Part shown: in pieces, positions 1 to 64,000 of the stretch
Layout: each line of letters starts with the position of its first letter
Position numbering within the stretch: position 1 is the first letter of the stretch
Source: an uncultured Ignavibacteriales bacterium
Lineage (GTDB): Bacteria; Zixibacteria; MSB-5A5; GN15; JAAZOE01
NCBI GenBank assembly: GCA_964526635.1
Contig: CAZGLR010000003.1
Coordinates: 8,186 to 72,185, forward strand
Direction of reading: 5' to 3'
DNA length: 64,000 nucleotides
The notes under the pieces: model-generated
What the model saw: the letters and a program-made list of their open reading frames with translations, nothing else
Told to the model about the DNA's origin: nothing
Databases searched by the model: none
Translations under genes and position numbers: made by a program

Positions 1-2
1 GC

Positions 3-3000
3 ATTGTCGGTCACTGTGCAATCGGTGAACGCCAGATTCTGATAGGTACCTGCCTTGAGATTGATATCGACACCGGCCATCCATGGCACAAAATACGAGG
101 GCATACCAACGTCGGTGAAACCGTTTTCGCTTACGGTACACGAGACGAACTCGGCATCGCTGAGTTTCTCGGCATAGATACCCTTGTGATTGTTGTGATT
201 GAAGGTTGTCGAGGTTACTGTGACCTGCTCAACAGTGCTGGCGTCGGCACTGACTTCTTTTTGCAGATACCAACCGTAGGTCAGGCTGTCGAAGGAGCAG
301 TTGTTTACAGTCAGGTAACGCAGACTTGATGTCAGATCGACATAAAGACCGCGTTCCTGCTCGGTGTTGGGATTGACATTATTTCCAACGACAATCACGT
401 TATCGAGGGTGATATACGAGATATCCAAACCGGTTCCCTCGGTGAAACGTCCCACACTGATCCCGGCCATGCCATCGGGAGCCACCCGAAGATCCTTAAT
501 CATGATAGGTGAAGCCGGCGAGTTACCGGATGCCGTTAGCTGAATTACACCGATTTTGGTATCTCCGGCGCCGGTCGGGTTTTGTGTGATTATCGTATTC
601 GTTGTGGTGTCAGTTCCGCTGCCGGCGCCGATAAGCTCAACATATTTGTCGACAGTAATATTCTCGACATATACTCCGGCGGCGATATTGACGGTGCTTC
701 CACTGACAGCATCGATTCCCTCCTGAATGTGCAGGGTGGAACCGAATTGCGGACTATCGTTATCGATCCAAAGAGCCGCAAAATCGCCCTGGAATCCGGG
801 ATCGCCACTGGTATCAGTACCGGAATCGAGCCATGGCGAGTAATCGACAGAACCATCGATCAGCCCGGCAATGGTGGCAGGATCATTGCTGCCATACCAG
901 TTGCCGGAGGCATTTTGTATATCGATGGTATTGGAGCCGACTGCATATGTATTTCCGGCCAGATTATTGCCGAAAGCAGTTAGTTCAACCGGGCTGCCAT
1001 AGTCGTAGGCGTAAATTCCATAATCCCAGTTTGAAACAATACAGTTTTCGACATTGAGTGTGACAGCATCAGGTGACGTTGAAAACGCCCCAATCCCCCA
1101 GCTGGCAGTTCCGCCGGTACCGGTTAGAGTGCTATTGCTTACGGTGACTGCCATTGGTGTTTTATCTGCATTGACAATTAATCCAGCCGGATCAATCGGG
1201 TGTGGCAAACGATGCGAAATGGCTGATTTGCTGGTAGTGGAATTATAGGCATAAAAGCCATCGCCGGTCGGATTGGTGATCGTCCCCTCATCAAACACAC
1301 CACTGCCGTCAATCCAGTACACGCTGGTCTGGCAGTTGTCGAGCGACATTCCGGTCAGGGTCATACTACCGGAGCAGATAATTCCCGAGGCTGTCCAGGA
1401 ATCACCGGTATAATCGATCTGACTGACGGCGCAGTTGTCCGCCGTGCCCGTAACACCGGCGCCGAACTGGATACCATTCTGTGCAGTCGTCGTCGTCGAT
1501 CCTTCACCGATGGTAGTAACATTATCGACATCAACCATCAATCCCGAACCATTGAGAACAACTGCCGTCTTCTGGAAATCATCAACGATCGCGTCGTTCA
1601 AAATAAGGCTGTAGGGACCGCCGTCGTCATTGCTAACGTAAATGCCGACCCCATGCTGGGCGCCGCTGAACGGCGTGTCCATGATGCCGGTAACATCGAC
1701 CGATGAGATACTGCCGCCGGCGTTGAAGTAAGCCAGGCCGACAAAACGGTAATTGCTGTTACCGCGGCCGGCCCCATCGATAGTCAGATCGCTGATCGCG
1801 ACAGCAGCACCATCATGTACATAAACCACCGGGTAGTTATTGTTACTGCCGGTAACGAAATAATCGGTCAACGAGGTGGGTGAAAGGATTGTCGTCTGGT
1901 CTTTGCCGGCACCGGTGATGGTGAGATTGCCGGCAACAGTGACCTGCTCTTCATAGGTTCCTGCCGCGATAGTGATATGATCGCCGGCGGTAGAATTGTT
2001 AACCGCGTTCTGAATGTGAAGATAATGTTCGGTGGTCAGATCCCAGTCTATTGGCAGATAGGCGATTTCGCAATCGCCGAAAGTCGGGCCATTATCAGTT
2101 TCGGTCGAGAAAAACAAGTGAGCGCCGCCATCGGCGTAGATCCCGCACGGCCAGAATTCCCACCACTCGGCACCGCCATAGCCGCCATAGCTGATACTTC
2201 TGGCCGGCGACCAGGTCGACGAAGAACCATCGAATACGGCCTGAACCAGATATTGACGGTCGGTGGCCACATATGGCGCAGTCACCAGGTACAGATTGGT
2301 GCCATCATTAAACAGGCAGGGATCATAAAGACCACTGCCGCTTATGGCTGTGGAATGCGGATTAAAAAGCGGCAATGGGCTGGTAACGGCCGAATGAATC
2401 TCGACATCCCCGGTGCCGTCTTCGATGGAGGCAACAAATAACACCCCAAGTTTGCTCAGCAGTACCGTGACTTTGGGCATGTTACCGTCGCTGATATCAA
2501 CCTTGGAACTGAGAGTTGTGCCATCCCAGGTATAGCAGTCGGAAGAGCCATCGGACGACTCCCAGACGATATAGATGCGGTTGCCATCGCCGGCCACATT
2601 AACATGTCCCCCGGCCGCGGTCGCGGAATTTATGAGTTCAACCGGCCCGCTCCATGTCGAGCCATCATACACGTAGTAGTAGAGACCGCGGTTGGCGCCA
2701 TCCTGTCCGCTGGAGGCGAAGCAATAGAGATTGCCGCCAAAGGATGCAGCCGAAACAACGCGCTGGCTGAAACCAGCCGGCCGGCTGGTTTCCGACAGGG
2801 TCAGTTTAGTTTCTGTCGCCGATGCGAGGTCCCCGATATTCGCGGCGGTTTTGTAATAAATCGTGTAGGTATCGGCATCGGGGTTGTAGCTGCCATCGCG
2901 GATACCCCCGGTTGAGACGTCGTCCCCTTTGACGTAAAACAGCCAATAGGAGCTGCCGTTGTAAATCACCGAAGGGTTACGATCGAACGCGGAGTTGTCG

Positions 3001-3101
3001 GTAATATACGATGGCTGGCTGACATCAATTGAAGCTGCTCCTGCGCTCGCTGCAAGCAGCAATACACAAAACAGCGTATGCCAAAAAAAGGTGAGCTTCA
3101 T
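3..3101 (-). CDS. Large secreted protein, partial (runs off the left edge): N-terminal propeller-like region followed by right-handed beta-helix (pectin lyase-like) repeats
   Basis: Not in the ORF track because it has no stop inside the window. Manual translation from ATG 3101 gives MKLTFFWHTLFCVLLLAASAGAA (signal peptide), later 'HIQNAVNNSTAGDHITIAAGTYEEQVTV', a typical beta-helix cap, then Gly/Asn/Thr-rich coils. Confidence 0.8.
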   Translation of the reverse strand, partial: MKLTFFWHTLFCVLLLAASAGAASIDVSQPSYITDNSAFDRNPSVIYNGSSYWLFYVKGDDVSTGGIRDGSYNPDADTYTIYYKTAANIGDLASATETKLTLSETSRPAGFSQRVVSAASFGGNLYCFASSGQDGANRGLYYYVYDGSTWSGPVELINSATAAGGHVNVAGDGNRIYIVWESSDGSSDCYTWDGTTLSSKVDISDGNMPKVTVLLSKLGVLFVASIEDGTGDVEIHSAVTSPLPLFNPHSTAISGSGLYDPCLFNDGTNLYLVTAPYVATDRQYLVQAVFDGSSSTWSPARSISYGGYGGAEWWEFWPCGIYADGGAHLFFSTETDNGPTFGDCEIAYLPIDWDLTTEHYLHIQNAVNNSTAGDHITIAAGTYEEQVTVAGNLTITGAGKDQTTILSPTSLTDYFVTGSNNNYPVVYVHDGAAVAISDLTIDGAGRGNSNYRFVGLAYFNAGGSISSVDVTGIMDTPFSGAQHGVGIYVSNDDGGPYSLILNDAIVDDFQKTAVVLNGSGLMVDVDNVTTIGEGSTTTTAQNGIQFGAGVTGTADNCAVSQIDYTGDSWTASGIICSGSMTLTGMSLDNCQTSVYWIDGSGVFDEGTITNPTGDGFYAYNSTTSKSAISHRLPHPIDPAGLIVNADKTPMAVTVSNSTLTGTGGTASWGIGAFSTSPDAVTLNVENCIVSNWDYGIYAYDYGSPVELTAFGNNLAGNTYAVGSNTIDIQNASGNWYGSNDPATIAGLIDGSVDYSPWLDSGTDTSGDPGFQGDFAALWIDNDSPQFGSTLHIQEGIDAVSGSTVNIAAGVYVENITVDKYVELIGAGSGTDTTTNTIITQNPTGAGDTKIGVIQLTASGNSPASPIMIKDLRVAPDGMAGISVGRFTEGTGLDISYITLDNVIVVGNNVNPNTEQERGLYVDLTSSLRYLTVNNCSFDSLTYGWYLQKEVSADASTVEQVTVTSTTFNHNNHKGIYAEKLSDAEFVSCTVSENGFTDVGMPSYFVPWMAGVDINLKAGTYQNLAFTDCTVTDN

Positions 3102-4032
3102 GGATCCCCCTAACTCAAGGATTGTGGTTTTTACCATACCTGCCCGCAGTAATATGATGGAATGCTGCATTGGGACAGATTACTTCTAATGCCTGGGGTG
3201 ATTATTGAAGATAGGAGTATCCTGCTGTTTTGATTAGTGGTGAAGAACGATGCACAAACGTGTTGATTAGCCACGGCTTCCCACCCGACAATACGCCTCA
3301 GGCAAATGTCACACGTGCTCTTTTGATGTGTTCTTTGATTCTGCGCAGTAGTGGCAGAAGTGAACACTGCCGTGAAAGACCGCCCCTGGTCTTTCATAAC
3401 CTCAACTCAATATGGTGACTCCGCAAATGCGAGTCAAGACTTAACTGTGATATTGTCGGAAAAGTGCAAATAAATGTGATGCGACGACACAGAAAGATAT
3501 ATATACTCGTTCGCCTGTGACTCGTCTCCAACAATCAGGCATTTTGATCCGACTTATGCCCGGTCTTTTTCATTTTAGTCCCATAGTCAATGTATGTAAG
3601 TAAACTCTGAGAGCGGTAGAATAATTTTTGAAATTAATCGGAACTCAATTCATGCGCCTGTCCGCTGTTGATCGTGCGATGGAATTGATTGAAGCACAGA
3701 AACATCCCCAATAAGACTGCTGACTCTTTGAAAAGTGACGGTGGTTGATTCCCGTAACTTGTTGATTGATACTTCTCGATAACTAAATAACTGCTACGGC
3801 TCTTAAATCTATCATATTGAGACGCAAAACTATCTCAAAATCACTGAGTTCTGTCCAGCCGGGAGGGCTTTTTTTGTGCCTGATTTTAGCGAAACACTCG
3901 CAGCAGAACAATTATACAATCACGCGTCCGCTATTCGGTCAGAAGGATATACAGAGTGGCGGCACAGCGCTCGGTATTTGACGCGGGGATCAAAAATCCT
4001 GCAATCAGCCCACCCACGGGGATGGCCGCTGC

Positions 4033-5280
4033 CTACCGGCGGCGTTTACTCATGGTTGATTTCCGCCGAGAGGGACCTTCAGGTCGTTTCTTCTGTTTTG
4101 GTAGTGGTGCCTTCCGGGACTCCCTCTCCGGCCGGAGAGGAGATATCCGTCGGGGCGGCAATGACGGAACCTTTTTGATTGATAGTCCGGTTTTTATCAA
4201 CCGTTCGATATCCTTGATATCTTTTCGCTGATCGAGCGTGGCAAAAGAGATTGCCCTTCCGGCCATCCCGGCACGGGCCGTTCTACCGATGCGATGCACG
4301 TAATCCTGATGGTTGTCGGGCAGATCATAGTTGATGACCAGTTCGATCCCGACCACATCAATGCCTCGAGCGGCAATGTCCGTGGCGACCAGGATCCGGT
4401 ACTTACCGGCCTTGAAACCCTCCAGGGCGTCACGGCGCTGTCCCTGAGTACGGTCGGAGTGTATTTCTGCGGCCGAATGTCCCTCGCGACGCAAAATGCG
4501 AGTTATCTTGCGGGCGCCATGCTTGGTGCGAGAAAACACCAGTACCGGTCCCTGATATTGCTCCAGTACAGCATGGAGGAGTTGGCCCTTCGCCTGTTTC
4601 TCGATAAAGAAAACTTCCTGTACGATATTCTCGGCTGCCGTTCCTGAGGGAGCTATTTCGATGTTAATCGGCAATTTCATATGCTGTCGGGCCAGACCCA
4701 AAATCTCGGGTGGCATTGTGGCCGAGAACAGCATTGTCTGCCGTTCAGCGGCAATCATCTTAATCACCTTGTTTATCTGGGGTGCGAAACCCATATCGAG
4801 CATCCGATCGGCCTCGTCCAGCACAAGCACTTGAACGTCAGAGAGATTAACTATCTTTCGTTCAATAAAATCAACCAGGCGTCCGGGGGTAGCAATGATT
4901 ATGCGCGGGTTTTGCTGGAGTGACCGCCTCTGTTGTCCCTCGGGCACGCCTCCGATCACAACCGCCAATCGCAGGCCGAGGGTTTTCCCCAGGGCCTGCA
5001 GTGACTCGCCGACTTGTTGCGCAAGTTCGCGAGTGGGGAGAAGTACGAGGGCACGTCCCTTGAGTTGTGCCAGCCGCTGGAGCAGGGGGATACCGAACGC
5101 AAGGGTCTTGCCGGTACCTGTCTGCGCAATCGCGATCATGTCTTTTCCCGTGAGTCCGACGGGTATCGAGCGACGCTGAATGGGGGTCGGTTCGGTGAAC
5201 TCGAGACGGGCAATGGCCGTGAGCAGTCCGGGAGCGATACCCAGGCCGCCGAATCCTGTGGCGTGTAATTTCTTTGACAT
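4033..5280 (-). CDS. DEAD-box RNA helicase (RhlE-like)
   Basis: Q motif PTPIQ, AQTGTGKT, PTRELA, TPGRL, LDEADRMLDMGF, SAT, ARGID, HRIGRTAR and a basic C-terminal tail. Likely start MSKK at 5280. Confidence 0.95.
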   Translation of the reverse strand: MSKKLHATGFGGLGIAPGLLTAIARLEFTEPTPIQRRSIPVGLTGKDMIAIAQTGTGKTLAFGIPLLQRLAQLKGRALVLLPTRELAQQVGESLQALGKTLGLRLAVVIGGVPEGQQRRSLQQNPRIIIATPGRLVDFIERKIVNLSDVQVLVLDEADRMLDMGFAPQINKVIKMIAAERQTMLFSATMPPEILGLARQHMKLPINIEIAPSGTAAENIVQEVFFIEKQAKGQLLHAVLEQYQGPVLVFSRTKHGARKITRILRREGHSAAEIHSDRTQGQRRDALEGFKAGKYRILVATDIAARGIDVVGIELVINYDLPDNHQDYVHRIGRTARAGMAGRAISFATLDQRKDIKDIERLIKTGLSIKKVPSLPPRRISPLRPERESRKAPLPKQKKRPEGPSRRKSTMSKRRR

Positions 5281-5824
5281 GTGGGAGTGTACGAAAAATT
5301 GACTGTAAAACATAGCTTTCTGTTGGAGAATTTAGATAAACGGACACGGATTATTATCATCGTCACCGGCGCGCAGAAGACGTATCACCTGAGTCGAAGT
5401 CATATCAGCCCGTTCGGACGCGCAAAGGTCAGTAAATTTGTCTAATCACGTGAGCTTTTTTTGTACTCTCTGCGGGACATCTTGATAGATCGGCGACCGA
5501 AGGAGCTTTTTGATATATCGATTAGAATCGATTATTGTGGTCTCTAAAATCTTTGCATTATTCAGGACTAAGAACTTGAGTTAGTTTCGAACTCTCGATC
5601 GGCTTTTATTGGCGTGCCGTCTTCCCGCCATGAAATAAAAGACCCTGTGTTGGCCGTTTTTTTTTGGGGATGATGGCCATAAATATTACGCTGTCAAGAA
5701 AGACAATACTGATTATATTTAGGCATTAAGCGGGAAGGCGACAATGCATTGCACTGTCGGGCCAGTTCAACTTTGTTCCCCAAGCCCAGCTCATTAAACC
5801 CTTCAGATCAAAGTTTAATTTCAT

Positions 5825-6267
5825 CTATTCTTCACCCTTTGAGATTGCATTTAATATTTTAAGCTTTATCTCTTCATTATCTATTTCATCATTGATCACA
5901 GCACAGATAATCTCATGAAGAAGCTCTTTATTAATTTTGCCACCCGCAACATGGTAGCTTATATTCTCCATATCGCGAATAAACCTGCTTGCTACAAAAA
6001 CGTACCCATTGTTTATGAGGAATTTCGCCCCCAACGCAATCGCTATTCTCTTATTTCCGTCCTGAAAACAATGGAAGTTGCATGCACAGAAAAACAAATG
6101 AGTTAACTTTTTCTCAAATGTCGGGTAATAGTCATCATTTTGCATATGGGACAATGCACTCTCAAGAGGTCCCGTATCGATCAGTCCGAAAAGCCCCCGC
6201 CACTTATCTCAACGGTTTTCTTATGAACTTCAATCGCTTGTTCTATCGTAAGATATATGAGAGCCAC
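5825..6267 (-). pseudogene. Fic/Doc family (death-on-curing-like) toxin, frameshifted
   Basis: HCFQDGNKRIA motif. The N-terminus (GTG at 6267, VALIYLTIEQAIEVHKKTVEISGGGF) is in a different frame from GLIDTGPLESALSHMQ...; one base is missing at the T run around 6189-6192. Confidence 0.8.
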
Positions 6268-7301
6268 TACTCGCGCTCCTTGAGACGTTTAAGGACCTCC
6301 TTGGATTCTTCCAGACGTTCAATAAGCTCTTTGCTCTTTTCGCCCAGGAAGCGTTCGAACTCTCTGGAGTCCAATGGAGCGAGATAGTCCTTCAATTGCT
6401 TGTGCAAAGCATCGCGGAATGCAAGATCACGGCTGGCCATTTTACTTCGAGCTTTCTCTACCAATGGTTTCCAATGAGCCTGACTTTCAAACTCAGCGAA
6501 TAGCTCATCAACCTCCCAAGAACTAAGTTTGCGCCCCACGCTCTTGTAGGCGTCTTCGAGAACTTTCGCAAATCCGTATTCATATGCAGAAACCAGATCG
6601 AGAATTTCCGAATAGAATGTATCTCTGACTTTGTCGCTTTCCTGTAGCCGTAGTATTTTCCGTTACTCCTGTGCGTTCTCCTTGAAAATGCTCACGTAAA
6701 TCTTGTTCGTATAGGCGGGATATTTGAAATTGCCCATGTCAACGTAGTCTCGCAGGGCATCAGTGAATTCCTTGCGATAATTCTCTTCCTTGAAATAGGA
6801 GATTATGAAATCTTCATCCCTCTGATTAATATACTTTGTGCCGCCGCCGGTTCTCTGATTGATTGTGTCGATTACAATGTCCAGAATGGCCTGGCGCAGA
6901 ATGCGGGCGCGCTCACTCTCGGTAATGAGCATGGCAAGATTAAGAAATGCCCGAAAATCGAATATCCCCAGCATAGTGGTCTTGTGCAAAGTTTTGCCTA
7001 CGAAATCTGTTTCGTTACCAAACTGCTTTTTGACAGCTATTTTATAGTCCTGCAAGGACTTGCCTCGCAGAATCTCGTAACCGTTTTGCTTGAGCTCAGA
7101 TTCGAATTTCGAGAGGTAATTGTCGATTGTCCGTGGCTCAACTTCAAAGAACTCAGCGACTTGCTCTTTCAAAAGCGTTAGCTTGCCTTGGAATGCAATT
7201 CCTTGCAACTTCGTAGCTTTTTTGATCTCTTCAACGGCGTAGGGATTGTTGAGAATATTCTGGCGGTCAACATCTGATTTGGTCAGGTCTTTACTCATCA
7301 T
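6267..7301 (-). pseudogene. Putative DNA-binding protein partnered with the Doc gene, interrupted by an in-frame TAA
   Basis: ORFs 6663..7301 and 6267..6539 are in the same frame. Reading through TAA 6663-6665 gives continuous ...ENAQE*RKILRLQESDKVRDTFYSEILDLVSAYEYGFAK... Confidence 0.75.
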
Positions 7302-7914
7302 TACCCCCCACGCCGTGCGGAATACTATTTGACGGGTGGCCCGACAATGCTATGCATTGCCGGTTCCCGTTTGCGGCTTTATCATAATCACTACAGTCAA
7401 TTATTGCAACAAATGGGTTTTGTGGGAAATCAAAAGCAAACAATCCCGGCCGAAACCGACAGGTGGCCCGCTGTAAACTTCTGCGGCGGGTTCCAGCCAT
7501 AAGGGCGATGAATTCAACTCATTAGTTTACATCCATCTCATCGGCAGGAAACCGCCCATTGCTACGCAACGGGCGGGCCACCCGGCCTGTCTTTCCCATC
7601 ACCCATCCTGAATCAATGGTACATTTGTCATCGCCCATCCCGCATCGTTTCCAGCAAATCTGCTTGACCGCCCGACATTTGACCGTATACTGTACATATT
7701 CGGGTAATGACCGGATGATTGACTTTTTTGTATGACGGTCCCACGAGGATCGACGGTTGTTGCTGCGGATATAGTCAGAGACGTACCCAAATGGCCCCGA
7801 ACAAGCGGTCGGGCTCTATCTAAAGTGAAGCCCGGTGCCGATGTATGGTACATACGGTGAAGTATCTTCAGTGTCTGAGACAGCTTTGCCGAAACGCGGA
7901 TTAGACTCTGACTG

Positions 7915-8487
7915 ATGACCCAGCGCTCGAAACACAATATCGATTCTTTGATTGCCCGCTGCATCGAGGGCGACGACAGCGCCTGGCATGATCTCATAGA
8001 CCTGATCGCGCCGATGGTGTTTGCTGTCTGCAAAAAAAGCCAGTTATCCCGTGATGAGAGCTTTGATATTTTCGGACAGGTCAGCCTGCAGTTGATCAAT
8101 ACCATTCCGACACTGAAATCGCCGGAAAAAATTATGAGTTTTGTAGCGACCATCACCCGCCGCCGGATATATAAGTTTTATCACCAGGTGATTCTGGAGG
8201 GGGTACGCGATGAGGATGCGCTTTATACCCTGCCGACCGATTCCCACGAGAATCCGGAAACTATCTACGAACTGAGTGAAAAGCGGGAAATGCTGCTGCG
8301 AGCGCTTAATAAACTAACGCCTCGGGAACGACGAATAATCACGCACCTGTTTTTCGATGAAAAAGAGCTGAGTTATGAGGAGATTGCGCAAAAAATGAAC
8401 ATCCCGGTATCATCGATCGGGCCGACCCGGGCCAAGGCGCTGATAAAACTGCGCCGTATCATGGCCTACAAGAGATTTAAATTATAG
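7915..8487 (+). CDS. ECF (sigma-70 group 4) RNA polymerase sigma factor
   Basis: Region 2-like 'LIARCIEGDDSAWHDLIDLIAPMVFAVC...DIFGQV' and region 4 'LNKLTPRERRII...LSYEEIAQKMNIPVSSIGPTRAKALIKLR'. Confidence 0.93.
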   Translation: MTQRSKHNIDSLIARCIEGDDSAWHDLIDLIAPMVFAVCKKSQLSRDESFDIFGQVSLQLINTIPTLKSPEKIMSFVATITRRRIYKFYHQVILEGVRDEDALYTLPTDSHENPETIYELSEKREMLLRALNKLTPRERRIITHLFFDEKELSYEEIAQKMNIPVSSIGPTRAKALIKLRRIMAYKRFKL

Positions 8488-8518
8488 GTATTTTCGCGAA
8501 CCAAAATCGAGACCTATA
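8487..8518 (+). promoter_or_regulatory. Putative ECF promoter, copy 1 (GGTATTTT-N16-GACC-TATA)
   Basis: Overlaps the sigma gene stop codon and ends 14 nt before the ATG at 8533. The same motif and spacing recur at 13349, 13526 and 16713. Confidence 0.65.
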
Positions 8519-8532
8519 ATTAGGATAAGAGT

Positions 8533-9117
8533 ATGAGCAACAAGATCGACATATACAGGCTGATAATCGATTTAATCGAGGGGCGGTTGTCCGGCACAGA
8601 AGCCCGGCGGCTGAAAAAACTCATCGATGAAGATCCTGCGCTCCAGCAGATTATGGACATGGCCACGCGTCTGCGCGCCGAGGGACAGCATATCGGATGG
8701 TCAGATATTCGCGGGGCCGTACATGATTTATTGGATCGCCAGTTACGACAGCATAAATCGCGGCAGGGCAATCTCCGCAAGGCATTCCTGACCTTTGATT
8801 CAAGTTTGTTACCCCTGCCCGAGGGTATACGGCCGGCGACTGTCAGTGAACGGCGCCTGAAATTTCAAATCGAAGATGATGTCCTGGAAATCGGTCTTTA
8901 TCCGTTGTCACTCAATTCATATGAGGTCATCGGCCAGCTTCCCGATACCTTTGCCGATACCGGGCTCTCGGTCGCCATTCGCTGTGGCAACCGGATGATT
9001 GCCGGTGACATCGGCGAATTCGGGGTATTCCATTTTGATCGTGTCCCGACGGGACCATGTAGTATTGTTATCTCGTCCGGCAAAAAGGCAGAAATCGAGG
9101 TCGATCTGGAGATATGA
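8533..9117 (+). CDS. Putative soluble anti-sigma factor / CHAT substrate
   Basis: N-terminal helix pattern 'LIIDLIEGRLSGTEARRLKKLIDEDPALQQ' resembles anti-sigma domains without Zn ligands. Beta-rich C-terminus 'GEFGVFHFDRVPTGPCSIVI'; no TM segment; lies between sigma and CHAT and overlaps the CHAT start (ATGA). Confidence 0.6.
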   Translation: MSNKIDIYRLIIDLIEGRLSGTEARRLKKLIDEDPALQQIMDMATRLRAEGQHIGWSDIRGAVHDLLDRQLRQHKSRQGNLRKAFLTFDSSLLPLPEGIRPATVSERRLKFQIEDDVLEIGLYPLSLNSYEVIGQLPDTFADTGLSVAIRCGNRMIAGDIGEFGVFHFDRVPTGPCSIVISSGKKAEIEVDLEI

Positions 9118-11873
9118 TCACTTCCGCGGACATAAAACGCCTGGGGAAAAAAACTGCCCTCGATCGGTTTATCGCAGTGCAATGCAATAACGACCCGGAC
9201 GTACTGATCGGCTATATCAACACTGCACTAAACGATTTGCTCAATACCGATCTGGCGGCGGCCAGGAAATTACTCCAGCCGATACAGCGCATTTTTGGTC
9301 ACTTATCGGAAGACAATCTGGGCCGCCTTCGCGCTATCGAGGCCCGGCTGGAGCATCGCTGTGGACGAAGCAAACAGGCGGTAAAAAAATATACCGAGGC
9401 AATAACGCATTTAACCCGTGTCCGCAACTACGATAGCGCCGCTCGGGCTAAAATCGGCCTTATGGATGCCTACATGTATCTGGGGCAATACACCGACGCC
9501 CTGGACGTCGGGAAAAAAGCCCTGATATATTTTCGGCGCAAAGACGATATTCGGGCCGCCCGGGTGATGACCAACATCGGCAATGTGTATCATCGGCTGG
9601 ACCGCAATAATTTGGCCCTGCGGTACTACGAACGGGCACGACGGTGGTTTGAAAAGGACGGCGGCATTGCCCTGGCGATTGTCGATTACAATCGAGCCAA
9701 TATATACGCCAATCTCAATCAACTCGATCGGGCTGAAAAGCTGTATCGCCAGGCGGCACAGTTGTACCGACAGCACAATCTCGATCTCGCCGCGGTCAAA
9801 GTCGAGTATTCGCTGGCCTATACCTATTTTCTCCAGGGAAAGTATAGTCATTCCCTGACTGTCTTTGAGCGCGTCCTTGAATCATTTTCGACTCTGGGTG
9901 ATGACAATTCGGCCAATACCACCCGTCTTGACCTTGCCGAAATAAACAATCAGTTGAACCAGTACAGTATTGCAGCGTCGCTTGGCACTCAGGCCCTGGA
10001 CCATTTTCGCAAAACCGGCTTGAGGTACGAAGAGGCCAAAACCTGCTTCTTTATGGCCGAGGCGATGATCGGCATGGGTGACGTCCGTGAAGTCAGCCAT
10101 TACCTGCGCAAGGCCGGATCATTGTTCGATCGGGAACGGAACACGCTCTGGCTGGGCATGATCGAACTGCTGCGATGCCGTCTTCAACTGCATCGGCGCC
10201 GTTTTGCGGAAGCCTTAAAGACAGCGACTCGTGCCCGCGCGTATTTCCATCAAAGCGGCGACAAACGGCGCGGGCGTGATGTGGATATCCTGAGGCTGCA
10301 GGCGGCGATCGCCGCGGGCGCCTCGCCGCAGACAATAATTTCCGGCAAACGCCTCCTGAAGAAAAATCTGGTGGCTTCTCAACAGTATCGTGTCCTGGAT
10401 GCACTGGGGCAGTATCATATGAAAAAACAGGATCCTGAAACTGCGTATGATTACTATTCACGGGCTGTTGATGTCATCGAGCACATGCTGTCGGAACTGG
10501 CTGTAGATGAAACTCAGTTTTTCTTCGCCGCCGACAAATACGGCACATATCTCAATGCCACCGACTGCCTTCTGCGGCTGAATCGACCGCAGGATGCCTT
10601 TATGCAGCATTCCCGGGCACTGTCGATGTTGAACCAAAAAAAGTATTCATCGGGAATTATGCGCGATAAAATCCCCGGGCATCTGCTGGAAAAGCACGAT
10701 CAGCTGAGAGCACGGCTCAAGCAGTTAAATCGCCCGCCGGATACAATGACACGCAGTCTGGCGACGGTTTCGCAACAACATGATCTTGAGCAGCAGTTGT
10801 GGGCGACTGAAAGACGGATGCGGGCGTATGTAATTCCGGAGATTGACAGGCCGGGACCAGGCGCATTGAAACTATCTGATTATGCGGCTTGTCTCGCCGA
10901 CAACGATGCTCTGGTTACATTTATTGGTGATGAAAGCAAGCTCGGCGCGTTCATTGTCAGACCTTCAGGCATCAGATATGTTCACTTGCCGTCATCGTCT
11001 CCCCGCCTCCGGTCGATCGTACGGGAACTGCAGTTTCTCATGGAGAAAAGCGTCTATTCAGGAACGTCGGGAGCACAAACCCGGGCGGGGATCGACGGCT
11101 ATCTGGCGCGGCTCAAGGACATTCTTATCGAACCGCTGGAGTTGGGTGATGATATCGAGCGGGTGATCTTTCTGGTCGATGGTATCTTTGCGCAATTGCC
11201 GTATTCGGCGATTTATGATGATTATCACGGCCGCTTGTGTCAAAGATTTACCATCAACCTGATCACCAATCCCCTTGATTTAAAAAATCACAGCGGGACG
11301 ACGCTGCATTTGAATACGAAACGCTGGGCCGTCTTTGCGGCGTCATCGCCCGGATTGCCGATGGTTGAGTCAGAGGGAAACTCAATTGCCGGTCTCCATT
11401 CGCGTTCAGTACTGTTTTCGGGCGAACGAGCCACCTGCCGACAATTGCGGCAAGAACTGGGCGGCAATAATGGCGCTGTACATATTGCAGCTCACGCGTC
11501 GCGGGCCTCGGAAAATCCGTTGTTTTCGCGTATCTTATTAAACGATGGGCCGTTTTTCCCCTTCGACCTGTTCGAGGCCGGGGTAACAGCCGATGTGGTC
11601 AGTTTATCTGGTTGTCAGACTGCGGCTCCCGGTATATATTATGGTAACTCGTTTAGTCTGGCCAAAGTATTTTATCAGAGTGGAGCGCGCTTTGTCCTGG
11701 CGTCTCTCTGGTCCGTATCAGATAAACTGAGTTCAGCCTTTATGATCAGGTTCTATACAGCACTCAGTGAAGGTGGAGATGTCACCAGTGCATATACGGC
11801 GGCGATGAATGAAATTAGAATGCACAATTCCAATCCGGCCTGTTGGAGCCCCTATATACTCCTTGGTTTGTAG
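9114..11873 (+). CDS. TPR-CHAT (caspase-like) protease
   Basis: Long TPR array followed by a CHAT domain with both catalytic motifs, VHIAAHA (His) and LSGCQT (Cys), plus 'LASLWSVSD' and 'NPACWSPYILLG'. No signal peptide. Confidence 0.93.
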   Translation: MITSADIKRLGKKTALDRFIAVQCNNDPDVLIGYINTALNDLLNTDLAAARKLLQPIQRIFGHLSEDNLGRLRAIEARLEHRCGRSKQAVKKYTEAITHLTRVRNYDSAARAKIGLMDAYMYLGQYTDALDVGKKALIYFRRKDDIRAARVMTNIGNVYHRLDRNNLALRYYERARRWFEKDGGIALAIVDYNRANIYANLNQLDRAEKLYRQAAQLYRQHNLDLAAVKVEYSLAYTYFLQGKYSHSLTVFERVLESFSTLGDDNSANTTRLDLAEINNQLNQYSIAASLGTQALDHFRKTGLRYEEAKTCFFMAEAMIGMGDVREVSHYLRKAGSLFDRERNTLWLGMIELLRCRLQLHRRRFAEALKTATRARAYFHQSGDKRRGRDVDILRLQAAIAAGASPQTIISGKRLLKKNLVASQQYRVLDALGQYHMKKQDPETAYDYYSRAVDVIEHMLSELAVDETQFFFAADKYGTYLNATDCLLRLNRPQDAFMQHSRALSMLNQKKYSSGIMRDKIPGHLLEKHDQLRARLKQLNRPPDTMTRSLATVSQQHDLEQQLWATERRMRAYVIPEIDRPGPGALKLSDYAACLADNDALVTFIGDESKLGAFIVRPSGIRYVHLPSSSPRLRSIVRELQFLMEKSVYSGTSGAQTRAGIDGYLARLKDILIEPLELGDDIERVIFLVDGIFAQLPYSAIYDDYHGRLCQRFTINLITNPLDLKNHSGTTLHLNTKRWAVFAASSPGLPMVESEGNSIAGLHSRSVLFSGERATCRQLRQELGGNNGAVHIAAHASRASENPLFSRILLNDGPFFPFDLFEAGVTADVVSLSGCQTAAPGIYYGNSFSLAKVFYQSGARFVLASLWSVSDKLSSAFMIRFYTALSEGGDVTSAYTAAMNEIRMHNSNPACWSPYILLGL

Positions 11874-11893
11874 GTAATGCGAGGTGTATCACT

Positions 11894-13327
11894 ATGACTA
11901 CCAAATTTAATATTCTCATTTTTGTCGTGGTGGCTGCATGTGTTGTGAACACAGCAGGCTTCGCGCGAGAAAATCCTGTAACGGGACAAGCCATCGCGCG
12001 GCTGATTGCATCGTCAGATCCTGACAGCCTCGAGGGAACACTCGACGAATTCGGAGCCGAATTTGTCGACAGTATTGTCACGGAAAATTTCTACCTGATT
12101 GATTTCCCGCCCGAAGTCCCGATCGAACAGATCCTCCAGGCATTGCAGAACAACCCGCATGTCGATTTTGCCGAACCCAATTTTGAGTTGGAATTGCCGG
12201 AAACTTTCCAGATCAGTATTTCGTTTCCCGACGACAATCCCCCGCCCCATGTCTCGGGCATCAGTCCGCCGGAATTTTACGGACAGCCGGCAATGTACTC
12301 GATAGGCGTGGATTCGGCACAATTGCTGTCAGAGGGCAGCGGCATGCATGTGGCAATAATTGATAATGGCCTTGATTTTTCACATCCGCTATTCGCTGGC
12401 GCCCTGGGCGGTCCCGGCTTCGATTATCTGGATAATGATGACAATGCCGGTGAGGACACCGGCGCAGTCTATGGTCATGGCACATTTGTTGCCGGGTTGA
12501 CCGTCCTGACCGCTCCCGGCTGCCAGATTACGCCCCTGCGGGCATTCAATGGCGACGGGTACGGCACCAGCTTTGCCGTGGCACAATCGATTATCCATGC
12601 GATTGACCACGGTATGGATATTATAAACATGAGTTTCGGGCTTTTCGAATACAGCCAGATGATCGCGGCAACCTGCAGCAGCGCGGTCGATGCCGGAATT
12701 ATTCTGGTGGCGGCGGCCGGCAACGGCGGCTCCGATCAGCCGGCCTATCCGGCAGCGCTGCCTGGCGTTATAGCAGTATCGGCGGTTGATACGACTGAAT
12801 TGCTGGCGGCTTTTTCAAACTACGGCGATCATATCGACATATGCGCACCGGGGGTTGATCTTTACAGTGCTCTGGCCGGTGAATTCGAATGGGGTACCTG
12901 GAGCGGGACGTCGTTTGCAGCCCCTATCGTCAGCGGCGTTTGTGCTCTGGCCCAGGCGGTTAATGGCAGCTTTTCGCCCTATGAGATGGAAGCACATCTT
13001 CGGCAAACAGCGTCGATAGATCTGGCCTGGGGGACGATTGACCCGCCGAGTACATTTTATGGCCATGGTTTACTGGACGCCTATTCAGCGACTTTGAACG
13101 CTTCAAATACTGTCACCCAGACCGATTGTGGCGACATCAACGGCGACGAACAGGTCAACACCGGCGATGTGATCTTCCTTATTTCTCATATATTCGGAGG
13201 TGGTCCGGGACCGGAGCCCCCGGCACAGGGCGATGTCAACTGTGATTTGATGCTCAACGTCAGTGATCCGGTGCATCTGATCGGATATATTTTCAGGGGT
13301 GGTCCCGATCCGTGTTGTGCTGAATAA
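11894..13327 (+). CDS. Secreted S8 subtilase with C-terminal dockerin-like domain
   Basis: Signal peptide; catalytic triad motifs IIDNG, HGTFVAG, GTSFAAP; C-terminal CGDINGDEQVNTGDVIFLI...GDVNCD...CC. Confidence 0.92.
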   Translation: MTTKFNILIFVVVAACVVNTAGFARENPVTGQAIARLIASSDPDSLEGTLDEFGAEFVDSIVTENFYLIDFPPEVPIEQILQALQNNPHVDFAEPNFELELPETFQISISFPDDNPPPHVSGISPPEFYGQPAMYSIGVDSAQLLSEGSGMHVAIIDNGLDFSHPLFAGALGGPGFDYLDNDDNAGEDTGAVYGHGTFVAGLTVLTAPGCQITPLRAFNGDGYGTSFAVAQSIIHAIDHGMDIINMSFGLFEYSQMIAATCSSAVDAGIILVAAAGNGGSDQPAYPAALPGVIAVSAVDTTELLAAFSNYGDHIDICAPGVDLYSALAGEFEWGTWSGTSFAAPIVSGVCALAQAVNGSFSPYEMEAHLRQTASIDLAWGTIDPPSTFYGHGLLDAYSATLNASNTVTQTDCGDINGDEQVNTGDVIFLISHIFGGGPGPEPPAQGDVNCDLMLNVSDPVHLIGYIFRGGPDPCCAE

Positions 13328-13348
13328 ATCCACCTGCCGTAAATAAAT

Positions 13349-13376
13349 GGTATTTTAGGGGCATTTTTTAGACACC
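13349..13376 (+). promoter_or_regulatory. Putative ECF promoter, copy 2 (GGTATTTT-N16-CACC)
   Basis: Exact motif and spacing, located just after the subtilase stop codon. Confidence 0.55.
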
Positions 13377-13420
13377 ATTCTGTGGATTGCCATTACGTGG
13401 CACTCTCTGACTATTAAGTG

Positions 13421-13452
13421 AGAGGCGAGATTTTTTCTCGTCTCTTTTTTTT
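13421..13452 (+). terminator. Intrinsic terminator
   Basis: AGAGGCGAGA / TCTCGTCTCT stem followed by a T run. Confidence 0.75.
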
Positions 13453-13525
13453 GTCTGTGCCAAGCCGGCTTACGGAGGCTATTGATCAGACTTAGGCATA
13501 AAACTCTCAAGAAATTAGGATTTTG

Positions 13526-13557
13526 GGTATTTTTTCCGGTTGTCCCTCACACCTGTA
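13526..13557 (+). promoter_or_regulatory. Putative ECF promoter, copy 3 (GGTATTTT-N16-CACC-TGTA)
   Basis: Exact motif, about 150 nt upstream of the ATG at 13707. Confidence 0.65.
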
Positions 13558-13706
13558 TATGATTGTACACCTTATTAGTACATTACCGCACATAAGATGA
13601 CCGGGCCATCCTGGACCTGACCGGCCCGGTCATCACAAGAAAACTATGAAACTAAAATATAACAGACACCTGGAACATTCAGTCTCTCAAACATAGGAGG
13701 ATTAAC

Positions 13707-14168
13707 ATGAAAAGGCTGTTAGCCTTAATTGCCATGCTCGGACTTCTGGCGGCTCCCGTTTTCGCCGATGATTGTATTGAAATCGATTTTGAGGCGGAAC
13801 CCGATATTAACGTCGGCGTTGTTTACTTCTTTTTCGGTGAAGTCATCAATTGCAGCGATGAAGCCGGTGAAGTGTTTTTCTCGCTGACGCTTGAATTCGA
13901 AGGCATGAGCTATGATCTGCCGGAGTTCAGCGTTTATATGGGTGCGGGTGAAACCGTCAGCCGATCGTTCCCATTTGTCATCCCCCCGATTTTCCCGGAG
14001 GGTGAAGTCACCATCACCGTTACTGCCACCAAGGGTGAGGCCACTGACACCGAGACGATTTATCTCACCGTCGTGCACCCGAATAGCGGCGACGCCATAC
14101 CCCGCAAGGGTGACATTCCCAACCGGCTGGAAAGCGAAACTGCCACAAGTAACGCCGGCAGCAAGTAA
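13707..14168 (+). CDS. Small secreted acidic protein with a probable Ig-like fold
   Basis: RBS AGGGAGG; signal peptide MKRLLALIAMLGLLAAPVFA; alternating beta-strand pattern; two Cys. Confidence 0.8.
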   Translation: MKRLLALIAMLGLLAAPVFADDCIEIDFEAEPDINVGVVYFFFGEVINCSDEAGEVFFSLTLEFEGMSYDLPEFSVYMGAGETVSRSFPFVIPPIFPEGEVTITVTATKGEATDTETIYLTVVHPNSGDAIPRKGDIPNRLESETATSNAGSK

Positions 14169-14204
14169 ACGATACTAACCGTATTTTCTCTCGTGCTTAT
14201 GCAG

Positions 14205-14242
14205 AAACGGGACAGACGCCTCTCCGGCGTTGTCCCGTTTTT
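14205..14242 (+). terminator. Intrinsic terminator-like hairpin
   Basis: AAACGGGACA-GACGCC / GGCGT-TGTCCCGTTT followed by TT. Confidence 0.65.
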
Positions 14243-14262
14243 AAACGTATCCGGAGCATCTC

Positions 14263-16611
14263 ATGAAACAATATTATGCCCTACTGACGCTTTGTGTTTG
14301 TGTACTGGCCGGCCTGTGCCCGGCACTGGATCTTCAGTTTACCGTTTCCGGCGAAGCTCCCGGTGATCAGCTCGGCGATGCTGTCACGGCAGTTGATTTC
14401 AATGGCGACGGATACGATGATATCGTCATCGGCGCGCCCGCTTCGGATGCCAATGGAACCTCTTCGGGTAAAGTATATCTCTATCTCGGCGGCCCCGGCG
14501 CTGATGATATCGCGGATTTTGAATTCGTAGGTCCCGATGGCTCGTTTTTCGGCGCGGCTATTGCCGCCGCCGGTGATTTCAATAATGACACCTATCCCGA
14601 TTTAATCATCGGCGCACCATATTATTCGGCCATCGCCACCCGGGCGGGGGCTGCCTTTATTTACTTCGGAGGACCATCGGCTGATACCACGGCCGACCTG
14701 GTGTTATTTGGCGGAACCAGTCTGGATTATTATGGTACAGCCGTAGCCGGTGGATTTGACTTCAATGGCGACACTATTGATGATATCGCAATAGGTGCAT
14801 ATAAAGCCGAATATGATACTCTTGACGATGCCGGACTGGTAGCGGTGCACCTGGGTTCGGCGGCGGTTGACACGGTCGCGGATATTATCCTGACCGGCGG
14901 CGCCGATGGCGAACGCTTTGGCTTTGCCCTGACCGGCGGCAATTTCAATGGTGACGCCTTTGATGATATCGCAGTCGGTGCCTACAGTTATGACGACTGG
15001 ACTATAAACCTGGGACGGGTATATCTATTCAACGGCGGTGCGACACCTGATTCAATCTATGATTTTGCTGTTGGTGGCGAAGCCCAGGGATCCAGTTTCG
15101 GATATAGCGTAGCTGCTGGCGACGTCAATAATGATACCTATGATGATCTTCTTGTCGGTGCTCAGGCGTTTATCATCGGCCAGGCGGCGGCCGGCAAAAT
15201 ATATTTGTTTGAGGGCAGTGTGTCTATGGACACTCTTGCCGATTTTTCCTATACCCGAGGCATCGCCGATCCGGATAATCTCGGTTTCGATGTATCTACC
15301 GGAGTTGATATTACCGGTGACGCTATTGATGATTTCTGGGCGGGGTACCCGGGCGGCGACGGCGGTATCCTGTTTGAGAGCAGCAGTTACGTCATCGATA
15401 CCACCCTCGGCGGATCATCGGGCGAAAATTTTGGCCACGCCGCCGGGCTGGCCAGGGGCTTTTTTGGCAATCAAAAACAGGCCGTAGCAGTCGGTGCCCA
15501 CGCCTATGATAGTTTCCGCGGCCGCACCTATTTTTATCTTCGGGATAACTCCAGTGGCGCCAATCAGCCGCCGGTACTGGATCCGATTGGACCACAAGAG
15601 GTTGTCGAAGGAAACACTTTAGACTTCACAGTAACTGCCTCGGATCCCGACGGCGCCGATCCGGCACTGTCGGCCTCACTGCCACTGCCCGATGGCGCTT
15701 TTTTTAACGAAGCCACCGGTATCTTCGACTGGACCCCGGATACCACTCAGGCCGGCATATATAATGTTACGTTTTTTGCCGACGACGGTATCGACCGAGA
15801 TTCAGAAATCGTCACCATAACTGTCATAAATTATACCGGCGAAAACCTTCCCCCGGTCCTTGACCCGATTGGTCCCAAAGCGATCGCTGAGTTATTGCAT
15901 TTAAGTTTTACTGTCACAGCCTCGGATCCCGATGGCCCGACTCCGGCACTTTCTACCTCCCTCCCGCTGCCCGATGGCGCCACCTTCAATACCGGCAGCG
16001 GCGTATTCAGCTGGATCCCCGATACTACGCAGGCCGGCGTCTATGAAGTGACGTTTTATGCCGATGATGGCCAGGTCAAAGATTCTGAAATAGTGACGAT
16101 TACTGTCACCAATAATACCAACATACCGCCGGAGCTAAATCCGATTGGCGGTAAAACCATTGACGTCGACAGTACCTTAAATTTTGACGTGACGGCCTCT
16201 GACCCCGACGGTCCTACCCCGATGATTTTTGCCTCGACCCTGCCCGCTGGGGCGACTTTATCGAGCAATGGCGATGGCTCGCGGACATTTAACTGGATAC
16301 CTGACTCGACACAAGCGGGATCACATAGTGTGACGTTTTACGCCTTCGATGGTCAGCTTACTGATAGCGAGCTGGTGGTAATTCAGGTGATTGGTCCGAT
16401 AGTGTGTGGCGATGCCAACAGCGACTACACGGTCAATGTCGGCGATCCGGTATTTCTGATCAATTATGTTTTCAAGGGCGGGCCGGCAGCGGTACCCTTG
16501 TGTCGGTCGGATGCTAATGGCGACACGTTTGTAAACGTCGGCGATGCGGTGGCATTGATCAATTTTGTCTTCTCTGGTGGCCCGGCCCCGGTGGAACCGT
16601 GTTGTCCATAG
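14263..16611 (+). CDS. Secreted FG-GAP (integrin-alpha-like) propeller protein with three Ig/cadherin-like repeats and a dockerin-like tail
   Basis: Repeated DFNGDGYDDIVIGAP-type motifs; three 'NxPPxLxPIG...TASDPDG...LPxGA...FxWxPD' units; C-terminal CGDANSD...CCP. Confidence 0.9.
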   Translation: MKQYYALLTLCVCVLAGLCPALDLQFTVSGEAPGDQLGDAVTAVDFNGDGYDDIVIGAPASDANGTSSGKVYLYLGGPGADDIADFEFVGPDGSFFGAAIAAAGDFNNDTYPDLIIGAPYYSAIATRAGAAFIYFGGPSADTTADLVLFGGTSLDYYGTAVAGGFDFNGDTIDDIAIGAYKAEYDTLDDAGLVAVHLGSAAVDTVADIILTGGADGERFGFALTGGNFNGDAFDDIAVGAYSYDDWTINLGRVYLFNGGATPDSIYDFAVGGEAQGSSFGYSVAAGDVNNDTYDDLLVGAQAFIIGQAAAGKIYLFEGSVSMDTLADFSYTRGIADPDNLGFDVSTGVDITGDAIDDFWAGYPGGDGGILFESSSYVIDTTLGGSSGENFGHAAGLARGFFGNQKQAVAVGAHAYDSFRGRTYFYLRDNSSGANQPPVLDPIGPQEVVEGNTLDFTVTASDPDGADPALSASLPLPDGAFFNEATGIFDWTPDTTQAGIYNVTFFADDGIDRDSEIVTITVINYTGENLPPVLDPIGPKAIAELLHLSFTVTASDPDGPTPALSTSLPLPDGATFNTGSGVFSWIPDTTQAGVYEVTFYADDGQVKDSEIVTITVTNNTNIPPELNPIGGKTIDVDSTLNFDVTASDPDGPTPMIFASTLPAGATLSSNGDGSRTFNWIPDSTQAGSHSVTFYAFDGQLTDSELVVIQVIGPIVCGDANSDYTVNVGDPVFLINYVFKGGPAAVPLCRSDANGDTFVNVGDAVALINFVFSGGPAPVEPCCP

Positions 16612-16712
16612 TGTAGTGATCATTCTCGTTTTAGTTTAATTGTTAGTGGCTGACAGCCTCCGGGGTGTCATGCGATAATTCTTTCACCTTTTTTAATAAT
16701 TCTGAATTATCA

Positions 16713-16744
16713 GGTATTTTTTTCATTCGTATTTCGCACCCTAT
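16713..16744 (+). promoter_or_regulatory. Putative ECF promoter, copy 4 (GGTATTTT-N16-CACC-CTAT)
   Basis: Exact motif, about 210 nt upstream of the ATG at 16951. Confidence 0.65.
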
Positions 16745-16950
16745 ATATGACAAGGGGGAGAAGACACTGCCATATTGTAGGGGTTTCGATGATTCTGTGC
16801 CTTCGCCGCTATACAACTCGGCTCGCTCGCACATATAAAAGCATGTATTTATCACATCTGAATGACATGATCGTCCCCCCATAATTGTCATCAGGTGCGC
16901 ACAAACCCACTGACTTACTACCTTTTTCAGTTTTTCATAGGAGATACAGT

Positions 16951-18831
16951 ATGAAGAAGCATAATTCCGTCTCACGTATCATTCTTTACAGCCTATTAGC
17001 TCTGGCCCTTACCGCCTCGATCAGTCTATGGGTCGGCTGTAGTGAAGAAAGCGGTATTGCCGATGTATCCAGCCAGTCCAATCAACTGACCCTGCTCAAC
17101 GAGGAAAATCCCCGGGTGCAGGCGGTCACACGCATTCAGGATTTGTCGACCGAAGCATTATTCTCACATCCCGACGTGGTTGGAACCGGGACAGGTCTTG
17201 ACGACAACGGCAACCCCACAGTAGTCGTTTATACGACCGAGGAGGTCACCCAGTACGGAAGCATGAGTGTCGAGCAGCTGCAAACCTCCAAAGCTCTGGG
17301 TGCGATTCCCGAATCGATTGAAGGACTGCCGGTGAAAGTGAAAGTGACCGGCAAATTTGTCGTTTACGCCGATCCCACGGCCCGCTTCAGCCGACCGGTA
17401 CCGATTGGCGTGTCAACCGGCCATCCTGATATCACCGCCGGCACAATCGGCTGCCGCGTAATTGACGGTTCAGGCAATGTCTATGCCCTGAGTAATAATC
17501 ATGTCTATGCCAATATCAACTCCGCCAGCATCGGCGACAATGTACTCCAGCCCGGTCCGACCGACGGGGGTACCGATCCGGCGGATGCTATTGGCACGCT
17601 CTATGATTATGAGTATATCGAAATGGGGGGGGCGTACAACTACATCGACGCCGCTATTGCCGCAGTAACAACTTCAACGGTTGGCTATTCGACGCCATCG
17701 GGCGATGGCTACGGCACACCCAGTTCGTCTATCAAGTCGGCCACCATTGGCATGAAAGTCCAGAAGTATGGCCGTACCACCGGCTGGACTTTCGGCGAAG
17801 TAGCCGAATTAAACGTGACGGTCAATGTCTGCTATGTGCCGCGCGGTCCATTCAGCTGCGCCGAGTACGCAACCATGACTGATCAGATCGGTATCACCCC
17901 GGGAACATTCAGTGCCGGTGGTGACTCCGGATCTCTTATCGTTACTGATGATGGAAATAAGAACCCGGTGGGGCTTCTTTTTGCGGGTAGCTCGGATCGC
18001 ACTCTGGCAAATCGTATTGATCTGGTTCTGAACCGCTTTAATGTGACAGTCGATGATGGCAGTGGCGGCGGACCGACCAACAATCCGCCGACAGCCGACT
18101 TCACCTATACAACTTCGGAGTTGACGGCGTATTTCACTGATCAGAGCACCGATTCCGACGGCAGTATCGCGTCCTGGAATTGGAACTTCGGTGATGGCTC
18201 AACCTCGACCGCCCAGAATCCGTCGCACACCTATGGTACCGATGGTACCTATACGGTTTCGCTGACGGTTACTGATAACGACGGTGCGACCGATAACACC
18301 TCACAAAGTGTGACTGTCTCCGGCAGCACCACCAATAATCCGCCGACAGCCGACTTCACCTACACGACTTCGGATCTGACGGCGTATTTCACTGATCAGA
18401 GTACTGATTCCGACGGCAGTATCGCGTCCTGGAATTGGAACTTCGGTGATGGCTCTTCATCAACCGCACAGAATCCGTCGCATGCCTATGGTACCGATGG
18501 CACCTATACGGTTTCGTTGACAGTTACTGATAACGACGGTGCGACTGATAATACCTCGCAGAGTGTGACTGTCTCCAGCGGCGGCACCGGCGGTATTACC
18601 CTCTCGGTGGTTGGCTATAAGGTTCGCGGTGTCAAGCATGCTGATCTCACCTGGAGCGGTGCTGACGGAACCGATGTGGAAATCTATCGCGATGGCACAT
18701 TGATTGCGACGACGACCAATGATGGTTCCTACACCGACAATTCCGGTCAGCGTGGTGGCGGATCGTTCACCTACAAAGTATGTGAAATCGGCGGTTCGGT
18801 CTGTTCGAATCAGGTAACGGTGACTTATTAA
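16951..18831 (+). CDS. Secreted (probably lipoprotein) trypsin-like serine protease with prodomain and two PKD domains
   Basis: RBS AGGAG; hydrophobic leader ending in WVGC; triad motifs LSNNHV, IDAA, GDSGS; two 'WNWNFGDG' PKD units. Confidence 0.88.
   Translation: MKKHNSVSRIILYSLLALALTASISLWVGCSEESGIADVSSQSNQLTLLNEENPRVQAVTRIQDLSTEALFSHPDVVGTGTGLDDNGNPTVVVYTTEEVTQYGSMSVEQLQTSKALGAIPESIEGLPVKVKVTGKFVVYADPTARFSRPVPIGVSTGHPDITAGTIGCRVIDGSGNVYALSNNHVYANINSASIGDNVLQPGPTDGGTDPADAIGTLYDYEYIEMGGAYNYIDAAIAAVTTSTVGYSTPSGDGYGTPSSSIKSATIGMKVQKYGRTTGWTFGEVAELNVTVNVCYVPRGPFSCAEYATMTDQIGITPGTFSAGGDSGSLIVTDDGNKNPVGLLFAGSSDRTLANRIDLVLNRFNVTVDDGSGGGPTNNPPTADFTYTTSELTAYFTDQSTDSDGSIASWNWNFGDGSTSTAQNPSHTYGTDGTYTVSLTVTDNDGATDNTSQSVTVSGSTTNNPPTADFTYTTSDLTAYFTDQSTDSDGSIASWNWNFGDGSSSTAQNPSHAYGTDGTYTVSLTVTDNDGATDNTSQSVTVSSGGTGGITLSVVGYKVRGVKHADLTWSGADGTDVEIYRDGTLIATTTNDGSYTDNSGQRGGGSFTYKVCEIGGSVCSNQVTVTY
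18076..18576 (+). repeat. Near-identical tandem duplication with a 255-bp period, encoding two PKD domains
   Basis: accaa(c/t)aatccgccgacagccgacttcacc starts at 18076 and 18331; differences are mostly synonymous. Confidence 0.9.
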
Positions 18832-18868
18832 CCGGAATCTGAAGTCCAAAAGTACTTTTTGATAGATT

Positions 18869-18903
18869 CACGAGCCCCTATATTGTGGGGGCTCGTGTTT
18901 TTT
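18869..18903 (+). terminator. Intrinsic terminator
   Basis: CACGAGCCCC / GGGGCTCGTG stem followed by TTTTTT. Confidence 0.8.
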
Positions 18904-18917
18904 ATGGGTGACTTATT

Positions 18918-19139
18918 ATGCCAAAAAGAGATATCGCAATTGTCCTCAGTGAACACACGCCGAAGTTACTGACCTTACCGGGTGTGGTCGGGACAGGCGT
19001 GGGATCATCAGATGGGACGCCATGCATTTCCGTGTTTGTGCATGAATTGACTGATGATATCCATGGTGCAATACCGACCGAGATCGAGGGGCACCCGGTG
19101 ATCATTACCGAAACCGGCCAGTTCCGCGCCGGATTATAA
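18918..19139 (+). CDS. Stand-alone homologue of the upstream protease prodomain (putative inhibitor)
   Basis: PGVVGTGVG...AIPTEIEGHPVIITETGQF aligns with PDVVGTGTG...AIPESIEGLPVKVKVTGKF of the 16951 protein. Confidence 0.75.
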   Translation: MPKRDIAIVLSEHTPKLLTLPGVVGTGVGSSDGTPCISVFVHELTDDIHGAIPTEIEGHPVIITETGQFRAGL

Positions 19140-19295
19140 CTGCCCATACCCGAATCAATCTGCACCGTACTCGCCATTTCGCTGAAAAAATTATCCATTT
19201 TCAGACAAAGGCTTATCCAAAATATATCGGGTCCCGCCTGTTCATCTGACGATATTAATTTATTCACGACTTTTTTGCAGTCGGCAATAAATATA

Positions 19296-19328
19296 GATAT
19301 TTTTTCATATTCGAACTGCACACCTAAT
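19296..19328 (+). promoter_or_regulatory. Putative ECF promoter, variant copy 5 (GATATTTT-N17-CACC-TAAT)
   Basis: One mismatch and a spacer one base longer than the other four; about 240 nt upstream of the ATG at 19566. Confidence 0.5.
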
Positions 19329-19565
19329 AATAACAAAGGGGGGAATGACACTTCCTTCAATGGAGTATTCGTGTACCAGTATGCCTGCCTATCGGAGTCT
19401 TTACAGTCTAATTTCAAGAACAATTTCTTACCAATATATCTTCCCCATACTACACAAATAAACTCGATGCAAGAGAGGAGGATTGACACTTTAATCGAAT
19501 TTTGCCTTGGAGTTGGCAACAAAATCCCTACTGCGTTATAGCCCTTCACCGTCATCGGAGGAACA

Positions 19566-22268
19566 ATGAAAAAATTTGGAATTCTTTTTTTACTTCTTTT
19601 TCTAACTCTGGTCGTAACGTCATCGGCCGCCGAAAAGTTTATGAAGGTAGATCGTGATTTCACTATACCATCATTCGTAGGTTATGTGCAAAACCAGCTC
19701 ATTGTGGTTTTGAATGACGATGTAAGTGTTGATCATGCCCGCGATGTCCGTTCGCAGCGGGCGCTGTCGAATTACTCCGGTTTTGATCCTCTGGCCCAGC
19801 GTTTTGCCGTGGCCGATTCCCGGCCCCAGTTCGCCGGTGCCGATCGCAAAGCCGGTGCTCAGCAGCTTGCCCGGCATTATAAAGTAACAATCGGAAAAGG
19901 AACGATCGAAGAGGCCAAAGCTGCCTATGAGCGCAATCCGCAGGTTAAACGGGTTGAACTTATTGGTTTGCATACAACCTATGCGACGCCGAATGATACG
20001 TACTACGACAACCCGCCGGCGGAGTTTCCCTATGATCAATGGCATTATTGGGCCAATCACAGTGTCGATGCCGATCTGGCCTGGGATCTCAACTCCGGTT
20101 CGGAAACCGTGCTGGTGGGTATTCTCGATTCCGGAACCCGGTATTTTCACATAGACCTTGGCGGCAACAGCACGCAATGGGGACCGGGCGCACCATTTGC
20201 CGGCGGAAATATTTTCATCAACCCGAATGAAACTCCGGGTGATGGCGTAGATAACGACGGTAACGGTTATGTCGATGATGTTATCGGTTATGACTTTATT
20301 GAGACAACCGGTGGCATTGGCGGCGTTTCCTGCATCGATCAGGACTGTGGTACCAAGGATAATGATCCGGATGACGGCAACGGTCATGGTACTCATACCG
20401 CCGGTACGGTTGGTGCAATTACCAACAATGCCCGTCAGGTTGCCGGCGTTGCCGGTGGTTTCAGCGATGGGACGACCAGCGGCGTCGGTAATGGTGTAAA
20501 AATCGTGCCTTGCCGCATGGGCTACCATGCATCATATCGCGGCATGGTAACCGGTATCGTCGACATGGCTGCCGCCGCCGAAGCGATGTACTATATGGCT
20601 GACCTGGTGGACGCCGGTCATAACGTTGCCGCGATCAACTGCTCGTGGGGCAGTTCCAACAGTGGCGGTCTTGGTGCCGCCGCCGATTATCTGATTTCAC
20701 GTGATGTGGTGATTGTCGTGGCGGCGGGTAACAGCAATTCGACAAGCGCCAGTTATCTCGGTACGCGGGGTGACTGCCTTGACGTCGCCGCCACGGATAA
20801 AAACGGCAATGGCGCCTCGTTTACCAACTACGGTTCATGGGTCGATGTCGCCGCTCCCGGCGTGGAGATTCTGAGTACGTATCGCAATCCCGATGATTCC
20901 GATCCCGCGGCGCATTACATCGCGCTGCTCGACGGTACCTCGATGTCGGCCCCGCATGTCGTCGGTATTGTTGCATTGTTGGAATCCTGCAACCCGGCTC
21001 TGACAGCTGCCGACAAATTCAATCTGGTCGTCGGAAACACGACGCCATATTCCGACAGCCGCGATCTTGGTTCCGGTATTGCCAATGCCTATTTGGCCCT
21101 GCAGGCAGCCAATTGCAGCAGCACGTGTACGGAAACCACCCCGGTGGCCGATTTCAGCGGATCGCCGACCAGTGGTGATGCGCCGTTGTTGGTTGCATTT
21201 ACTGACCTGTCTACGAATAATCCCTCGTCATGGTCATGGGACTTCGGTGATGGCGGCACCTCGACCGCCCAGAATCCGAGTTATACCTATGATGTCGCGG
21301 GAACGTACACGGTTTCGTTGACGGCATCCAATTGTGCCGGCTCCAATATCGTAACCAAGACCGGTTACATCACGGTAAGCGAACCACCGTGCACCGAAAC
21401 CATTCCGGTGGCCGATTTCAGCGGCAGTCCGACCAGCGGCGATGCGCCATTGACGGTTACCTTTACGGATCTGTCGACGAATAATCCGTCGTCATGGTCA
21501 TGGGACTTCGGCGACGGTGGCACATCGACGGCGCAGAATCCGAGCTATACGTATAGCGCTGCCGGAACCTATACGGTCGCGCTGACGGCCGGTAACTGTG
21601 CCGGTTCAAACACGGTAACCAAGACAGATTACATCACGGTAACGCAGTCGCAGCAACAGGAAATGCATGTTCAAAACATCACTCTCACCCGTCAGGCGGC
21701 CGGTGGGCCAAATCGGGTCGCCGTTGCCACGGTCACAGTATATGATCAGGCCGGACTGCCAGTTTCGGGAGCGACTGTTTACGGCGTCTTCAATGCACCT
21801 AATACCAGTACCAAAACCGGTGTCACCAACAGTTCGGGTATCGCAACTATTCAATCCGATAAAACCCGTACGCCACCGGCTGATTGGTGTTTTGAAGTCA
21901 CCGATATTACCGCCACCGGATACGTGTACAACAGCACCGCCAATCTGGTTATTTACGCCTGCGAAAGCGGCTGGGTATATAAGATCGGTAATCCGACGAT
22001 ACTGCCGACTGAAATGGCGCTGAGCAACCATCCGAATCCGTTTAATCCCACGACGACAATCGGCTTCGCGTTGACGCAGGACACTCATGCACGGCTCGAT
22101 ATTTTCAATATCGCCGGGCAAAAAGTAGCCACTCTGGTTGACGAATATCTCACCGCCGGTGAGTATTCGGTTGAATGGGACGGCAGACATGTCGCCAGTG
22201 GCATCTATTTGTATCGCCTGAGCACTCTTGAAAGCAGTCAGACCAAAAAGATGGTTCTGATGAAGTAA
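19566..22268 (+). CDS. Secreted S8 subtilase with two PKD domains and a FlgD-Ig/T9SS-like C-terminal sorting domain
   Basis: Signal peptide; ILDSG, HGTHTAG, GTSMSAP; two WSWDFGDG repeats (264-bp period, 21126 and 21390); C-terminus 'NHPNPFNPTTTI...IFNIAGQKV...ASGIYLYRL...KKMVLMK'. Confidence 0.93.
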   Translation: MKKFGILFLLLFLTLVVTSSAAEKFMKVDRDFTIPSFVGYVQNQLIVVLNDDVSVDHARDVRSQRALSNYSGFDPLAQRFAVADSRPQFAGADRKAGAQQLARHYKVTIGKGTIEEAKAAYERNPQVKRVELIGLHTTYATPNDTYYDNPPAEFPYDQWHYWANHSVDADLAWDLNSGSETVLVGILDSGTRYFHIDLGGNSTQWGPGAPFAGGNIFINPNETPGDGVDNDGNGYVDDVIGYDFIETTGGIGGVSCIDQDCGTKDNDPDDGNGHGTHTAGTVGAITNNARQVAGVAGGFSDGTTSGVGNGVKIVPCRMGYHASYRGMVTGIVDMAAAAEAMYYMADLVDAGHNVAAINCSWGSSNSGGLGAAADYLISRDVVIVVAAGNSNSTSASYLGTRGDCLDVAATDKNGNGASFTNYGSWVDVAAPGVEILSTYRNPDDSDPAAHYIALLDGTSMSAPHVVGIVALLESCNPALTAADKFNLVVGNTTPYSDSRDLGSGIANAYLALQAANCSSTCTETTPVADFSGSPTSGDAPLLVAFTDLSTNNPSSWSWDFGDGGTSTAQNPSYTYDVAGTYTVSLTASNCAGSNIVTKTGYITVSEPPCTETIPVADFSGSPTSGDAPLTVTFTDLSTNNPSSWSWDFGDGGTSTAQNPSYTYSAAGTYTVALTAGNCAGSNTVTKTDYITVTQSQQQEMHVQNITLTRQAAGGPNRVAVATVTVYDQAGLPVSGATVYGVFNAPNTSTKTGVTNSSGIATIQSDKTRTPPADWCFEVTDITATGYVYNSTANLVIYACESGWVYKIGNPTILPTEMALSNHPNPFNPTTTIGFALTQDTHARLDIFNIAGQKVATLVDEYLTAGEYSVEWDGRHVASGIYLYRLSTLESSQTKKMVLMK

Positions 22269-22321
22269 GTCGTAAGTTGGTTTGGGCACAACAGGTACCT
22301 CTGCGCATGGAGGTCTCTGAC

Positions 22322-22364
22322 ACATCCCGGCGGTTCGCTCCTATACTGCCGGGATGTTTTTTTT
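22322..22364 (+). terminator. Intrinsic terminator
   Basis: ACATCCCGGC / GCCGGGATGT stem followed by a T run, between convergent genes. Confidence 0.75.
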
Positions 22365-22408
22365 ATGTAACATTTTCAATGAGGTGGGTAGGCGGGAACT
22401 TTACCGTA

Positions 22409-23641
22409 TTATGCTGTCATGTTGCGCCCGGCGATCCAGCCGGTGGTCCACGCGCTTTGGAAGTTGAAGCCGCCGGTGATGCCGTCGATATCGAGTATCT
22501 CCCCCGCAAAATATAATCCGGGGCAAATCCTGCTCTGCATCGTTCGAAAATCAACCTCCGAAAGTTTCACCCCCCCGCAAGTGACAAACTCCTCTTTGAA
22601 TTCGCCCTTGCCGCTGACTTTGAACTCTCCGCGTGTCAGTTGAGATACAATGGCGCGAACAGCAGTATTGCTCAGTTTGCTCCAGGTTGTTGCCTGATCG
22701 ATACCCTGCAGTTCGGCAATACGTTGCCAGAAGCGGCGCGGAATGTTCAACGGACTGCCCGAGAGCACGTGTTTTCGGGGATGCTCGGCTTTGTACGCCA
22801 GGAGCTCATGGTAATGCGCATCCGGCGACTGCTCCGGGCACAGGTTGATTTCCAAGGTGGCCTTATATTTCGCTTCGTTGAGCTCCCGTGCACCCCAGGC
22901 CGATAGCTTCAGCACCGCCGGTCCACTCAGTCCCCAGTGGGTTATCAGCATGGGGCCGGTCTCCTGCAATGTCGCGCCATTTACTGTTGTTAATGTCAAT
23001 TTTACCTGCTGAAAACTAAGGCCTGAAAGTCCGGTCAGTCTCGGATCGGATATCTTAAAGGTGAAAAGTGAGGGCACACAGGGAACAATAGTATGACCGA
23101 GCGCAGCCACAAGTTGATGGCCTCTCCGGTTGTTGCCAGTGGCCATCAGCACGCGATCATACCGCATCGTTGATTCGTCAGGAAAAGTCAGCTGGAAGAA
23201 CGATGTTTGACCGTCTTCGCTTCCCGCCGTAATGTCGCACACGCGGGCTCCCAGCTTGAGTATCACACCTCGCTTTGCGGCGGCGCGCAACAGGCACTCG
23301 ACAATTGTCTGCGAACTGTCGGTTACCGGAAACATCCGACCATCCGGCTCAGCTTTCAACGTTACGCCTTGGCCAGTAAACCAGGCCACCGTATCGCTCG
23401 CCTGGAAACGGCTGAAAGCGCCAAGCAACTCTCGTCCGCCACGAGGGTAGTTCTCTACAAGCAGTTTCGGTTCATAGCAGTAATGAGTGACGTTGCAGCG
23501 GCCTCCCCCCGAAATCAGAACCTTGTCGAGTGGCTGATGCGATGCCTCAAGCACATCAATAGATACTCCCGGCCCGGCTGATGTCGCCGTTATTGCCGCA
23601 AACATGCCGGCAGGACCTCCGCCGACGACAGCAATCCGCAT
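22409..23641 (-). CDS. HI0933/BaiN family flavoprotein
   Basis: GGGPAG, ISGGGRCNVT, FVTCGGV, GITGGFNFQSAWTTG. Confidence 0.93.
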   Translation of the reverse strand: MRIAVVGGGPAGMFAAITATSAGPGVSIDVLEASHQPLDKVLISGGGRCNVTHYCYEPKLLVENYPRGGRELLGAFSRFQASDTVAWFTGQGVTLKAEPDGRMFPVTDSSQTIVECLLRAAAKRGVILKLGARVCDITAGSEDGQTSFFQLTFPDESTMRYDRVLMATGNNRRGHQLVAALGHTIVPCVPSLFTFKISDPRLTGLSGLSFQQVKLTLTTVNGATLQETGPMLITHWGLSGPAVLKLSAWGARELNEAKYKATLEINLCPEQSPDAHYHELLAYKAEHPRKHVLSGSPLNIPRRFWQRIAELQGIDQATTWSKLSNTAVRAIVSQLTRGEFKVSGKGEFKEEFVTCGGVKLSEVDFRTMQSRICPGLYFAGEILDIDGITGGFNFQSAWTTGWIAGRNMTA

Positions 23642-23889
23642 ATCCGCTCCTGTGTCAGTGCCGCCAATTCACTGTCTCTGCAAAATATACGCGCATATCC
23701 GGCCAGCCAAAACAAAAACACCATGTACATGAATAGACACACGCCGCCACCAATTGCGATAGGAGTCGGAAGGTGTTGTATGTATTATGCATTGGATATA
23801 TTGGCAAGACCGGTATATTCACTCAAGACTGCGGGTCTAATAGAGCAAAAAAAAAGGCCGGGCACACAGGGAATATAGAAGGACACATC

Positions 23890-24153
23890 ATGGGCAAACC
23901 ATCAGAACGTTTCTGGCAGATATTAATTGAAGTTTTCGAAGCGCTGCCCCGGCAGGGTCCGGGTAATCGCGCCTGTACGCAGCGGGCGCTTGCACTCTGT
24001 CGTGACCTGCCGCCAGTACCGAAAATACTCGATCTCGGCAGTGGCATTGGCGCACAATCCTTGCATCTGGCGGAACTTACAGCCGGGATACGCCGGGGCG
24101 GCATATCCCGGGTACTGTGCTATGCGATCAACGAATCAGTCGGTTATGAATGA
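23890..24153 (+). pseudogene. Truncated class I SAM-dependent methyltransferase (N-terminal fragment)
   Basis: RBS GAAGGA; 'FEALPRQGPG...KILDLGSGIGAQSLHLAELT' (motif I), then non-homologous-looking sequence and a stop after about 87 aa. Confidence 0.7.
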
Positions 24154-24329
24154 TGCAATGACTTCTGTCCCTTGCCACCGCGATCATTTTCCTGATCCAT
24201 AAAGATATCAAAGACTTCGTCGCATTCTTCGCAGACAAATGTCTGGCGCCCCTTGCGGTTTTTACCCTCGGTCTGGATGTTGCGACTGCCGCAATTCGGG
24301 CAGCGTTTGGGTTGTTGTTTCTTCCCCAT
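24144..24329 (-). CDS. Small zinc-ribbon protein
   Basis: CPNC...CEEC; RBS GGAG; starts 1 nt after the MFS stop codon. Confidence 0.65.
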   Translation of the reverse strand: MGKKQQPKRCPNCGSRNIQTEGKNRKGRQTFVCEECDEVFDIFMDQENDRGGKGQKSLHHS

Positions 24330-24330
24330 G

Positions 24331-25782
24331 TTAATCTCCCGGGTTTTGTTTGGTGCGTCGCGTCAGTGACGGCAGGTCGGTGGTTTTGATGCCAAACGGT
24401 ACAATTAACCGGCCGGCCGAAAGTCGTTTCAGCGCGGTATCGCCGATGAAATTCAAGAGAATCGGCAGCGAGGTATCGCGCGGTTCATGACAGGCATTGA
24501 ACAGCGGTATGACCGCCATGCGCAGAAATGCCGAAATCGCGAACAATATCTGATAACGGCCCAGCGTCAGACCCGCCACAGTTATGCTTTGATCGCCCAT
24601 CACCTGAGCCAGGTAGCCGCCCAGAATAGAAGCGCCGAAATAGGCCAGGCCGGTGGTTACGGCGTAAATGGCCAGATAAATACATCGTTGCGACTTGTCG
24701 CTGCAACTTATTGGCAGGGTAAACACCGCCAGATTAAATCCGGCCCAGAGAATGCCCGAGTAAAGGGCCTCGCCATAGAGCACCCACGCCGTATTCGGTC
24801 CTGGAAAAAGCCATATCAGCGGAATAATTGAAATGCCGACAGCGGAGACGACTGCGGTTTGGCGGGCGCCGAAGCGGTCGATAGCCTTGCCCCAGCTATG
24901 AGTGGTCCATACCGCAGCCAGTGAAAACGCGCTGGTGTACAGACCAATCGCCAGGAAATTCATCCGCAGCTCGTTGAGCATATGCGGCGCGAAAAACGCC
25001 GCTGACAGACCGATAGCAACATGCCAGGCGGCGCCGGCTGTCAGCAGACGGCGAAATCGGCTGTGTCCAAACGGTGCCGCCACTGCGGTCAGAGTAATTT
25101 TTTGCTTTGATTGATTCGACCACGTGTCGGGAATGCGGGCCAGGTAGGCCAGCGCCATGGCTGCCGCCGTTGCGGCCATCGCGAGCAGTATCGCAAAACC
25201 CAGACTGCGATTTCCGGTCGCGCTGAAACCATCGAGTATTAAACTGGCAGCAATCGTGATGGTAACTGTGCTGATGGCGACCGCCATACTCCGGATACCG
25301 AAATAGCGGCCCCGCAGCCGCGATGGCACCAGGTCGGCAATCCATGCCGTCCATCCCGGTGCGGCAATCATCGCGCTGATTCCGGACAGTATCGCCAGGG
25401 TGGCCAGTATCTGTGGCCGGTACGGTATATCAAGGAAGCACAATGGAATCAAAAGCCACCAGCTCTGTCGGGCGATCGCCAGGAATGCAACGGTAATCGA
25501 CTTTCGGCGGCCGGTGACCGCGATCAGCATAGCTCCGGGCAGTTGTGCGATCTGGGCCAGAAACGGGATCGCGCCCAACAGTCCGAGCATGAAGTCATCG
25601 GCGCCCCAGTGAAGCGCCAGACCGGTTAAAAACGCACCACCGGTCAGGATAACGAACATATTGGCCAACGCGCCTTCCATCGTCATGGCGTAGAGCGACG
25701 CATAACGGGGCTTGCGAGTGGCGGCGGCGTTGAAGGGCAAGTGAAGTGAATGCCGTGCGGTTAATGACGTTGCCATCTCCAA
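24331..25782 (-). CDS. MFS transporter
   Basis: About 12 hydrophobic segments; 'WIADLVPSRLRGRYFG' and 'WGKAIDRFG' MFS loop motifs. Confidence 0.88.
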   Translation of the reverse strand: MEMATSLTARHSLHLPFNAAATRKPRYASLYAMTMEGALANMFVILTGGAFLTGLALHWGADDFMLGLLGAIPFLAQIAQLPGAMLIAVTGRRKSITVAFLAIARQSWWLLIPLCFLDIPYRPQILATLAILSGISAMIAAPGWTAWIADLVPSRLRGRYFGIRSMAVAISTVTITIAASLILDGFSATGNRSLGFAILLAMAATAAAMALAYLARIPDTWSNQSKQKITLTAVAAPFGHSRFRRLLTAGAAWHVAIGLSAAFFAPHMLNELRMNFLAIGLYTSAFSLAAVWTTHSWGKAIDRFGARQTAVVSAVGISIIPLIWLFPGPNTAWVLYGEALYSGILWAGFNLAVFTLPISCSDKSQRCIYLAIYAVTTGLAYFGASILGGYLAQVMGDQSITVAGLTLGRYQILFAISAFLRMAVIPLFNACHEPRDTSLPILLNFIGDTALKRLSAGRLIVPFGIKTTDLPSLTRRTKQNPGD

Positions 25783-27185
25783 ATCCCGGATCGTAGTCCT
25801 GTGCGATTTTCTGCTTCGATGGGTGTGACTATCGATGAAACCGGCTGCACTGATTTTGCATGCTCAGTCGTAGCCCTGTTATCAGCCAGCAGGACGGCAT
25901 CGGGCACCGCCTTAATGAAGCGCTGCCGGAGACTGTATGTATAAGCGCCCTGCGCTGGAATCACCAGAATATCGCCCGTCTGAATCGAGCTGCCCCAGTA
26001 ACCATAGCCCCAGATATCATGCGGCGTACACAGTGCGCCCATGACCATGCACGGCCGTTCTTCACAGTCCGGTCGAGAAATATTGACGACCGGGAAATAA
26101 TCGGATTCGAACCGTTCCCAACCGACCATATTGGTCCCGGCGTCGGTGATAACGAGATCATCGTCCTTTTTGTCGCACACGGTCATCGCCAGCATCATGG
26201 CATCGTGCGCCAGCCACCGTCCGGGTTCAAGGAAGATCTTCGGAGAAATAAATGGCGAAATGTATTGGGCGATTGCCCGGCTGATTCTATCGGCAAATTC
26301 GGTAATCGGCGCCGAGGGGATATAAAAACGGCCTCCGGCGCGATTGGTCGATTTGCCGGTCAGGACACTGATCAACCGCCCGCGCGGGGTGGCATCCGCC
26401 TGGAGCCATTCACCGCATTCCGGCCAGTAACCTCCCCCGATATCAATGAAACGAATCTCGGAACGCATGGCCGCCGGCAAAGACTGGATAATACTTCCGA
26501 GTTGAGCGATAGCACTGACCTGGGCCGATGGCGTCATATTCCAACTGGTATGAATATGCAATCCCCGGAAGGATATGTTTTTCAGGGATGGGATAGTCTC
26601 CAGAAGTCCGGTGACATCGTGCGCGGCTACGCCAAATTTCCGCCAGAGACCATGCTGGCGCACATTCATCCGCACGCCGATGCGAATTACCCTGCCCTGA
26701 TCGGCAGCCAGATAATTCAGCCGTTGCAACTCGGTCGAGCTGTCAACCAGGACGATAATCCGTTTGTGATGACGAATTGCCAGCCGCAGTTCGGCATCAG
26801 TTTTGCCCGGACCGGTAAAGATGATGCGATCGGCATCGGTCTGCAGCGCCAGCGACAGTTCCTCCCCGCTGGAAACATCGAGCCCGCCGCCAAGTTTGAC
26901 GATTTCTTCGGCAATGGCCGGATGATTGTTGCATTTCACAGCGAAGTAAATCTCCGCAGTCGGCAGAGGGCCTCGAAATGCCTTCGAAAAACGGGCAAAG
27001 CGCTGCCGCAACATCGGCAGATCGATCAGATACAGCGGACGGCCGGGCTGGACCAGGTGTTTTATGACCGCGGATGCGTTGTGAACGTATTCTATCGATG
27101 GCCTGATCTGCTGGTCACCAAGAACTCGCGGTCTATCAGTCAGGGCCCGGGTAACCGCCTTTATGATGCCAATGGTTCCGACCAT
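25761..27185 (-). CDS. Fold-type III PLP decarboxylase (diaminopimelate/ornithine decarboxylase family)
   Basis: YFAVKCN (PLP lysine), DVSSGEEL, FTGPGKT, IDIGGG, LEPGR, GALCTPHD, GAYT. Confidence 0.9.
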   Translation of the reverse strand: MVGTIGIIKAVTRALTDRPRVLGDQQIRPSIEYVHNASAVIKHLVQPGRPLYLIDLPMLRQRFARFSKAFRGPLPTAEIYFAVKCNNHPAIAEEIVKLGGGLDVSSGEELSLALQTDADRIIFTGPGKTDAELRLAIRHHKRIIVLVDSSTELQRLNYLAADQGRVIRIGVRMNVRQHGLWRKFGVAAHDVTGLLETIPSLKNISFRGLHIHTSWNMTPSAQVSAIAQLGSIIQSLPAAMRSEIRFIDIGGGYWPECGEWLQADATPRGRLISVLTGKSTNRAGGRFYIPSAPITEFADRISRAIAQYISPFISPKIFLEPGRWLAHDAMMLAMTVCDKKDDDLVITDAGTNMVGWERFESDYFPVVNISRPDCEERPCMVMGALCTPHDIWGYGYWGSSIQTGDILVIPAQGAYTYSLRQRFIKAVPDAVLLADNRATTEHAKSVQPVSSIVTPIEAENRTGLRSGIWRWQRH

Positions 27186-28471
27186 GGCCGGTCCTCCCTG
27201 ACGAGAATCAACTTCCGCTGCAACTCCTCACACTGACCGCGAATCGACAAGCCGGCATCGGGAGCGAAGATGACGTAGCCAAGGATGCGGGAATCATAAT
27301 CATCGGGCGGTTGCAATACTGTATGATTTGGTCCGATGGTTATGGTACAATTACGCACCCGGGGATCGCTTGAAATAAACCTCGTATCGCACTGGGTAAT
27401 GCGCCCGGAAAAACCGGTCAACAGCCGCAACCCCACCAGAGTCGTCCACTCCGGGAGATCAGGGATATGGAATTCTTCGCCGCGGGCCAGTGACACAGCG
27501 GCTTTCAGTATATCGAACTCCGCGGCATGCCGCAAAAGCGGCGGCAGGCAGTCACCGCCCGGACGCGGAGCCATCTCGAGCAGATACATACAATCACCCC
27601 GAACAATAAAATCGGCCATGACAATCGCCCTGGTAATGCCAAGCGATCGGGCGGCCGTATCCATAAATTCAGTCAACTGCCCGTCGGAAATTCCGGGTAT
27701 CGATGCCGGTACCTGATAAGCATGGATAGTCCCCGGAGGATGATTCGACGCCGGGATTTTCCGGGCGATACGTATCAGACGGCTTTCGTGCGGGGTAATC
27801 AGGATATCACAGCTGTATTCCTGGCCGAGAATGTATTCCTCAACCAGAAATCCGCCGGAATGGCTGTTGTCCTGTTGACGGAGACGGCGGCGGCGGCGTG
27901 ACGACGGCGGCCTTTTGATGCTACTGGTATACTGCAGGTGCAGCCAGGCGGCATGACGACACTCGGTTTCGGTCAGGCAATGGATAACCATCTCGCTGCC
28001 GGAACCGCAGAACGGTTTCAATACGACAGCCGAATCAAGCCGGCGCATTGCGTCGACAGCCTCATCTTCGGTGAAAGCCACTACCGATGCCGGGCTGGAG
28101 ATGCCGTTTGATCGCCATATGCTGCCGGATCGCCATTTGTTTCGGCAATTGGCGACTGTTTGTGGTGATTCAAACGGCAGCTTGAGATGCCTGGCCAGTT
28201 CAGCGGCCAGTGGCAGGGAATCATCATCAAAGCAGACCACGCCGACAATTTCGATTTCCCATTGCTGCGACCTCTGTTTGACCTGCGCCGGGATGTTACT
28301 GCTGTTGCCCAGATCGGAGACTATCTCCCGTTCGCCGGCGCGGACATCAAGCGGATTGCGGTCGCGCTCGGATTGATCGGTCAAAAACAGAAGTGAGTGT
28401 GGCAGCACGTCCATCAAATAGGTGATGTAGTCGGTGGTCGTTCCGACGACAAGAACGCGCCTGCTAGCCAT
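27161..28471 (-). CDS. ATP-grasp ligase (L-amino acid ligase-like)
   Basis: CRNKW, VVLKP..GSGS, LVEEYILGQEYS, YLLEMAPRPGGD. Confidence 0.88.
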   Translation of the reverse strand: MASRRVLVVGTTTDYITYLMDVLPHSLLFLTDQSERDRNPLDVRAGEREIVSDLGNSSNIPAQVKQRSQQWEIEIVGVVCFDDDSLPLAAELARHLKLPFESPQTVANCRNKWRSGSIWRSNGISSPASVVAFTEDEAVDAMRRLDSAVVLKPFCGSGSEMVIHCLTETECRHAAWLHLQYTSSIKRPPSSRRRRRLRQQDNSHSGGFLVEEYILGQEYSCDILITPHESRLIRIARKIPASNHPPGTIHAYQVPASIPGISDGQLTEFMDTAARSLGITRAIVMADFIVRGDCMYLLEMAPRPGGDCLPPLLRHAAEFDILKAAVSLARGEEFHIPDLPEWTTLVGLRLLTGFSGRITQCDTRFISSDPRVRNCTITIGPNHTVLQPPDDYDSRILGYVIFAPDAGLSIRGQCEELQRKLILVREDRPWSEPLAS

Positions 28472-29450
28472 GAGTAACTCCGGCAGCGAGTCTGCCTGCT
28501 GCAACCGATCGCACCTTCATAATCTGCGCCGGAACCGCCGCGATGTCTTTGAGCGCATAGAGAGGCCGCGGGGTCAGATGAAACCGTGACTTCCACGAAA
28601 AATCCCCGCAGAGAAAATCAACGGCATCGTAGCGCTCATCGCAGGCACGCTGCATGTGAAAAAGGTTGATCAATTTGGCCACACCCGGAAAATCCTTATT
28701 GGTGCCGCCCGCCAGCAGAGTATAGACACCGTTGTAGACAGCACCCATATCGACCGCTGCGGGCTGACCGCCAAGATACAAAGTAACTATCTTAAGCCAG
28801 CCATGCTCGGCCAGCAAGGTCATCAGGCTGCGGAAACTCTCGGTGAATCGGGGATCGCCAAAGTATGAATACAGGCCATAGCGATCCTTGTTCAATGAAA
28901 CCATCAAATCGAAATCACGGCAATCATCGAAACGATACTCGACCCCGAGTGCTTCAAGGCTCGCGACTTCACGATGAATTTGCTTCCGCGATTTACCGGA
29001 AAAAACCGCCCAGTAGTTTTCCATGGCATGCCCATAGTGACCCGGAGTGAACAGGTAACCGATTTCATCGACCGCCGAATCCAGGCCGTGCATTTCCGGC
29101 GAGGACGACATATAGCGGAGATGATACGACACACCCGCCGTCTTGAGCTGTTCGAACAGATCAGCCAGGGCATCGGCACTGGTTGCATACAGACGGTTCT
29201 GTTCCAACCAGGTTTTGCCATCCCAGACTTCCCCCGGATAGTAACCATAGATGCCCTGTTCTTCGATCCAGCTCAAGGGGAGGAAAGCGCGAAGAACGCC
29301 TCCCGTCTCGCTGGTGATAAAGTACGGCATCCGTTTATACTGTCTCTGGAAACACACACGGACATCCCAGCGATCAACCAGGTGCTGGTCCGGGATGTAC
29401 GTCTGCCAGAGGTGTCGGCAGTCAACCGGGTCGGTGTAGACGCGCAACAT
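28464..29450 (-). CDS. GNAT-fold acyltransferase (FemAB/CelD-like)
   Basis: 'FSGKSRKQIHRE', 'PGVAKLINLFHMQRAC...VDFLCGDFSWKSRF'. Confidence 0.82.
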   Translation of the reverse strand: MLRVYTDPVDCRHLWQTYIPDQHLVDRWDVRVCFQRQYKRMPYFITSETGGVLRAFLPLSWIEEQGIYGYYPGEVWDGKTWLEQNRLYATSADALADLFEQLKTAGVSYHLRYMSSSPEMHGLDSAVDEIGYLFTPGHYGHAMENYWAVFSGKSRKQIHREVASLEALGVEYRFDDCRDFDLMVSLNKDRYGLYSYFGDPRFTESFRSLMTLLAEHGWLKIVTLYLGGQPAAVDMGAVYNGVYTLLAGGTNKDFPGVAKLINLFHMQRACDERYDAVDFLCGDFSWKSRFHLTPRPLYALKDIAAVPAQIMKVRSVAAGRLAAGVTHG

Positions 29451-29452
29451 CG

Positions 29453-29842
29453 CTAATACCGGAGGTTCGTATTGACAAGGCAACGCGAACCCTTGAAATA
29501 CGTACGGGCAAACTCCTCGACCGCGTCCGGATCATATGGCTTGCAACTGAACACGTCGAGATAGGTCGTATTGGTCAGGTTGGCAAAATGCGCCGAGATC
29601 AGCGATGTTTCGATAAGCTGGACCATCGAGTACCCGGCGACTTTTTCATCTTCACCGAAATGCACCACCTGGCATTCGCCAAAGCGTTTCATTTCGATCA
29701 GGTCGCAGAGCTCGACGACAAACTGTTTGATTTTTTCGGCATCCCGAATAATAACCGGGTCGCAATCGTAAATGTCGAAACTGCAGGCAATACCCCAGAC
29801 GTGCTGGCGAGTGGCCCGCTCGACAATGGTTTCGGTCTTCAT
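29453..29842 (-). CDS. speD: S-adenosylmethionine decarboxylase proenzyme family (pyruvoyl-dependent)
   Basis: 129 aa; 'DIYDCD', 'VVHFGED..GYSMVQLIETSLISAH', 'YLDVFSCK'. Confidence 0.88.
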   Translation of the reverse strand: MKTETIVERATRQHVWGIACSFDIYDCDPVIIRDAEKIKQFVVELCDLIEMKRFGECQVVHFGEDEKVAGYSMVQLIETSLISAHFANLTNTTYLDVFSCKPYDPDAVEEFARTYFKGSRCLVNTNLRY

Positions 29843-29947
29843 AGCAGCCTCTCCATCGTAATGAGAGGTTATCCGGCAGACCCCTGCCGGCGGCCGTGTC
29901 GGAGGTTCAGCATCATCCCTGCCTCCGCCGGTGACAACAGTGTTACA

Positions 29948-30616
29948 TTACCACCGCACCGAAGTATCGTCGTCATGGGGAATGGCTTCCCGGATGAAAC
30001 GGGTCAATCCCCCCACCAATGCCGAGCGCACCGGGTGCAAAATTTTATCTAATTCATCCTCTTCTGCGGCGATGACAGCAAACGAAAAATACCCCGACAC
30101 GAATCCCGCCACCGCACATGAAATCCTCGTTAAAGTTTTTTCGCTTAATTTATGTTTAACGATACCGTCTATCAAAGCCGCTATATGATCAAGGTAATCG
30201 GTAAATGGCTCATTGATATCCTCATACCCCTCGGCCAGCGTCAGATCCGCCTTCCCCTGGAAATAGAGAACAAAATCTTCCCAGCGGGTTCGGAAAAAGT
30301 CAATATGGGCCACAATCAGGCCGTCGAGCATCTCCGGCAATTCGGTAATATTGGCGCAGCGCTGCTCAATAGCCAGGGTCAACTCGGCCAGTGTTTGCTC
30401 CATGAGCAGCCGGACGAGGCCGTTTTTGTTCTTAAAATGATAATAAAAAGTCCCCTTGGCGACATCAGCGTGTTCAGTGATTTCGTCAATGGTCGTTAAA
30501 TCCATGCCCTTTTGGGCAAAAAGCTCCCGGGCGGCATCGACCATCGCCTTTTTGGTGGCGATAGTTTTGAGTTCGCCACGGCTTTTTTCTGGGTTGTCGT
30601 TCAGTTCTGCTATCAC
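29948..30616 (-). CDS. TetR/AcrR family regulator
   Basis: AARELFAQKG...TTIDEITEHADVAKGTFYYHFKNK. Confidence 0.93.
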   Translation of the reverse strand: MIAELNDNPEKSRGELKTIATKKAMVDAARELFAQKGMDLTTIDEITEHADVAKGTFYYHFKNKNGLVRLLMEQTLAELTLAIEQRCANITELPEMLDGLIVAHIDFFRTRWEDFVLYFQGKADLTLAEGYEDINEPFTDYLDHIAALIDGIVKHKLSEKTLTRISCAVAGFVSGYFSFAVIAAEEDELDKILHPVRSALVGGLTRFIREAIPHDDDTSVRW

Positions 30617-30658
30617 TCAAGAGACTCTCTTTCAAGTACTTCCGCGCTTGCCGCAAAC

Positions 30659-30708
30659 TGACTATATGGTCATTACTGACTATTTAGTCATTTTTGACTA
30701 TATCGTCA
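30659..30708. promoter_or_regulatory. Triple tandem palindromic operator (TGACTATWTVGTCA x3, 18-bp period)
   Basis: TGACTATATGGTCA 30659-72, TGACTATTTAGTCA 30677-90 and TGACTATATCGTCA 30695-708, directly upstream of tetR. Confidence 0.8.
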
Positions 30709-31174
30709 TAATTGAACGCAAAATCAAGTAAAAAGTTTCAGTGAAACAAATTTTTTTTAATTTTTTGTCTATCTTGAAATTGCCTTTTTATTAGACTCAG
30801 ATCCTGGCGTCTACACCAAAGATTGCTATTGACAATAAGTTATGCCTTTCACGGCCCGTTTGCGACAAAATCCCCGGATCCTGTCTTTACACACCCCGGG
30901 ACAGATCGCAGTTTCCCCCCACGGTACAAATCTCATTATCGAGATAATCGTTGGCCGGCTTGAACTTAGGAGTCTAACGCTTTTGAACAGGTTACTTGCA
31001 AGTTGTCTTACCGTGAGCCCGAACAATGCCGGTCATTTTATTTAGGAGCTTGCGGTTGAGGTAATATGCAGCGATATTAGAGAGGGGCTCCTCTAATGGC
31101 TGACCTGCTGTATAAAAACGCTTTCCCGCACAAATTCATCATGACTTTTGGGCCTGACTTATTATGTTAGGCTC

Positions 31175-32035
31175 ATGCACTGCCTGTTTGTCAGCGACCT
31201 CCACGGCAGCGAACGGCGCTACCGGAAATTATGGTCCCTCATCGCCGAAACCGCACCCGCTATGCTCTTTATGGGCGGTGACCTGTTGCCGTCGGGCCCG
31301 ATGATGTACCAGAATCTCCGGGCCGGTCTGTTCGACTTTGTAGAAGATATTCTCATCGCGGGATTTGATGATCTTCGGACGCAGATGGGCGAATCATATC
31401 CGGATATCCTGCTTATTCTCGGAAACGATGACGAACGGTATCAAGAAGAGGCGGTAATCGATGGCGAAAAGCGGGGTTTGTGGCATTATGCCCATAATCG
31501 CATGATACCTCTGCATGGTTATGATTTCTATGGTTATGCCTGTGTGCCGCCGTCGCCGTTTCGCCTGAAGGATTGGGAACGCTACGATGTCTCCCGTTTC
31601 GTTGATCCCGGTGCAATCTCGCCGGAAGAGGGGATGTATACCATTGAGATAAGTGATCATGAAAAAAAATATATGACCATGCAGCACGACCTGACGGCAT
31701 TGATCCGCGATAATAATGTCTCAAGAGCGGTATTTCTTTTCCATTCACCGCCCTATCAAACCAAACTCGATCGGGCGGCGCTTGATGGCAAGATGATCGA
31801 TTATGCCCCGCTTGATGTCCATGTCGGTTCAATTGCGATCAAGCGGATGATAGAAAACAGCCAGCCGTATTTGACCCTGCATGGTCATATCCATGAATCG
31901 GCCTTGATCACCGGTTCATGGCGTGATTGTATTGGGGTAACGCAGTGCTTTTCGGCAGCGCATCACGGACCGGAACTGGCCGTGGTCAGTTTCGATCTCG
32001 ATCAGCTTAAGAATGCCGAACGGCATCTGCTATGA
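31175..32035 (+). CDS. Calcineurin-like metallophosphoesterase
   Basis: SDLHG, GGDL, LGNDD, FHSPP, HGHIHE. Confidence 0.9.
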   Translation: MHCLFVSDLHGSERRYRKLWSLIAETAPAMLFMGGDLLPSGPMMYQNLRAGLFDFVEDILIAGFDDLRTQMGESYPDILLILGNDDERYQEEAVIDGEKRGLWHYAHNRMIPLHGYDFYGYACVPPSPFRLKDWERYDVSRFVDPGAISPEEGMYTIEISDHEKKYMTMQHDLTALIRDNNVSRAVFLFHSPPYQTKLDRAALDGKMIDYAPLDVHVGSIAIKRMIENSQPYLTLHGHIHESALITGSWRDCIGVTQCFSAAHHGPELAVVSFDLDQLKNAERHLL

Positions 32036-35000
32036 GTCTGATCCGAGTATCAGTTCGCGGGCCGGATCGGTTACCGCACCGATCTTGACGGCATAGCTGG
32101 TTTTCTTCTCAATGTCCTCGTCGGTAATAATGTGCACATCGAGCAGTTCATCGAGCCGGTAGCCGGTTCGCTGATAGTTAATCTCAGCCAGGCACTGGCT
32201 CCATCCCTTCAGCCAGAGATCGAGTTCGCAGCGCTGCTTTTCGTCGCCACGGAAATGGATCAGCAGATCGATATCGGACCCCGGACCGGCCAGCGCATTC
32301 TTGGTGCTGCCGAACAAATACATTTTATGTATGCCGTACTGTTTCGGCTTCACTTCAGCGGCCAGTCGCTGAACCATGGCATAGCGCCATCGCCAGAAAT
32401 CATCGGATTCGACCGGCAGTTCGGCCTGTTTCGGCGTATGCCATGACAAACCTGTGCCGGGCTCATCGAGCACGGCGAGGGCTTCATCGAGTTCGGCGTT
32501 CATGAGAAGATTGAGGATATTGCCACCGGTGTACTCCGGAATATCGATCAGCTTGACGACATCGGCATACCGCTCGGCTTCGGGCAGAAGCTTGGGCATA
32601 ATGTTGGGGGCAAGGCGGAAGAAGGCTTCATTGAAGATAGTCTTGTCCTCATCGGGATACAATGGAATATAGCGGATGCCCGACTCGACCAGGTCCTGGA
32701 AGAAATGTGTTCCGAAAGATAAATCGGGCACATAATTGCCCTTGGTCCGGGCGACTTCAATAAGGGCTGCACAATTATTGATATCGGAATACGTGACGCT
32801 GACACCGAGCTTGATATCGCCGCGACTGCCCCAGCGACCGGGACCGATAAGAATAAATTGCCGTTTGGGCAACAGTTCATTCAGACGGCTGACGATGCGA
32901 CCGACAGCCAGCAGGTCTTTCCGTTCCGACAGGTTGGTATAGTTTTCCGGATCGACATACACAATATGCGAGAGGTTGCCCAGGTAGCCATTGGAAATGT
33001 ACTTATTGGCCGAGAACAGAATCTTATGCGGGGCGACGTCCTTGGGGATCGGTGCCGGCTGAATCTCAGGCGAATAACTCTGGGTACGGCACTGCAACAA
33101 GTAGAAGTGTTTGCCATCATGGGCGAATTCAATATCCACCGGGTGATTATGCGCATCCTCGAGAATTCTCAAGATGGCGTTGGTTTGCTGCACAAACTGT
33201 GTGTCCTGAATCAGGCTGTCGAAGGTAACGATAGCGTCTTCAGGACTAAGATCGAGATTCAAGCCGGTTTGCTTTTGAATATGATTGTCCTTGTAAACTG
33301 ATATAATGCGATTGAGTCCCGGAATTGAGGTGCCCACTTCTTTGAGAAAATCAGTGAAATTAATAGTCTCGAAAGCGTTGGTTTCCATGTTAATGACATC
33401 GATCATATGCGGCGAATAGCGAGCGATTTCTTCCGGTTCAATATTTACTCGAAGATGCGGCTGGCCTGGTGAAATCAGCACCGGGTAATCGTCGCTCAAA
33501 CGGTCGACTGCGCGCGTTCCCAGTCCCGGGACCAGCCGCAGGAGACCATCTTCGCGTTTAATGCGCGGCGACCAGCGGTACTCATTGCGACTGAACGCCA
33601 CCCCGGCAAAGGCTGGTAGAAAATACTTGCCGATACGCTGGCCGACAACCTCCTGAATAATTATGCCCATTTCTTCCCCGAAATCGAGCAGGCCGCGTTC
33701 GGCCCGATATTCGATTGGATCAGGGCTGAAGGTTGATGCATAAACTTCGGCAACAGCATCGGTCAATGCTTTGAGTCGTTTGCGCTTGGAACCCTGGTTG
33801 GCCAGAAAGAGGCTCTTGTACTTGCCAGAAAACGCCGCCCCGGTGCGATCTTCCAGAAGTGATGATGACCGGACAATCAATGGCGTATCGCCGAAATCAT
33901 CAAGAGCCATCGACAATCCCTGCGCGATATCCGGTGGAAATGGTGCCTTCTTAAAGGTTTCGACGATATAGGGATATTCCAGCCGGACTTGATGAATATC
34001 TTTGTATTTCTGCTCGACGACTTCCTCGAAATTATTGAAGCGCATGAAATGCAGCAGGACATCGGAGGTGATATGCCATGATTTGGGGATACGGACATTT
34101 TTTAATATGTCCATGTCCTTCTTCTTATTTTTAATCACTTGCGAAGCCAGATACAGGCCGGCGCTTTTGCCGCCGATTCGGCCATGACTTTCGGCGCTGA
34201 AAACTACCCGTCTAAAGAGATGGTAAAAATCACGAATCTCAATCTGGTTTTTAATGATGTTGATATAGCCGAGCTGATCCGAGAGAATCCGCCGTATCAG
34301 GGAAACGAGAATACCTTTTTCATTGGGCGAAGAACCGCCCATTTCAGTGAGATGATAATATCTACGGATAGCATCGGTCACATCAGCCAGGTTTAAATTA
34401 CGGTTTACCACCTGAACAAGAAATGACAGTTTATCTTCCTGAATCCATTTTTTGACCAGAGCCAGGATTTCCGCATGATCCAGAGCCTCGGCGGCCTTCT
34501 GGAAAATGACAGAGCCCAGTCCCCGTGGCGCTTTGGCATGATTGTTCTTGAGTGGCTGATTCCAGGTATCAGGTTGATCGCTGGCCGGATGAGCATCATG
34601 CGATGAATAAGACAGAAGCAATTCTTCAGCGCCGGGGACACCCTGCCAGCAGAGGTAGTTCAGCATTTTGCGCGTAATTGCGGCATACAGCTTGGCATCG
34701 GTTTGCTTAAGCATACGGATAACGATCTGCCACTCATGGCTCTCGTCGTCGCCATTGGTGCGTTTGGTTTCCCAGTCCTGGATAATACCACGCATTTTCT
34801 GGTGGGCGACAAATTGTCCAAGCCGTTCGGCAATAGTACGAATCAGCCGGGCTTCTTCCTTCAAAAACGGGCCATCATCGGCGACCGGCACATCCTCGAG
34901 ATAATACACCGAGACTTTCCCGATCGTGATCTTATTGGCGATAATATCGGTCTGCTGACACCATTTGGTTTCAATGAGATCATCATGACGATATACCGAG

Positions 35001-35197
35001 TCCTCGATCTCGATCTTGGCCCGGCAGATGTCGGGATATTGCCACCCCGGCGGAATCGCCTCGATAATCTCGGGATATATTTCGTCGACCGGTCGGTTGA
35101 AATCGCTGAGGATTTCTTCGACGCGATATATGCAGTTGAGCTCTTTGGCCCGCTCCTGCAATGACAGCAGCAGGATGTCCATGGGGTCTTTACTCAT
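32030..35197 (-). CDS. PEP/pyruvate-binding (PPDK_N, ATP-grasp) domain protein with C-terminal Pol-beta-type nucleotidyltransferase
   Basis: IGGKSAGL, VRSSSLLED..AFSGKY, VPGLG, DIEFA...LLQCR; C-terminal 'YLFGSTKN..AGPGSDIDLLIH'. Confidence 0.88.
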   Translation of the reverse strand: MSKDPMDILLLSLQERAKELNCIYRVEEILSDFNRPVDEIYPEIIEAIPPGWQYPDICRAKIEIEDSVYRHDDLIETKWCQQTDIIANKITIGKVSVYYLEDVPVADDGPFLKEEARLIRTIAERLGQFVAHQKMRGIIQDWETKRTNGDDESHEWQIVIRMLKQTDAKLYAAITRKMLNYLCWQGVPGAEELLLSYSSHDAHPASDQPDTWNQPLKNNHAKAPRGLGSVIFQKAAEALDHAEILALVKKWIQEDKLSFLVQVVNRNLNLADVTDAIRRYYHLTEMGGSSPNEKGILVSLIRRILSDQLGYINIIKNQIEIRDFYHLFRRVVFSAESHGRIGGKSAGLYLASQVIKNKKKDMDILKNVRIPKSWHITSDVLLHFMRFNNFEEVVEQKYKDIHQVRLEYPYIVETFKKAPFPPDIAQGLSMALDDFGDTPLIVRSSSLLEDRTGAAFSGKYKSLFLANQGSKRKRLKALTDAVAEVYASTFSPDPIEYRAERGLLDFGEEMGIIIQEVVGQRIGKYFLPAFAGVAFSRNEYRWSPRIKREDGLLRLVPGLGTRAVDRLSDDYPVLISPGQPHLRVNIEPEEIARYSPHMIDVINMETNAFETINFTDFLKEVGTSIPGLNRIISVYKDNHIQKQTGLNLDLSPEDAIVTFDSLIQDTQFVQQTNAILRILEDAHNHPVDIEFAHDGKHFYLLQCRTQSYSPEIQPAPIPKDVAPHKILFSANKYISNGYLGNLSHIVYVDPENYTNLSERKDLLAVGRIVSRLNELLPKRQFILIGPGRWGSRGDIKLGVSVTYSDINNCAALIEVARTKGNYVPDLSFGTHFFQDLVESGIRYIPLYPDEDKTIFNEAFFRLAPNIMPKLLPEAERYADVVKLIDIPEYTGGNILNLLMNAELDEALAVLDEPGTGLSWHTPKQAELPVESDDFWRWRYAMVQRLAAEVKPKQYGIHKMYLFGSTKNALAGPGSDIDLLIHFRGDEKQRCELDLWLKGWSQCLAEINYQRTGYRLDELLDVHIITDEDIEKKTSYAVKIGAVTDPARELILGSDS

Positions 35198-36935
35198 GAA
35201 GAATTACTCCCCGACTGATGCGACCATCGACTTTGATGGTAAGCGGATTTTCAACACGGACATGATGCACAAATTGACTGGACTGAACAACCGGTTGCGC
35301 GCGAAGCCAGTCCCAGTCGATTTTCTCGCGATTGAAATTCACCTGGAAATACGGTATCCGAAAACTGGTCATGTTGTGGAAGAAATGTGTTCCCTGACTG
35401 AGCTCGACATTCATATTCGGCAAAGTCGCCTCAATAATTGCCCGGGCACCGGAAATCTGGCTCCATTCCACCGGAATACCAAGCCAGGGTTCCGATGATC
35501 CCCAACGACCGAAACCGATCAGCAGATACGGTCGGTTCTCTTCGACCAGTGTTCTATTCAGTGTCGATATTTCAGCGGCAATCGCAGGCGTGTTGGCCGC
35601 CGCGAACGAATCAGGGTCGACAAAGACAATGTCCGTGATATTATCAACTACGCCGTTTCCAAGTGCGCGGGTGGAAGTCGCCAGGGTCCGGCCGGAGGTG
35701 ATATCCTCGTCGGTAATATCGGTTTGTTCCCGGCTGACCACCATCGGCCGCACCTGAAGCAGCGCAAATGAAAACTTCCCCGATGACGAAATCGTCGCGG
35801 CAAATTCGATTTCAACGTCGAGATGATACTGCGTTTCACAATGAATGAGCAGCGAACTGAGCAGCTCGGTAAGCTGGAAACGGTGATCCTTGAGTATCGG
35901 AGCAAAATTTATAATACGCGGACCGGGCCGTCCGACGCCCGAAACCACGCGGTCATTTTCGGGCAGAAAGGTTGATGCGATGTAATCAAGCGCGCCATCG
36001 TATTCAGCCTCACGCAGATCATACTGAACCAGGTATTCGGCTTCATTAAAAGGATCGTATTCAGGAGACGGTCCCATGTTGACAGCCCACCCCCGGGTTT
36101 GCGTCAGATCGAGCTGATCGCGGATCGATCCGAACGGCGGTGTGACCGATGGAAACGCCGGCGAAAAACTCCAGGAGATACCGCCGTCAACAATCGTCTT
36201 GCCCAAACCGGAGGCCAGATTGACAATACCGTGCTCCGGCTTGGCGCTGCCCATCGGGTAAAAATTATAGGATCTGGCCACGCCGGAGATGTCGGGATAG
36301 AAACGGTCGATATGACGCCGTCCGACAACCTCCTGAATAATAACCGCCATTTTCTCAACACGGGTATCCTTGCCGACCGCCCGATGATAATTACGGGCAT
36401 TCCCAAACCAGGTCGAGGCATAGACGAATTTTATCGCCTCGACCAGTTTACGGAAACGGGTATCGACATCCGGTTGATTATTGGGGATCATCTTGGTGCT
36501 GTACACGCCGGCAAACGGTTCAAAGAGATCATCTTCAAGCAGCGACGACGACCGGATCGCCAGCGGGGTGGTGATTTCTGATATCAGGGCACGGATATCA
36601 CCGACGATTTCAACCGGCAGATCGGCGCTCATGAAACGACCAATAATTTCTTTATCCGACGCCTCGGGATCATTCAGGAGATCATCAAGTTGATTGCGTT
36701 CGATGAATTGTTCGAAAATATCGGTGGCGATAACGACCATCTTGGGAATAGACAGATCTATGGCATCATACGTGCCGCCCGGATACTTGGCGTGCAGGAT
36801 ATCATGTATCGTAACCAGCCCGGTGGCCTTGCCGCCAATGCCGCCCTCCCCGATTTTGCTGATTATACTGCGTGAGCGGTAGAAGTCCCGGGTAAACCGT
36901 TCCACAGCATGATGTGTATTTTTTATTTCCGGCAT
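35190..36935 (-). CDS. PEP/pyruvate-binding (PPDK_N) domain protein
   Basis: IGGKATGL, IRSSSLLED..PFAGVY, SGLG, EIEFA...LLQVRP, GFGRWGS, LSQGTHFF. Start MPEIK follows RBS GAAGGA. Confidence 0.88.
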   Translation of the reverse strand: MPEIKNTHHAVERFTRDFYRSRSIISKIGEGGIGGKATGLVTIHDILHAKYPGGTYDAIDLSIPKMVVIATDIFEQFIERNQLDDLLNDPEASDKEIIGRFMSADLPVEIVGDIRALISEITTPLAIRSSSLLEDDLFEPFAGVYSTKMIPNNQPDVDTRFRKLVEAIKFVYASTWFGNARNYHRAVGKDTRVEKMAVIIQEVVGRRHIDRFYPDISGVARSYNFYPMGSAKPEHGIVNLASGLGKTIVDGGISWSFSPAFPSVTPPFGSIRDQLDLTQTRGWAVNMGPSPEYDPFNEAEYLVQYDLREAEYDGALDYIASTFLPENDRVVSGVGRPGPRIINFAPILKDHRFQLTELLSSLLIHCETQYHLDVEIEFAATISSSGKFSFALLQVRPMVVSREQTDITDEDITSGRTLATSTRALGNGVVDNITDIVFVDPDSFAAANTPAIAAEISTLNRTLVEENRPYLLIGFGRWGSSEPWLGIPVEWSQISGARAIIEATLPNMNVELSQGTHFFHNMTSFRIPYFQVNFNREKIDWDWLRAQPVVQSSQFVHHVRVENPLTIKVDGRISRGVILHE

Positions 36936-36990
36936 TTCTGTATTCCTTCCTTCAGATATCCCCGGAAACGGGGATATCTGAATATGCAAT

Positions 36991-38292
36991 CTAGACCCAG
37001 CCGCGATCCCGGCAGGCACGGGCAACGCGGTCGATAGCAATCATGTAGGCGGCGTCGCGCATATTGACACTATGTTGCGTGGCAATTTTATGTACCGCCT
37101 GAAATGCCGCTGTCATCTTCAGGTCGAGTTTGCCCAGGACTTCATCTTTGGCCCAGTAGTAATTCATATTGCTCTGGACCTGTTCGAAATAACTGCAGGT
37201 CACCCCGCCGGCATTGGCCAGAAAATCGGGCAGCAGGAAGACTTTTCGTTCAACCAGGATTTCGTCGGCTTCAGGAGTAGTGGGGCCGTTGGCGCCCTCG
37301 GCAATCAACCTGACTTTACTATTGATACGGGGAGCGGTTTCGGCAGTGATTTGATTTTCGAGCGCGGCCGGAAGTAAAATATCCACCGGCTGTTCGATCC
37401 AGGCTTCGCCGGGAAGAATTTCATACCCAAGCGCCTCGGCCCGGGCTTTATCAATACCGCCGAATCGGTCGGTGATATCCTGTAATTCAACCAGTGAGAT
37501 ACCATCGGATTTGCGGAAAGAATACGCTGTCTGATCCGCCTGATCCCAGCACGAGACACAGACAACTGTCCCGCCCATCTGCTCGAAAAGCTGAATAGCA
37601 TACTGCGAGACATTGCCAAAGCCCTGCACCGATGCCGTCGTGCGATCAGGACGCAATCCGAGTACCCGAAGAGCCTCACGCACAAGGTAGATAACACCAT
37701 AGCCGGTGGCTTCGGTGCGACCCAGTGAACCACCCATACCGACCGGTTTACCGGTAATAAAACCCGGATTATGGCTACCAATGATAGTCTCGTATTCATC
37801 CAGCATCCACAACATATGCTGCGCATTGGTCATGACATCGGGGGCTGGAATATCTGAAAGCGGACCGACATTACGAGCCAGTTGACGAACCCAGCCACGG
37901 CATAATTGCTCCTGCTCGCGATCACTCAGATTGTGCGGATCACACACAACACCACCCTTGCCGCCACCGAGCGGGATATCGACCACAGCGCATTTCCAGG
38001 TCATCCACATGGACAACGCCCTGACCGTATCGATTGTTTCCAGCGGATGAAAACGGATCCCGCCTTTCGACGGCCCCCGGGCATCGTTGTGCTGAACACG
38101 GAAACCACGAAAGATTTTTACAGAACCATCTTCCATACGGACCGGAATATTAAACTGATACTCGCGCATCGGATTGCGAAGGAGATCGCAGGTTGCCTGA
38201 TTGAGGCCGAGTTTTTCCGCGACATTGTCGAATTGACGCTGAGCCGTTAGGAATGCATTATAGGATTCCTGCTTTATGGCTGAGATTGACAT
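36991..38292 (-). CDS. gdhA: Glu/Leu/Phe/Val dehydrogenase (glutamate dehydrogenase)
   Basis: RGPSKGGIRFHP, GGGKGG, DIPAPD, GRTEATGYG, QGFGNV, EGANGP, LANAGGV. Confidence 0.93.
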   Translation of the reverse strand: MSISAIKQESYNAFLTAQRQFDNVAEKLGLNQATCDLLRNPMREYQFNIPVRMEDGSVKIFRGFRVQHNDARGPSKGGIRFHPLETIDTVRALSMWMTWKCAVVDIPLGGGKGGVVCDPHNLSDREQEQLCRGWVRQLARNVGPLSDIPAPDVMTNAQHMLWMLDEYETIIGSHNPGFITGKPVGMGGSLGRTEATGYGVIYLVREALRVLGLRPDRTTASVQGFGNVSQYAIQLFEQMGGTVVCVSCWDQADQTAYSFRKSDGISLVELQDITDRFGGIDKARAEALGYEILPGEAWIEQPVDILLPAALENQITAETAPRINSKVRLIAEGANGPTTPEADEILVERKVFLLPDFLANAGGVTCSYFEQVQSNMNYYWAKDEVLGKLDLKMTAAFQAVHKIATQHSVNMRDAAYMIAIDRVARACRDRGWV

Positions 38293-38361
38293 TGGTCTAC
38301 CCTTTCATTGACACGCTAAACCCAGTGCCGTTCGGTCACGCAGATCGACAGCTCGCCACCT

Positions 38362-38379
38362 TTGTGACAATTTTCACAA
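38362..38379. promoter_or_regulatory. Palindromic TTGTGA-N6-TCACAA site (Rex- or CRP-like box) upstream of gdh
   Basis: TTGTGACAATTTTCACAA matches both the Rex and CRP-family consensus patterns. Confidence 0.6.
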
Positions 38380-38397
38380 TTTATCAGTCGATGTCAT

Positions 38398-38413
38398 AGT
38401 AAAAACCATGCCG
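38398..38413 (-). promoter_or_regulatory. Possible sigma-54 -24/-12 promoter for gdh (imperfect -12)
   Basis: Minus strand CGGCATGGTTTTTACT: GG-N10-AC instead of GG-N10-GC. A divergent bEBP gene is adjacent. Confidence 0.45.
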
Positions 38414-38618
38414 AAAAATTACCGCGATTTAACGGATGCAAACGGCAAGGATATTAACCAGTTATATTCCAACATCTTATACGCGATAAACAGATTTTTC
38501 ATTTTTTGAAAAACTACTTCATTTCGAAAATATCCATTTCATTTTAAAAATTTGGCTTGATTATTCCAAAATAGTCATTTATTTTGAAATACAAATACTT
38601 CATTATGAAAGGATTTCT

Positions 38619-40250
38619 ATGCGCGCGGCTGACTTAGAACTCGATGAGTTTGTCCTTTTTCGTGACGGCAACATCGATCTTCAAGGGCGTCGGTTGGTCT
38701 TACATTCATCTCATGCCTTCGGGCAATTTCGTCGCGATATCATCGATATGCTGGGCCCAAAGAACTTGAAGCGCATCTTTTTACGATTCGGTTTTTTCTG
38801 GGGGCAGGCCGATGCCGCCGCCATGCGGGAAGCCTTTGCCTGGGATGATGTCCGGGAACATATCCGGGCCGGGGTCCGCATGATGAATCTCGAAGGACTG
38901 GCCCGAACTCTGGTTCGGCAGCTTGAATGGAATCCCGAAACGCAGGCATTTCGGATGGAAATCGAATGGCAGGGCTCATCGGAAGCCGAGGAGCATCTAT
39001 TGGAATGTGGTTGGGCAACCGAACCGAGCTGCTGGAAACTGATCGGATATGCCAGCGGCTATGTTTCGTATTGTCTTGGCAAAAACATGTATTTCAAGGA
39101 AACCACCTGCCGGGCCATGGGCGATAATAGCTGTGTGGCTATCGGGCAGGATGAAGCAAGCTGGGGTCGGGAACTCGATGGTTATCGTGAATTCTTCGAG
39201 GCCGAGGATATTATCGGGACTGTAGAACGGCTCGCGGCCGAACTGGCCGAACGAAACCGTGAGTTGGACCGTCGGCAAAGCGAGTTCGAGACCATGTCGC
39301 GCTCGATGGGGCCATACTTCATGAAATACCGGAGCCGTGCGCTGCAAAACGTGCTCCAGATGGCTGACCGGGTGGCACGCTTCAACACCTCGGTTTTGGT
39401 CACCGGTGAGAGCGGCGTCGGCAAAGAAATTCTGGCCCGGTATATTCATGAACGATCGCCGCGGGCCGGTGAACGGTTCGTGACAGTCAACTGCAGTGCG
39501 CTGCCGGAAACATTGCTGGAAAGCGAGTTGTTCGGCCATCACAGCGGGGCCTTTACCGGCGCCACCCGTGATCGCGCGGGATTGTTCGAAGAAGCGATCA
39601 ACGGCACCGTGTTTCTCGATGAAATCGGCGACATCACGCCGGCGACACAGCTTAAATTATTGCGGGTGTTGCAGGATAAGGAGATTGTCCGTATCGGGGA
39701 AAACGAACCGCGCCCGGTTGATGTACGCATTATCGCCGCGACCAACAAGGACCTGATGCAGGCGATAGCCGATGGTTCATTTCGTGATGATTTGTTATAT
39801 CGCCTGCGCGTGGTCGAGATAGAAATCCCGCCGTTGCGTAAGCGTCCCGAGGATATTATTCCGTTGGCACGGCATATTGTAAAGAACCTGGGGCAGCGTC
39901 TTGAGATGCCGAACCTGCGGCTGGATGCGCAGTGTATCGACTACTTGCAGGCCTATGACTGGCCGGGAAATGTCCGGGAACTGGAAAACGCGCTCGAACG
40001 GGCCGCAGTCTTCAGCGAAGAGGGCATAATCAAACCCGGCAACCTCCCGCCGCGAATCATGTCAGTGGACCGTCCTCATTTCGATAATCGTGACATTGTC
40101 ACGTTGTCGCTTGATGCTGTCGAACGCGAACACATTTTACGCGTACTCAAGGCCGTGTCGTGGAATAAATCCCGGGCGGCGGATGTGCTGGGGGTGAGTC
40201 CCTCGACATTATGGCGTAAAGTGAAACAATACGGCCTCGAACAAGTTTGA
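38619..40250 (+). CDS. Sigma-54-dependent activator with XylR N-terminal/V4R sensor domain
   Basis: N-terminal 'GRRLVL...EPSCWKLIGYASGY...ETTCRAMG..C'; GESGVGKE, GAFTGA, FLDEIG, WPGNVRELEN; Fis HTH. Confidence 0.95.
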   Translation: MRAADLELDEFVLFRDGNIDLQGRRLVLHSSHAFGQFRRDIIDMLGPKNLKRIFLRFGFFWGQADAAAMREAFAWDDVREHIRAGVRMMNLEGLARTLVRQLEWNPETQAFRMEIEWQGSSEAEEHLLECGWATEPSCWKLIGYASGYVSYCLGKNMYFKETTCRAMGDNSCVAIGQDEASWGRELDGYREFFEAEDIIGTVERLAAELAERNRELDRRQSEFETMSRSMGPYFMKYRSRALQNVLQMADRVARFNTSVLVTGESGVGKEILARYIHERSPRAGERFVTVNCSALPETLLESELFGHHSGAFTGATRDRAGLFEEAINGTVFLDEIGDITPATQLKLLRVLQDKEIVRIGENEPRPVDVRIIAATNKDLMQAIADGSFRDDLLYRLRVVEIEIPPLRKRPEDIIPLARHIVKNLGQRLEMPNLRLDAQCIDYLQAYDWPGNVRELENALERAAVFSEEGIIKPGNLPPRIMSVDRPHFDNRDIVTLSLDAVEREHILRVLKAVSWNKSRAADVLGVSPSTLWRKVKQYGLEQV

Positions 40251-40310
40251 GGGACGTTTGTGCAGAAGAAAGGCCTGACTTTCGGCGTAGCCGAAGCACC
40301 TGTTTACACA

Positions 40311-40344
40311 AAAACGGGATACGCTATCTGCGCATCCCGCTTTT
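40311..40344. terminator. Probable bidirectional terminator
   Basis: AAAA-CGGGATACGC / GCGCATCCCG-CTTTT between convergent genes. Confidence 0.55.
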
Positions 40345-40424
40345 GTGCTTTATTCCGGTAATCAGCCATGGCGGCTATGGCGGGGTGTTGTGGTCCTCGT
40401 ATCATAGCTGCAAGCGCCAATAAT

Positions 40425-40970
40425 TTAGTAACCGGATTTATCATCGTCCGTTTTTCCCTTGTGCATGTCCTTGTGCATGTCCTTGTGCATGGTCATCATC
40501 TCTGAGGATTGGATTTCGCCGTTGGAGGCGACCATCAGTTTGTGCATCTGACCGTCCTGATTTTTTATTTTGACTTCATAATGCACCATCTTGCCATGCA
40601 TAATACGGTCCGCTTCTTTGATGTCGGCGCCTTTGTGTTTGGCCATGATCGCATTGGTGACTTTTTCCGGCAATGATTTGACGGCCATATCGGCCTCGAT
40701 ATATTTGAGGGTGCCATCGGGCTTATACACATATTCCCGTTCGGTACCGACTTCCATAATCTCGATGACATAGCATTCTTCGCCATCGATCATTTCCCGG
40801 CTGTATTCTTTCACCTCATGATCGGGATAATGCATTTCAAAATTCGCGAGAACCGGCTGAGGGACTTCGGAGCGCTTGATCATGTATTCATCTTTTTCAT
40901 GACTCTCGGCGACGGCCACGCCGGCAAAAAGCAGCAGGGCTATGGCCAAAAGTGATATATAGAGTTTCAT
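40425..40970 (-). CDS. Secreted PepSY-like (BLIP-like) tandem-domain protein with His/Met-rich tail
   Basis: RBS GGAGGAG; signal peptide; two 'xxPxxVxxxxxxxxx...YxIxI...xxxxxxxxG' repeats; MHKD-MHKD-MHKG tail. Confidence 0.75.
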   Translation of the reverse strand: MKLYISLLAIALLLFAGVAVAESHEKDEYMIKRSEVPQPVLANFEMHYPDHEVKEYSREMIDGEECYVIEIMEVGTEREYVYKPDGTLKYIEADMAVKSLPEKVTNAIMAKHKGADIKEADRIMHGKMVHYEVKIKNQDGQMHKLMVASNGEIQSSEMMTMHKDMHKDMHKGKTDDDKSGY

Positions 40971-41152
40971 ATTCTCCTCCTGAGATTTGAGATACAGATT
41001 TCCTGTTATAATCAACGGGTAGATATTGAGATAGCTGAATGCTTCTCGGGATGTGCCTCGTAGAATATACGAAGTAAACGGCTATTTCGCAGGATTCAAT
41101 TAATTTTGCCGTTTTTTGGAGGGAAAGACCGTATAACATTGAAAGCATATTG

Positions 41153-41166
41153 ACCGACTGGTCGGT
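41153..41166. promoter_or_regulatory. Palindromic TetR operator candidate
   Basis: ACCGAC-TG-GTCGGT, overlapping a TTGACC -35-like hexamer just upstream of tetR. Confidence 0.65.
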
Positions 41167-41184
41167 ATTGGATATATTGAAGTT

Positions 41185-41805
41185 ATGACACCCAAAAGAG
41201 TAGATAAAGATATCAAGCGCCGCGACATTATGGAAGCCGCACTCAACGTATTCTCCCAAAAGGGTTTGAATAATTTTAAAATGATTGAAGTCGCCGAAGC
41301 CGCCGGCGTCGGCAAGGGGACCCTGTATGAATATTTTGCCTCCAAAGACGAGTTAATTCAGGCTTGTTTTGAAGCGATCATGGATGAATGGGAGGGGTTT
41401 GTCCGGAGCAGAATGGGTTCAGAAACCGATAGTGAATTATTGATACGTACCATTATAACAACCACCTTCGAGTTCTTCACGGCTGAGCGAAAACGGTTGG
41501 AAGTTATGTACGATTTTTTCGCCCTCAGTGTACCCCGTGGTGAAGACAGCACCTCGATGCTGAAAGTTCAACCCCTGTATCAGCGGTTACTGGCCGATAT
41601 TACCGAAATCATAAAGGCGGGAATCGAAGCGGGCCGTTTTCGACCGGTTGAGCCATCGCTGGCGGCATCGATGATTATGGCCCTGATCGATGGCCTTTTT
41701 CTGCAGGTCGCGCTGGGCGTGATCAAGCTCGATGACAACGGTTTCGAAGAGCGTATCGCGGATCTCGCTTTGTGCGGACTGATAGTGCGAGGAAACACCT
41801 TATGA
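41185..41805 (+). CDS. TetR/AcrR family regulator
   Basis: AALNVFSQKG...VAEAAGVGKGTLYEYFASKDEL. Confidence 0.93.
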   Translation: MTPKRVDKDIKRRDIMEAALNVFSQKGLNNFKMIEVAEAAGVGKGTLYEYFASKDELIQACFEAIMDEWEGFVRSRMGSETDSELLIRTIITTTFEFFTAERKRLEVMYDFFALSVPRGEDSTSMLKVQPLYQRLLADITEIIKAGIEAGRFRPVEPSLAASMIMALIDGLFLQVALGVIKLDDNGFEERIADLALCGLIVRGNTL

Positions 41806-41811
41806 TGGGAG

Positions 41812-42579
41812 ATGATGCTTACTATGTATAAATCTGTGCTGATGCTGCTTCTTGTGGTTTTGGTGGTACCAATATGGGCACAATCGGATGATGCTATCAA
41901 TGTCGATTCACTGGTTCATGAGGTTGACCGTCTGTATCGGGCACAGTCATCCTATGCCGAAATCGAGATGGAAATTATTACACCGCACTGGGAACGGACC
42001 CTCAGGATGAAAGCGTGGTCACAGGGAATGGACAAGACTTTTATTCGCATCACCGCTCCGGCCCGGGAGGAAGGGATGGGCACTTTGCGGATTGAAGATG
42101 AAATGTGGAATTATCTGCCCAAAGCCAATAAAGTAATCAAGATTCCACCGTCGATGATGATGGGTTCATGGATGGGATCGGATTTCACCAACGATGATCT
42201 CGTCCGGGAGTTTTCGTTATTCGATGATTACACCTATGAGTTAATCGAACCAGATTCGGGTGACGAACATCTGCATTACATTAATCTGGTCCCGCACGAG
42301 GACCTGCCGGTGGTCTGGGGGAATATCGTAGTTGGCGCAACCAAAGATGAAATACTTCCGGTCTGGCAGAAGTACTATGATGAAAGGGGCGATTTGATGC
42401 GGGTGCTGTATTACTATGATGTCAGAGAAATGGGTGGTCGCCGTCTGCCGACTGTCCTGGAGATGGTCCCGCAAAATGAAGAAGGAGACAAAACAATTAT
42501 TCGCTATCTCGATTTGAATTTCAATGTTGAACCTGATCCGGAGACGTTCAGCCTTCGGAATCTCCGTTCGCCTGAATAA
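41812..42579 (+). CDS. Outer-membrane lipoprotein-sorting (LolA-like) protein
   Basis: Signal peptide; 'MWNYLPK...SWMGSDFTNDDL', 'FSLRNL'. Confidence 0.85.
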   Translation: MMLTMYKSVLMLLLVVLVVPIWAQSDDAINVDSLVHEVDRLYRAQSSYAEIEMEIITPHWERTLRMKAWSQGMDKTFIRITAPAREEGMGTLRIEDEMWNYLPKANKVIKIPPSMMMGSWMGSDFTNDDLVREFSLFDDYTYELIEPDSGDEHLHYINLVPHEDLPVVWGNIVVGATKDEILPVWQKYYDERGDLMRVLYYYDVREMGGRRLPTVLEMVPQNEEGDKTIIRYLDLNFNVEPDPETFSLRNLRSPE

Positions 42580-42591
42580 ACTGCTGCTTAC

Positions 42592-43806
42592 ATGACAACG
42601 CTTAAGATCGCATACAGGAATATATATCGCCAGAAACGCCGGACGATCCTGACCGTGCTGACTATGATGGGCGGTTTTGTGCTGGCCTCGATATCCATCG
42701 CGTGGTCAGATGGCGTCTACAGTTCGGTGATCGACCTCTTTACCCGCAATAAGCTGGGACATATTCAGATTCATGGCGAAGGATATCTCGACAAGCCAAC
42801 CCTTTATAATACCATATCTGGGTATGAAGAAATTGGCGATACTATCGCGGCGATGGACGCCGTGGTCAACTGGGCGCCGCGCATTTATTCGGCCGGGTTG
42901 GCCTCGGTCGGAGACAACAGCGCCGGCGTGCGCCTGATGGGAATCGATCCGCAGCGGGAAGCTGCGACGACATCATTTGACAAAAAGCTGGTCGCGGGCA
43001 AGCTGTTTGGCGACACGACCATCAATGAGGCGATACTGGGCACCGCGCTGGCCAAAGCGCTGGAAGCCCAAGTCGGCGATGAACTGGTCATCTTGTCGCA
43101 GGGAGCCGATGGCTCTATTGCCAATGATATTTACACAATTGTGGGATTGGTCAAAACCGACGATGTCATCGACGACCGCAACACGGTCTATCTGACTATG
43201 ACCGAGGCTCAGGAGCTGCTGGTTTTGCACAACCAATCGCATGAGATCGCGATTGTCATCGATAACCTGCATCGGGTCCGCCGAACCGCCGATGCGATCC
43301 AGAAAAAGCTCGATCGCCCCGAGCTGGCCGTGGCACCCTGGCAGGAATTTGCCCGGCAGTTTTATCAGGCGATGCAGGTGGACCGTCAGGGCACCTGGGT
43401 TTCGCTGTTTATTATTCTGCTGATTGTCGCGGTCGGGGTTTTCAATACGATTTTGATGACAGTACTGGAACGGACTCGCGAGTATGGCGTCCTGCGGGCA
43501 ATCGGAGTGCGTCCCGGTCAGGTTTCTCGACTGGTCTTTTATGAGGTTGCGGTCATGGCCGTTCTTTCGGCTATCATCGGAACGGTCGTTGCGCTGGGGT
43601 GCAACTATTATCTTTCGATTGAGGGTCTCAACATCGGCGAATTTTCCTATGGCGGCGTCACGTTTTCAAATCTATATAGCGAAATAAACTTTCACAGCTA
43701 CTGGATACCCGGCATCACAGTGTTTGTATCGGCGCTGCTGGTAAGTATTTTCCCAGCCTTGCGGGCGGCCCGTACCGCCCCGGCCAGAGCGATGCGGATG
43801 CATTGA
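42592..43806 (+). CDS. ABC transporter permease (LolC/E, FtsX-MacB type)
   Basis: AYRNIYRQKRRT...NTILMTVLERTREYGVLRAIG...PALRAA. Confidence 0.9.
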   Translation: MTTLKIAYRNIYRQKRRTILTVLTMMGGFVLASISIAWSDGVYSSVIDLFTRNKLGHIQIHGEGYLDKPTLYNTISGYEEIGDTIAAMDAVVNWAPRIYSAGLASVGDNSAGVRLMGIDPQREAATTSFDKKLVAGKLFGDTTINEAILGTALAKALEAQVGDELVILSQGADGSIANDIYTIVGLVKTDDVIDDRNTVYLTMTEAQELLVLHNQSHEIAIVIDNLHRVRRTADAIQKKLDRPELAVAPWQEFARQFYQAMQVDRQGTWVSLFIILLIVAVGVFNTILMTVLERTREYGVLRAIGVRPGQVSRLVFYEVAVMAVLSAIIGTVVALGCNYYLSIEGLNIGEFSYGGVTFSNLYSEINFHSYWIPGITVFVSALLVSIFPALRAARTAPARAMRMH

Positions 43807-43816
43807 GGCGATTATC

Positions 43817-45049
43817 ATGACCCTGGGATTGTTCGCAAAACTTGCCTGGAGAAATGTCCTTCGTAACAAACGGCGTACACTGATTGCCGGAATAGCGGTT
43901 GCACTGGGACTGGCGGCGCTGATGTTTGTCGACGCCCTGCAAATCGCCATGAAGGAAAACATGATCGATGTCGCGACATCATCGTTTCTGGGCGAGGGGC
44001 AGATCGCTCATGGAGACTTTCGGCAAGCGCAGGAGATCAGACAGACAATACAGCATCATGAGGAAATCATATCTCGGCTGAAAGATGATGCGCGGGTGAA
44101 GAGTTTTACACCACGGGTACTTTCATTTGCCATGTTGGCGTCGCCATCGAATGTCGGGTCGGTGCAGATGGTCGGGATTCAGCCCTCGACCGAACAGTAT
44201 ATCTCACAAATCGATGATAATATTATCGCCGGTAAATATTTCGCCGGTGATGACAGCCATGATATCGTCATCGGCGCCAAACTGGCTGAACTTCTTGAAG
44301 TCGAGGTTGGTGATCGCGTAGTGATGACAGCCGCCGAAGCCTACAGCGGCCGATTGGCCCAGGAGTTGTACCGGGTTTCCGGAATCTTCCGTTTTGGTAT
44401 GCCGGAACTGGATCGATATATGGCCTTTGTGCGTATTTCGCAGGCGCAGGAAATGCTGAATCTCGATAATGAAGTCCACCAGATCGCGCTGAATTTTTAT
44501 AACCGCGATCTCGGGCAATATCGTGACGCGCTGTTCTGGCAGGAATACGATGGCCGGGGCAACGAAGCAGTCGGCTGGGTCGATCTGGTGCCGCAACTGG
44601 AGCGGGTGTTTCAACTATCCCGGGTAGCACGAATTATTATCACAGTTATTCTCTTCGGAGTAGTCGCCCTCGGAATTGTCAATACCCTGTTCATGTCATT
44701 GTATGAGCGTATGTTTGAATTCGGCGTGCTGCGGGCGGTCGGAACAAGACCATATGCCATGGCCCGCCTTATCATGCTGGAGGCGGCCGCCCTGGCGGTT
44801 ATATCGATTATCCTGGGATGTCTTTTCGGAGCGCTCACGCTCGGCATTACATCACTTACCGGTATCGATTTCACGGGCATTGAATATGAGGGCGTCACCT
44901 TTACCAAAATGCTCTATCCGGTCTGGCATATTCAGCAATTTACCTTGTATCCGCTGGGATTTTTACTTTTCACCGCACTGGTGGCGTTGTACCCCGCGAT
45001 CTATGCCGCCCGGCTGACACCGGTGAAAGCAATGCGAAAATCAATTTGA
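43817..45049 (+). CDS. ABC transporter permease (LolC/E, FtsX-MacB type)
   Basis: AWRNVLRNKRRT...NTLFMSLYERMFEFGVLRAVG...PAIYAA. Confidence 0.9.
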   Translation: MTLGLFAKLAWRNVLRNKRRTLIAGIAVALGLAALMFVDALQIAMKENMIDVATSSFLGEGQIAHGDFRQAQEIRQTIQHHEEIISRLKDDARVKSFTPRVLSFAMLASPSNVGSVQMVGIQPSTEQYISQIDDNIIAGKYFAGDDSHDIVIGAKLAELLEVEVGDRVVMTAAEAYSGRLAQELYRVSGIFRFGMPELDRYMAFVRISQAQEMLNLDNEVHQIALNFYNRDLGQYRDALFWQEYDGRGNEAVGWVDLVPQLERVFQLSRVARIIITVILFGVVALGIVNTLFMSLYERMFEFGVLRAVGTRPYAMARLIMLEAAALAVISIILGCLFGALTLGITSLTGIDFTGIEYEGVTFTKMLYPVWHIQQFTLYPLGFLLFTALVALYPAIYAARLTPVKAMRKSI

Positions 45050-45059
45050 GGTTTTGAAA

Positions 45060-45758
45060 ATGGCGACTGACACTCCTGTCATCGAAGCAAAAAATGTAGT
45101 CAAAACCTATAGTGACAACGGCATTCCGGTCAAAGCAGTACGTGGCGTCGATATGGTTATCACCCACGGTGAGTTTACCGCCCTGGTGGGGCCATCGGGT
45201 TCGGGAAAAACTACCCTGCTGAATGTCGTCTCCGGGCTGGATGATGTTACCTCCGGGCAGGTGTTGCTCGATGGCCGCGATCTCTCGGACATGAGCGGAC
45301 GGGAGTTGTCCGATTTCCGCCGCGATAAAGTCGGTTTTATTTTCCAGGCCTACAATCTTATTCCGGTCCTGACCGTTGAAGAAAATGTCGAATACATCAT
45401 GCTGCTGCAGGGTGTGGCTAAAAAAGAACGGCACGATCGGGTGATGGCCATGCTGGAACGGGTCGGCCTGCAGGAGTATGTTGATCGGATGCCCCCGAAA
45501 TTATCGGGCGGGCAACAGCAGCGGGTGGCTATCGCCCGGGCTATGGTTGCCAAACCGGCCCTGGTGCTGGCCGATGAACCGACCGCCAACCTTGATTCGA
45601 AAACAGGCAGCGATCTTCTCGATTTGATGCGCGAACTGAATGAATCAACCGGAATGACCTTCGTGTTTTCGACGCACGATCAGATGATCATGGAGCGGGC
45701 ATCGCGATTGATAACGCTCAAAGACGGCAAAATTGAAAGTGATCAAATGCGAAAGTAG
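45060..45758 (+). CDS. ABC transporter ATP-binding protein (LolD-like)
   Basis: GPSGSGKT, LSGGQQQR, LADEPT, STHD. Confidence 0.95.
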   Translation: MATDTPVIEAKNVVKTYSDNGIPVKAVRGVDMVITHGEFTALVGPSGSGKTTLLNVVSGLDDVTSGQVLLDGRDLSDMSGRELSDFRRDKVGFIFQAYNLIPVLTVEENVEYIMLLQGVAKKERHDRVMAMLERVGLQEYVDRMPPKLSGGQQQRVAIARAMVAKPALVLADEPTANLDSKTGSDLLDLMRELNESTGMTFVFSTHDQMIMERASRLITLKDGKIESDQMRK

Positions 45759-45766
45759 CAAATATC

Positions 45767-47020
45767 ATGGACGGGAAATTTAATACGATATTTCTTCTTT
45801 TGATAATTGCGCTGACGGCGGTAACGGTTCTGCCGGCATACGCCGAAAATTTATCAGTCGGCGGTTATGTTAAGTCATTCGCCGTCGTCTATGAATTTCC
45901 CGACTTCAGACTGGCTCAGGTCGGTGTTGATACGCCGCCGATCGGTTCGGTATCGAACAGGCTGCGGCTTACCTCGCGGTGGAAAGCCATGGAGTGGGTT
46001 GCTATTTCAGCGGCCTGGGATATGGAACCGCGCATTCAAGACCCGGCTTTGTTTTTTGCGGATGAAATCCCCGAATCAGCGGTCGGCCAAACCTATCGTT
46101 TCGATGATTTTGATCGCCGGATATACCCTGCTATGGATGACAGAGCCGGTTCTTTCGGTTTGTATCATAATCTCGACCGGCTGCAGATAGATTTACGCCT
46201 GGGGCCATTCGATGTCATCGGGGGCCGTCAGGCAATCGCCTGGGGATCATCGCGGATTATCAATCCAACTGACGTCCTGGCGCCATTTGCCTTTCAAGCC
46301 CTTGATACTGAAGACCGGATCGGAGTCGATGCGGTGCGAATCCGCTATCCGCTTGGCTTTATGAGTGAAATCGATGCCGGCATGGTGGCGGGAAAAGACA
46401 GTGAGCCGAAACACAGCGCGGCCTATCTCCGTTATAAAACATATGTACTTCAAACTGATGTGAGTGCGCTGGTCATGGCGTTCCGCGAGCATTTTATGGT
46501 CGGATTTGACTTCACGCGCTCGATCGGCGGAGCCGGAAGCTGGCTGGAGATGGCAATCGTCTGGCCGGATCGCCTGCAACCGGATAAAGATCAGCGTGGC
46601 GACAGCTACTGGCGGCTGTCGCTGGGCGCCGATTATAGTCTGGCGTCCAACACTTATGGCTTTATCGAATATCATTTTAACCAACCGGGCGGCTCCGATC
46701 CGGCGGACTATACGGACATCGTCTTTGGCATGCCCTATCGTGATGGCGCCGTGTATCTACTGGGTGAGCATTACCTGATTCCGGGAGTGCGACAACAGAT
46801 TATGCCGCTGCTGAACGCCAACAGCGAGATTTTGTGGAATCTGAGTGATGCCTCGGCCTTCGTGGCGCTGACTGTAGAGTACAATCTGGCCGAAAATGTG
46901 TATCTGTCCGGCGGCGGTTTTGTGGGCCTGGGGCCGGGTCCGAGCAGTGAACTGGATCTGGAATCGGAATTCGGATCGTATCCGGATATCTTCTGGTTTT
47001 CGTACCGGTTTTATTTTTAG
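45767..47020 (+). CDS. Putative outer-membrane beta-barrel protein
   Basis: Signal peptide, 'GRQAIAWG...NPTD', amphipathic strands, C-terminal YRFYF. Confidence 0.7.
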   Translation: MDGKFNTIFLLLIIALTAVTVLPAYAENLSVGGYVKSFAVVYEFPDFRLAQVGVDTPPIGSVSNRLRLTSRWKAMEWVAISAAWDMEPRIQDPALFFADEIPESAVGQTYRFDDFDRRIYPAMDDRAGSFGLYHNLDRLQIDLRLGPFDVIGGRQAIAWGSSRIINPTDVLAPFAFQALDTEDRIGVDAVRIRYPLGFMSEIDAGMVAGKDSEPKHSAAYLRYKTYVLQTDVSALVMAFREHFMVGFDFTRSIGGAGSWLEMAIVWPDRLQPDKDQRGDSYWRLSLGADYSLASNTYGFIEYHFNQPGGSDPADYTDIVFGMPYRDGAVYLLGEHYLIPGVRQQIMPLLNANSEILWNLSDASAFVALTVEYNLAENVYLSGGGFVGLGPGPSSELDLESEFGSYPDIFWFSYRFYF

Positions 47021-48861
47021 ACCGGTTCGCTGTGTTTGGCGCGATTGGTCCAGGACATTATCGTAAAGACTATCACCGATACTCCCACTCCAAAGACAGC
47101 CGTATCGAGCTGTCCCATCCAATCGTGGATAGTGGGGCCAAACAGCGAAATATCAAAGTTGTTATGCAAAAGAATCACCCCGCGATAAGACAGGGCGGCG
47201 ATCGTGGCGACTATCATTGTTATGAATATATTCGTATTCATCTCTTTAGAGCGCCGTCGATATAGCGCCCCGACGGTCACCGGAACAATAATCGCCGGCG
47301 CCCAGACATGGTATGTAAACAACAGCAGACCGATGATGTCGGACCAGAGTACCGCAATCAGGACGGCGGCGATACCCAGCCCGGCGGTGCACCAACGGGC
47401 CAGCCGCAGCATTTTGCCATCGCCTTTATCCTTCCAGCCCAGTTGATGTTCAAAGAGGTCTTTGACGAAAATCGCGGTCGATGAATTGAGCGCCGAGTCG
47501 GCCGATGACATGACCGCCATCAAGACCGCGCCGATCATGATCCCGCCGATCACGGGGCTGTGTAACTCCCGGACGACCATCGGCAAAGCCTGCTGCGGAT
47601 CAATACCGGGGTAATGAATGCGGGCATAGAGCGCGATAAAGAACAACACAACCGGAAAGGTGGCGGCGAGGAAAAAGCCGACCCCGGCGATACCGAGTTT
47701 GGTTTCCTTAATGTTCCGGCCGATGCAATACCGGGTGGCATAACCGGGTGCAAACGTCTCGCCCAGCAAAAATGCCAGAAATGTTGTGATCAAAAAGACC
47801 CAGCCGTTGCCGCCATCGAGTTTGAAGAAATCGGGGGGGATGGTGCGATTGCGCCGTATTTTATCGGCGTAGGCATCCTGAATCAGCGATAGATTGAAGC
47901 GCCGCAGGGCACGCTCATCATGGGCGACCCCGATCCCCGCTTGTGACTGGGGTGACAGGTCAACCATCGTAAACCGTTCGAGCGTATAGAGCGCGCTGTC
48001 GTCCAGCAGCCAGTTCAAATGGCCCACAATCAGTTCTTTGGCCGAATCCGGAGCGGCGCTGGCGGGGTTAAATTGGTTAATAATCGCCAGTTGTTCCGGT
48101 TGCAACCGAGTTTGGATATAGACTGAGACTGAATCCTCCCCCTGCTGCCAGGCCAGAAGCAGGGCGTCCGGGTCGCTGATATCGGTTTGCCCGAAGCGGA
48201 TAGGCACAAATTTTTCGGTATCGGGATTGTATGAACGGGCGATGTCGGGAATGCAGAAAATCAGGGTGATGACAAATCCGCCCATCAGCACGAGGAACTG
48301 GAAGAGATCGGTATGGATTACCGCCATTAGACCGCCGGCGGTGCTGTAAATCACGACCAGCATGCCGCCGCTAAGAATCGCCCAGCGAAGGATCGTAACC
48401 GAATCGGCGACATCGGGCAGGATCGCAGCCAGAACAGTCCCAAATGCCGCCATTTGCGCGGCCACGATGAAGACCGAAAACAAAAGCGACAACAACAGGA
48501 CCAAAAAGCGCGTTTGTTCGCCAAAGCGATGGCCGAAATAGCCGGCTACGGTGTAGAGTTTCGCCTCCCGAAACTGCGGAGCCACGACCAGGCCCGAGAA
48601 AATAAAATGCAAATAGCCGCCGGTGGAAACCAGCAGCATGAGAATGCCCCATTCATATGTCTTGGCGATTGCCCCGATGGAATACCCGCCGCCGATGACA
48701 GTTGCCCCCATAGTGCAGAAGAGCATGAACCAGCGGACATTGCGACCGGCTATAAGGAAATCATCGGTACTACCAATACTGCGGGCTTTGGAGACACCCT
48801 TAACAAAGATGAAAACCATGTAGGCAATGACGATGCCCCAGAGAATTAGCCGTTCGCTCAT
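47017..48861 (-). CDS. Sodium:solute symporter family protein with a large inserted soluble domain
   Basis: DFLIAGR, YSTAGGLMAVIHTD, MAVMSSADS; many TM segments. Confidence 0.9.
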   Translation of the reverse strand: MSERLILWGIVIAYMVFIFVKGVSKARSIGSTDDFLIAGRNVRWFMLFCTMGATVIGGGYSIGAIAKTYEWGILMLLVSTGGYLHFIFSGLVVAPQFREAKLYTVAGYFGHRFGEQTRFLVLLLSLLFSVFIVAAQMAAFGTVLAAILPDVADSVTILRWAILSGGMLVVIYSTAGGLMAVIHTDLFQFLVLMGGFVITLIFCIPDIARSYNPDTEKFVPIRFGQTDISDPDALLLAWQQGEDSVSVYIQTRLQPEQLAIINQFNPASAAPDSAKELIVGHLNWLLDDSALYTLERFTMVDLSPQSQAGIGVAHDERALRRFNLSLIQDAYADKIRRNRTIPPDFFKLDGGNGWVFLITTFLAFLLGETFAPGYATRYCIGRNIKETKLGIAGVGFFLAATFPVVLFFIALYARIHYPGIDPQQALPMVVRELHSPVIGGIMIGAVLMAVMSSADSALNSSTAIFVKDLFEHQLGWKDKGDGKMLRLARWCTAGLGIAAVLIAVLWSDIIGLLLFTYHVWAPAIIVPVTVGALYRRRSKEMNTNIFITMIVATIAALSYRGVILLHNNFDISLFGPTIHDWMGQLDTAVFGVGVSVIVFTIMSWTNRAKHSEPV

Positions 48862-48905
48862 GTACGCTTCCCTGTCAATGCGGACCGCAGTCCACTATCC
48901 CCTGA

Positions 48906-50075
48906 TTACTCCTGCTGATTGAAGTTTTCGATTACCGGCTCGACTTCAAATTCCCCCTCCGTCGAGACTTCGGCTCCGATTTTTTTCTGGAAGACATCCA
49001 GCGGCGGCTGCACTTCCTTGGTGATATATTTCCCGCTCATCAAACGCAGCAACGCCGAATAATTAACCCGGAATTTAATTGCATCGCCGACCCGAAGGCC
49101 CTCGGGATTGTCTCCGAGATTGACCACGGTAATATCACTGGACGCACCGGCGATACGACAATTAGGATTTACCGGGGTCAACCCGGCAATATCGGAATCG
49201 AGTTGTCCGACACTGACGAGAGCCCGGTGACCACGGCTCCCGGGGGTGGCCTCTTCACCATTTTCCGCCTGGAAGGGCTGCACCGATCCGGTTTCAACCA
49301 TCGGATTCAAGCCCTTTTCCTTGATCTCGGCGATTTCTGTTTCCAGCAGAATCACATCATCGCGCAGGCCCCGCAGGGTGCCGCCATTGACCAGATCGGT
49401 ACCGAGAAAAATCGCTTCCCCTATCCTGAAATGATTTATCGCGCGCGGCAGGATGTTATCGCGAATCATAGGCAAAACGATAGTCGATCCGCCGGAGATC
49501 ATCGGAAGGCGCCGTTCAAATTTCAACTCCAAGAGTTCACGATAGAGAATCAACTGGGTAAACTGGTCAATATTAGGAATCGCCCCGGCCAGGCAGCCGA
49601 TATTGGCGCCAATGCCGAGCACCTCGATATTGGATAAATCAAAAACATCCTGGTAAAACTTAACCAGCGAACCGGGAAGAATGCCCTCGCGCAAATCGCC
49701 CAGTTCGATCATGATAATGATGCGGTGGATTTTATCCTGTCGGCGGGCTTCTTCATTAAGCAGCTGAATTATCTCGATTTCGCTGTTGAGGCTGACATCA
49801 GCCAGTTGCACCGTACGCTTTATGGATGATTTATCGGGAATACGAAGATACCATGCCTCGAAATCAGAAATAATCCGTTCGATCGCAGCCAGATTGTCCA
49901 GCCGTGAATCACCCATGGAACGAACCCCGAGATATTGCAGCGCCCGGAGTGAATCGGTATGGCCGCAAAGCACCTTGGTGACAACTGTCCAGCTGGCGCC
50001 ATGGGCATCCATAATATCGCCAACCGTCCTGAGGTTATGCCTGAGCGCCTCGAGATTGATGATCAAGCGATTCAT
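48906..50075 (-). CDS. Alanine/ornithine racemase family PLP enzyme (Orr/YhfX-like)
   Basis: VVTKVLCG, MGDSR, MIELGDLREG, ISGG, FRIGE, GASSD. Confidence 0.88.
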   Translation of the reverse strand: MNRLIINLEALRHNLRTVGDIMDAHGASWTVVTKVLCGHTDSLRALQYLGVRSMGDSRLDNLAAIERIISDFEAWYLRIPDKSSIKRTVQLADVSLNSEIEIIQLLNEEARRQDKIHRIIIMIELGDLREGILPGSLVKFYQDVFDLSNIEVLGIGANIGCLAGAIPNIDQFTQLILYRELLELKFERRLPMISGGSTIVLPMIRDNILPRAINHFRIGEAIFLGTDLVNGGTLRGLRDDVILLETEIAEIKEKGLNPMVETGSVQPFQAENGEEATPGSRGHRALVSVGQLDSDIAGLTPVNPNCRIAGASSDITVVNLGDNPEGLRVGDAIKFRVNYSALLRLMSGKYITKEVQPPLDVFQKKIGAEVSTEGEFEVEPVIENFNQQE

Positions 50076-51094
50076 GGTGTGTACCTCATTTCGGCATACT
50101 TGGTCGTAAAGCCAATTCGTTCATACAAGCGCTTGGCCGGATTATCGTATTCAACATGCAGTTTGACGTCGCAATCCGCGATATCCAGCGCATGCTGAAT
50201 AATCTTTTTGCCCAGACCCTTGCCGCGCATCGAGGGATCAACCGCGACCATCACCAGAAATATTTCAGGAATATATCCCCTCATACCGGTGCTGAGCATT
50301 ATGACTCCCCCCACCGGCTTGCCGCCGCTTTCGGCCATGACAATATACCCGGTTTTCTCACCACGTTTAATAAAGGCGTCATCGATTGCGCGACGGACAT
50401 CCGGCAGCGGATCCTCATAAGGTTTCAACGCTTCATGCATAAACTCGGCAAAATCATCAGCAGAGATATGTTCCGGAAATTGGTCCGCTCCATAAACCTC
50501 ATGCATCTTTATCTCAGTATCAGCTATCGTCATTTCTATCTCTCCCTTGTTTCGTATGAGTACTCCGAGTGATTCCGAAATTTTTTCGAAACCACCAGTA
50601 CCATCCTGTTCGGATTCAATCAGTGAATGAACCGCCAGCATCGGTGAGGCATCCAGTCCATCGGCCCCCATCATGCCGGCCACAGCCCGCAGAGAATCCA
50701 GAATACGGTGCCGTTCGTCATCTGATAATCGCCCGATTTTTTCGACAAACTCCTCCTGGAGCAGCGGCGGCGATGATGCCGCCATTTTGCGGCCTTCATC
50801 GGTAGCGGATATAACGACGCGCCGTCGGTCGGAATCCGACCGCAATCTGTTGACCAGTCCCCGTCGTTCCAGGCGGTCAATAATACCGGTTATCGTGGCG
50901 TTGCTGAGGGTTACACGGCGGGCCAGTTCTCCCGGCGAAAGCTCTCCTGAGCGAATAATTTCTGTCAATACAATCAGTTGAGGGCCGGTCAGATGACAGG
51001 TCCGAACCAGGTGACGGGAATGTAAATCGATAGCCCGGCTGATCCGCCGCAGCGCGATCAAGACTTCATCTATGGTCTTCTTTTCGGTTTTCAT
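50072..51094 (-). CDS. MarR (EctR/CosR-like) regulator fused to a GNAT acetyltransferase
   Basis: N-terminal 'VLIALRRISRAIDLHSR...LTGPQL...DRRRV'; C-terminal 'VAVDPSMRGKGLG...LHVEYDNPAKRLYERIGF'. Confidence 0.88.
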   Translation of the reverse strand: MKTEKKTIDEVLIALRRISRAIDLHSRHLVRTCHLTGPQLIVLTEIIRSGELSPGELARRVTLSNATITGIIDRLERRGLVNRLRSDSDRRRVVISATDEGRKMAASSPPLLQEEFVEKIGRLSDDERHRILDSLRAVAGMMGADGLDASPMLAVHSLIESEQDGTGGFEKISESLGVLIRNKGEIEMTIADTEIKMHEVYGADQFPEHISADDFAEFMHEALKPYEDPLPDVRRAIDDAFIKRGEKTGYIVMAESGGKPVGGVIMLSTGMRGYIPEIFLVMVAVDPSMRGKGLGKKIIQHALDIADCDVKLHVEYDNPAKRLYERIGFTTKYAEMRYTP

Positions 51095-51109
51095 AATTCG
51101 CCCATATAT

Positions 51110-51127
51110 TATTTTGCATACTAAATA
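51110..51127 (-). promoter_or_regulatory. Pseudopalindromic MarR operator candidate
   Basis: Minus strand TATTTAGT-AT-GCAAAATA, 15 nt upstream of the start codon. Confidence 0.5.
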
Positions 51128-51269
51128 TTACGATACAAAACATACAAGTCAAGGAAAAAAACCTGCGGGAAGCTCAGATCAAACGCACCTTATTGGTCAT
51201 TCTCGCTGTTGTATACCGTTATTGCGGATCGCTTGTGATAAAATATTTGAAGAACATGCGCACTGAGTA

Positions 51270-51524
51270 TTATAGGACGCCATCAGGTAGACAAAAAACC
51301 CTGATTATATCCTTTATATAGTATTTACCTATTTCGGGATTGTTACCATGACAAGGTAGTGGAAATGATACTGCCCTCCCCATTATATCGGGATGGTAAA
51401 TGACTCTGTGACTTCCTTTTCCTTCCCTTATGTATTCTTCGAAGCGATCGTCAAATTTTCGAAGTCTTTTTATTAGGGTTTTATATTTATATGGTTTTAA
51501 CTTAGGCAACGGAGAAGCTTGCAC
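51270..51524 (-). CDS. HicA-like toxin
   Basis: Small and basic; 'REGKGSHRVIYHP...LPCHG..EI...IKDII'. Confidence 0.75.
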   Translation of the reverse strand: MQASPLPKLKPYKYKTLIKRLRKFDDRFEEYIREGKGSHRVIYHPDIMGRAVSFPLPCHGNNPEIGKYYIKDIIRVFCLPDGVL

Positions 51525-51873
51525 TTGGGAAATTGTTAGGAATGGGGATATGGCCTAGCCTGTGATGTCTGTCAAGCCTCTTCTTCTGGCGCGGAATATC
51601 TATTAATGCCTTTCGCAACAGAGAGTTATAGGTTTCAGAAACCTCTGGGGGGGCCGGTCGATCAAGCAAGGCTGGCTGATTCTTGTACATTGCAAAACTC
51701 ACCTGCATCTCGGTAAGTTCAATGAGCGTCTTCATGGCTTCATTAAAAGATTTGCCATATCCAACCAAATCGGTCTCCAAGCAATGCGCAGACCATGTAT
51801 CTTTGTCCACCTTCTTGCCAAGAACTCTTAAGCAAAGAGTTATTGGGTCTGACGGCATGTTTTTAGGCTCCAT
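51502..51873 (-). CDS. HicB-like antitoxin
   Basis: 'WSAHCLETDLVGYGKSFNEAMKTLIE' RNase H-like HicB pattern; overlaps the hicA-like gene. Confidence 0.65.
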   Translation of the reverse strand: MEPKNMPSDPITLCLRVLGKKVDKDTWSAHCLETDLVGYGKSFNEAMKTLIELTEMQVSFAMYKNQPALLDRPAPPEVSETYNSLLRKALIDIPRQKKRLDRHHRLGHIPIPNNFPSASFSVA

Positions 51874-52202
51874 TTGTATATCACCACCTGTTTATAAAAA
51901 TCGACAAAAAGAAATCCAAACTTTAGGCTTAGCTTCTATCCTCGAATTAAAGCCTTCACTGTTTTAACGAAAAATTGTTGGTTTAGTTTAAAGATTTTAG
52001 CCTTTTCAAGGTCCGTTCTACTTCAATAATACCTAATTTCCCCCAAAATGCAATAATTTTTGCAAAACTATTATTATATGGGCTTTTAAGAAAATCACCA
52101 ATCACTTAGTAGTAGTTTAGGTCATTTTCAAGTGTTAGCAAACCGTTAAATCCAAAATGACCCACTACCAAAAAACCAAATTATTCTTTTGCAATGACTT
52201 AA

Positions 52203-53369
52203 TCAGTCGACGACAACTCGTGGGATTTCTGAGGGAAGCCGTACCAGGACTTCATAGTTGAGAAAACGGGTCAAATCGGAAAACGAGGCCACCGAGATGG
52301 ACCGTTTTCGCTGCTTACCGATCAGGACGACTTCATCGCCCTTCTGAATATCTTTGAGTCCGGTAGCATCGATCATGATGACATTCATATTGACGTTACC
52401 CACTACCTCGCATCGGCGACCGTGAACCAGGACATGGCCCAGATTGGACAGGCTGCGGGTGAAGCCATGAAAATACCCGATTGGAACAGTCGCGATTTGT
52501 TGAGTTCGCGTGGTTTGATAGGAATTGCCATAACCGATAAACTCACCCGGATCGACCGTTTTTATACTCATAATCGAGCTTTTCCAGCACATAACACGCC
52601 GCATGGGATCAATCATTTTGGTTTTCATGGTGGCGAGATTATTCATGTAGTAATCCATACGGGTTTCGCGGCTGGGCCAGAAACCGTATTGGGCAATGCC
52701 GATGCGGATCATGTCGAGGCGAGTTTCGGGATAAGTCAGGGCAGCGGCGGAGCAGGCGATATGCCGATAGGCGGGTGTCACCTGCTGGGTTTTAAGCCAT
52801 TCTACGGCTTTATGATATATCTGTAATTGCCGTTGGATGCGAAGGTAATTACTGATACTTTCGGCGCCGGCCAGATGGGAACAGACACCCTCGAGAATAA
52901 AACTGCCGGGGTCCTTTTTTATGATAGTAACAGCTTTCAGCAGTTCATCCATGCCCAGGCCGAAACGATTCAATCCGGTTTCCAGTTCGAGATGGATGCG
53001 GGCCGGTTTTTTGAGTTTCAGCGCGGCCCGATAGGCGGCATTGAGACGATCGAGCTCAAAGACATAAAATGAAATATCGTTTTCCACCGCCCATTCGATA
53101 GCGCCATTGTCGATAGCGCCCATGATCATTATATCGCTGTTGCAGGTTCGGCTTTGCAGGGCGGCCAGGGCCTCTTCGGCACTGAATACCGAAAAATGGC
53201 GGACGCCGCAATTCTCGGCCATCGGAAGAAAAGTCCCGATGCCATGGCCATAGGCATTGCCCTTTATAACCGATGAGAATCGTATGCCGGATCCGACTTG
53301 CTTTTGTAGAAACGCAAGATTTCTGCGGAGTGCTGATTGACTGAGTTCTATGCAGGACGTAAAAAACAT
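52203..53369 (-). CDS. alr: Alanine racemase
   Basis: SVIKGNAYGHG, LETGLNRFG, SHLA, IRIGI, IGYG, NYEVL. Confidence 0.92.
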   Translation of the reverse strand: MFFTSCIELSQSALRRNLAFLQKQVGSGIRFSSVIKGNAYGHGIGTFLPMAENCGVRHFSVFSAEEALAALQSRTCNSDIMIMGAIDNGAIEWAVENDISFYVFELDRLNAAYRAALKLKKPARIHLELETGLNRFGLGMDELLKAVTIIKKDPGSFILEGVCSHLAGAESISNYLRIQRQLQIYHKAVEWLKTQQVTPAYRHIACSAAALTYPETRLDMIRIGIAQYGFWPSRETRMDYYMNNLATMKTKMIDPMRRVMCWKSSIMSIKTVDPGEFIGYGNSYQTTRTQQIATVPIGYFHGFTRSLSNLGHVLVHGRRCEVVGNVNMNVIMIDATGLKDIQKGDEVVLIGKQRKRSISVASFSDLTRFLNYEVLVRLPSEIPRVVVD

Positions 53370-53387
53370 GAAACTACTCTACTGCGA

Positions 53388-54536
53388 TCAGCTTTCCCTT
53401 TCCATAAGGCGTTTACAGATTCTATAGAACATATCGGTTCCCTCGCCGATCAGTTGATCCGGGAAATCATAGTCAGGATGATGCAAGACCGGCGTATCTT
53501 CTCCGGCGCCGAGACCGAACATAGCTCCCGGGAAGGCTGCTGCGAAATGGCCAAAATCTTCTGAAAACGCAAAGGGATGTTCGGGGATTATTACTTTCCT
53601 GTCTGTTTCTCCTGCCACGGTTGATATCAATTCGACCATGCCGGCATCATTGACAGTCGACGGAAACTCCTCTACCAGACGGGTTTGGATATCAAGATCA
53701 TAGGCTGCGGCGATTTTACCGGCGCGTTTTTCGGCAATGGAAGTAAGGCGTCGCATTACATCGTCGCGGTAGGCCCGGAAGGTAGCCATGACAGTCGCCT
53801 GGCCAGGGGTAGTGCCGAAAGCAACCTCGCCCAGTTTGGCGTGGATGACTGTAACCTTGGCCGCCTCGTGAAGCGCCGCGGCCTGTTGGGGCAAAGCTCC
53901 GAGCATCTCGATAATCTGGGCCATCGCCAAGGCGGGAGTCCGGGCCCGCTCGGGTTCGGCGGCATGGGCGGTGGCGCCATGCAGGTCGATAATCATCCCC
54001 ACCGATGCCGAAGCAAAAACGCCTTCGCGGATAATAATTGAACCCATCGGGTATCCCGGCAGATTGTGCAGGGCCAGGCTGTGGTCGGCATCGATCGCAT
54101 CGAACTTTTCATCGGCTATCATGCGGGCCGCCCCCTGGCCGGTTTCTTCCGATGGTTGATATACGACCGTCACACAGCCCGGAAAAGACCGGTCCGATGA
54201 AAGCCTGGCCGCCAGCCCGGTCACGATTGTCATATGACCATCGTGGCCGCATTTATGCGCCACGCCACTGGTGTGCGAGGCATACGGCAGGTCGGGAGCT
54301 TCATGTATCGGCAGGGCATCGAGTTCGCAGCGCACGATAATGTGGGGATGTTTTCTGGAGCCATTAAACGTCGCGGCAATACCGCTGCCGCCGATACCGC
54401 TTATGAGCAAATCGGGATTAAGTGTTTTCAGCCGATCGGCAATGAATTCGGCGGTTTTGAATTCGTTGTCGGATAATTCCGGCTGCTGGTGAAGCCGATG
54501 CCGCATTTGAATGAGATTGTCGTCCGTGAACGCCAT
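53388..54536 (-). CDS. M20D family amidohydrolase
   Basis: LHQQPELS, ELDALP, HKCGHDGH, QPSEE, SEDF, LHHPDYDF. Confidence 0.92.
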   Translation of the reverse strand: MAFTDDNLIQMRHRLHQQPELSDNEFKTAEFIADRLKTLNPDLLISGIGGSGIAATFNGSRKHPHIIVRCELDALPIHEAPDLPYASHTSGVAHKCGHDGHMTIVTGLAARLSSDRSFPGCVTVVYQPSEETGQGAARMIADEKFDAIDADHSLALHNLPGYPMGSIIIREGVFASASVGMIIDLHGATAHAAEPERARTPALAMAQIIEMLGALPQQAAALHEAAKVTVIHAKLGEVAFGTTPGQATVMATFRAYRDDVMRRLTSIAEKRAGKIAAAYDLDIQTRLVEEFPSTVNDAGMVELISTVAGETDRKVIIPEHPFAFSEDFGHFAAAFPGAMFGLGAGEDTPVLHHPDYDFPDQLIGEGTDMFYRICKRLMERES

Positions 54537-54739
54537 GTGTCTCCCGCAGTATGCTGCCATTTCGTTGCCTGTCGCTATTTCTTATAGTCGTCAATATAGC
54601 CGGAATCCGCAACCGGTATTTGGCTGTTCCCGGCCTGAATGATGACAGCGTCAGTAGATAATACGATATAACAGAGAGTATACGGAAGCACAGGATATGT
54701 CGGCGCGGCATACCCTGTGTTCTCAGGTAGAAAGAGTTC

Positions 54740-55408
54740 TTAATAGGCGCAGCCGCAGCTTATTTCATTAAGCCCCTTGAAGACAAATTGCGCCAGGGCG
54801 ACAGCATCGCCGACATTGATTCCGCAATCGCCATTGGCATCGGCCTCCAGACCGCAGTCGGGTAGTGGCCCTGAGCGGAATACAAAATTCACGACGAACA
54901 CGGCATCGCCGATATTGGTCTGGCCGTCGCTATTGGCATCGCCCGGCGTATCGCAGCAGCCGGTCGGGCGCGGGGTGCCATCCTGCCAAAATCCCTCTTT
55001 CAGGACAAAACCGTTTCCGGTACCCAGACCGATGGCAGTTTGCGAAATGGTTGCGGCGAGGATATAATCGGCCGACTGGCCATTGATACTGCCGCCGTTG
55101 GACAGGACGTCCCAGGTAATTTCATAGAATGCCGAATCAGACTTGTTCGCCGGTACTTCCCCTTCAGATGAAGTCTGCCCCGATGTCGATGGCTGTGATT
55201 CTGAGGCACCATGAGTACCGATAGTTACATTTTTTGACTCCTTTAACTTACTGGACGAGGATGTCTCCATATTGCCGGATGCCAGTGAAGTCATCCCGGC
55301 GGCGCCCGCCCAGGATGAGATCAGCATACTGAGTACGATAAAAAAAACCGTCAGCAGTCGGGGCGGGCATAGTTGACCAGCTGAACCTTTTTCGTAATAC
55401 ATTTCCAT
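54740..55408 (-). CDS. Secreted protein with dockerin-like C-terminus
   Basis: RBS GGGGAGG; hydrophobic leader; Ser-rich linker; 'YEITWDVLSNGG...GFWQ'; CCDTPGDANSDGQTNIGDAVF. Confidence 0.8.
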   Translation of the reverse strand: MEMYYEKGSAGQLCPPRLLTVFFIVLSMLISSWAGAAGMTSLASGNMETSSSSKLKESKNVTIGTHGASESQPSTSGQTSSEGEVPANKSDSAFYEITWDVLSNGGSINGQSADYILAATISQTAIGLGTGNGFVLKEGFWQDGTPRPTGCCDTPGDANSDGQTNIGDAVFVVNFVFRSGPLPDCGLEADANGDCGINVGDAVALAQFVFKGLNEISCGCAY

Positions 55409-55418
55409 GATCCTCCCC

Positions 55419-57287
55419 CTATTCACTCGCCACCGAACCGTAGGCCGTGGGATAGAATACTGCGGTGATATAGGGATCATAGATGGTTGTCACCGCCTGT
55501 GCGGAATTTTGTGCCGCGGCTAATGCTTCAAGGCGAAACTCGTGTGTCCCGGCCGGCTTGAAATAGACCCGCTGTACCTGTGCCGACATGTTCTGTGTAG
55601 CGTCCTCAAGTGATTTCAAAGAGGCGCCGCCATAGCTGACACCCACCTGAACCGCATAAGGTCGTACCATAGATCCGCCCGATGTTTCATCTATTTGCAG
55701 CAGCGCCTGATTGAAACCGAGTTCGCCATCGAGACTAACAATACCGCCACCGTTGACCATAATGTAGCCATCGATAGGTGTCGTAATGGTCGTGGTGATC
55801 ACATCGACAGCCGAGATGGTATTTTGATCAAGGATGATTTCCCTGATATCACGATCCTCCGCCAGACCGGGTTCACCGATTATCTCATCGGGTGAAATCG
55901 ATTCATTCGGCAGATTGACCGAGTTGTCACCGGCGGGACCCGCGACATCGAATACACCTTGCGGAGTGTTCGTGTTAATGCCGACGCCATTGGCGGCGCG
56001 GACAATAAACTGATTGGAGTCGGTGGCGGCAAAATCCTGATCGGTATTATCCGCCCATACAAAAGAGCCATTAAATAGCGATATCGCGCGCCGTCCGGCG
56101 GTAAAGGCGTAGTCGCCATCGGCGACATTGCTGAGGCCGCCGGGAATAATCGCAAAATCACCGGCAGCAGCATTGTCCTTACCGCCGGCGATAATGGCAT
56201 AGTTTCCTGAGGCAATATTACCGCTGCCGCCGCCGACTGTCGAGCCGATACCGGATGCGGTATTATCATAGCCGCCGCTGATTACCGCGCTTTCACCGGA
56301 GGCCTCATTGGATGAACCGCCGCCTACTGTTGCCGAATCGCCCGAGGCGGTGTTTTCGAAACCGAGTACGGTTGTCTGTTCGGCATCGCTGCTGTTTTCA
56401 CCCATAGTCAACTGACCAAAGCCGCGAATGTTACCATTGGCCTGAACAATCAAGCTGGTATCATCTTCGTCTTCACCGAACATATAGAGACCATCACTGC
56501 GAATTTCGACTTTACGAAATGCTTCCCCGGCCCAGGTATTTTTGGAATCTACCGGTTCATAGAATTTCATCGTCCCAAGACCTTCCTGATTTACAGTGAT
56601 ATCCATCACCTTAAATGGTGTTGCCAGCGGATCGGCTTTGGAATCAACCGGCTCATAGAAAGATATTGTGCCGAATCCCTCGGGGCTGACATACACATCG
56701 AGGACTTTGTTTGGTGTAGTGTTGATCTCGAATTTGGAATCAACCGGTTCGTAAAACGACAGATTGCCGAATCCGGCGGCATCGACCGAGGCCTCGAGAG
56801 CCGGGACGGCATTGGCGCCCACGATCACGAGACCATTACCGGACGTATCGGACTGCGCAGGCGTGACCTCGAGAGCGCCCTCGATTTTGCCGCCGCTGGC
56901 GCCATCGACCGTGCCGACGCGCAAGGAGTAGCCATTGGCGGTAAACTGTGTCCGAGGAGAAATCGGCTGACCCATAACACTGACTTCGAGATAACGGTTC
57001 TCACCGGCAAAGACAGTATCGGATAGCTCGACAACCGAGCCAAGTACGGTACCGAAGAAACCGTCGATAATCGCAACAGAATTCTGGGTCTCAGACCATT
57101 TGAGGTCGCCCCCGACCGGCGCATCGAAAATGGCGAAGGTTAACTGATAGGTGCCATCGGACAATGGTTGACCGGATGACTCAAACAACCGGCCCTGATA
57201 GTTGATCAGTCGGGGAACACCGGCTATGGCAACGGCTGTCATCAGCAAAACAGTGCACAGGCTCACATACAGTATCGCTTTTTTCAC
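55419..57287 (-). CDS. Secreted fibre/adhesin-like protein with internal repeats
   Basis: GTG start after AAGGAG; signal peptide; 'VPRLINYQGRL...KWSE'; three FYEPVDSK repeats; 'NxASGxxxxxxGG' beta-roll repeats. Confidence 0.8.
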   Translation of the reverse strand: MKKAILYVSLCTVLLMTAVAIAGVPRLINYQGRLFESSGQPLSDGTYQLTFAIFDAPVGGDLKWSETQNSVAIIDGFFGTVLGSVVELSDTVFAGENRYLEVSVMGQPISPRTQFTANGYSLRVGTVDGASGGKIEGALEVTPAQSDTSGNGLVIVGANAVPALEASVDAAGFGNLSFYEPVDSKFEINTTPNKVLDVYVSPEGFGTISFYEPVDSKADPLATPFKVMDITVNQEGLGTMKFYEPVDSKNTWAGEAFRKVEIRSDGLYMFGEDEDDTSLIVQANGNIRGFGQLTMGENSSDAEQTTVLGFENTASGDSATVGGGSSNEASGESAVISGGYDNTASGIGSTVGGGSGNIASGNYAIIAGGKDNAAAGDFAIIPGGLSNVADGDYAFTAGRRAISLFNGSFVWADNTDQDFAATDSNQFIVRAANGVGINTNTPQGVFDVAGPAGDNSVNLPNESISPDEIIGEPGLAEDRDIREIILDQNTISAVDVITTTITTPIDGYIMVNGGGIVSLDGELGFNQALLQIDETSGGSMVRPYAVQVGVSYGGASLKSLEDATQNMSAQVQRVYFKPAGTHEFRLEALAAAQNSAQAVTTIYDPYITAVFYPTAYGSVASE

Positions 57288-57542
57288 CCTTTTTCTCCTT
57301 GTTCTCCAAAACACAAATCGGACGATCAGAAAGACCATCATCGCAGATATACAAAGCAGTTTGAGCGTTAACTTGTGTAAATGGACTATTTGTAGTACTG
57401 AAAGAGCCGGCAATTGGACAATATCCCCAAAAGAATAAACCGGCGACAACCCCAATTATATGGACCTCTCTTGTCTATTATTACGTATATTGGAAAGGGA
57501 TAGTTGATTTTTCTTGTATGTATTGGCGGGGTTGTTAATCCG

Positions 57543-60398
57543 ATGACCGACGACGGTAAGCACATCGACCGGACGCAGGCGATTATCGTACCCGGACCGG
57601 GTGTGAACATTTCCCATTATCACATTGAACGACCCCTGGGTGAAGGCGGTATGGGTGAAGTGTTTCTGGCCCGTGACCTGACGCTGGAACGTCTGGTGGC
57701 CCTGAAGTTTCTGCATCCAGCGGTGGCCAATGACCCGGTTTTTCGGGAACGGTTCACCCGGGAGGCACGAACAGCGGCGGCCCTGAATCATCCTAATGTC
57801 GTTACGGTCTATGAAGTTGCCGAGTCCGATGAGCGCGTGTTTATCGCCCTTGAATATGTCGAGGGATCTTCTCTGCGCGAGTTGATCGATAGCGGAACGA
57901 TCCCCTGTGATACCTGCATCGATATCATCATCCAGATATGTAATGGCCTGCAGGCCGCGCATCAGGCAAAACTGATTCATCGTGATATCAAGCCGGCCAA
58001 TATCATCCTTGACCGTGATAACCGGGTGCGGATTCTTGATTTTGGGCTGGCTAAGGGCGAGGGCGACAAAAGCCTGACCCAGGCCGGCATGACGCTGGGC
58101 ACGATCTCGTATCTTTCGCCTGAACAATGTCAGGGAAAAACGCCTGACCCGCGCAGCGATATTTTCGCTTTAGGTGTGGTTTTTTTTGAGATGCTGACGG
58201 GCCGGGCACCCTTTTCGGGTGATAATATCCCGGCAACGTTGTATTCGATCGTTCATGATAAAATTCCATCTGTTCACGAGATCAGGCCGGATGTGCCTGA
58301 GGCGATTCAACCGATTATGGAAAGAATATTATCCCGGCCGCCGGAGCAGAGATATCAGACTGCCGCCGAATTCAAAGCCGACCTGATAAGACTCAGCCAG
58401 GCGCCTGCGGATGCCACTACCTCAGTATCCCTGCCGGTATCGGATACGACAGTAACTATTGCGACGCCGGCGCCCACTCCGGAAAAAGAAGCGAAATCGC
58501 TGGCGGTCATGTATATCCGAAATCTGGGATCAGAGGATGATGAGTTTTTATGCTACGGCATCACCGAGGATTTGATAGTTGACCTGACCCGCGTCGGGAC
58601 GATGCGGGTGGCCTCGATGCGGTCGATCATGAAGTACAAAGACAGCGATGCCGACCTCGAGGAAATTGCCCGGAAGCTCGATGTCCAGATGATTCTCGAT
58701 GGCTCTATTCATAAGGCCGGCGATAACATTCGTATCTCGGCACAACTGGTTGACACAAAATCAGGCGAGACCCTGTGGGCCCGTCGCTGGCAGGAGTCTA
58801 TTAACACCCTGCCGGAGATTCAGAAGGCGCTCGTCGATGGTATCAGCGATGCGTTACAACTCGATGAAGAAGTTATCGAAAAGGCCCAGATCGGCATAAC
58901 CATCGCACACGATGCTCACGCGTATGAGAATTACCTCAAGGCAAAGTACCATTTCAGCCGCAAGCAGGACCGCAGTGATGTTGAAATTGCGCAGGGATTG
59001 TATGCTCTCGCGTTGAAACAGGAACCTGATCTACTGCCTGCCCGGGCCGGTATCGCCGAGATTGCCATGTACAACGGCGAATTCGGCAAGGCGCGGCAAA
59101 TATTGAAATCGGCCCTGGAGGCCGCCCTGCGGCTGCAACGGCCGGCCGATAAGGCCGAGGTGCACCGCCTGTTTGCGCGCCTGGAGGGAAGGCAGTCCCG
59201 CTGGGCTGCCGCGCGGGAGCACGCCGATGCCGCGATTGCTCTTTGCCGGGCACATGACGACTTGGCCGGTGAAGCGGAAGCCCTGGGAATACTGATTTCT
59301 ATTTTGCAGCCGCAGGCCCGCTTCGATGAAGCTATCGAATGTTTCGATCGGGTTCTTGAAATCGAGCGGCATCTTGATGACAAGGAACGTATGGCTGATG
59401 CACTAAAAAGTATGGGGGTAGCGTACTCGCGCAAGGGCGATTATGATCGCGCGTTGTCATTGTACGAAGAAGCGCTGGAACTGGCCCGACCGCAGGAAAA
59501 CCTGTCACTGCAGGCGGCCTGCCTGTCGAATATCGGCAATATTCATTTTTTCCGAGGGCAGTTCGAGGACGCCTTTGGCCATTATCAGCAGGCCCTTGAG
59601 ATCAGCGATACGATCGGTGATCTGGCCCTGTCCGCCCGGCAGAATATGAATATGGGTTTGATCAAACTCCAGCTCGGAGAACACAAACAGGGGGCGATGC
59701 TTCTGGATTCGGCGGCGGCTATTTTCGAAACTTTGGAAGACAAGGCCAATTACGCCATGTGTCTTGTCAACGGCAGCCAGGCCCATTTGACGCTTGGCCA
59801 GGTTACCCCGGCTATTGACGCCGCCAAAACTGCTCTTGAGATAGGCCGCGAAGTGAAGCACCCCCTGGTGACGATTGATGCCCTGGTGCGGCTGGGCGCG
59901 GCCGATTTCTACACCCGAGATTATGCCGGTGCGCTAAAGCACCTGTTTGAAGCAATGGAGATGGCCGAGCAGGCGCAGATGAACCGTAACCTGGCCCATA
60001 TCAACCTGGTCCTGGTACAAATTTTTTATCACGGTCGCGATTTGCAAAAAAGCCGCGTTCACGCCAATCGGGCGCTGTCAATCGCCCGCGAAATCGGCGA
60101 CAAAACAGCTCTGTCTATGGCCAATGCCTATCTGGGTGCGGTCTCGGCGTGCGAGGGATTATTCAATGCCGGACGGCGCCAGCTTCGCGATGCCCTGCGG
60201 AGCATTGAGAAAATCAACGATCATCAAAAGACAATCCAATTGCAGACCCTTCTGGGGCGGGTATTAATTGAATGTGGCAGTAGTGAAGCTGACTGTGAAG
60301 ATGGTCACCGTCTTTTGAAAGATTCCCTTGAAACGGCGCAGAGTCTTCACCTGGCCCCGGAGATCAAGACAATCGAGGAATACCTCGCGGAGCAGTGA
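57543..60398 (+). CDS. Hanks-type Ser/Thr kinase with TolB-like domain and TPR array
   Basis: LGEGGMGEV, VALK, HRDIKPAN, DFGLAK, YLSPE, SDIFALG; 'SLAVMYIRNL...GITEDLI' followed by TPRs. Confidence 0.93.
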   Translation: MTDDGKHIDRTQAIIVPGPGVNISHYHIERPLGEGGMGEVFLARDLTLERLVALKFLHPAVANDPVFRERFTREARTAAALNHPNVVTVYEVAESDERVFIALEYVEGSSLRELIDSGTIPCDTCIDIIIQICNGLQAAHQAKLIHRDIKPANIILDRDNRVRILDFGLAKGEGDKSLTQAGMTLGTISYLSPEQCQGKTPDPRSDIFALGVVFFEMLTGRAPFSGDNIPATLYSIVHDKIPSVHEIRPDVPEAIQPIMERILSRPPEQRYQTAAEFKADLIRLSQAPADATTSVSLPVSDTTVTIATPAPTPEKEAKSLAVMYIRNLGSEDDEFLCYGITEDLIVDLTRVGTMRVASMRSIMKYKDSDADLEEIARKLDVQMILDGSIHKAGDNIRISAQLVDTKSGETLWARRWQESINTLPEIQKALVDGISDALQLDEEVIEKAQIGITIAHDAHAYENYLKAKYHFSRKQDRSDVEIAQGLYALALKQEPDLLPARAGIAEIAMYNGEFGKARQILKSALEAALRLQRPADKAEVHRLFARLEGRQSRWAAAREHADAAIALCRAHDDLAGEAEALGILISILQPQARFDEAIECFDRVLEIERHLDDKERMADALKSMGVAYSRKGDYDRALSLYEEALELARPQENLSLQAACLSNIGNIHFFRGQFEDAFGHYQQALEISDTIGDLALSARQNMNMGLIKLQLGEHKQGAMLLDSAAAIFETLEDKANYAMCLVNGSQAHLTLGQVTPAIDAAKTALEIGREVKHPLVTIDALVRLGAADFYTRDYAGALKHLFEAMEMAEQAQMNRNLAHINLVLVQIFYHGRDLQKSRVHANRALSIAREIGDKTALSMANAYLGAVSACEGLFNAGRRQLRDALRSIEKINDHQKTIQLQTLLGRVLIECGSSEADCEDGHRLLKDSLETAQSLHLAPEIKTIEEYLAEQ

Positions 60399-60522
60399 GA
60401 TTGATATTGTGCGCGAGGCTTAACTGCCTGTCTCATTCCCTATCAGATGTCCGGTCGCGGATCAATTATCGGAAGAGAGAACAGGACAAATGGCTCAAAC
60501 GTTTTTAAACTAATTTTTTAGC

Positions 60523-60696
60523 CTACTTCCCTGAGCCGGGGTTGCCGGGGCCGAAGACCGGGGTCCGACCGCTGGGAACATGGCTCGGGACTGTTGTCAA
60601 AGACGGATCCAGGCCAGAACACGGATCGGTCAACGATTTCAAAAACGCTACAATATCCAGCACTTCCTGCTCAGTCAGATGCAAGGCATCACGTAA
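60523..60696 (-). pseudogene. Remnant resembling the C-terminus of a di-heme cytochrome c peroxidase (MauG/CcpA) family gene
   Basis: Manual translation LRDALHLTEQEVLDIVAFLKSLTDP...VPSHVPSGRTPVFG...*; preceded by an in-frame TGA, no heme motifs present. Confidence 0.5.
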
Positions 60697-60842
60697 TCAG
60701 AAATCGCCGCCAGTTGAATTAATTAATAACTGTTTTTTTTCAACAATAATCTCCATTTGAGTAAGGAGCAGGAGCAGCAACGGATGTCAGGACACATTAT
60801 AACTATTGCGCAAGTGTTAAAGATGTGCGTACTCTAATGCAA

Positions 60843-62726
60843 ATGCACGAAACCGCCTTTATCATATCGGTGGCGCTTCTGGCCGGTGTTATCTGCCAGG
60901 TAATTGCCCAGCACCTGCGTCTGCCGAGTATCGTCCTTCTCCTGGCCGCAGGTATCCTGCTGGGACCCGATGTTGCCGGTCTTGTCCAGCCGGCCGCCAT
61001 TGGCGGGGGCATGCAGGCGCTGGTCGGGTATGCGGTGGCCATAATCCTGTTCGAGGGGGGGATGAATCTCAGTATTCACCGTCTACGGCGGGAATCTCAG
61101 GTCATTCAGAGTTTGATAACCCTCGGCGCCATTGTGACCGCAATTGGAACAACAGTTGTCACCCGGCTTATCATGGGCTGGAGCTGGTCGATATCCATGC
61201 TGTTCGGCACGCTGGTCATCGTCACCGGTCCAACTGTTATCACACCGCTTTTACGGCGCATCAAAATCAAACGGTCTCTGGAGACGATTCTCGAAGCCGA
61301 GGGTGTACTGATTGATCCGATCGGTGCGATTATTGCTCTGGTGGCGTTGGAGGCGGTAATTCATCCGCCCGAGGGAGCGCTGCTTACAAGTCTCCTGTAT
61401 TTTTCGATGCGGCTTGGGACCGGCGTTGTCATTGGCCTGACTGGCGGGCTTATTATCTCCCTCGTGCTGCGGCCGCCTCGGCTGATTCCAGATGGTTTTG
61501 TCAATGTTTTTGCCCTTTCCGGCGTCCTGGCGTTGTTCCATATCAGCAATGTCCTGCAACCGGAAAGTGGTATCGGCGCGGTGACCGTGGCCGGATTGAC
61601 TGTCGCCAACTTCTGCAATCGTGTCCTGCGTGAACTGATGGAATTCAAAGAGCAATTAACACTACTGTTGATCGGGATGCTGTTCGTGCTTCTGGCCGCC
61701 GATGTCCGCATAGAGGAAATCCAGCAACTGGGCTGGCCGGGGGTATTGACGGTTGTTGCTATTATAGTAATTGTGCGGCCACTGAATATTTTCACCTCAA
61801 CTGTCCGGTCAAACTTGCCACTTAATGAAAAGGTCTTCCTCTCCTGGCTGGCCCCGCGCGGGATCGTGGCGGCAGCGATTGCCTCGCTGTTTGCAATCTC
61901 TCTGGCCGACGCCGGCATCCCCGGCGGTACGGAACTCCGGGCGATGGTCTTCCTGGTGATCGGAATGACGGTCGTCATCCAGGGTTTGACCGGCGCTATG
62001 GTCGCTCGCTGGACCGGTGTCAAGCGCGAAACCGGCAGCGGCTATGGCATCCTTGGCGCCAATGATCTCGGCCGCCTGCTGGGCAAAACGCTTCAGGAAG
62101 GCGGTCAACGGGTGGTCCTGGTCGATTCCAATGCCGACGCCGCCAATATCGCCGAAGCGGAGGGCCTCAAGGTCATCTATGGCAACGCCTTTGAAGACAG
62201 TATCGCCTACCGGGCCGGTCTTGAAGATATGGCCGCCTGTATTGGCTTGACCTCAAATGAGGAAGTCAATTTTCTTTTTGCACGGCGCGCGCGGCGTGTG
62301 CTCCGCGTCTCGCTCCATTATGTGGCGCTGCATGACGGCAAGGGGCATGTCACCGCCGATATGATTCACAAGGAAGACTCACTGGTGCTGTTCGGTTATA
62401 ATCGAGATATCGACCTGTGGATAATGCGAGTACGGCGCAAACTGGTATCGCTGGAGATATGGCGCTGCAGCGAAGATATCACGGTGCAGACTATTACCGA
62501 ATTCGAAAATGATGAAGTTTTCAATAAATCGATGCTGCCGTTAGCCTACACCCGTGAAAACAAAATCAGACCAGTCGACCATAAAACGCGTTTTCGCAAA
62601 GACCGGCTGTTTTACTTCCTTGTCCTCAACGAACGGCACAATGATGCTATCGCATGGCTGCAGGAACACGATTTTGAAATCTATCGCCCCCCCGATCCCT
62701 CAGAACCAAAGAAGACCACATCATGA
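60843..62726 (+). CDS. CPA1 (NhaP-type) cation:proton antiporter with TrkA-N domain
   Basis: ILFEGG, VTGPTV, EGVLIDPIGA, APRGIVAA; C-terminal 'ILGANDLGRLLG...VLVDSN...IYGN'. Confidence 0.92.
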   Translation: MHETAFIISVALLAGVICQVIAQHLRLPSIVLLLAAGILLGPDVAGLVQPAAIGGGMQALVGYAVAIILFEGGMNLSIHRLRRESQVIQSLITLGAIVTAIGTTVVTRLIMGWSWSISMLFGTLVIVTGPTVITPLLRRIKIKRSLETILEAEGVLIDPIGAIIALVALEAVIHPPEGALLTSLLYFSMRLGTGVVIGLTGGLIISLVLRPPRLIPDGFVNVFALSGVLALFHISNVLQPESGIGAVTVAGLTVANFCNRVLRELMEFKEQLTLLLIGMLFVLLAADVRIEEIQQLGWPGVLTVVAIIVIVRPLNIFTSTVRSNLPLNEKVFLSWLAPRGIVAAAIASLFAISLADAGIPGGTELRAMVFLVIGMTVVIQGLTGAMVARWTGVKRETGSGYGILGANDLGRLLGKTLQEGGQRVVLVDSNADAANIAEAEGLKVIYGNAFEDSIAYRAGLEDMAACIGLTSNEEVNFLFARRARRVLRVSLHYVALHDGKGHVTADMIHKEDSLVLFGYNRDIDLWIMRVRRKLVSLEIWRCSEDITVQTITEFENDEVFNKSMLPLAYTRENKIRPVDHKTRFRKDRLFYFLVLNERHNDAIAWLQEHDFEIYRPPDPSEPKKTTS

Positions 62727-63259
62727 CCAAAATCATCATTCGATCTGAACAGCCCACCGATATCCCGCTGATTCACCATATTAATGAACTCGTATTCGAA
62801 CGGCCTGAAGAAGCCAGACTGGTTAATGCGCTGAGAGAATCGCCCTACTGGATCGATGATTTATCGCTGGTTGCCGTGATGGACGATGTAGTTATCGGGC
62901 ATCTGCTGATTACTGAAATTTCGATTACATCGGGAGATCATATTGTGCCGGCTCTTGGGGCGGGACCGATGGCGGTCTTGCCTGAATATCAGGGGAAGGG
63001 TATTGGAAGCGCGTTGATGCGACATGCGCTCGATCGCTGCAAAGAACATCCCGATTACAGCCTCGTTGTTCTCATCGGCCACGCCGGGTACTATCCCCGA
63101 TTTGGGTTTAAACCGGCGCGACCCAATGGTTTTTCTCTGGCCCGATGGGAGAAACTGGTTTCCGATGACGCTTTCATGGTCTATGAATTACAACCGGGCG
63201 CCCTGAAGGAGACGCCCGGCCTGATATCATTTCCGACTATTTTCGATGAGGCGCTGTAG
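62723..63259 (+). CDS. GNAT N-acetyltransferase (YhbS-like)
   Basis: GPMAVLPEYQGKGIGSALM, LIGHAGYYPRFGF. Confidence 0.9.
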   Translation: MTKIIIRSEQPTDIPLIHHINELVFERPEEARLVNALRESPYWIDDLSLVAVMDDVVIGHLLITEISITSGDHIVPALGAGPMAVLPEYQGKGIGSALMRHALDRCKEHPDYSLVVLIGHAGYYPRFGFKPARPNGFSLARWEKLVSDDAFMVYELQPGALKETPGLISFPTIFDEAL

Positions 63260-63296
63260 TATAAAAACTGAATTACGACAGTGACAGTTTTTCTGA

Positions 63297-64000
63297 TCAG
63301 CTGCCCTTGGTCCATTTCTTTGTACTCAGACGGGCGCGTTTGAGAACGGTCTGCCAGGAATCGGTGGTGTAAAACGATTCTCTCCAGCGATTGACCATCA
63401 TGACAAACATTTCATACGGCACGGTCAGCGAAATTTCATCGACACCCACATACTTGCGGCAGGAAACATCCCAGCTGCCGATCACTGCACGCACCTGATT
63501 TCTTTCTTTATAATACCGGGGCCAGGAAACGATACTCCCGCAGCCGGGTCCCCACGGCGACGCCACCACTTCGAAATCACCGGTGACAAAAGTCACATAT
63601 TGATGCAATCCCGAAATAATCTCGGGGCGGTCGAAGAACGTCACGAATTCAGGGGTATCGGTATCGTCGAACTGACTCAGCTTTTTGAAGATCGTGTATT
63701 GTTTGGGCGGTGCTTCGGGGTCCATTTGATCGTAGAACTGGCGGCAGCGATCGGGATTATCGATATATCGCTCCGGCGGCATATTGCCGGTTTCACCGGT
63801 TGAGACATACTGCACAATACTTTCAACCATCGGCTTGAAAAATCCCATTTGAAAAGCTCCCCCGATGCAGCCATAATGGGTGGCGTCGAATGCCGCCGGG
63901 GTGCCCTTGAGCCGGGCCAGACGAATTTGGCCGATCGCACATTTCCATTGCGAATAGATGGCGCCATAATCGAGACGGCCGGCGTCTTCGTCGGTCTTCG
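63297..64000 (-). CDS. DUF169-like protein, partial (start lies beyond the right edge)
   Basis: The frame stays open upstream of 63848 (...WKCAIGQIRLAR...YGCIGGAFQMG); 'PWGPGC', 'SWDVSCR', 'LTVP'. Confidence 0.7.
   Translation of the reverse strand, partial: KTDEDAGRLDYGAIYSQWKCAIGQIRLARLKGTPAAFDATHYGCIGGAFQMGFFKPMVESIVQYVSTGETGNMPPERYIDNPDRCRQFYDQMDPEAPPKQYTIFKKLSQFDDTDTPEFVTFFDRPEIISGLHQYVTFVTGDFEVVASPWGPGCGSIVSWPRYYKERNQVRAVIGSWDVSCRKYVGVDEISLTVPYEMFVMMVNRWRESFYTTDSWQTVLKRARLSTKKWTKGS

Follow-up and report, generated by a model that had tools for sequence, protein, structure and literature searches.

The nine ORFs of the locus, all on the + strand as laid out in the original prediction, are present in the window (the whole stretch of 64,000 nucleotides analysed here). 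The core unit consists of an ECF sigma factor, a 194-aa protein (8533), a TPR-CHAT protease and a subtilase (S8a). The features of this unit are:

7664..7691, +, candidate sigma-70-type promoter of the ECF gene, TTGACC-16-TATACT (10 of 12 matches; consensus match only)
7915..8487, +, ECF sigma factor, ECF54-like lineage (TIGR02937 74.9 bits, cut-off 42.9)
8488..8520, +, candidate ECF promoter GTAT…GAC between sigma stop and anti-sigma start (score 17.5)
8533..9117, +, soluble anti-sigma candidate, 194 aa (model pLDDT 86)
8794..8832, +, FDS…PEGIR motif of 8533; R100 is the cleavage site predicted from conservation
9114..11873, +, cytoplasmic TPR-CHAT protease with H794/C834 dyad (CHAT E 2e-36; PF12770 126 bits)
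11894..13327, +, secreted subtilase S8a (ATG at 11894) with signal peptide, prodomain, D157/H195/S340 triad and dockerin-like tail
12197..12232, +, junction peptide PETFQISISFPD (S8a 102-113), TPR ligand predicted from co-variation with CHAT

All four core genes were found in 65 of the 74 non-identical CHAT+S8a modules of relatives, which are mostly Candidatus Zixiibacteriota, i.e., outside Actinobacteria. A second, paralogous module is located on contig C11 of the same genome (G000; 215 contigs, 100% complete by marker genes). Co-conservation in related genomes, which the original prediction had proposed as a test, is far beyond chance for the core genes. No cas genes occur among the window proteins scanned, in agreement with the original statement, and searches of G000 for cas1 and RAMP found neither, which fits the earlier description of the module as CRISPR-independent. 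A broken candidate defence gene (PDC-M59A) lies just upstream in the window.

Sigma factor, predicted inhibitor and promoter motif

The family profile of the sigma factor matches the sigma of an ECF54-type locus of Nonomuraea at 140.6 bits; two Streptomyces sigmas without such a context score 131 and 126. For 8533 no Pfam or NCBIfam match was obtained at E<=0.01. In the predicted structure, helices of a class I anti-sigma domain (residues 1-75) are followed by a conserved loop and a C-terminal Ig-like/CarboxypepD_reg-like sandwich; weak PF13620 matches occur in 6/30 members of the family (best E 0.0022). The N-terminus shows the three/four-helix fold of anti-sigma domains, and the gene adjoins that of the sigma factor. 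Four independent anti-sigmas are among the best 50 fold matches, RsiW (Z 6.7), MucA (Z 6.5), RslA (Z 6.0) and PupR (Z 5.4), with all Z-scores below 8, a range which the fold tool calls possibly ordinary. Zinc-type CxxC pairs are retained in some distant homologues, and zf-HC2 is found at 10% in the Atlas look-alike cluster of 8533. None of the 69 family members contains a membrane segment. The protein is homologous to the +1 protein of the Nonomuraea locus (E 8.5e-11 in the four-locus set; hhalign E 0.005).

D89, S90 and R100 are invariant in 69/69 anti-sigmas, and the same D, S and R show no variation either when 20 distant homologues are aligned. The predicted structure places this DS…R motif in the loop between the two domains. 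Separases cleave after R in ExxR (PMC11506125); E97 is present in only 41/69 sequences, and the ExxR pattern is therefore not strict here. The original proposal of 8533 as an anti-sigma-type partner is thus supported by the fold: 8533 is likely a class I anti-sigma-domain protein with the invariant DS…R loop as its likely cut site. It very likely binds the sigma factor, and CHAT probably cuts it at R100.

A promoter motif, GTAT-N~19-C[AT]C, was found de novo by training on relatives only. It precedes the anti-sigma gene and most of the downstream secreted genes, and is absent 5' of the sigma gene itself (score 3.0). The form in this locus is GTATTTT…C[AT]C, with GTATCA variants in some relatives. 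The candidate site at 8488..8520 would drive anti-sigma, CHAT and S8a. In the corresponding sigma/anti-sigma gaps of relatives, regions outside the training set, 16/31 score at least 12, 14 of these at -43 to -50; at the same threshold the controls gave 0/28 (CHAT-upstream regions) and 4/31 (reverse strand). The motif is AT-rich, with 57 sites >13 bits genome-wide. It is very probable that the ECF sigma reads this motif. The features downstream of S8a are:

13350..13382, +, candidate ECF promoter (score 16.9; rank 5 genome-wide)
13384..13456, +, candidate small RNA with 5' hairpin, short linker and intrinsic terminator (fold z -5.5)
13527..13560, +, candidate ECF promoter, top site of the genome (rank 1)
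13707..14168, +, 153-aa exported protein, which travels with the FG-GAP gene
14263..16611, +, exported FG-GAP propeller with He_PIG match, three Ig-like repeats and dockerin-like tail, from domain matches
16714..16747, +, candidate ECF promoter (rank 2 genome-wide)
16951..18831, +, trypsin-like lipoprotein protease with two PKD domains (weak S64-like match)
18852, +, possible promoter of the 73-aa gene (score 15.6)
18918..19139, +, accessory 73-aa stand-alone prodomain-like protein (39% identity with the N-terminal part of the trypsin-like protein)
19297..19330, +, candidate ECF promoter with deviating first base (score 20.0)
19566..22268, +, large secreted subtilase S8b with PKD domains and sorting tail, from domain matches

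The promoter at 18852 is uncertain because a terminator at 18869-18897 overlaps it; the site at 19297 is missed by the strict pattern and lies outside the top 40 of the retrained matrix. The FG-GAP gene lacks a full motif of its own. Across the relatives, the gene after S8a looks exported in 26/40 loci with the motif vs 6/28 without, and the motif after S8a is missing in 30/70 loci. The motif occurs 5' of S8b orthologues in 9/18 module-bearing vs 0/12 module-less genomes, and S8b is the commonest regulon member. The trypsin-like protein contains the His, Asp and Ser motifs, and its close relatives adjoin modules in only two other loci. Relatives of the 73-aa ORF are present in 52/285 genomes, and those of the FG-GAP protein near modules comprise 10 distinct sequences; the name "adhesin" for the latter is a label that rests solely on domain content. 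The terminator of the candidate small RNA is located at 13420-13446; a similar element exists in seven other loci, and no Rfam match was found. The earlier idea that the sigma factor controls the adjacent secreted proteins holds in so far as the shared motif joins it to them. Only the four genes form a fixed core, with the downstream genes as a variable regulon. For the suggested role in predation or antagonism there is nothing beyond the presence of secreted proteases.

Junction peptide, CHAT protease and proposed circuit

The start of the CHAT gene overlaps the anti-sigma stop (ATGA). The catalytic motifs, HIAAH at 790 and LSGCQT at 831, are intact, as originally noted, and H794 and C834 are invariant in 74/74 CHATs; membrane-like segments occur in two of the 74. 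Fold neighbours are separase, Csx29 and DdvA, and the Csx29 model NF041237 yields 18.1 bits vs a cut-off of 300. Along the TPR helices runs a ladder of Asn, Arg and acidic residues, in which N154, N193, N196, N343, D273 and E276 are invariant in 74/74. The solved sequences closest to the TPR part are the peptide-binding TPRs LGN, kinesin light chain and Rap, with weak sequence matches to RapJ/RapF.

Between the prodomain and the catalytic domain of S8a lies the peptide QISISFPD, whose individual residues co-vary with the TPR groove helices of CHAT. The pair S8a109-CHAT229 ranks first of 315,060 (z 10.4) and 110-118 fourth; shared ancestry alone yields pairs up to z 8.2. Pairings at 109/229 are Q-Q 37, I-K 18, I-R 2, H-H 2 and D-R 1, with the exceptions I109 with Q229, Q109 with K229 and, twice, M109 with Q229. 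At 110/118 they are S-D 33, G-E 14 and D-S 2, with G110/D118 as exception. For S8a positions 108-111, 8, 7, 7 and 8 of the top eight co-changing CHAT columns fall in residues 60-330 (255/810 columns), as against a mean of 1.9 and a maximum of 5 for 138 control S8a columns; position 107 shows no such enrichment (3 of top 8). When the 1,459 columns of the four proteins were ranked on a second tree, first place went to a TPR column at every one of the positions 107-111, and CHAT provided only 4 of the top 12 columns for position 110. The co-variation survives these tree-aware controls. Independent-pairs sign tests gave no significant result, with three same, none opposite and three unchanged for one pair (p 0.25) and 1/0/1 for the other. 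The peptide differs between lineages and between the paralogues of one genome (QISISFPD in the window vs QQQYVKPD on C11). There is good reason to think that it binds the TPR. Its changes parallel those in the sensor part of CHAT, so that it likely activates CHAT.

The model considered best, held with a little more than even confidence, is a peptide-gated positive-feedback circuit controlling protease secretion. It draws on gene order, conservation, intact catalytic residues, anti-sigma fold, motif positions and peptide-TPR co-variation, all of which come directly from sequence and computation. Secreted S8a likely sets free its junction peptide, Q-I-S-I-S-F-P-D. Once taken back up, as the model requires, the peptide would likely bind in the groove of the TPRs of cytoplasmic CHAT and switch this protease on. 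Active CHAT would cut the predicted anti-sigma 8533 after R100 and so free the ECF sigma. The predicted targets of this sigma are the GTAT-N~19-C[AT]C promoters before the anti-sigma-CHAT-S8a operon and the downstream secreted genes. With promoters in these positions, feedback would be positive via S8a and damped via new anti-sigma.

Co-variation is blind to sign: an activating and an inhibiting peptide would look alike, as would the free peptide and the precursor. The co-variation could also be accounted for without import by an export checkpoint, in which the TPR binds the junction segment within the unexported cytoplasmic S8a precursor and the circuit reports secretion load or blockage instead of cell density, all later steps being identical. 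No importer recurs beside the modules, and the Opp ATPase tail (oligo_HPY) and POT families were searched for in G000 and not found; the genome has one partial SBP_bac_5 match and an OPT-family peptide importer, a family that 149/160 genomes of the order possess, whether or not they carry the module. The S8 of the ECF54-type Nonomuraea locus is, by inspection, without a signal peptide. Such a checkpoint is nevertheless unlikely: 72/74 S8a have a signal-peptide-like N-terminus, the peptide diversifies among lineages and paralogues as specificity labels do, and inducing further protease for secretion while export is blocked would presumably be counter-productive. Release outside, import and activation are narrowly favoured.

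Distinctly less probable is that the peptide binds the TPR and inhibits CHAT, in the manner of Rap/Phr, or that CHAT processes or chaperones pro-S8a, with the anti-sigma loop as a docking site only. The signless co-variation would allow this, as would the regulation of peptide-bound Rap proteins by their pheromones (PMC11343458), and Csx30 cleavage alone is not obviously sigma-freeing (PMC10028731). However, the peptide is without a basic residue in most members, whereas the anti-sigma loop has an invariant Arg; inhibition would turn the S8a feedback negative, presumably a poorer fit to a multi-gene secreted regulon. Least probable is a defence or stress switch: CHAT would respond to a foreign or stress signal, such as a phage protein in the manner of Craspase or DdvA, and common ancestry would account for the peptide-TPR correlation. 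Characterised TPR-CHAT/sigma systems are all defence-linked (PMC10028731, PMC11506125), and both the non-significant sign tests and the broken candidate defence gene upstream (PDC-M59A) would agree with this. Against it, co-changes cluster in the TPR helices far above the 138 control columns, the motif-bearing outputs are exported proteins, and no defence gene recurs beside the modules.

Tentatively, at somewhat below even confidence, the module could be considered a cell-to-cell peptide signalling system with a novel architecture, in a candidate phylum of diderms. A pheromone cut from a secreted protease under its own control would be imported and sensed by a caspase-like TPR protease, which would then destroy an anti-sigma, with peptide-receptor pairs diversified into specificity groups even between the two copies of G000. 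The authors of the DdvA study state that their model cannot be validated before the activating signal is found (PMC11506125). The locus offers candidates for the ligand, for the receptor residues (118, 121, 122, 229), for the cut site (R100) and for the promoter, with all proteins soluble. If correct, the circuit would define a non-RNA ligand of a bacterial TPR-CHAT for the first time, extend peptide signalling beyond Bacillota, make natural orthogonal peptide-switched proteases available, and give a mechanism to a long-catalogued ECF54-type gene set found in several phyla.

Comparison with known systems

With the RRNPP(A) systems (Rap-Phr, NprR; PMC11343458), the module shares a cytoplasmic TPR protein with conserved Asn and, as proposed here, the role of this protein as receptor for a short secreted peptide that is processed outside and re-imported, with lineage-specific peptide-receptor pairs. 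It differs in that the peptide is embedded in the precursor of S8a and not in a small dedicated gene, the output is a caspase-like protease and not a DNA-binding or phosphatase domain, and the host is not a member of the Bacillota and yielded no Opp ATPase tail. DdvS/DdvA of Myxococcus xanthus (PMC11506125) likewise combines an ECF sigma, a class I anti-sigma domain and TPR-CHAT, with release by cleavage proposed. DdvA, however, is a single membrane-spanning chain whose CHAT lies in the periplasm, and it controls CBASS/CRISPR, whereas anti-sigma and CHAT are separate soluble proteins here.

The type III-E Craspase (Csx29/Csx30/CASP-sigma, PMC10028731) resembles the module in that a cytoplasmic TPR-CHAT carries a His/Cys dyad, its substrate (predicted here) is a soluble inhibitor of the sigma, and sigma sites (candidates here) lie within the locus itself. 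Here Cas7-11, cas1 and RAMP were not found, CHAT scores far below the Csx29 cut-off, the predicted input is a peptide and not RNA, and the outputs are secreted proteins. No likeness of 8533 to Csx30 appeared among the matches listed in the sequence search or the best 50 fold matches.

ECF54 has a genomic context in Actinobacteria that reportedly goes back to Huang et al. 2015. The gene set of the module is already catalogued as that context. The supplement of Casas-Pastor et al. 2021 (PMC7826278) gives an ECF sigma, a +1 carboxypeptidase-regulatory-like protein, a subtilase and a TPR-CHAT, with the predicted promoter GTATCAG / CTCC. The +1 protein, TPR-CHAT and nearby subtilase are likewise found here. 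In a Nonomuraea locus with this context, the sigma and the +1 protein are homologous to those of the module, the +1 protein also carries DS…R, and GTATCAG…CTCTC lies ahead of S8. The promoters share the first four bases and the -10 core and differ in the tail. ECF54 is listed as confined to Actinobacteria, whereas the relatives here are mostly Zixiibacteriota, and as lacking an anti-sigma factor, whereas 8533 has an anti-sigma-domain fold. Added here are this fold with its DS…R loop, the relatives-trained promoter motif and the co-variation of the S8a peptide with the TPR.

The core module and its neighbours

All nine reading frames of the original prediction were recovered by ORF and domain calls, each on the forward strand:

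7915-8487, + strand, ECF sigma factor (domain call)
8533, + strand, 194-aa protein, without family match
9114-11873, + strand, TPR-CHAT protein (domain call)
11894-13327, + strand, S8 protease with dockerin-like tail, S8a (domain call)
+ strand, 153-aa exported protein (domain call)
+ strand, FG-GAP/Ig/dockerin protein (domain call)
+ strand, trypsin-like PKD lipoprotein (domain call)
+ strand, 73-aa prodomain-like ORF (domain call)
19566-22268, + strand, S8 protease with PKD and sorting tail, S8b (domain call)

The first four genes form the core and, as had been predicted, are co-conserved in related genomes. CHAT and S8a were found together in 115 modules, of which 74 remained after identical ones were dropped; in 65 of these the fetched DNA contains the complete four-gene set. 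A module was counted if S8a adjoins a gap-free CHAT no shorter than 820 aa, after exclusion of copies that were gapped, truncated or split. Around homologues of 8533 the core gene order is nearly fixed, with CHAT divergently oriented in a few loci (L038, L154 and L164). Fixed membership is limited to this four-gene core; the downstream secreted genes vary between relatives. Orthologues of S8b often lie directly downstream of the module, the genes for the small exported protein and the FG-GAP protein travel as a pair (in relatives usually upstream of sigma), and close relatives of the trypsin-like gene were found in two other loci only. No recurring importer or defence gene was seen among module neighbours, clustered sequences being judged by eye.

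By their titles, the relatives' records belong mostly to Candidatus Zixiibacteriota and some to Ignavibacteriales. The 194-aa protein was matched in 24 of 61 related genomes; its profile matched 113 of the 285 genomes of the phylum at E<=0.001 and 73 at E<=1e-15 (counted from the table), the remaining matches being partial. The 8533 profile search gave 105 representatives at E<=1e-30, and a word-index search with 8533 retrieved only itself among 276 candidates. The closest Atlas cluster occurs most often in Zixiibacteriota. The two best holders of the DNA, X1 and X2, are microbial-mat metagenomes from one study; no RNA holder is listed. In the genome of the window (G000), cas1 and RAMP genes were not found, and a second, more divergent sigma-194-aa-CHAT-S8 module lies on contig C11 (L001:7367-12780). 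A scan of Chloroflexota-like metagenomes gave six short loci, one of which shows TPR-CHAT after an anti-sigma; all six are too short to contain S8. Among four actinobacterial sigma neighbourhoods, L219 has the full set, one has S8 only and two have neither.

Several further features were observed. CHAT is split by a frameshift or stop in L039:5576-8351, L054:12678-15433, L130:1711-4473, L136:1605-4342 and L165:3604-6362, and three of these split genes come from genomes that have tandem or second modules; either decay or assembly error could account for this. An apparent 8533-CHAT fusion in G051 was rejected as an assembly gap read as X. In L037, L044, L052 and L054, S8a carries two to four Cys-rich repeats of ~75 aa between signal peptide and prodomain. 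The dockerin-like domain (~65 aa) recurs as the same C-terminal end in dozens of G000 proteins on many contigs, which suggests a lineage-wide surface-anchoring or sorting tag. Elsewhere in the window, a gene at 5825-7301 (-) is in pieces of 212, 90 and 109 aa. Its 212-aa piece covers positions 2-203 of the 338 in the PADLOC profile PDC-M59A (E 1.7e-63), its 109-aa piece matches a Fic/DOC fragment, and the whole is apparently a broken candidate defence gene. A cluster at 24331-30616 (-) encodes a TetR-like regulator, an ATP-grasp protein, a pyridoxal-dependent decarboxylase, an MFS-like protein and, by inspection, an S-adenosylmethionine-decarboxylase-like ORF, possibly a small biosynthetic unit. 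At 57504-60398 (+) the window encodes a second TPR signalling protein, a fusion of Ser/Thr kinase and MalT-like TPR repeats.

The 194-aa protein as a candidate anti-sigma factor

The model of 8533 (pLDDT 86) starts with four helices, which are followed by a loop at 90-106 and a beta-sandwich. In a fold search of 48,161 chains, the helical part matched RsiW (Z 6.7, rmsd 6.2, 68 aligned), MucA (Z 6.5, rmsd 2.0, 52 aligned), RslA (Z 6.0, rmsd 4.5, 62 aligned) and PupR (Z 5.4, rmsd 3.0, 54 aligned). These Z scores are modest, but four different anti-sigmas match and the gene follows a sigma, so that the protein is a candidate anti-sigma factor. Weak Pfam matches among 30 family members were to CarboxypepD_reg (6) and zf-HC2 (3), and CxxC pairs are kept in some distant homologues.

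Residues D89, S90 and R100 are invariant (69/69), also after addition of 20 distant homologues; E97 occurs in 41 of 69. The fold neighbours of CHAT are separase, Csx29 and DdvA, and separases, according to PMC11506125, cleave after Arg in (S/D/E)xExxR. From the invariant residues and these fold neighbours we infer that CHAT may cleave 8533 after R100. Co-variation gave no standout pair between anti-sigma and CHAT (top z 7.0) or between anti-sigma and sigma (top z 5.7), both within the ancestry background.

Proteins of ~190-200 aa that resemble 8533 mainly in the DS…R loop form a more distant subfamily. It was seen at L036:16798-19904, inside a full module in L186, and as weak matches, e.g. in G044:C115, G054:C79, G038:C17 and G046:C163. 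A second divergent sigma and TPR protein are present in L036.

Promoter motif, local regulon and a small-RNA-like element

A de novo search of 450-base stretches downstream of S8a, taken from 28 loci of relatives with G000 left out, yielded the motif GTATTTTT…C[AT]C. With a matrix from 13 of these sites, window positions 13527 and 16714 rank first and second in a genome scan (29 sites above 17 bits in 3.47 Mb). The window contains:

8488, 13350, 13527, 16714, 18852 and 19297, + strand, candidate ECF promoter motif sites (matrix scan)
7664, sigma-70-type candidate promoter of the sigma gene (sequence match)
13384-13456, small-RNA-like element directly after an ECF motif, with 5' hairpin, conserved linker and terminator

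In the sigma/anti-sigma gap, which was not used for training, 16 of 31 regions score at least 12 (99th percentile of shuffled sequence, 12.0), 14 of them at -43 to -50, against 0/28 upstream of CHAT, 4/31 on reverse strands and 1/33 upstream of sigma. In a larger set the motif follows S8a in 40 of 70 loci (training loci included), lies in the sigma/anti-sigma gap in 26 of 65 (some windows being misplaced by long sigma tails) and upstream of sigma in 9 of 61. A simple hydrophobicity rule marks the next gene as apparently exported in 26/40 loci with the motif versus 6/28 without. Among 30 orthologue loci of S8b listed from 88 matching genomes, the strict motif lies upstream in 9/18 genomes with the module versus 0/12 without; several of the nine adjoin the module, and the strict pattern misses the window's own site. 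With a retrained matrix, window sites rank 1, 2, 5 and 15 of 57, and 18852 and 19297 fall outside the top 40. The motif positions, together with the candidate at 7664, indicate that sigma likely drives its own inhibitor, CHAT, S8a and local secreted genes and, in most loci, not itself. The -10 core (xAC or CTC) is uniform within loci but tracks one clade split, and the sigma columns best matched to it do so weakly (normalised MI <=0.4). High-scoring sites away from both modules (C124:414(-), C8:47844(-), C10:38353(-) and C192:671(-) of G000) are possible regulon members or chance.

Elements similar to that at 13384-13456 were found in other loci:

L001:12898-12976
L032:8866-8945
L033:8959-9037
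L034:8888-8968
L035:8877-8957
L036:10930-11007(-)
L076:4506-4578

The conserved linker is TTCTTCCGA…, the terminator has compensatory changes in 7 of 12 pairs, and no Rfam match was obtained. Ahead of the start of S8b lies TCGGAGGAA, to which the linker is complementary; in the window the element is shorter and without the complementary core. The C11 module has the element and no secreted gene directly downstream. A GC-rich hairpin (14211-14235) with a T run behind it separates the gene of the small exported protein from that of the FG-GAP protein and may limit read-through into the latter.

Junction peptide, proposed circuit and known systems

Between prodomain and catalytic domain, S8a has the pattern P-E-x-x-Q-[IMV]-S-[QI]-[SG]-F-P-D (the junction peptide, residues 102-113), with Q106 conserved in 72, F111 in 68 and D113 in all of 74 modules. 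In the first 32 loci, no other protein showed a further copy of the pattern; a six-frame scan of G000 gave seven further matches. The C11 module combines the peptide QQQYVKPD with altered TPR residues (A118, N121, F122 and I229). In five loci where the peptide is aberrant, conserved columns of CHAT deviate by 12-15% in residues 101-300 and 0-6% in 301-919 (56 modules). Of 315,060 column pairs between S8a and CHAT scored by corrected mutual information, 109-229 ranks first (z 10.4); 110-118 is fourth and 110-117 ninth. Pairs driven by ancestry reach z 8.2. Several changes appear chemically matched: acidic 109 with R229, acidic 108 with K/R121, and acidic 110 with R81 or R/K121. With the tested columns left out of the tree, 8, 7, 7 and 8 of the top eight co-changing CHAT columns for S8a 108-111 lie within residues 60-330 (three for position 107), against a mean of 1.9 and a maximum of 5 for 138 control S8a columns. 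On a second tree (65 modules; 1,459 columns, all four proteins), the top columns for 107-111 are C266, C122, C229, C121 and C122, with 110 noisy. CHAT residues 118, 121, 122, 157, 160, 229 and 266 fall on alternate TPR helices (106-122, 145-161, 224-240 and 264-280), which also carry the invariant N154, D273 and E276. Helices of this alternate set line the peptide groove in TPR domains.

The best model, to which we give somewhat better than even credence, is a peptide-gated positive loop. S8a would be exported and then mature, and the freed junction peptide would be imported and bind the TPR of CHAT. Thus activated, CHAT would cut the anti-sigma after R100, and the freed sigma would transcribe the core operon and the secreted genes. 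Feedback would be positive via S8a and damped by newly made anti-sigma. The catalytic triad of S8a is preserved (D and H 74/74, S 73/74). A signal-peptide-like start occurs in 72/74, so a free peptide would need import. An OPT-family importer, unlinked to the module, is present in G000 and in 149 of 160 genomes of the order; searches of G000 for the Opp ATPase tail and the POT families found neither.

Sensing by the TPR of unexported S8a precursor would dispense with import and is unlikely. That the peptide is inhibitory, or CHAT has a processing role, we consider quite improbable. A junction that is merely the S8a processing site is not favoured, as S8a catalytic columns make up 3 of the 60 top columns; a dual role as processing site and ligand is possible. 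Against the peptide-TPR co-variation stand independent-pairs sign tests that were not significant (3/0/3, p 0.25; 1/0/1) and exceptions to the pairings. Sensing of a foreign signal, with co-variation stemming from ancestry, is given little credence.

The peptide-gated circuit concerns a real gene unit and is directly testable. In the openly accessible literature, no paper was found that ascribes to this gene set a peptide ligand or the cleavage of an anti-sigma. Added here are peptide-TPR pairs at residue level, a candidate promoter and a map of the local regulon. The gene set is that of the ECF54 context, for which the PMC7826278 supplement and PMC8999054 describe CarboxypepD_reg at +1, a subtilase, TPR-CHAT and the promoter GTATCAG/CTCC, with no anti-sigma recognised in those sources and occurrence in Actinobacteria only. 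In Nonomuraea gerenzanensis, one locus carries homologues of sigma, the +1 protein, S8 and CHAT, and GTATCAG…CTCTC stands ahead of its S8. Since the window module differs in phylum and in its candidate anti-sigma, it is ECF54-like only. Its output side is proposed to work like Craspase (PMC10028731) or DdvA (PMC11506125) and its input side like RRNPP (PMC11343458), and it is a member of none of the three.

Follow-up and report, generated by a model that had tools for sequence, protein, structure and literature searches.

A bipartite motif that recurs between the genes of a sigma factor-protease locus in an uncultured Ignavibacteriales bacterium (Zixibacteria in GTDB) is very probably the promoter of the ECF sigma factor encoded at the same locus (7915 to 8487), as judged from its conservation in related cassettes. 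The motif has a fixed orientation and a near-fixed spacer and lies upstream of co-oriented genes; its predicted −35 box is GTATTTT, and its predicted −10 box starts with (C/G)ACC. The regulon looks local, with candidates elsewhere in the genome not clearly above background. Throughout, the window is the whole 64,000-nucleotide stretch of DNA that was analyzed, coordinates are window positions, and features lie on the plus strand unless marked otherwise.

Genes of the locus

The sigma gene (7915 to 8487) encodes a 190-amino-acid protein of the ECF type, with sigma2 and sigma4 domains only. It matches TIGR02937 at 74.9 bits (cutoff, 42.9), ECF structures head a fold search with it, and it was aligned to 2q1z. 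Its recognition helix reads SSIGPTR, and its closest named homologues come from Zixibacteria. The next gene (8533 to 9117) encodes a soluble anti-sigma-like protein of 194 amino acids with no Pfam or NCBIfam match. Its structural model (pLDDT 86) predicts N-terminal helices, a C-terminal β-sandwich, and no membrane helix; a Foldseek search with this model gave no match at an E of ≤0.001. The N terminus aligns to the anti-sigma domains of MucA (Z 6.5), RsiW (Z 6.6), and RslA (Z 5.8), all middling scores. From this model, the protein is a probable inhibitor of the sigma factor.

A TPR-CHAT caspase-like protease of 919 amino acids follows (9114 to 11873; PF12770, E 2e-36), in which His794 and Cys834 are both present (motifs HIAAHA and LSGCQ). 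Behind it lies a subtilase with a dockerin-like tail (11894 to 13327; PF00082 and PF00404) that retains its Asp, His, and Ser motifs. Farther downstream, the locus encodes a 153-amino-acid protein with no Pfam match and, by eye, a signal-peptide-like N terminus (13707 to 14168); an FG-GAP/Ig/dockerin protein (14263 to 16611); a trypsin-like serine protease with PKD domains (16951 to 18831; SNNH, DAA, and GDSG motifs, with weak PF08192 and PKD matches); and a second subtilase with PKD domains and a C-terminal sorting-like domain (19566 to 22268; PF00082, PF18911, and PF18962). The FG-GAP/Ig/dockerin gene is without a full motif site of its own, and its membership in the regulon is uncertain. 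The DNA before it (14180 to 14242) carries a GTATTTT half-site that lacks a second box; behind the half-site come an inverted repeat and a run of T (14205 to 14242).

Two further open reading frames deserve mention. One of 73 amino acids (18918 to 19139) lies beyond the terminator of the trypsin-like gene. Visual comparison suggests a similarity to the pro-region of the trypsin-like protease (PGVVGTGVG versus PDVVGTGTG), and the product may act as an inhibitor in the manner of a free propeptide. The other, of 212 amino acids on the minus strand (6663 to 7301), continues in frame for at least 120 codons past a single stop (6300 to 7301) and looks like a broken gene; its first part has no Pfam or NCBIfam match.

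Motif copies and their frequency

An earlier note on this DNA, which defined the motif post hoc, reported four exact copies and one variant, and all five are present. Copy 1 (GGTATTTT-N16-GACC, 8487 to 8514) lies 46 nucleotides before the ATG of the anti-sigma-like gene, and copy 2 (GGTATTTT-N16-CACC, 13349 to 13376) lies behind the first subtilase gene. Copies 3 (13526 to 13553) and 4 (16713 to 16740), both GGTATTTT-N16-(C/G)ACC, precede the 153-amino-acid protein gene by 181 nucleotides and the trypsin-like gene by 238 nucleotides. The variant, copy 5 (GATATTTT-N17-CACC, 19296 to 19324), is found 270 nucleotides before the second subtilase gene. Each of the five points with its downstream gene, as the note had said. 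Its description of the copies as intergenic needs one qualification: the 8487 copy overlaps the sigma stop codon by one base, its initial G. A TA-rich element, claimed to follow most copies, takes the form of TATAAT behind the 8487 copy; it is absent at 13349, and in relatives the corresponding DNA is AT rich without a fixed consensus.

The estimate of about 0.02 strict matches per 64 kb agrees with the 178 matches counted in 151 genomes of the phylum, or about 1.2 per genome. With about one chance match expected per genome, a single match is uninformative and the signal lies in the clustering: the strict pattern has four matches on both strands of this 3,468,052-bp genome, all of them in this locus (8487 to 16713). 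The looser pattern G[GA]TATTTT-N15-18-SACC has 20. Outside open reading frames, SACC follows 4 of 53 GGTATTTT octamers at a spacer of 16 and 0 to 2 at every other spacer from 5 to 39. Inside open reading frames it follows none of 198 octamers at a spacer of 16. The leaders that contain the 16713 and 19296 copies align with each other (score 73, reached by 0 of 200 shuffles) and are therefore not independent, which leaves at most four independent copies among the five.

The note saw no good copy upstream of the sigma gene itself, and indeed no matrix match above 9 bits occurs at 7250 to 7960. A possible source of the sigma mRNA is a sigma-70-like promoter, TTGACC-16-TATACT (7664 to 7691), which agrees with the consensus at 10 of 12 positions; this is a consensus match only, in a region where 27 such sites were found against 17.5 expected. 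A sigma-70-like site also lies before the trypsin-like gene (16650 to 16679).

Conservation across related cassettes

At an E of ≤1e-15, the sigma factor has matches in 78 of the 151 genomes of the phylum. The cassette set (n = 101) comprises 100 of the listed sigma places, minus one that ends inside the sigma gene, plus the window and a paralogous cassette on contig C11 of the same genome. Fourteen sigma factors from a locus search with the single sigma proved unrelated, and none was kept in the set. The motif did not emerge from Gibbs sampling of the junction windows without a seed, and a seeded, masked matrix was used instead.

The junction between the sigma and anti-sigma-like genes carries the motif in most cassettes. 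One of four variant patterns occurs within a 112-nucleotide window at the sigma stop in 77 of 100 cassettes, compared with 0 of 92 control windows at the CHAT stop; these patterns were written after the junctions had been seen, and 23 of 101 junctions fit none of them. When the tested bases were masked, 72 of 101 junctions still scored at least 7 bits, against 3% of shuffles. Relative to the stop, the offset of the motif ranges between −48 and +17, a spread that rules out coding constraint as the explanation for its conservation. The variants are of the GTATT/SAC type (this locus), the GTATT/CTC type, the G(T/A)ACG/CTCTG type, and the G(G/T)ACT type; the family motif can be written G(T/A/G)A(T/C)-... 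N15-16 ...-(S)(A/T)C(Y), and the consensus at this locus is one variant of it.

Further copies follow the variant of their own cassette. Extra noncoding sites match the junction variant of their own locus in 58 of 72 cases, a count that includes the five concordant sites of this genome. With loci as the unit, 45 of 50 agree, whereas permutations give 15.9 on average and 28 at most, with the caveat that kin are not independent. Different variants coexist in 12 of 20 multicassette genomes, and in one genome (G086) two adjacent divergent sigma genes have different junction variants. Because extra copies follow the local variant and variants differ within genomes, the motif is very likely to be read by the local ECF sigma factor rather than by a genome-wide factor.

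Scans of the genome and of orthologous loci point the same way: the sites of this locus rank high in the genome, and orthologues of the exported proteases carry a site of their own locus's kind upstream, in 9 of 11 cases for the second subtilase and in 4 of 4 for the trypsin-like protease. The site of the small gene is poorly conserved and clear in one of four loci with full upstream sequence. Some relatives (L038, L042, L050, L060, and L095) have a motif site upstream of the sigma gene itself. Junction conservation, agreement with the local variant, and orthologue sites together support the proposal that the motif is a −35/−10 ECF promoter with an unusual consensus.

Gene order varies among the cassettes. 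In L034 (G086:C19), two divergent sigma-CHAT cassettes stand back to back with different promoter variants. L049 and L063 have their CHAT gene in inverted orientation, upstream of the sigma gene, and in L049 a motif copy points towards the CHAT gene.

Matrix scans and regulon extent

We built a first matrix from the sigma/anti-sigma junctions of 16 relatives only and applied it to all positions of the genome. Copies 1, 3, 4, 2, and 5 rank 1, 2, 9, 12, and 15 genome-wide; because training was anchored on GTATTTT, these ranks are independent of the originally described motif only in the −10 part and the spacing. Ranks 3 and 5 belong to the C11 cassette (G000:C11:33366-38975), which has paralogous sigma, anti-sigma-like, TPR-CHAT, and subtilase genes: GTATTTT-N15-GAC sites lie at its junction (rank 5) and behind its subtilase gene (rank 3). 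The same genome encodes a third CHAT system (G000:C10:15387-20141), made up of a further sigma-like gene, an HxxxCxxC-containing protein, and a CHAT protein of 1177 amino acids with a signal-like N terminus.

Under a second matrix, built from 26 relatives' sites, the window sites score 25.4, 24.9, 22.7, 19.1, and 17.7 bits. Eight non-ORF sites in the genome reach at least 18 bits with the real spacer, compared with 0 to 4 with wrong spacers. Taken alone, the weakest copies, at 19296 (17.7 bits) and 13349 (19.1 bits), are near this wrong-spacer background, and support for both comes from conservation.

A dispersed regulon was considered but is not claimed: 12 sites reach at least 16 bits with the real spacer, and wrong-spacer controls give 2 to 8. 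One high scorer, on contig C166, lies inside a gene start. Two candidate dispersed sites are on minus strands. The one at C124:415 scores 21.9 bits and precedes an unknown gene that is truncated where the contig ends; the other, at C58:5891, scores 16.9 bits and stands before a paralogue (44%) of the second subtilase.

Alternative explanations

We give hardly any credence to the view that the copies reflect chance or duplication in AT-rich intergenic DNA, picked out post hoc. In its favor, chance alone yields roughly one match in each genome, two leaders out of five are alike, and two copies are near background. Against it stand the motif's presence at 77 of 100 junctions and at none of 92 controls, the spacer-specific excess, and the top ranks under a matrix from other genomes. 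The sequence comparisons largely refute this reading. It is very unlikely that the motif is an operator (GGT...ACC taken as an inverted repeat) for another DNA-binding protein, or that it is an AT-rich element upstream of housekeeping promoters whose −10 box would be the TA-rich tail. Such a reading would fit the TATAAT after the 8487 copy and the sigma-70 match (9 of 12 positions) that overlaps the 19296 copy; however, the right arm is often CTCT or GACT in relatives, which is not the complement of the left arm, all five copies point with the downstream gene, and the tail has no fixed consensus. Moreover, variants differ between cassettes of one genome, which a genome-wide factor would not produce.

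A different question is whether the sites are read mainly, or also, by the paralogous sigma factor of the C11 cassette, which would make the regulon shared rather than private. Cross-talk is conceivable given the near-identical C11 sites under the same matrix, and in G086 the small-RNA unit of one cassette (see below) sits behind the variant of the neighboring sigma. Against this, both C11 sites have a spacer of 15, versus 16 in four of the five window sites; the two sigma factors are only 27% identical; and extra copies usually follow the variant of the local cassette. We regard a C11 reader as improbable and retain the adjacent ECF sigma factor as the reader of the motif.

A candidate small RNA behind the first subtilase

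The earlier note listed the 13349 copy together with the one before the small secreted gene. The copy is present, but a terminator-like hairpin (13420 to 13446) lies between it and the small gene, which has its own copy at 13526. From the sequence, a short RNA that stands alone is a more probable product of the 13349 copy than the mRNA of the small gene. The predicted transcript, a candidate small RNA of about 70 nucleotides (13383 to 13452), would consist of a 5′ hairpin, an unpaired seed, and an intrinsic terminator (13420 to 13452).

The motif occupies the same position behind the subtilase gene in the C11 cassette and in five other genomes (G141, G083, G086, G109, and G099). Behind it, all of these have the same series of elements (a short hairpin, then a conserved stretch of the TTCTTCCG type, then a terminator), spanning 70 to 87 nucleotides in total. 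In four of these loci a further terminator-like hairpin precedes the motif, which suggests that the RNA unit stands alone. In a seven-sequence alignment, 94.5% of cells pair. Both partners have changed in five pairs, of which the terminator holds four and the 5′ hairpin one. Divergence is greatest in the window copy, and the C11 copy is better conserved. Rfam covariance models gave no match at an E of ≤1 at 7000 to 23000. The strong matches of our own model of the RNA are confined to the sequences it was trained on, present in 5 of the 13 other genomes of the family; 13 weaker matches look like ordinary terminators without the motif and were set aside, as were two metagenome matches and two one-mismatch genome matches, all outside any cassette. 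Behind the subtilase genes of L049, L063, and L066, the motif is followed by a different conserved leader (GGCAGGT...CC-containing) that may be another structured RNA.

The seed of the candidate RNA is complementary to an 11-nucleotide stretch (7771 to 7781) in the presumed leader of the sigma gene, which ranks 8th of 2654 leaders; the C11 copy pairs with the leader of its own sigma gene (rank 62). For the two copies in this genome, 2 of 300 and 0 of 300 shuffles pair as well. Such pairing with the sigma leader is absent in the five other genomes, where 35 to 227 of 300 shuffles do as well. No RNA holder was among the matches listed. Translation of six RNA copies gives a short peptide resembling V-A-F-F-R-I/L-L-K-R; it is absent from the window copy and has no conserved start or stop, and a peptide-coding role is not favored on this comparison.

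Sigma residues and promoter bases

The recognition helix carries Gly169-Pro170 where 2q1z has Lys-Ser, positions that we take to be those numbered Arg171 and Ser172 in RpoE. According to the available portion of one study, these two RpoE positions set −35 specificity (PMC7776599). A Gly-Pro pair at specificity-setting positions would lead one to expect an unusual −35 box.

Across the cassettes, the fourth −35 base is C in 34 of 37 loci whose sigma has Asn166 and T in 33 of 35 with another residue there, and 47 of 51 loci with Glu84 have T in the second box; these remain raw associations with respect to residue-level coevolution, since a tree built without those regions yields 1 and 3 independent pairs (sign test, p = 1) and such a test has no power. 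The columns with the highest mutual information are mostly clade markers.

Discussion

In the mechanism that we propose by analogy with Csx29/Csx30/CASP-sigma, a promoter apart from the motif, possibly a housekeeping one, would supply the sigma factor, which the soluble anti-sigma-like protein of 194 amino acids would hold. The TPR-CHAT protease would sense a signal and cleave the anti-sigma-like protein, freeing the sigma factor. Free sigma would then transcribe the anti-sigma-like, CHAT, and subtilase genes from the internal promoter at 8487, resetting the switch without making more sigma; it would also produce the ~70-nucleotide RNA from 13349. The sites at 13526, 16713, and 19296 would serve the gene of the small exported protein and those of two more exported proteases. 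Inhibition, release by the CHAT protease, negative feedback, and an output of exported proteases and a small RNA are all inferred. A more ambitious reading, which we consider possible but lean against, is that the sigma factor transcribes its own small RNA, which feeds back on the switch, possibly via pairing with the sigma leader, and that a specificity code (Ser/Ala versus Asn166 and Glu versus Gln/Lys/Arg84, with promoter variants) separates paralogous protease switches within one cell.

By gene context, the locus resembles an ECF54-like protease-gated switch. The accessible text on ECF54 describes carboxypeptidase, subtilase, and CHAT genes in its context and proposes proteolytic control, for which it describes no experiment (PMC8999054), and the part available of a second paper gives no putative anti-sigma for this group and refers promoter predictions to its supplement (PMC7826278). 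The ECF sigma factor studied here likewise occurs with CHAT and subtilase genes in a conserved context. In contrast to ECF54, which these partial texts describe as actinobacterial and without an anti-sigma, its closest named homologues are from Zixibacteria, and a conserved anti-sigma-like gene follows the sigma gene. The predicted promoter lies after the sigma gene rather than before it. ECF54 contexts include a carboxypeptidase(-like) domain protein; the 194-amino-acid protein here has a C-terminal β-sandwich and no Pfam match. An actinobacterial homologue of the sigma factor (29.5% identity, E 2e-16) adjoins CHAT and subtilase genes, and a Streptomyces homologue has GTATCCA-N15-CTCTGT directly behind the sigma stop. 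In the literature covered we found no description of this promoter or RNA; the published ECF54 promoter prediction (PMC7826278 supplement), which lies outside that comparison, may already hold this motif. The Todor supplements contain no match for ECF54, CHAT, or GTATT.

Type III-E CRISPR systems, as the accessible part of one report presents them, combine the TPR-CHAT protein Csx29, the soluble inhibitor Csx30, and CASP-sigma, with three sigma motifs confirmed or predicted in their own locus (PMC10028731). To that extent the two systems share a TPR-CHAT protease, a soluble inhibitor or inhibitor-like protein, and a sigma factor resembling the ECF type. They differ in that the CHAT protein here scores 18.1 bits against the Csx29 family NF041237 (cutoff, 300), no Cas family was matched by any of 19 nearby open reading frames, and the outputs are predicted exported proteases. 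The Myxococcus xanthus DdvS/DdvA pair, an experimentally tested analogue, in the available text of its description likewise joins an ECF sigma factor, an anti-sigma, and a TPR-CHAT domain, with its own promoters P1 to P4 in one local island (PMC11506125). DdvA is described there as a single transmembrane protein whose CHAT domain is periplasmic and whose active site is incomplete, whereas here the anti-sigma-like and CHAT proteins are separate open reading frames (8533 to 9117 and 9114 to 11873), no membrane helix is modeled, and His and Cys are present. For the candidate RNA, the accessible passages on the SigAb-dependent small RNA SabS, which also cite the RpoE-dependent MicL (PMC11257525), offer a tested parallel of a small ECF regulon that includes a short stand-alone RNA. 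Unlike SabS and MicL, the candidate is predicted from sequence, has no Rfam match, and was found in one family only.

CHAT-linked ECF cassettes are common, as the sigma matches in about half of the phylum's genomes indicate, and in the literature that we found no signal or output is described for this kind of cassette. The newer parts are the variant code and the candidate small RNA, which, if true, is a further output invisible to gene annotation. A search that looks only at the DNA before sigma genes could miss a promoter placed behind the gene, as this one is predicted to be. With a defined promoter, four natural variants, and a list of targets, the switch becomes testable in a laboratory host.

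Follow-up and report, generated by a model that had tools for sequence, protein, structure and literature searches.

What might a bacterium build with two decarboxylases, an ATP-grasp ligase and a GNAT-type transferase encoded side by side under a TetR repressor? The window, i.e., the whole 64,000-nucleotide stretch of DNA that was analysed, raises this question through a locus of seven open reading frames, all on the reverse strand, on which our literature search found no paper. The original prediction, made from the sequence alone, had described six same-strand genes overlapping or abutting behind tetR and had proposed an NRPS-independent pathway towards an exported acylated amine or amino-acid conjugate. 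The features of the locus are as follows:

30616-29948, reverse strand: tetR, TetR-family repressor, 222 aa (Pfam TetR_N, PF00440)
29842-29453, reverse strand: SpeD-like protein, here assigned to SpeDC, 129 aa (Pfam AdoMet_dc)
29450-28464, reverse strand: GNAT, tandem FemX/Sba18-like transferase, 328 aa (Pfam Acetyltransf_6)
28471-27161, reverse strand: ATP-grasp ligase of L-amino-acid-ligase type, 436 aa (Pfam ATP-grasp_4)
27185-25761, reverse strand: PLP decarboxylase of alanine-racemase fold (fold III), 474 aa (Pfam Orn_Arg_deC_N)
25776-24331, reverse strand: MFS transporter, 481 aa (Pfam MFS_1), an optional passenger
24329-24144, reverse strand: CxxC-CxxC zinc ribbon with a variable charged tail, 61 aa, optional
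30659..30708, no strand: predicted TetR operator array upstream of tetR, three TGAC-N6-GTCA palindromes at 30659, 30677 and 30695 with an 18-bp period
24083..24111, reverse strand: GC-rich 13-bp hairpin 3' of the last gene (RNA fold), with no U-tract, possibly the transcript end

The gene positions and the packing are those originally described: tetR is followed after 105 nt by the SpeD-like gene and this, after 2 nt, by the GNAT gene; GNAT and ATP-grasp genes overlap by 8 nt, ATP-grasp and decarboxylase genes by 25 nt, and decarboxylase and MFS genes by 16 nt, while a single nucleotide separates the MFS gene from the zinc ribbon. The start codon of the GNAT gene agrees with that of database protein P0122. 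The end coordinate of the original prediction, 30708, is the end of the operator array, which that prediction did not mention. TetR_N, AdoMet_dc, Acetyltransf_6, ATP-grasp_4, Orn_Arg_deC_N and MFS_1 were all matched above the Pfam cut-off; the zinc ribbon matched Pfam families only below it, whereas in NCBIfam two models of zinc-binding domains exceeded theirs.

A synteny search was run from the decarboxylase, each gene being counted over the loci long enough to test it; these counts take in kin, which are not independent. The ATP-grasp gene precedes the decarboxylase in 112/112 loci, the GNAT gene lies upstream in 94/94 and the SpeD-like gene in 75/84, and chance does not explain the order of GNAT, ligase and decarboxylase genes, which is the same wherever the locus is long enough for the test. 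The locus is a genuine operon with close gene packing; its four enzymes are encoded in the same order in many anaerobic bacteria, with a patchy distribution (48/285 genomes). Co-conservation holds for GNAT, ATP-grasp and PLP decarboxylase, usually with SpeDC, and not for the full set of six, as MFS and zinc ribbon each follow only 13 of 95 loci; the conserved unit is smaller than first proposed. Nor is export of the product supported: the MFS gene follows 0/14 loci in the phylum of the Desulfobacteraceae genome, 28 genomes that lack the decarboxylase have close homologues of the transporter, and none of the cassette genes lies alongside at 16/16 further loci of such homologues. No further gene recurs in the cassette core across the locus survey, and none of the seven genes belongs to an IucA/IucC family in Pfam or NCBIfam, which leads us to reject an NIS siderophore cluster. 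Regular-expression searches among the open reading frames of 121 loci returned neither an acyl carrier protein motif nor a Mur-ligase motif. With its putative amide-forming genes, the cassette appears NRPS-independent, as predicted.

In the original prediction, the SpeD family stood for makers of amines or aminopropyl donors; aminopropyl donors are not borne out here. Its sequence is identical at 81 of 114 residues (71%, counted by eye) to the validated ornithine decarboxylase domain of Desulfotignum (Fig. S5 of PMC10407285). According to Li et al. 2023 (PMC10407285), diagnostic Gln, Thr, Phe and Tyr near the cleavage site mark SpeDC, which lacks the Pro of AdoMetDC; with residue types taken from their text and positions placed from their Fig. 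S5, we found Gln75, Thr79, Phe86 and Tyr94, all conserved in 95% or more of 62 sequences, as well as the predicted pyruvoyl Ser80, His85 and Cys100, conserved residues of self-cleavage and catalysis. An AdoMetDC (SpeD), which is marked by an E-S-H...W-P motif and a SpeE partner, was rejected: the protein reaches 27 bits on TIGR03330 for a cut-off of 75.65, and the true SpeD of this genome is encoded with speE on contig C10. Judged by these residues, the protein is a SpeDC, i.e., a homologue of the pyruvoyl-dependent L-ornithine decarboxylase, and likely supplies putrescine rather than aminopropyl groups; enzymes of this type act on L-ornithine and not on AdoMet, Arg or Lys, a specificity predicted here from the 71% identity to an assayed enzyme. 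An ornithine decarboxylase needs neither aminopropyl donor nor spermidine synthase, and the window indeed lacks the latter, as noted from the start, the only PF01564 match of the genome belonging to a separate speD-ODC-speE operon on C10. Because the genome already has this operon, the SpeDC of the cassette would be a dedicated putrescine supply. It is the sole dispensable enzyme of the four (missing in 9/84 loci): the one whole genome without speDC that was checked, G549, has a separate ODC with a C-D loop, and at locus L114 speDC lies a few kb upstream on the opposite strand.

The PLP enzyme is automatically annotated as diaminopimelate decarboxylase and the genome has no other LysA-like gene, which would suit ordinary housekeeping SpeD and LysA that are merely neighbours and have no product in common. 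Synteny and motifs already contradict this vanishingly improbable explanation: the gene order is invariant, the genome gives no dapB match, and 5/5 cassette genomes checked have another fold-III gene of about 424 aa, the two whose motifs were read being C-E LysA. The decarboxylase itself reaches 158 bits on TIGR01048 (cut-off 297.9). It combines K84, a C386-T-P-H-D loop, a W356-E-R-F-E360 segment and an insertion at about 255-290; C386-T387 and W356 occur in 120/120 homologues, and the PLP catalytic set (K84, R172, H212, E320, R323, C386) is invariant. The residue after the catalytic Cys is Thr here, Glu (C-E) in LysA and Asp (C-D) in ODC, and Trp356 replaces the Arg with which LysA binds the distal carboxylate. 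Section 8 of PMC7857480 describes how the acidic residue after Cys binds the free side-chain amine of the substrate and is replaced in FigC. With neither acidic residue nor specificity-helix Arg, LysA was rejected; ODC, LDC and CANSDC, which bind a free distal amine through an Asp next to the catalytic Cys or in the specificity helix, were also rejected because the loop reads C-T-P-H-D (the genome's own ODC has C-D), and the accepted PDB matches of the decarboxylase include no CANSDC chain. FslC was rejected at 74.9 bits on NF041039 for a cut-off of 500. C-T-P is shared with BtrK and SbnH, His389 is equivalent to His357 of FigC, and the conserved Arg420 lies nearby. FigC is the best PDB profile match (E 3.4e-39), while structure comparison places the enzyme about equally near LysA, SbnH, FigC and D-ornithine decarboxylase (TM 0.6-0.68) and a single-sequence search also near Aquifex LysA. 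Its motifs are those of a BtrK/SbnH/FigC-type decarboxylase with an intact catalytic set and without the pocket residues of LysA or ODC; neither decarboxylase of the operon appears to be an ordinary SpeD or LysA, in line with the original prediction. The subfamily, to which 477 representative proteins belong at E up to 1e-30, is unstudied and routinely annotated LysA.

The ligase carries the predicted catalytic residues (K112, K152, GSGS 156-159, E211, E218, D287, E299, R303) and three-domain architecture of L-amino-acid ligases: PF13535 was matched above cut-off and PF18130 weakly, its Atlas neighbours carry LAL_C2, and its nearest solved relative is 3VOT, an alpha-peptide-forming L-amino-acid ligase (E 6e-7). 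At least five ligase-decarboxylase fusions occur among the 150 representatives listed (P0245, P0246, P0247, P0249, P0276). Since an alpha-linked amide leaves no alpha-carboxyl to remove, side-chain ligation or an acylated ornithine must be assumed. The GNAT sequence matches no PDB chain; its predicted model (pLDDT 88.9) has the tandem GNAT fold of the tRNA-dependent FemX (Z 17.2, rmsd 4.9, 279 residues aligned) and Sba18/Sbb17 (Z 17.0, rmsd 4.0-4.2, about 262 aligned), acetyl-CoA enzymes scoring lower (e.g., MshD, Z 13.3). Its invariants are D278-F-x-C281-G and W286-K287-x-x-F290, with a basic helix at 150-160; an aromatic residue followed by a catalytic Lys (K305 in FemX) and a basic, tRNA-binding helix in domain 2 are named as features of FemX and DhpH-C in PMC12945691, and W286-K287 and the helix at 150-160 are candidates for them by sequence. 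A partial CoA-binding motif (R-x-x-G-x-A), absent from the window protein, is found in 52/120 homologues, so the donor may instead be an acyl-CoA.

The operator array is found in 32/49 tetR loci (2.74 per kb, compared with 0.023 per kb elsewhere) and in 8/8 further tetR loci, and TetR proteins of the operator-linked clade occur in 48/48 decarboxylase-bearing genomes of the window genome's phylum, plus 6 others; roughly one locus in three has a sigma-54 activator instead of TetR. Repression of the promoter by TetR through the three predicted operators is likely. The same clade and operator head a RimK/C39 module (RLAN-RimK-DUF3335) in the window genome and a DUF1611/epimerase module in four relatives, both of which we predict to be amide modules.

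Considering gene order, co-conservation, families, folds, active-site residues, operators and fusions together, we lean, if only slightly, towards an operon that builds a small, amine-rich putrescine amide without NRPS by ligation, decarboxylation and aminoacylation. Putrescine would come from L-ornithine through SpeDC; the ATP-grasp enzyme would couple the carboxylate of an amino acid with an amine, the resulting amide would lose CO2 through the PLP enzyme, and a further amino acid, probably delivered by aminoacyl-tRNA, would be attached by the FemX-like enzyme. The exact route we prefer, although in this precise form it is itself unlikely, links putrescine to the side-chain carboxyl of Glu (or Asp), loses CO2 to yield 4-aminobutyryl- (or beta-alanyl-) putrescine and aminoacylates a free amine, as a carrier-free version of BtrJ/BtrK chemistry. 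One may guess that the product serves as a stress or osmotic solute.

The main rival is an inducible remodelling of peptidoglycan or muropeptides, in which the PLP enzyme decarboxylates stem meso-DAP to Lys, the Fem enzyme aminoacylates its epsilon-amine and the ATP-grasp enzyme amidates stem D-Glu with putrescine from SpeDC. The GNAT has its best fold match in FemX, whose substrates are peptidoglycan precursors, but the small-molecule enzymes Sba18 and Sbb17 tie with it. The decarboxylase has exchanged the two residues with which LysA holds the amine and the carboxylate at the L-centre of DAP, and in a stem peptide neither of these groups is free; decarboxylation of peptide-bound DAP is, however, without precedent to our knowledge. 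The genome encodes dapF, without a dapB match, and a MurE-like protein with DNPR, a motif that we take to be of the DAP type. In the four DUF1611/epimerase genomes, the same TetR clade heads a gene resembling L-Ala-D/L-Glu epimerases and another whose product matches MurL weakly, and PMC12826042 reports putrescine on peptidoglycan D-Glu in Veillonella and Selenomonas. Against remodelling, the 121 loci lack the Mur-ligase motif, the distant decarboxylase-subfamily member P0318 comes from a Woesearchaeota archaeon, and a dispensable, patchy operon with an optional MFS suits a soluble product. We hold it to be unlikely, and rather more so its fullest form, a repressor-controlled wall switch of Gram-negative anaerobes in which a LysA-like enzyme turns stem meso-DAP into lysine, Fem adds a side branch, the ATP-grasp enzyme caps D-Glu with putrescine, and the operon is one of three interchangeable modules of one TetR clade sensing a glutamate-containing peptide.

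It is also conceivable, if improbable, that the Fem enzyme or ligase first acylates the distal amine of ornithine (or lysine) and the PLP enzyme then yields acyl-putrescine, putrescine from SpeDC being a second nucleophile or a side supply. Acylation of a diamino acid at its distal amine is a known activity of Fem enzymes, established for FemX, and this FigC-type order agrees with the FigC profile match, the His at C+3 near Arg420 and the loci lacking SpeDC; but SpeDC would compete for ornithine, FigC arose where putrescine was lacking, and the fusions pair the decarboxylase with the ligase, not with the Fem enzyme. Carrier-bound or protein-tagging chemistry, with the ribbon as a LysW-like carrier or modified protein or with a host ACP in the part of BtrI, seems very improbable. 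The ribbon follows 19/27 loci in the window genome's phylum and is seen mostly in the TetR-led operons of that phylum, a paralogue on C12 with an acidic tail and terminal Glu precedes a RimK/LysX-family ligase, and ligase and decarboxylase recall BtrJ and BtrK by type. Carriers of the LysW/AmCP kind are zinc ribbons with a conserved C-terminal acidic motif ending in Glu. Here tails vary: the ribbon of the window has His-His-Ser at its C-terminus, and a terminal Glu is present in only 2 of the 23 ribbons found, so this identity was rejected; moreover, most loci outside the phylum lack the ribbon, as do 20/20 stand-alone RimK modules, and the loci lack the ACP motif.

If the putrescine-amide reading is true, a polyamine-like amide is made in anaerobes from many uncultured lineages without S-adenosylmethionine, NRPS or carrier protein, by a route joining ATP-grasp ligation and tRNA-dependent aminoacylation. 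The decarboxylase subfamily and an Acetyltransf_6 clade would each gain a first substrate, and SpeDC would have a use beyond polyamine clusters. With only four enzymes, all small and soluble, the cassette is directly testable in E. coli, and the operator is a ready reporter for the inducer, which bears on the orphan modules RLAN-RimK-DUF3335 and DUF1611-epimerase.

Among known systems, BtrJ/BtrK of butirosin likewise pair a ligase of ATP-grasp fold with a C-T-P-loop decarboxylase, BtrK turning a linked Glu into a GABA unit; the cassette lacks acyl carrier protein, hydroxylase and aminoglycoside genes, and its ligase is likened to BtrJ by type. FigA/FigC (rhizoferrin) and SbnE/SbnH (staphyloferrin B) ligate and then decarboxylate (PMC7857480), also with an alanine-racemase-fold decarboxylase devoid of the acidic residue after Cys, an amide-ligase partner and an optional MFS. 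However, FigA and SbnE are NIS synthetases where the cassette has ATP-grasp and Fem enzymes with a built-in putrescine supply, the FigC/BtrK clade is described as unrelated to polyamine biosynthesis, and our decarboxylase, at about 22% identity to FigC/SbnH, has its own 35-residue insertion and W-E-R-F-E specificity segment. The GNAT resembles FemX, Sba18, Sbb17, Orf11 and DhpH-C (PMC12945691) in tandem fold (Z about 17) and in its candidate aromatic-Lys pair and basic helix, at 10-12% identity and with its own invariant Cys281 and the partial CoA motif in its family. The SpeDC of PMC10407285 agrees in identity, diagnostic and processing residues but adjoins speD/speE, casdh/casdc or hss, whereas its neighbours here encode the Fem transferase, the ligase and another decarboxylase. 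Finally, the E-64 clusters (PMC12568646) are similarly NRPS-independent, with a dedicated, dispensable decarboxylase giving a diamine and an ATP-grasp enzyme beside a second amide-forming one; the latter is adenylating there and Fem-like here, and the cassette does without the epoxysuccinate oxygenase and has an extra decarboxylase.

The decarboxylase of the operon belongs to a distinct clade, with matches among 60 relatives scoring 402-471 bits or else no higher than 84, and it occurs in 48 of the 285 genomes of the window's phylum (the Zixibacteria lineage) and in 14 of 301 genomes sampled from a second phylum, that of a Desulfobacteraceae genome. A first scan of the genome collection returned one locus. 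A library-wide profile search gave 477 representatives at E <=1e-30, and the source names of homologues include Desulfobulbaceae, Zixibacteria, Planctomycetes, Armatimonadota, Verrucomicrobia and Omnitrophica. Candidate-phyla bacteria hold sister clades, and a distant member bears the name Woesearchaeota; the plasmid search returned distant fold-III enzymes only, none of the 15 matches listed exceeding 27% identity. Our synteny analysis covers 121 loci picked via the decarboxylase, with redundant and related loci kept in. The window's phylum contributes 27 of them and the second phylum 14, the other 80 being the best of 477 metagenome matches; each count is taken over only those loci long enough for the gene concerned. 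The ATP-grasp ligase lies directly upstream of the decarboxylase in 112/112 loci, the Fem-like GNAT upstream in 94/94 and speDC in 75/84, and tblastn places the MFS gene and the zinc ribbon downstream in 13/95 each. Therefore the invariant core consists of GNAT, ligase and decarboxylase, and SpeDC is the usual supplier beside it; of the six genes that the original prediction placed in the operon, these four usually hold together and the MFS and ribbon genes mostly do not. In genome G001 the cassette is present twice, on separate contigs (L030, L058).

In the window itself, the seven open reading frames lie where they had been predicted, all on the minus strand, and belong along the operon to the families TetR_N, AdoMet_dc, Acetyltransf_6, ATP-grasp_4, Orn_Arg_deC_N, MFS_1 and a small zinc ribbon, with measured successive gaps or overlaps of +105, +2, -8, -25, -16 and +1 nt. 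The G+C content of the enzyme block is 55.6%, versus 51.9% for the genome, and a promoter and terminator scan of the sequence did no better than with shuffles. Next to the stop codon of the ribbon, a short fragment (23890-24153, plus strand) is similar to the N-terminal part of a DVU_1556-type methyltransferase (E 2.5e-5); the similarity ends near a hairpin at 24083-24111 and may possibly mark an insertion junction of the operon. Further away, inspection of the sequence points to two large proteins that look secreted and carry PKD-like repeats (16885-22268, plus strand), one a trypsin-like and one a subtilisin-like protease, and to two long PEP/pyruvate-binding-domain-like genes of 1055 and 616 aa (32030-37040, minus strand), the first with a nucleotidyltransferase-like tail, with a metallophosphoesterase opposite the pair at 31148-32035.

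The transporter and the ribbon are looser companions. Within the window's phylum, the ribbon is found in 19/27 loci and the MFS gene in 11/27, and close MFS homologues occur in 24 of the 48 genomes with the decarboxylase and in 28 genomes lacking it, standing apart from all cassette genes in 16/16 further loci; we have thus set aside a dedicated exporter role as unproven, and with it the claim that the product is exported. Since the ribbon tracks TetR-led operons, our guess is that it serves as a regulatory accessory. Other genes recur at some loci. A fasciclin-domain gene lies within or just 3' of TetR-led operons at 10/121 loci (loci with this gene are L024, L028, L029, L033, L034, L036, L038, L054, L058, L076 and L172) and also behind a tetR paralogue in genome G002. 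Directly 3' of the decarboxylase stands a stand-alone C39-like peptidase gene in L068, L119, L124, L130, L132, L133 and L134, speDC being absent from the 3/3 with enough upstream sequence and a SET-like gene following, by inspection, in two. In L077, L078, L109, L121, L125 and, in part, L090, a split membrane domain with a spermidine-synthase-like gene (NF037959) comes after the decarboxylase. In L024, L051, L076, L096 and L098, the cassette has as a recurrent neighbour a P-loop protein of roughly 390 aa that matches nothing in Pfam or NCBIfam.

Putrescine supply by SpeDC is likely, and is the strongest functional inference that can be drawn on the operon. According to passages of PMC10407285, the SpeD homologues of one clade act as L-ornithine decarboxylases, with Gln, Thr, Phe and Tyr as marker residues; all four are present in the SpeD-like protein of the window, which is identical at 81 of 114 positions (ungapped, counted by eye) to the validated Desulfotignum phosphitoxidans ornithine decarboxylase (ODC) domain displayed in Fig. 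S5 of that paper. The one whole genome with a speDC-less operon that was checked (G549) has no speDC elsewhere and a PLP ODC is present.

The model of the PLP decarboxylase (pLDDT 87.8) adopts the standard alanine-racemase fold and is about equally near LysA, SbnH, FigC and others. A profile of 120 homologues ranked FigC first, followed by Aquifex LysA, BtrK and SbnH. Its catalytic set is intact and the loop after the catalytic Cys reads C-T-P-H-D in nearly all homologues, with C386, T387, P388 and D390 in 120/120, where LysA has C-E and ODC C-D. In the portions of PMC7857480 that treat these residues, the acidic residue after the Cys holds the substrate side-chain amine and is absent in FigC, and an Arg of LysA binds the distal carboxylate. 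The acidic residue is lost here and Trp356 aligns to that Arg; thus the substrate is likely to be an alpha-amino acid with its distal end bound in an amide.

The ligase (27161-28471) keeps its ATP-grasp residues and is nearest to L-amino-acid ligases, a group treated in part of PMC9486568. An Arg-rich segment lies at residues ~175-205, where conservation is low, and Asp84 takes the place of the family's Glu, the rest of the protein being intact. The GNAT gave no PDB match at E <=1 by sequence or by profile search, and its model shows a tandem GNAT fold for which FemX, Sba18 and Sbb17 are the nearest structures (Z ~17), with MprF-type domains (Z ~14) and acetyl-CoA enzymes (Z <=13.5) ranked lower. 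Sba18 and Sbb17 are described in excerpts of PMC12945691 as aminoacyl-tRNA-dependent, and FemX and DhpH-C as having a catalytic Lys and a tRNA-binding helix, which the invariant W286-K287 and the basic helix 150-160 of our protein resemble. A partial CoA motif is seen in 52/120 homologues, so that an acyl-CoA donor is possible.

The operon is headed by three TGAC-N6-GTCA palindromes with an 18-bp period, 43-92 bp upstream of tetR. As this predicted operator pattern was derived from the window, the independent test lies in the other loci: in 32/49 it occurs no more than 350 bp upstream of tetR (at least two copies in 15), at a density of 2.74 per kb versus 0.023 per kb elsewhere, and it precedes just 2/28 loci that have no tetR. 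Among the 70 loci with 4.5 kb of upstream sequence, 42 have tetR, 26 a sigma-54 activator, two neither and none both; a sigma-54 promoter expression, probably too strict, matched 3/26 activator loci and 0/42 tetR loci. The TetR clade is present in 48/48 decarboxylase genomes and in six others, of which one holds the usual cassette, truncated where its contig stops, another a tetR-MFS pair that also lies at a contig end, and the remaining four a different operon preceded by the same operator. In the genome of the window (G000), exact sites form just one further 18-bp pair, on contig C12, where it overlaps a TTGACA-17-GATACT promoter-like site.

Further loci behind this predicted operator
G000:C12:34074-38174 (L145:3075-7175): second operator pair, tetR paralogue, ribbon and RimK module
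L166, L167, L169, L170 (genomes G194, G196, G190, G195): TetR/DUF1611 operons

On C12, the operator is followed by a tetR paralogue of 45% identity, a second ribbon whose acidic tail ends in Glu, and RLAN, RimK and GNAT/DUF3335 genes. The module formed by the last three genes (the RimK module) is appended to the cassette in 9/95 loci and occurs in 33/48 genomes with the decarboxylase versus 28/237 without, related genomes being counted separately. Shared regulation of the module in general was rejected: tetR and ribbon are absent from 20/20 other stand-alone copies, so the C12 locus may be what a deletion left of a longer operon. It resembles the other half of a long operon that L027 and L058 show in full. 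The DUF1611 operons, whose gene names come from NCBIfam matches mostly below cut-off, hold an MFS gene (3/4), a threonine-synthase-like PLP enzyme, DUF1611 (DgcN-like), a 793-aa protein with a weak MurL match fused to a creatininase domain, and an L-Ala-D/L-Glu (dipeptide) epimerase-like gene. One regulator hence fronts three modules whose predicted task is to make or rework amino-acid amides, and, because glutamate-related annotations appear in two of them, we infer Glu as the favoured ligase substrate.

The scheme that fits best, and which we hold to be probable by a slight balance, would convert ornithine to putrescine, form an amide in an ATP-dependent step, remove CO2 from the amide-linked amino acid through the PLP enzyme and end with tRNA-dependent aminoacylation. 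Ligase-decarboxylase fusions (five proteins among those listed, one with two ATP-grasp domains) argue that the decarboxylase acts on the ligase product, and a FigC-type order of steps seems to us quite improbable; the predicted ligase-decarboxylase complex, in which the ligase was folded without an alignment, scored 0.00 and is given no weight here. The main rival, remodelling of the peptidoglycan stem peptide, is unlikely but deserves attention: FemX acts on the stem peptide, putrescine on D-Glu is known (from part of PMC12826042) and the LysA contacts lost in the decarboxylase would suit peptide-bound DAP, whereas the loci have no mur neighbours and a distant decarboxylase member is archaeal. 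Tagging of a carrier or protein is very doubtful, and the tail of the ribbon is variable and not LysW-like. That these are housekeeping genes is scarcely credible. The genome is 100% complete; it carries on contig C10 a speD-ODC-speE operon apart from this one, holds each enzyme of the present operon in single copy, and has dapF, with no match to dapB.

The operon is real, widespread, uncharacterised and easily tested, and of a familiar kind unless the stem-peptide reading proves true. No paper on it was found in the open-access literature, subscription papers lying outside the search; the amidoligase operons of Iyer et al. 2009 are said to include, perhaps, some of these neighbourhoods. In its logic, the putrescine-amide scheme comes closest to FigA/FigC, SbnE/SbnH and BtrJ/BtrK, and to the E-64 clusters as presented in part of PMC12568646. 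The folds of all its enzymes are known ones, and in its workings the cluster resembles NRPS-independent amide pathways already described while being a member of none.
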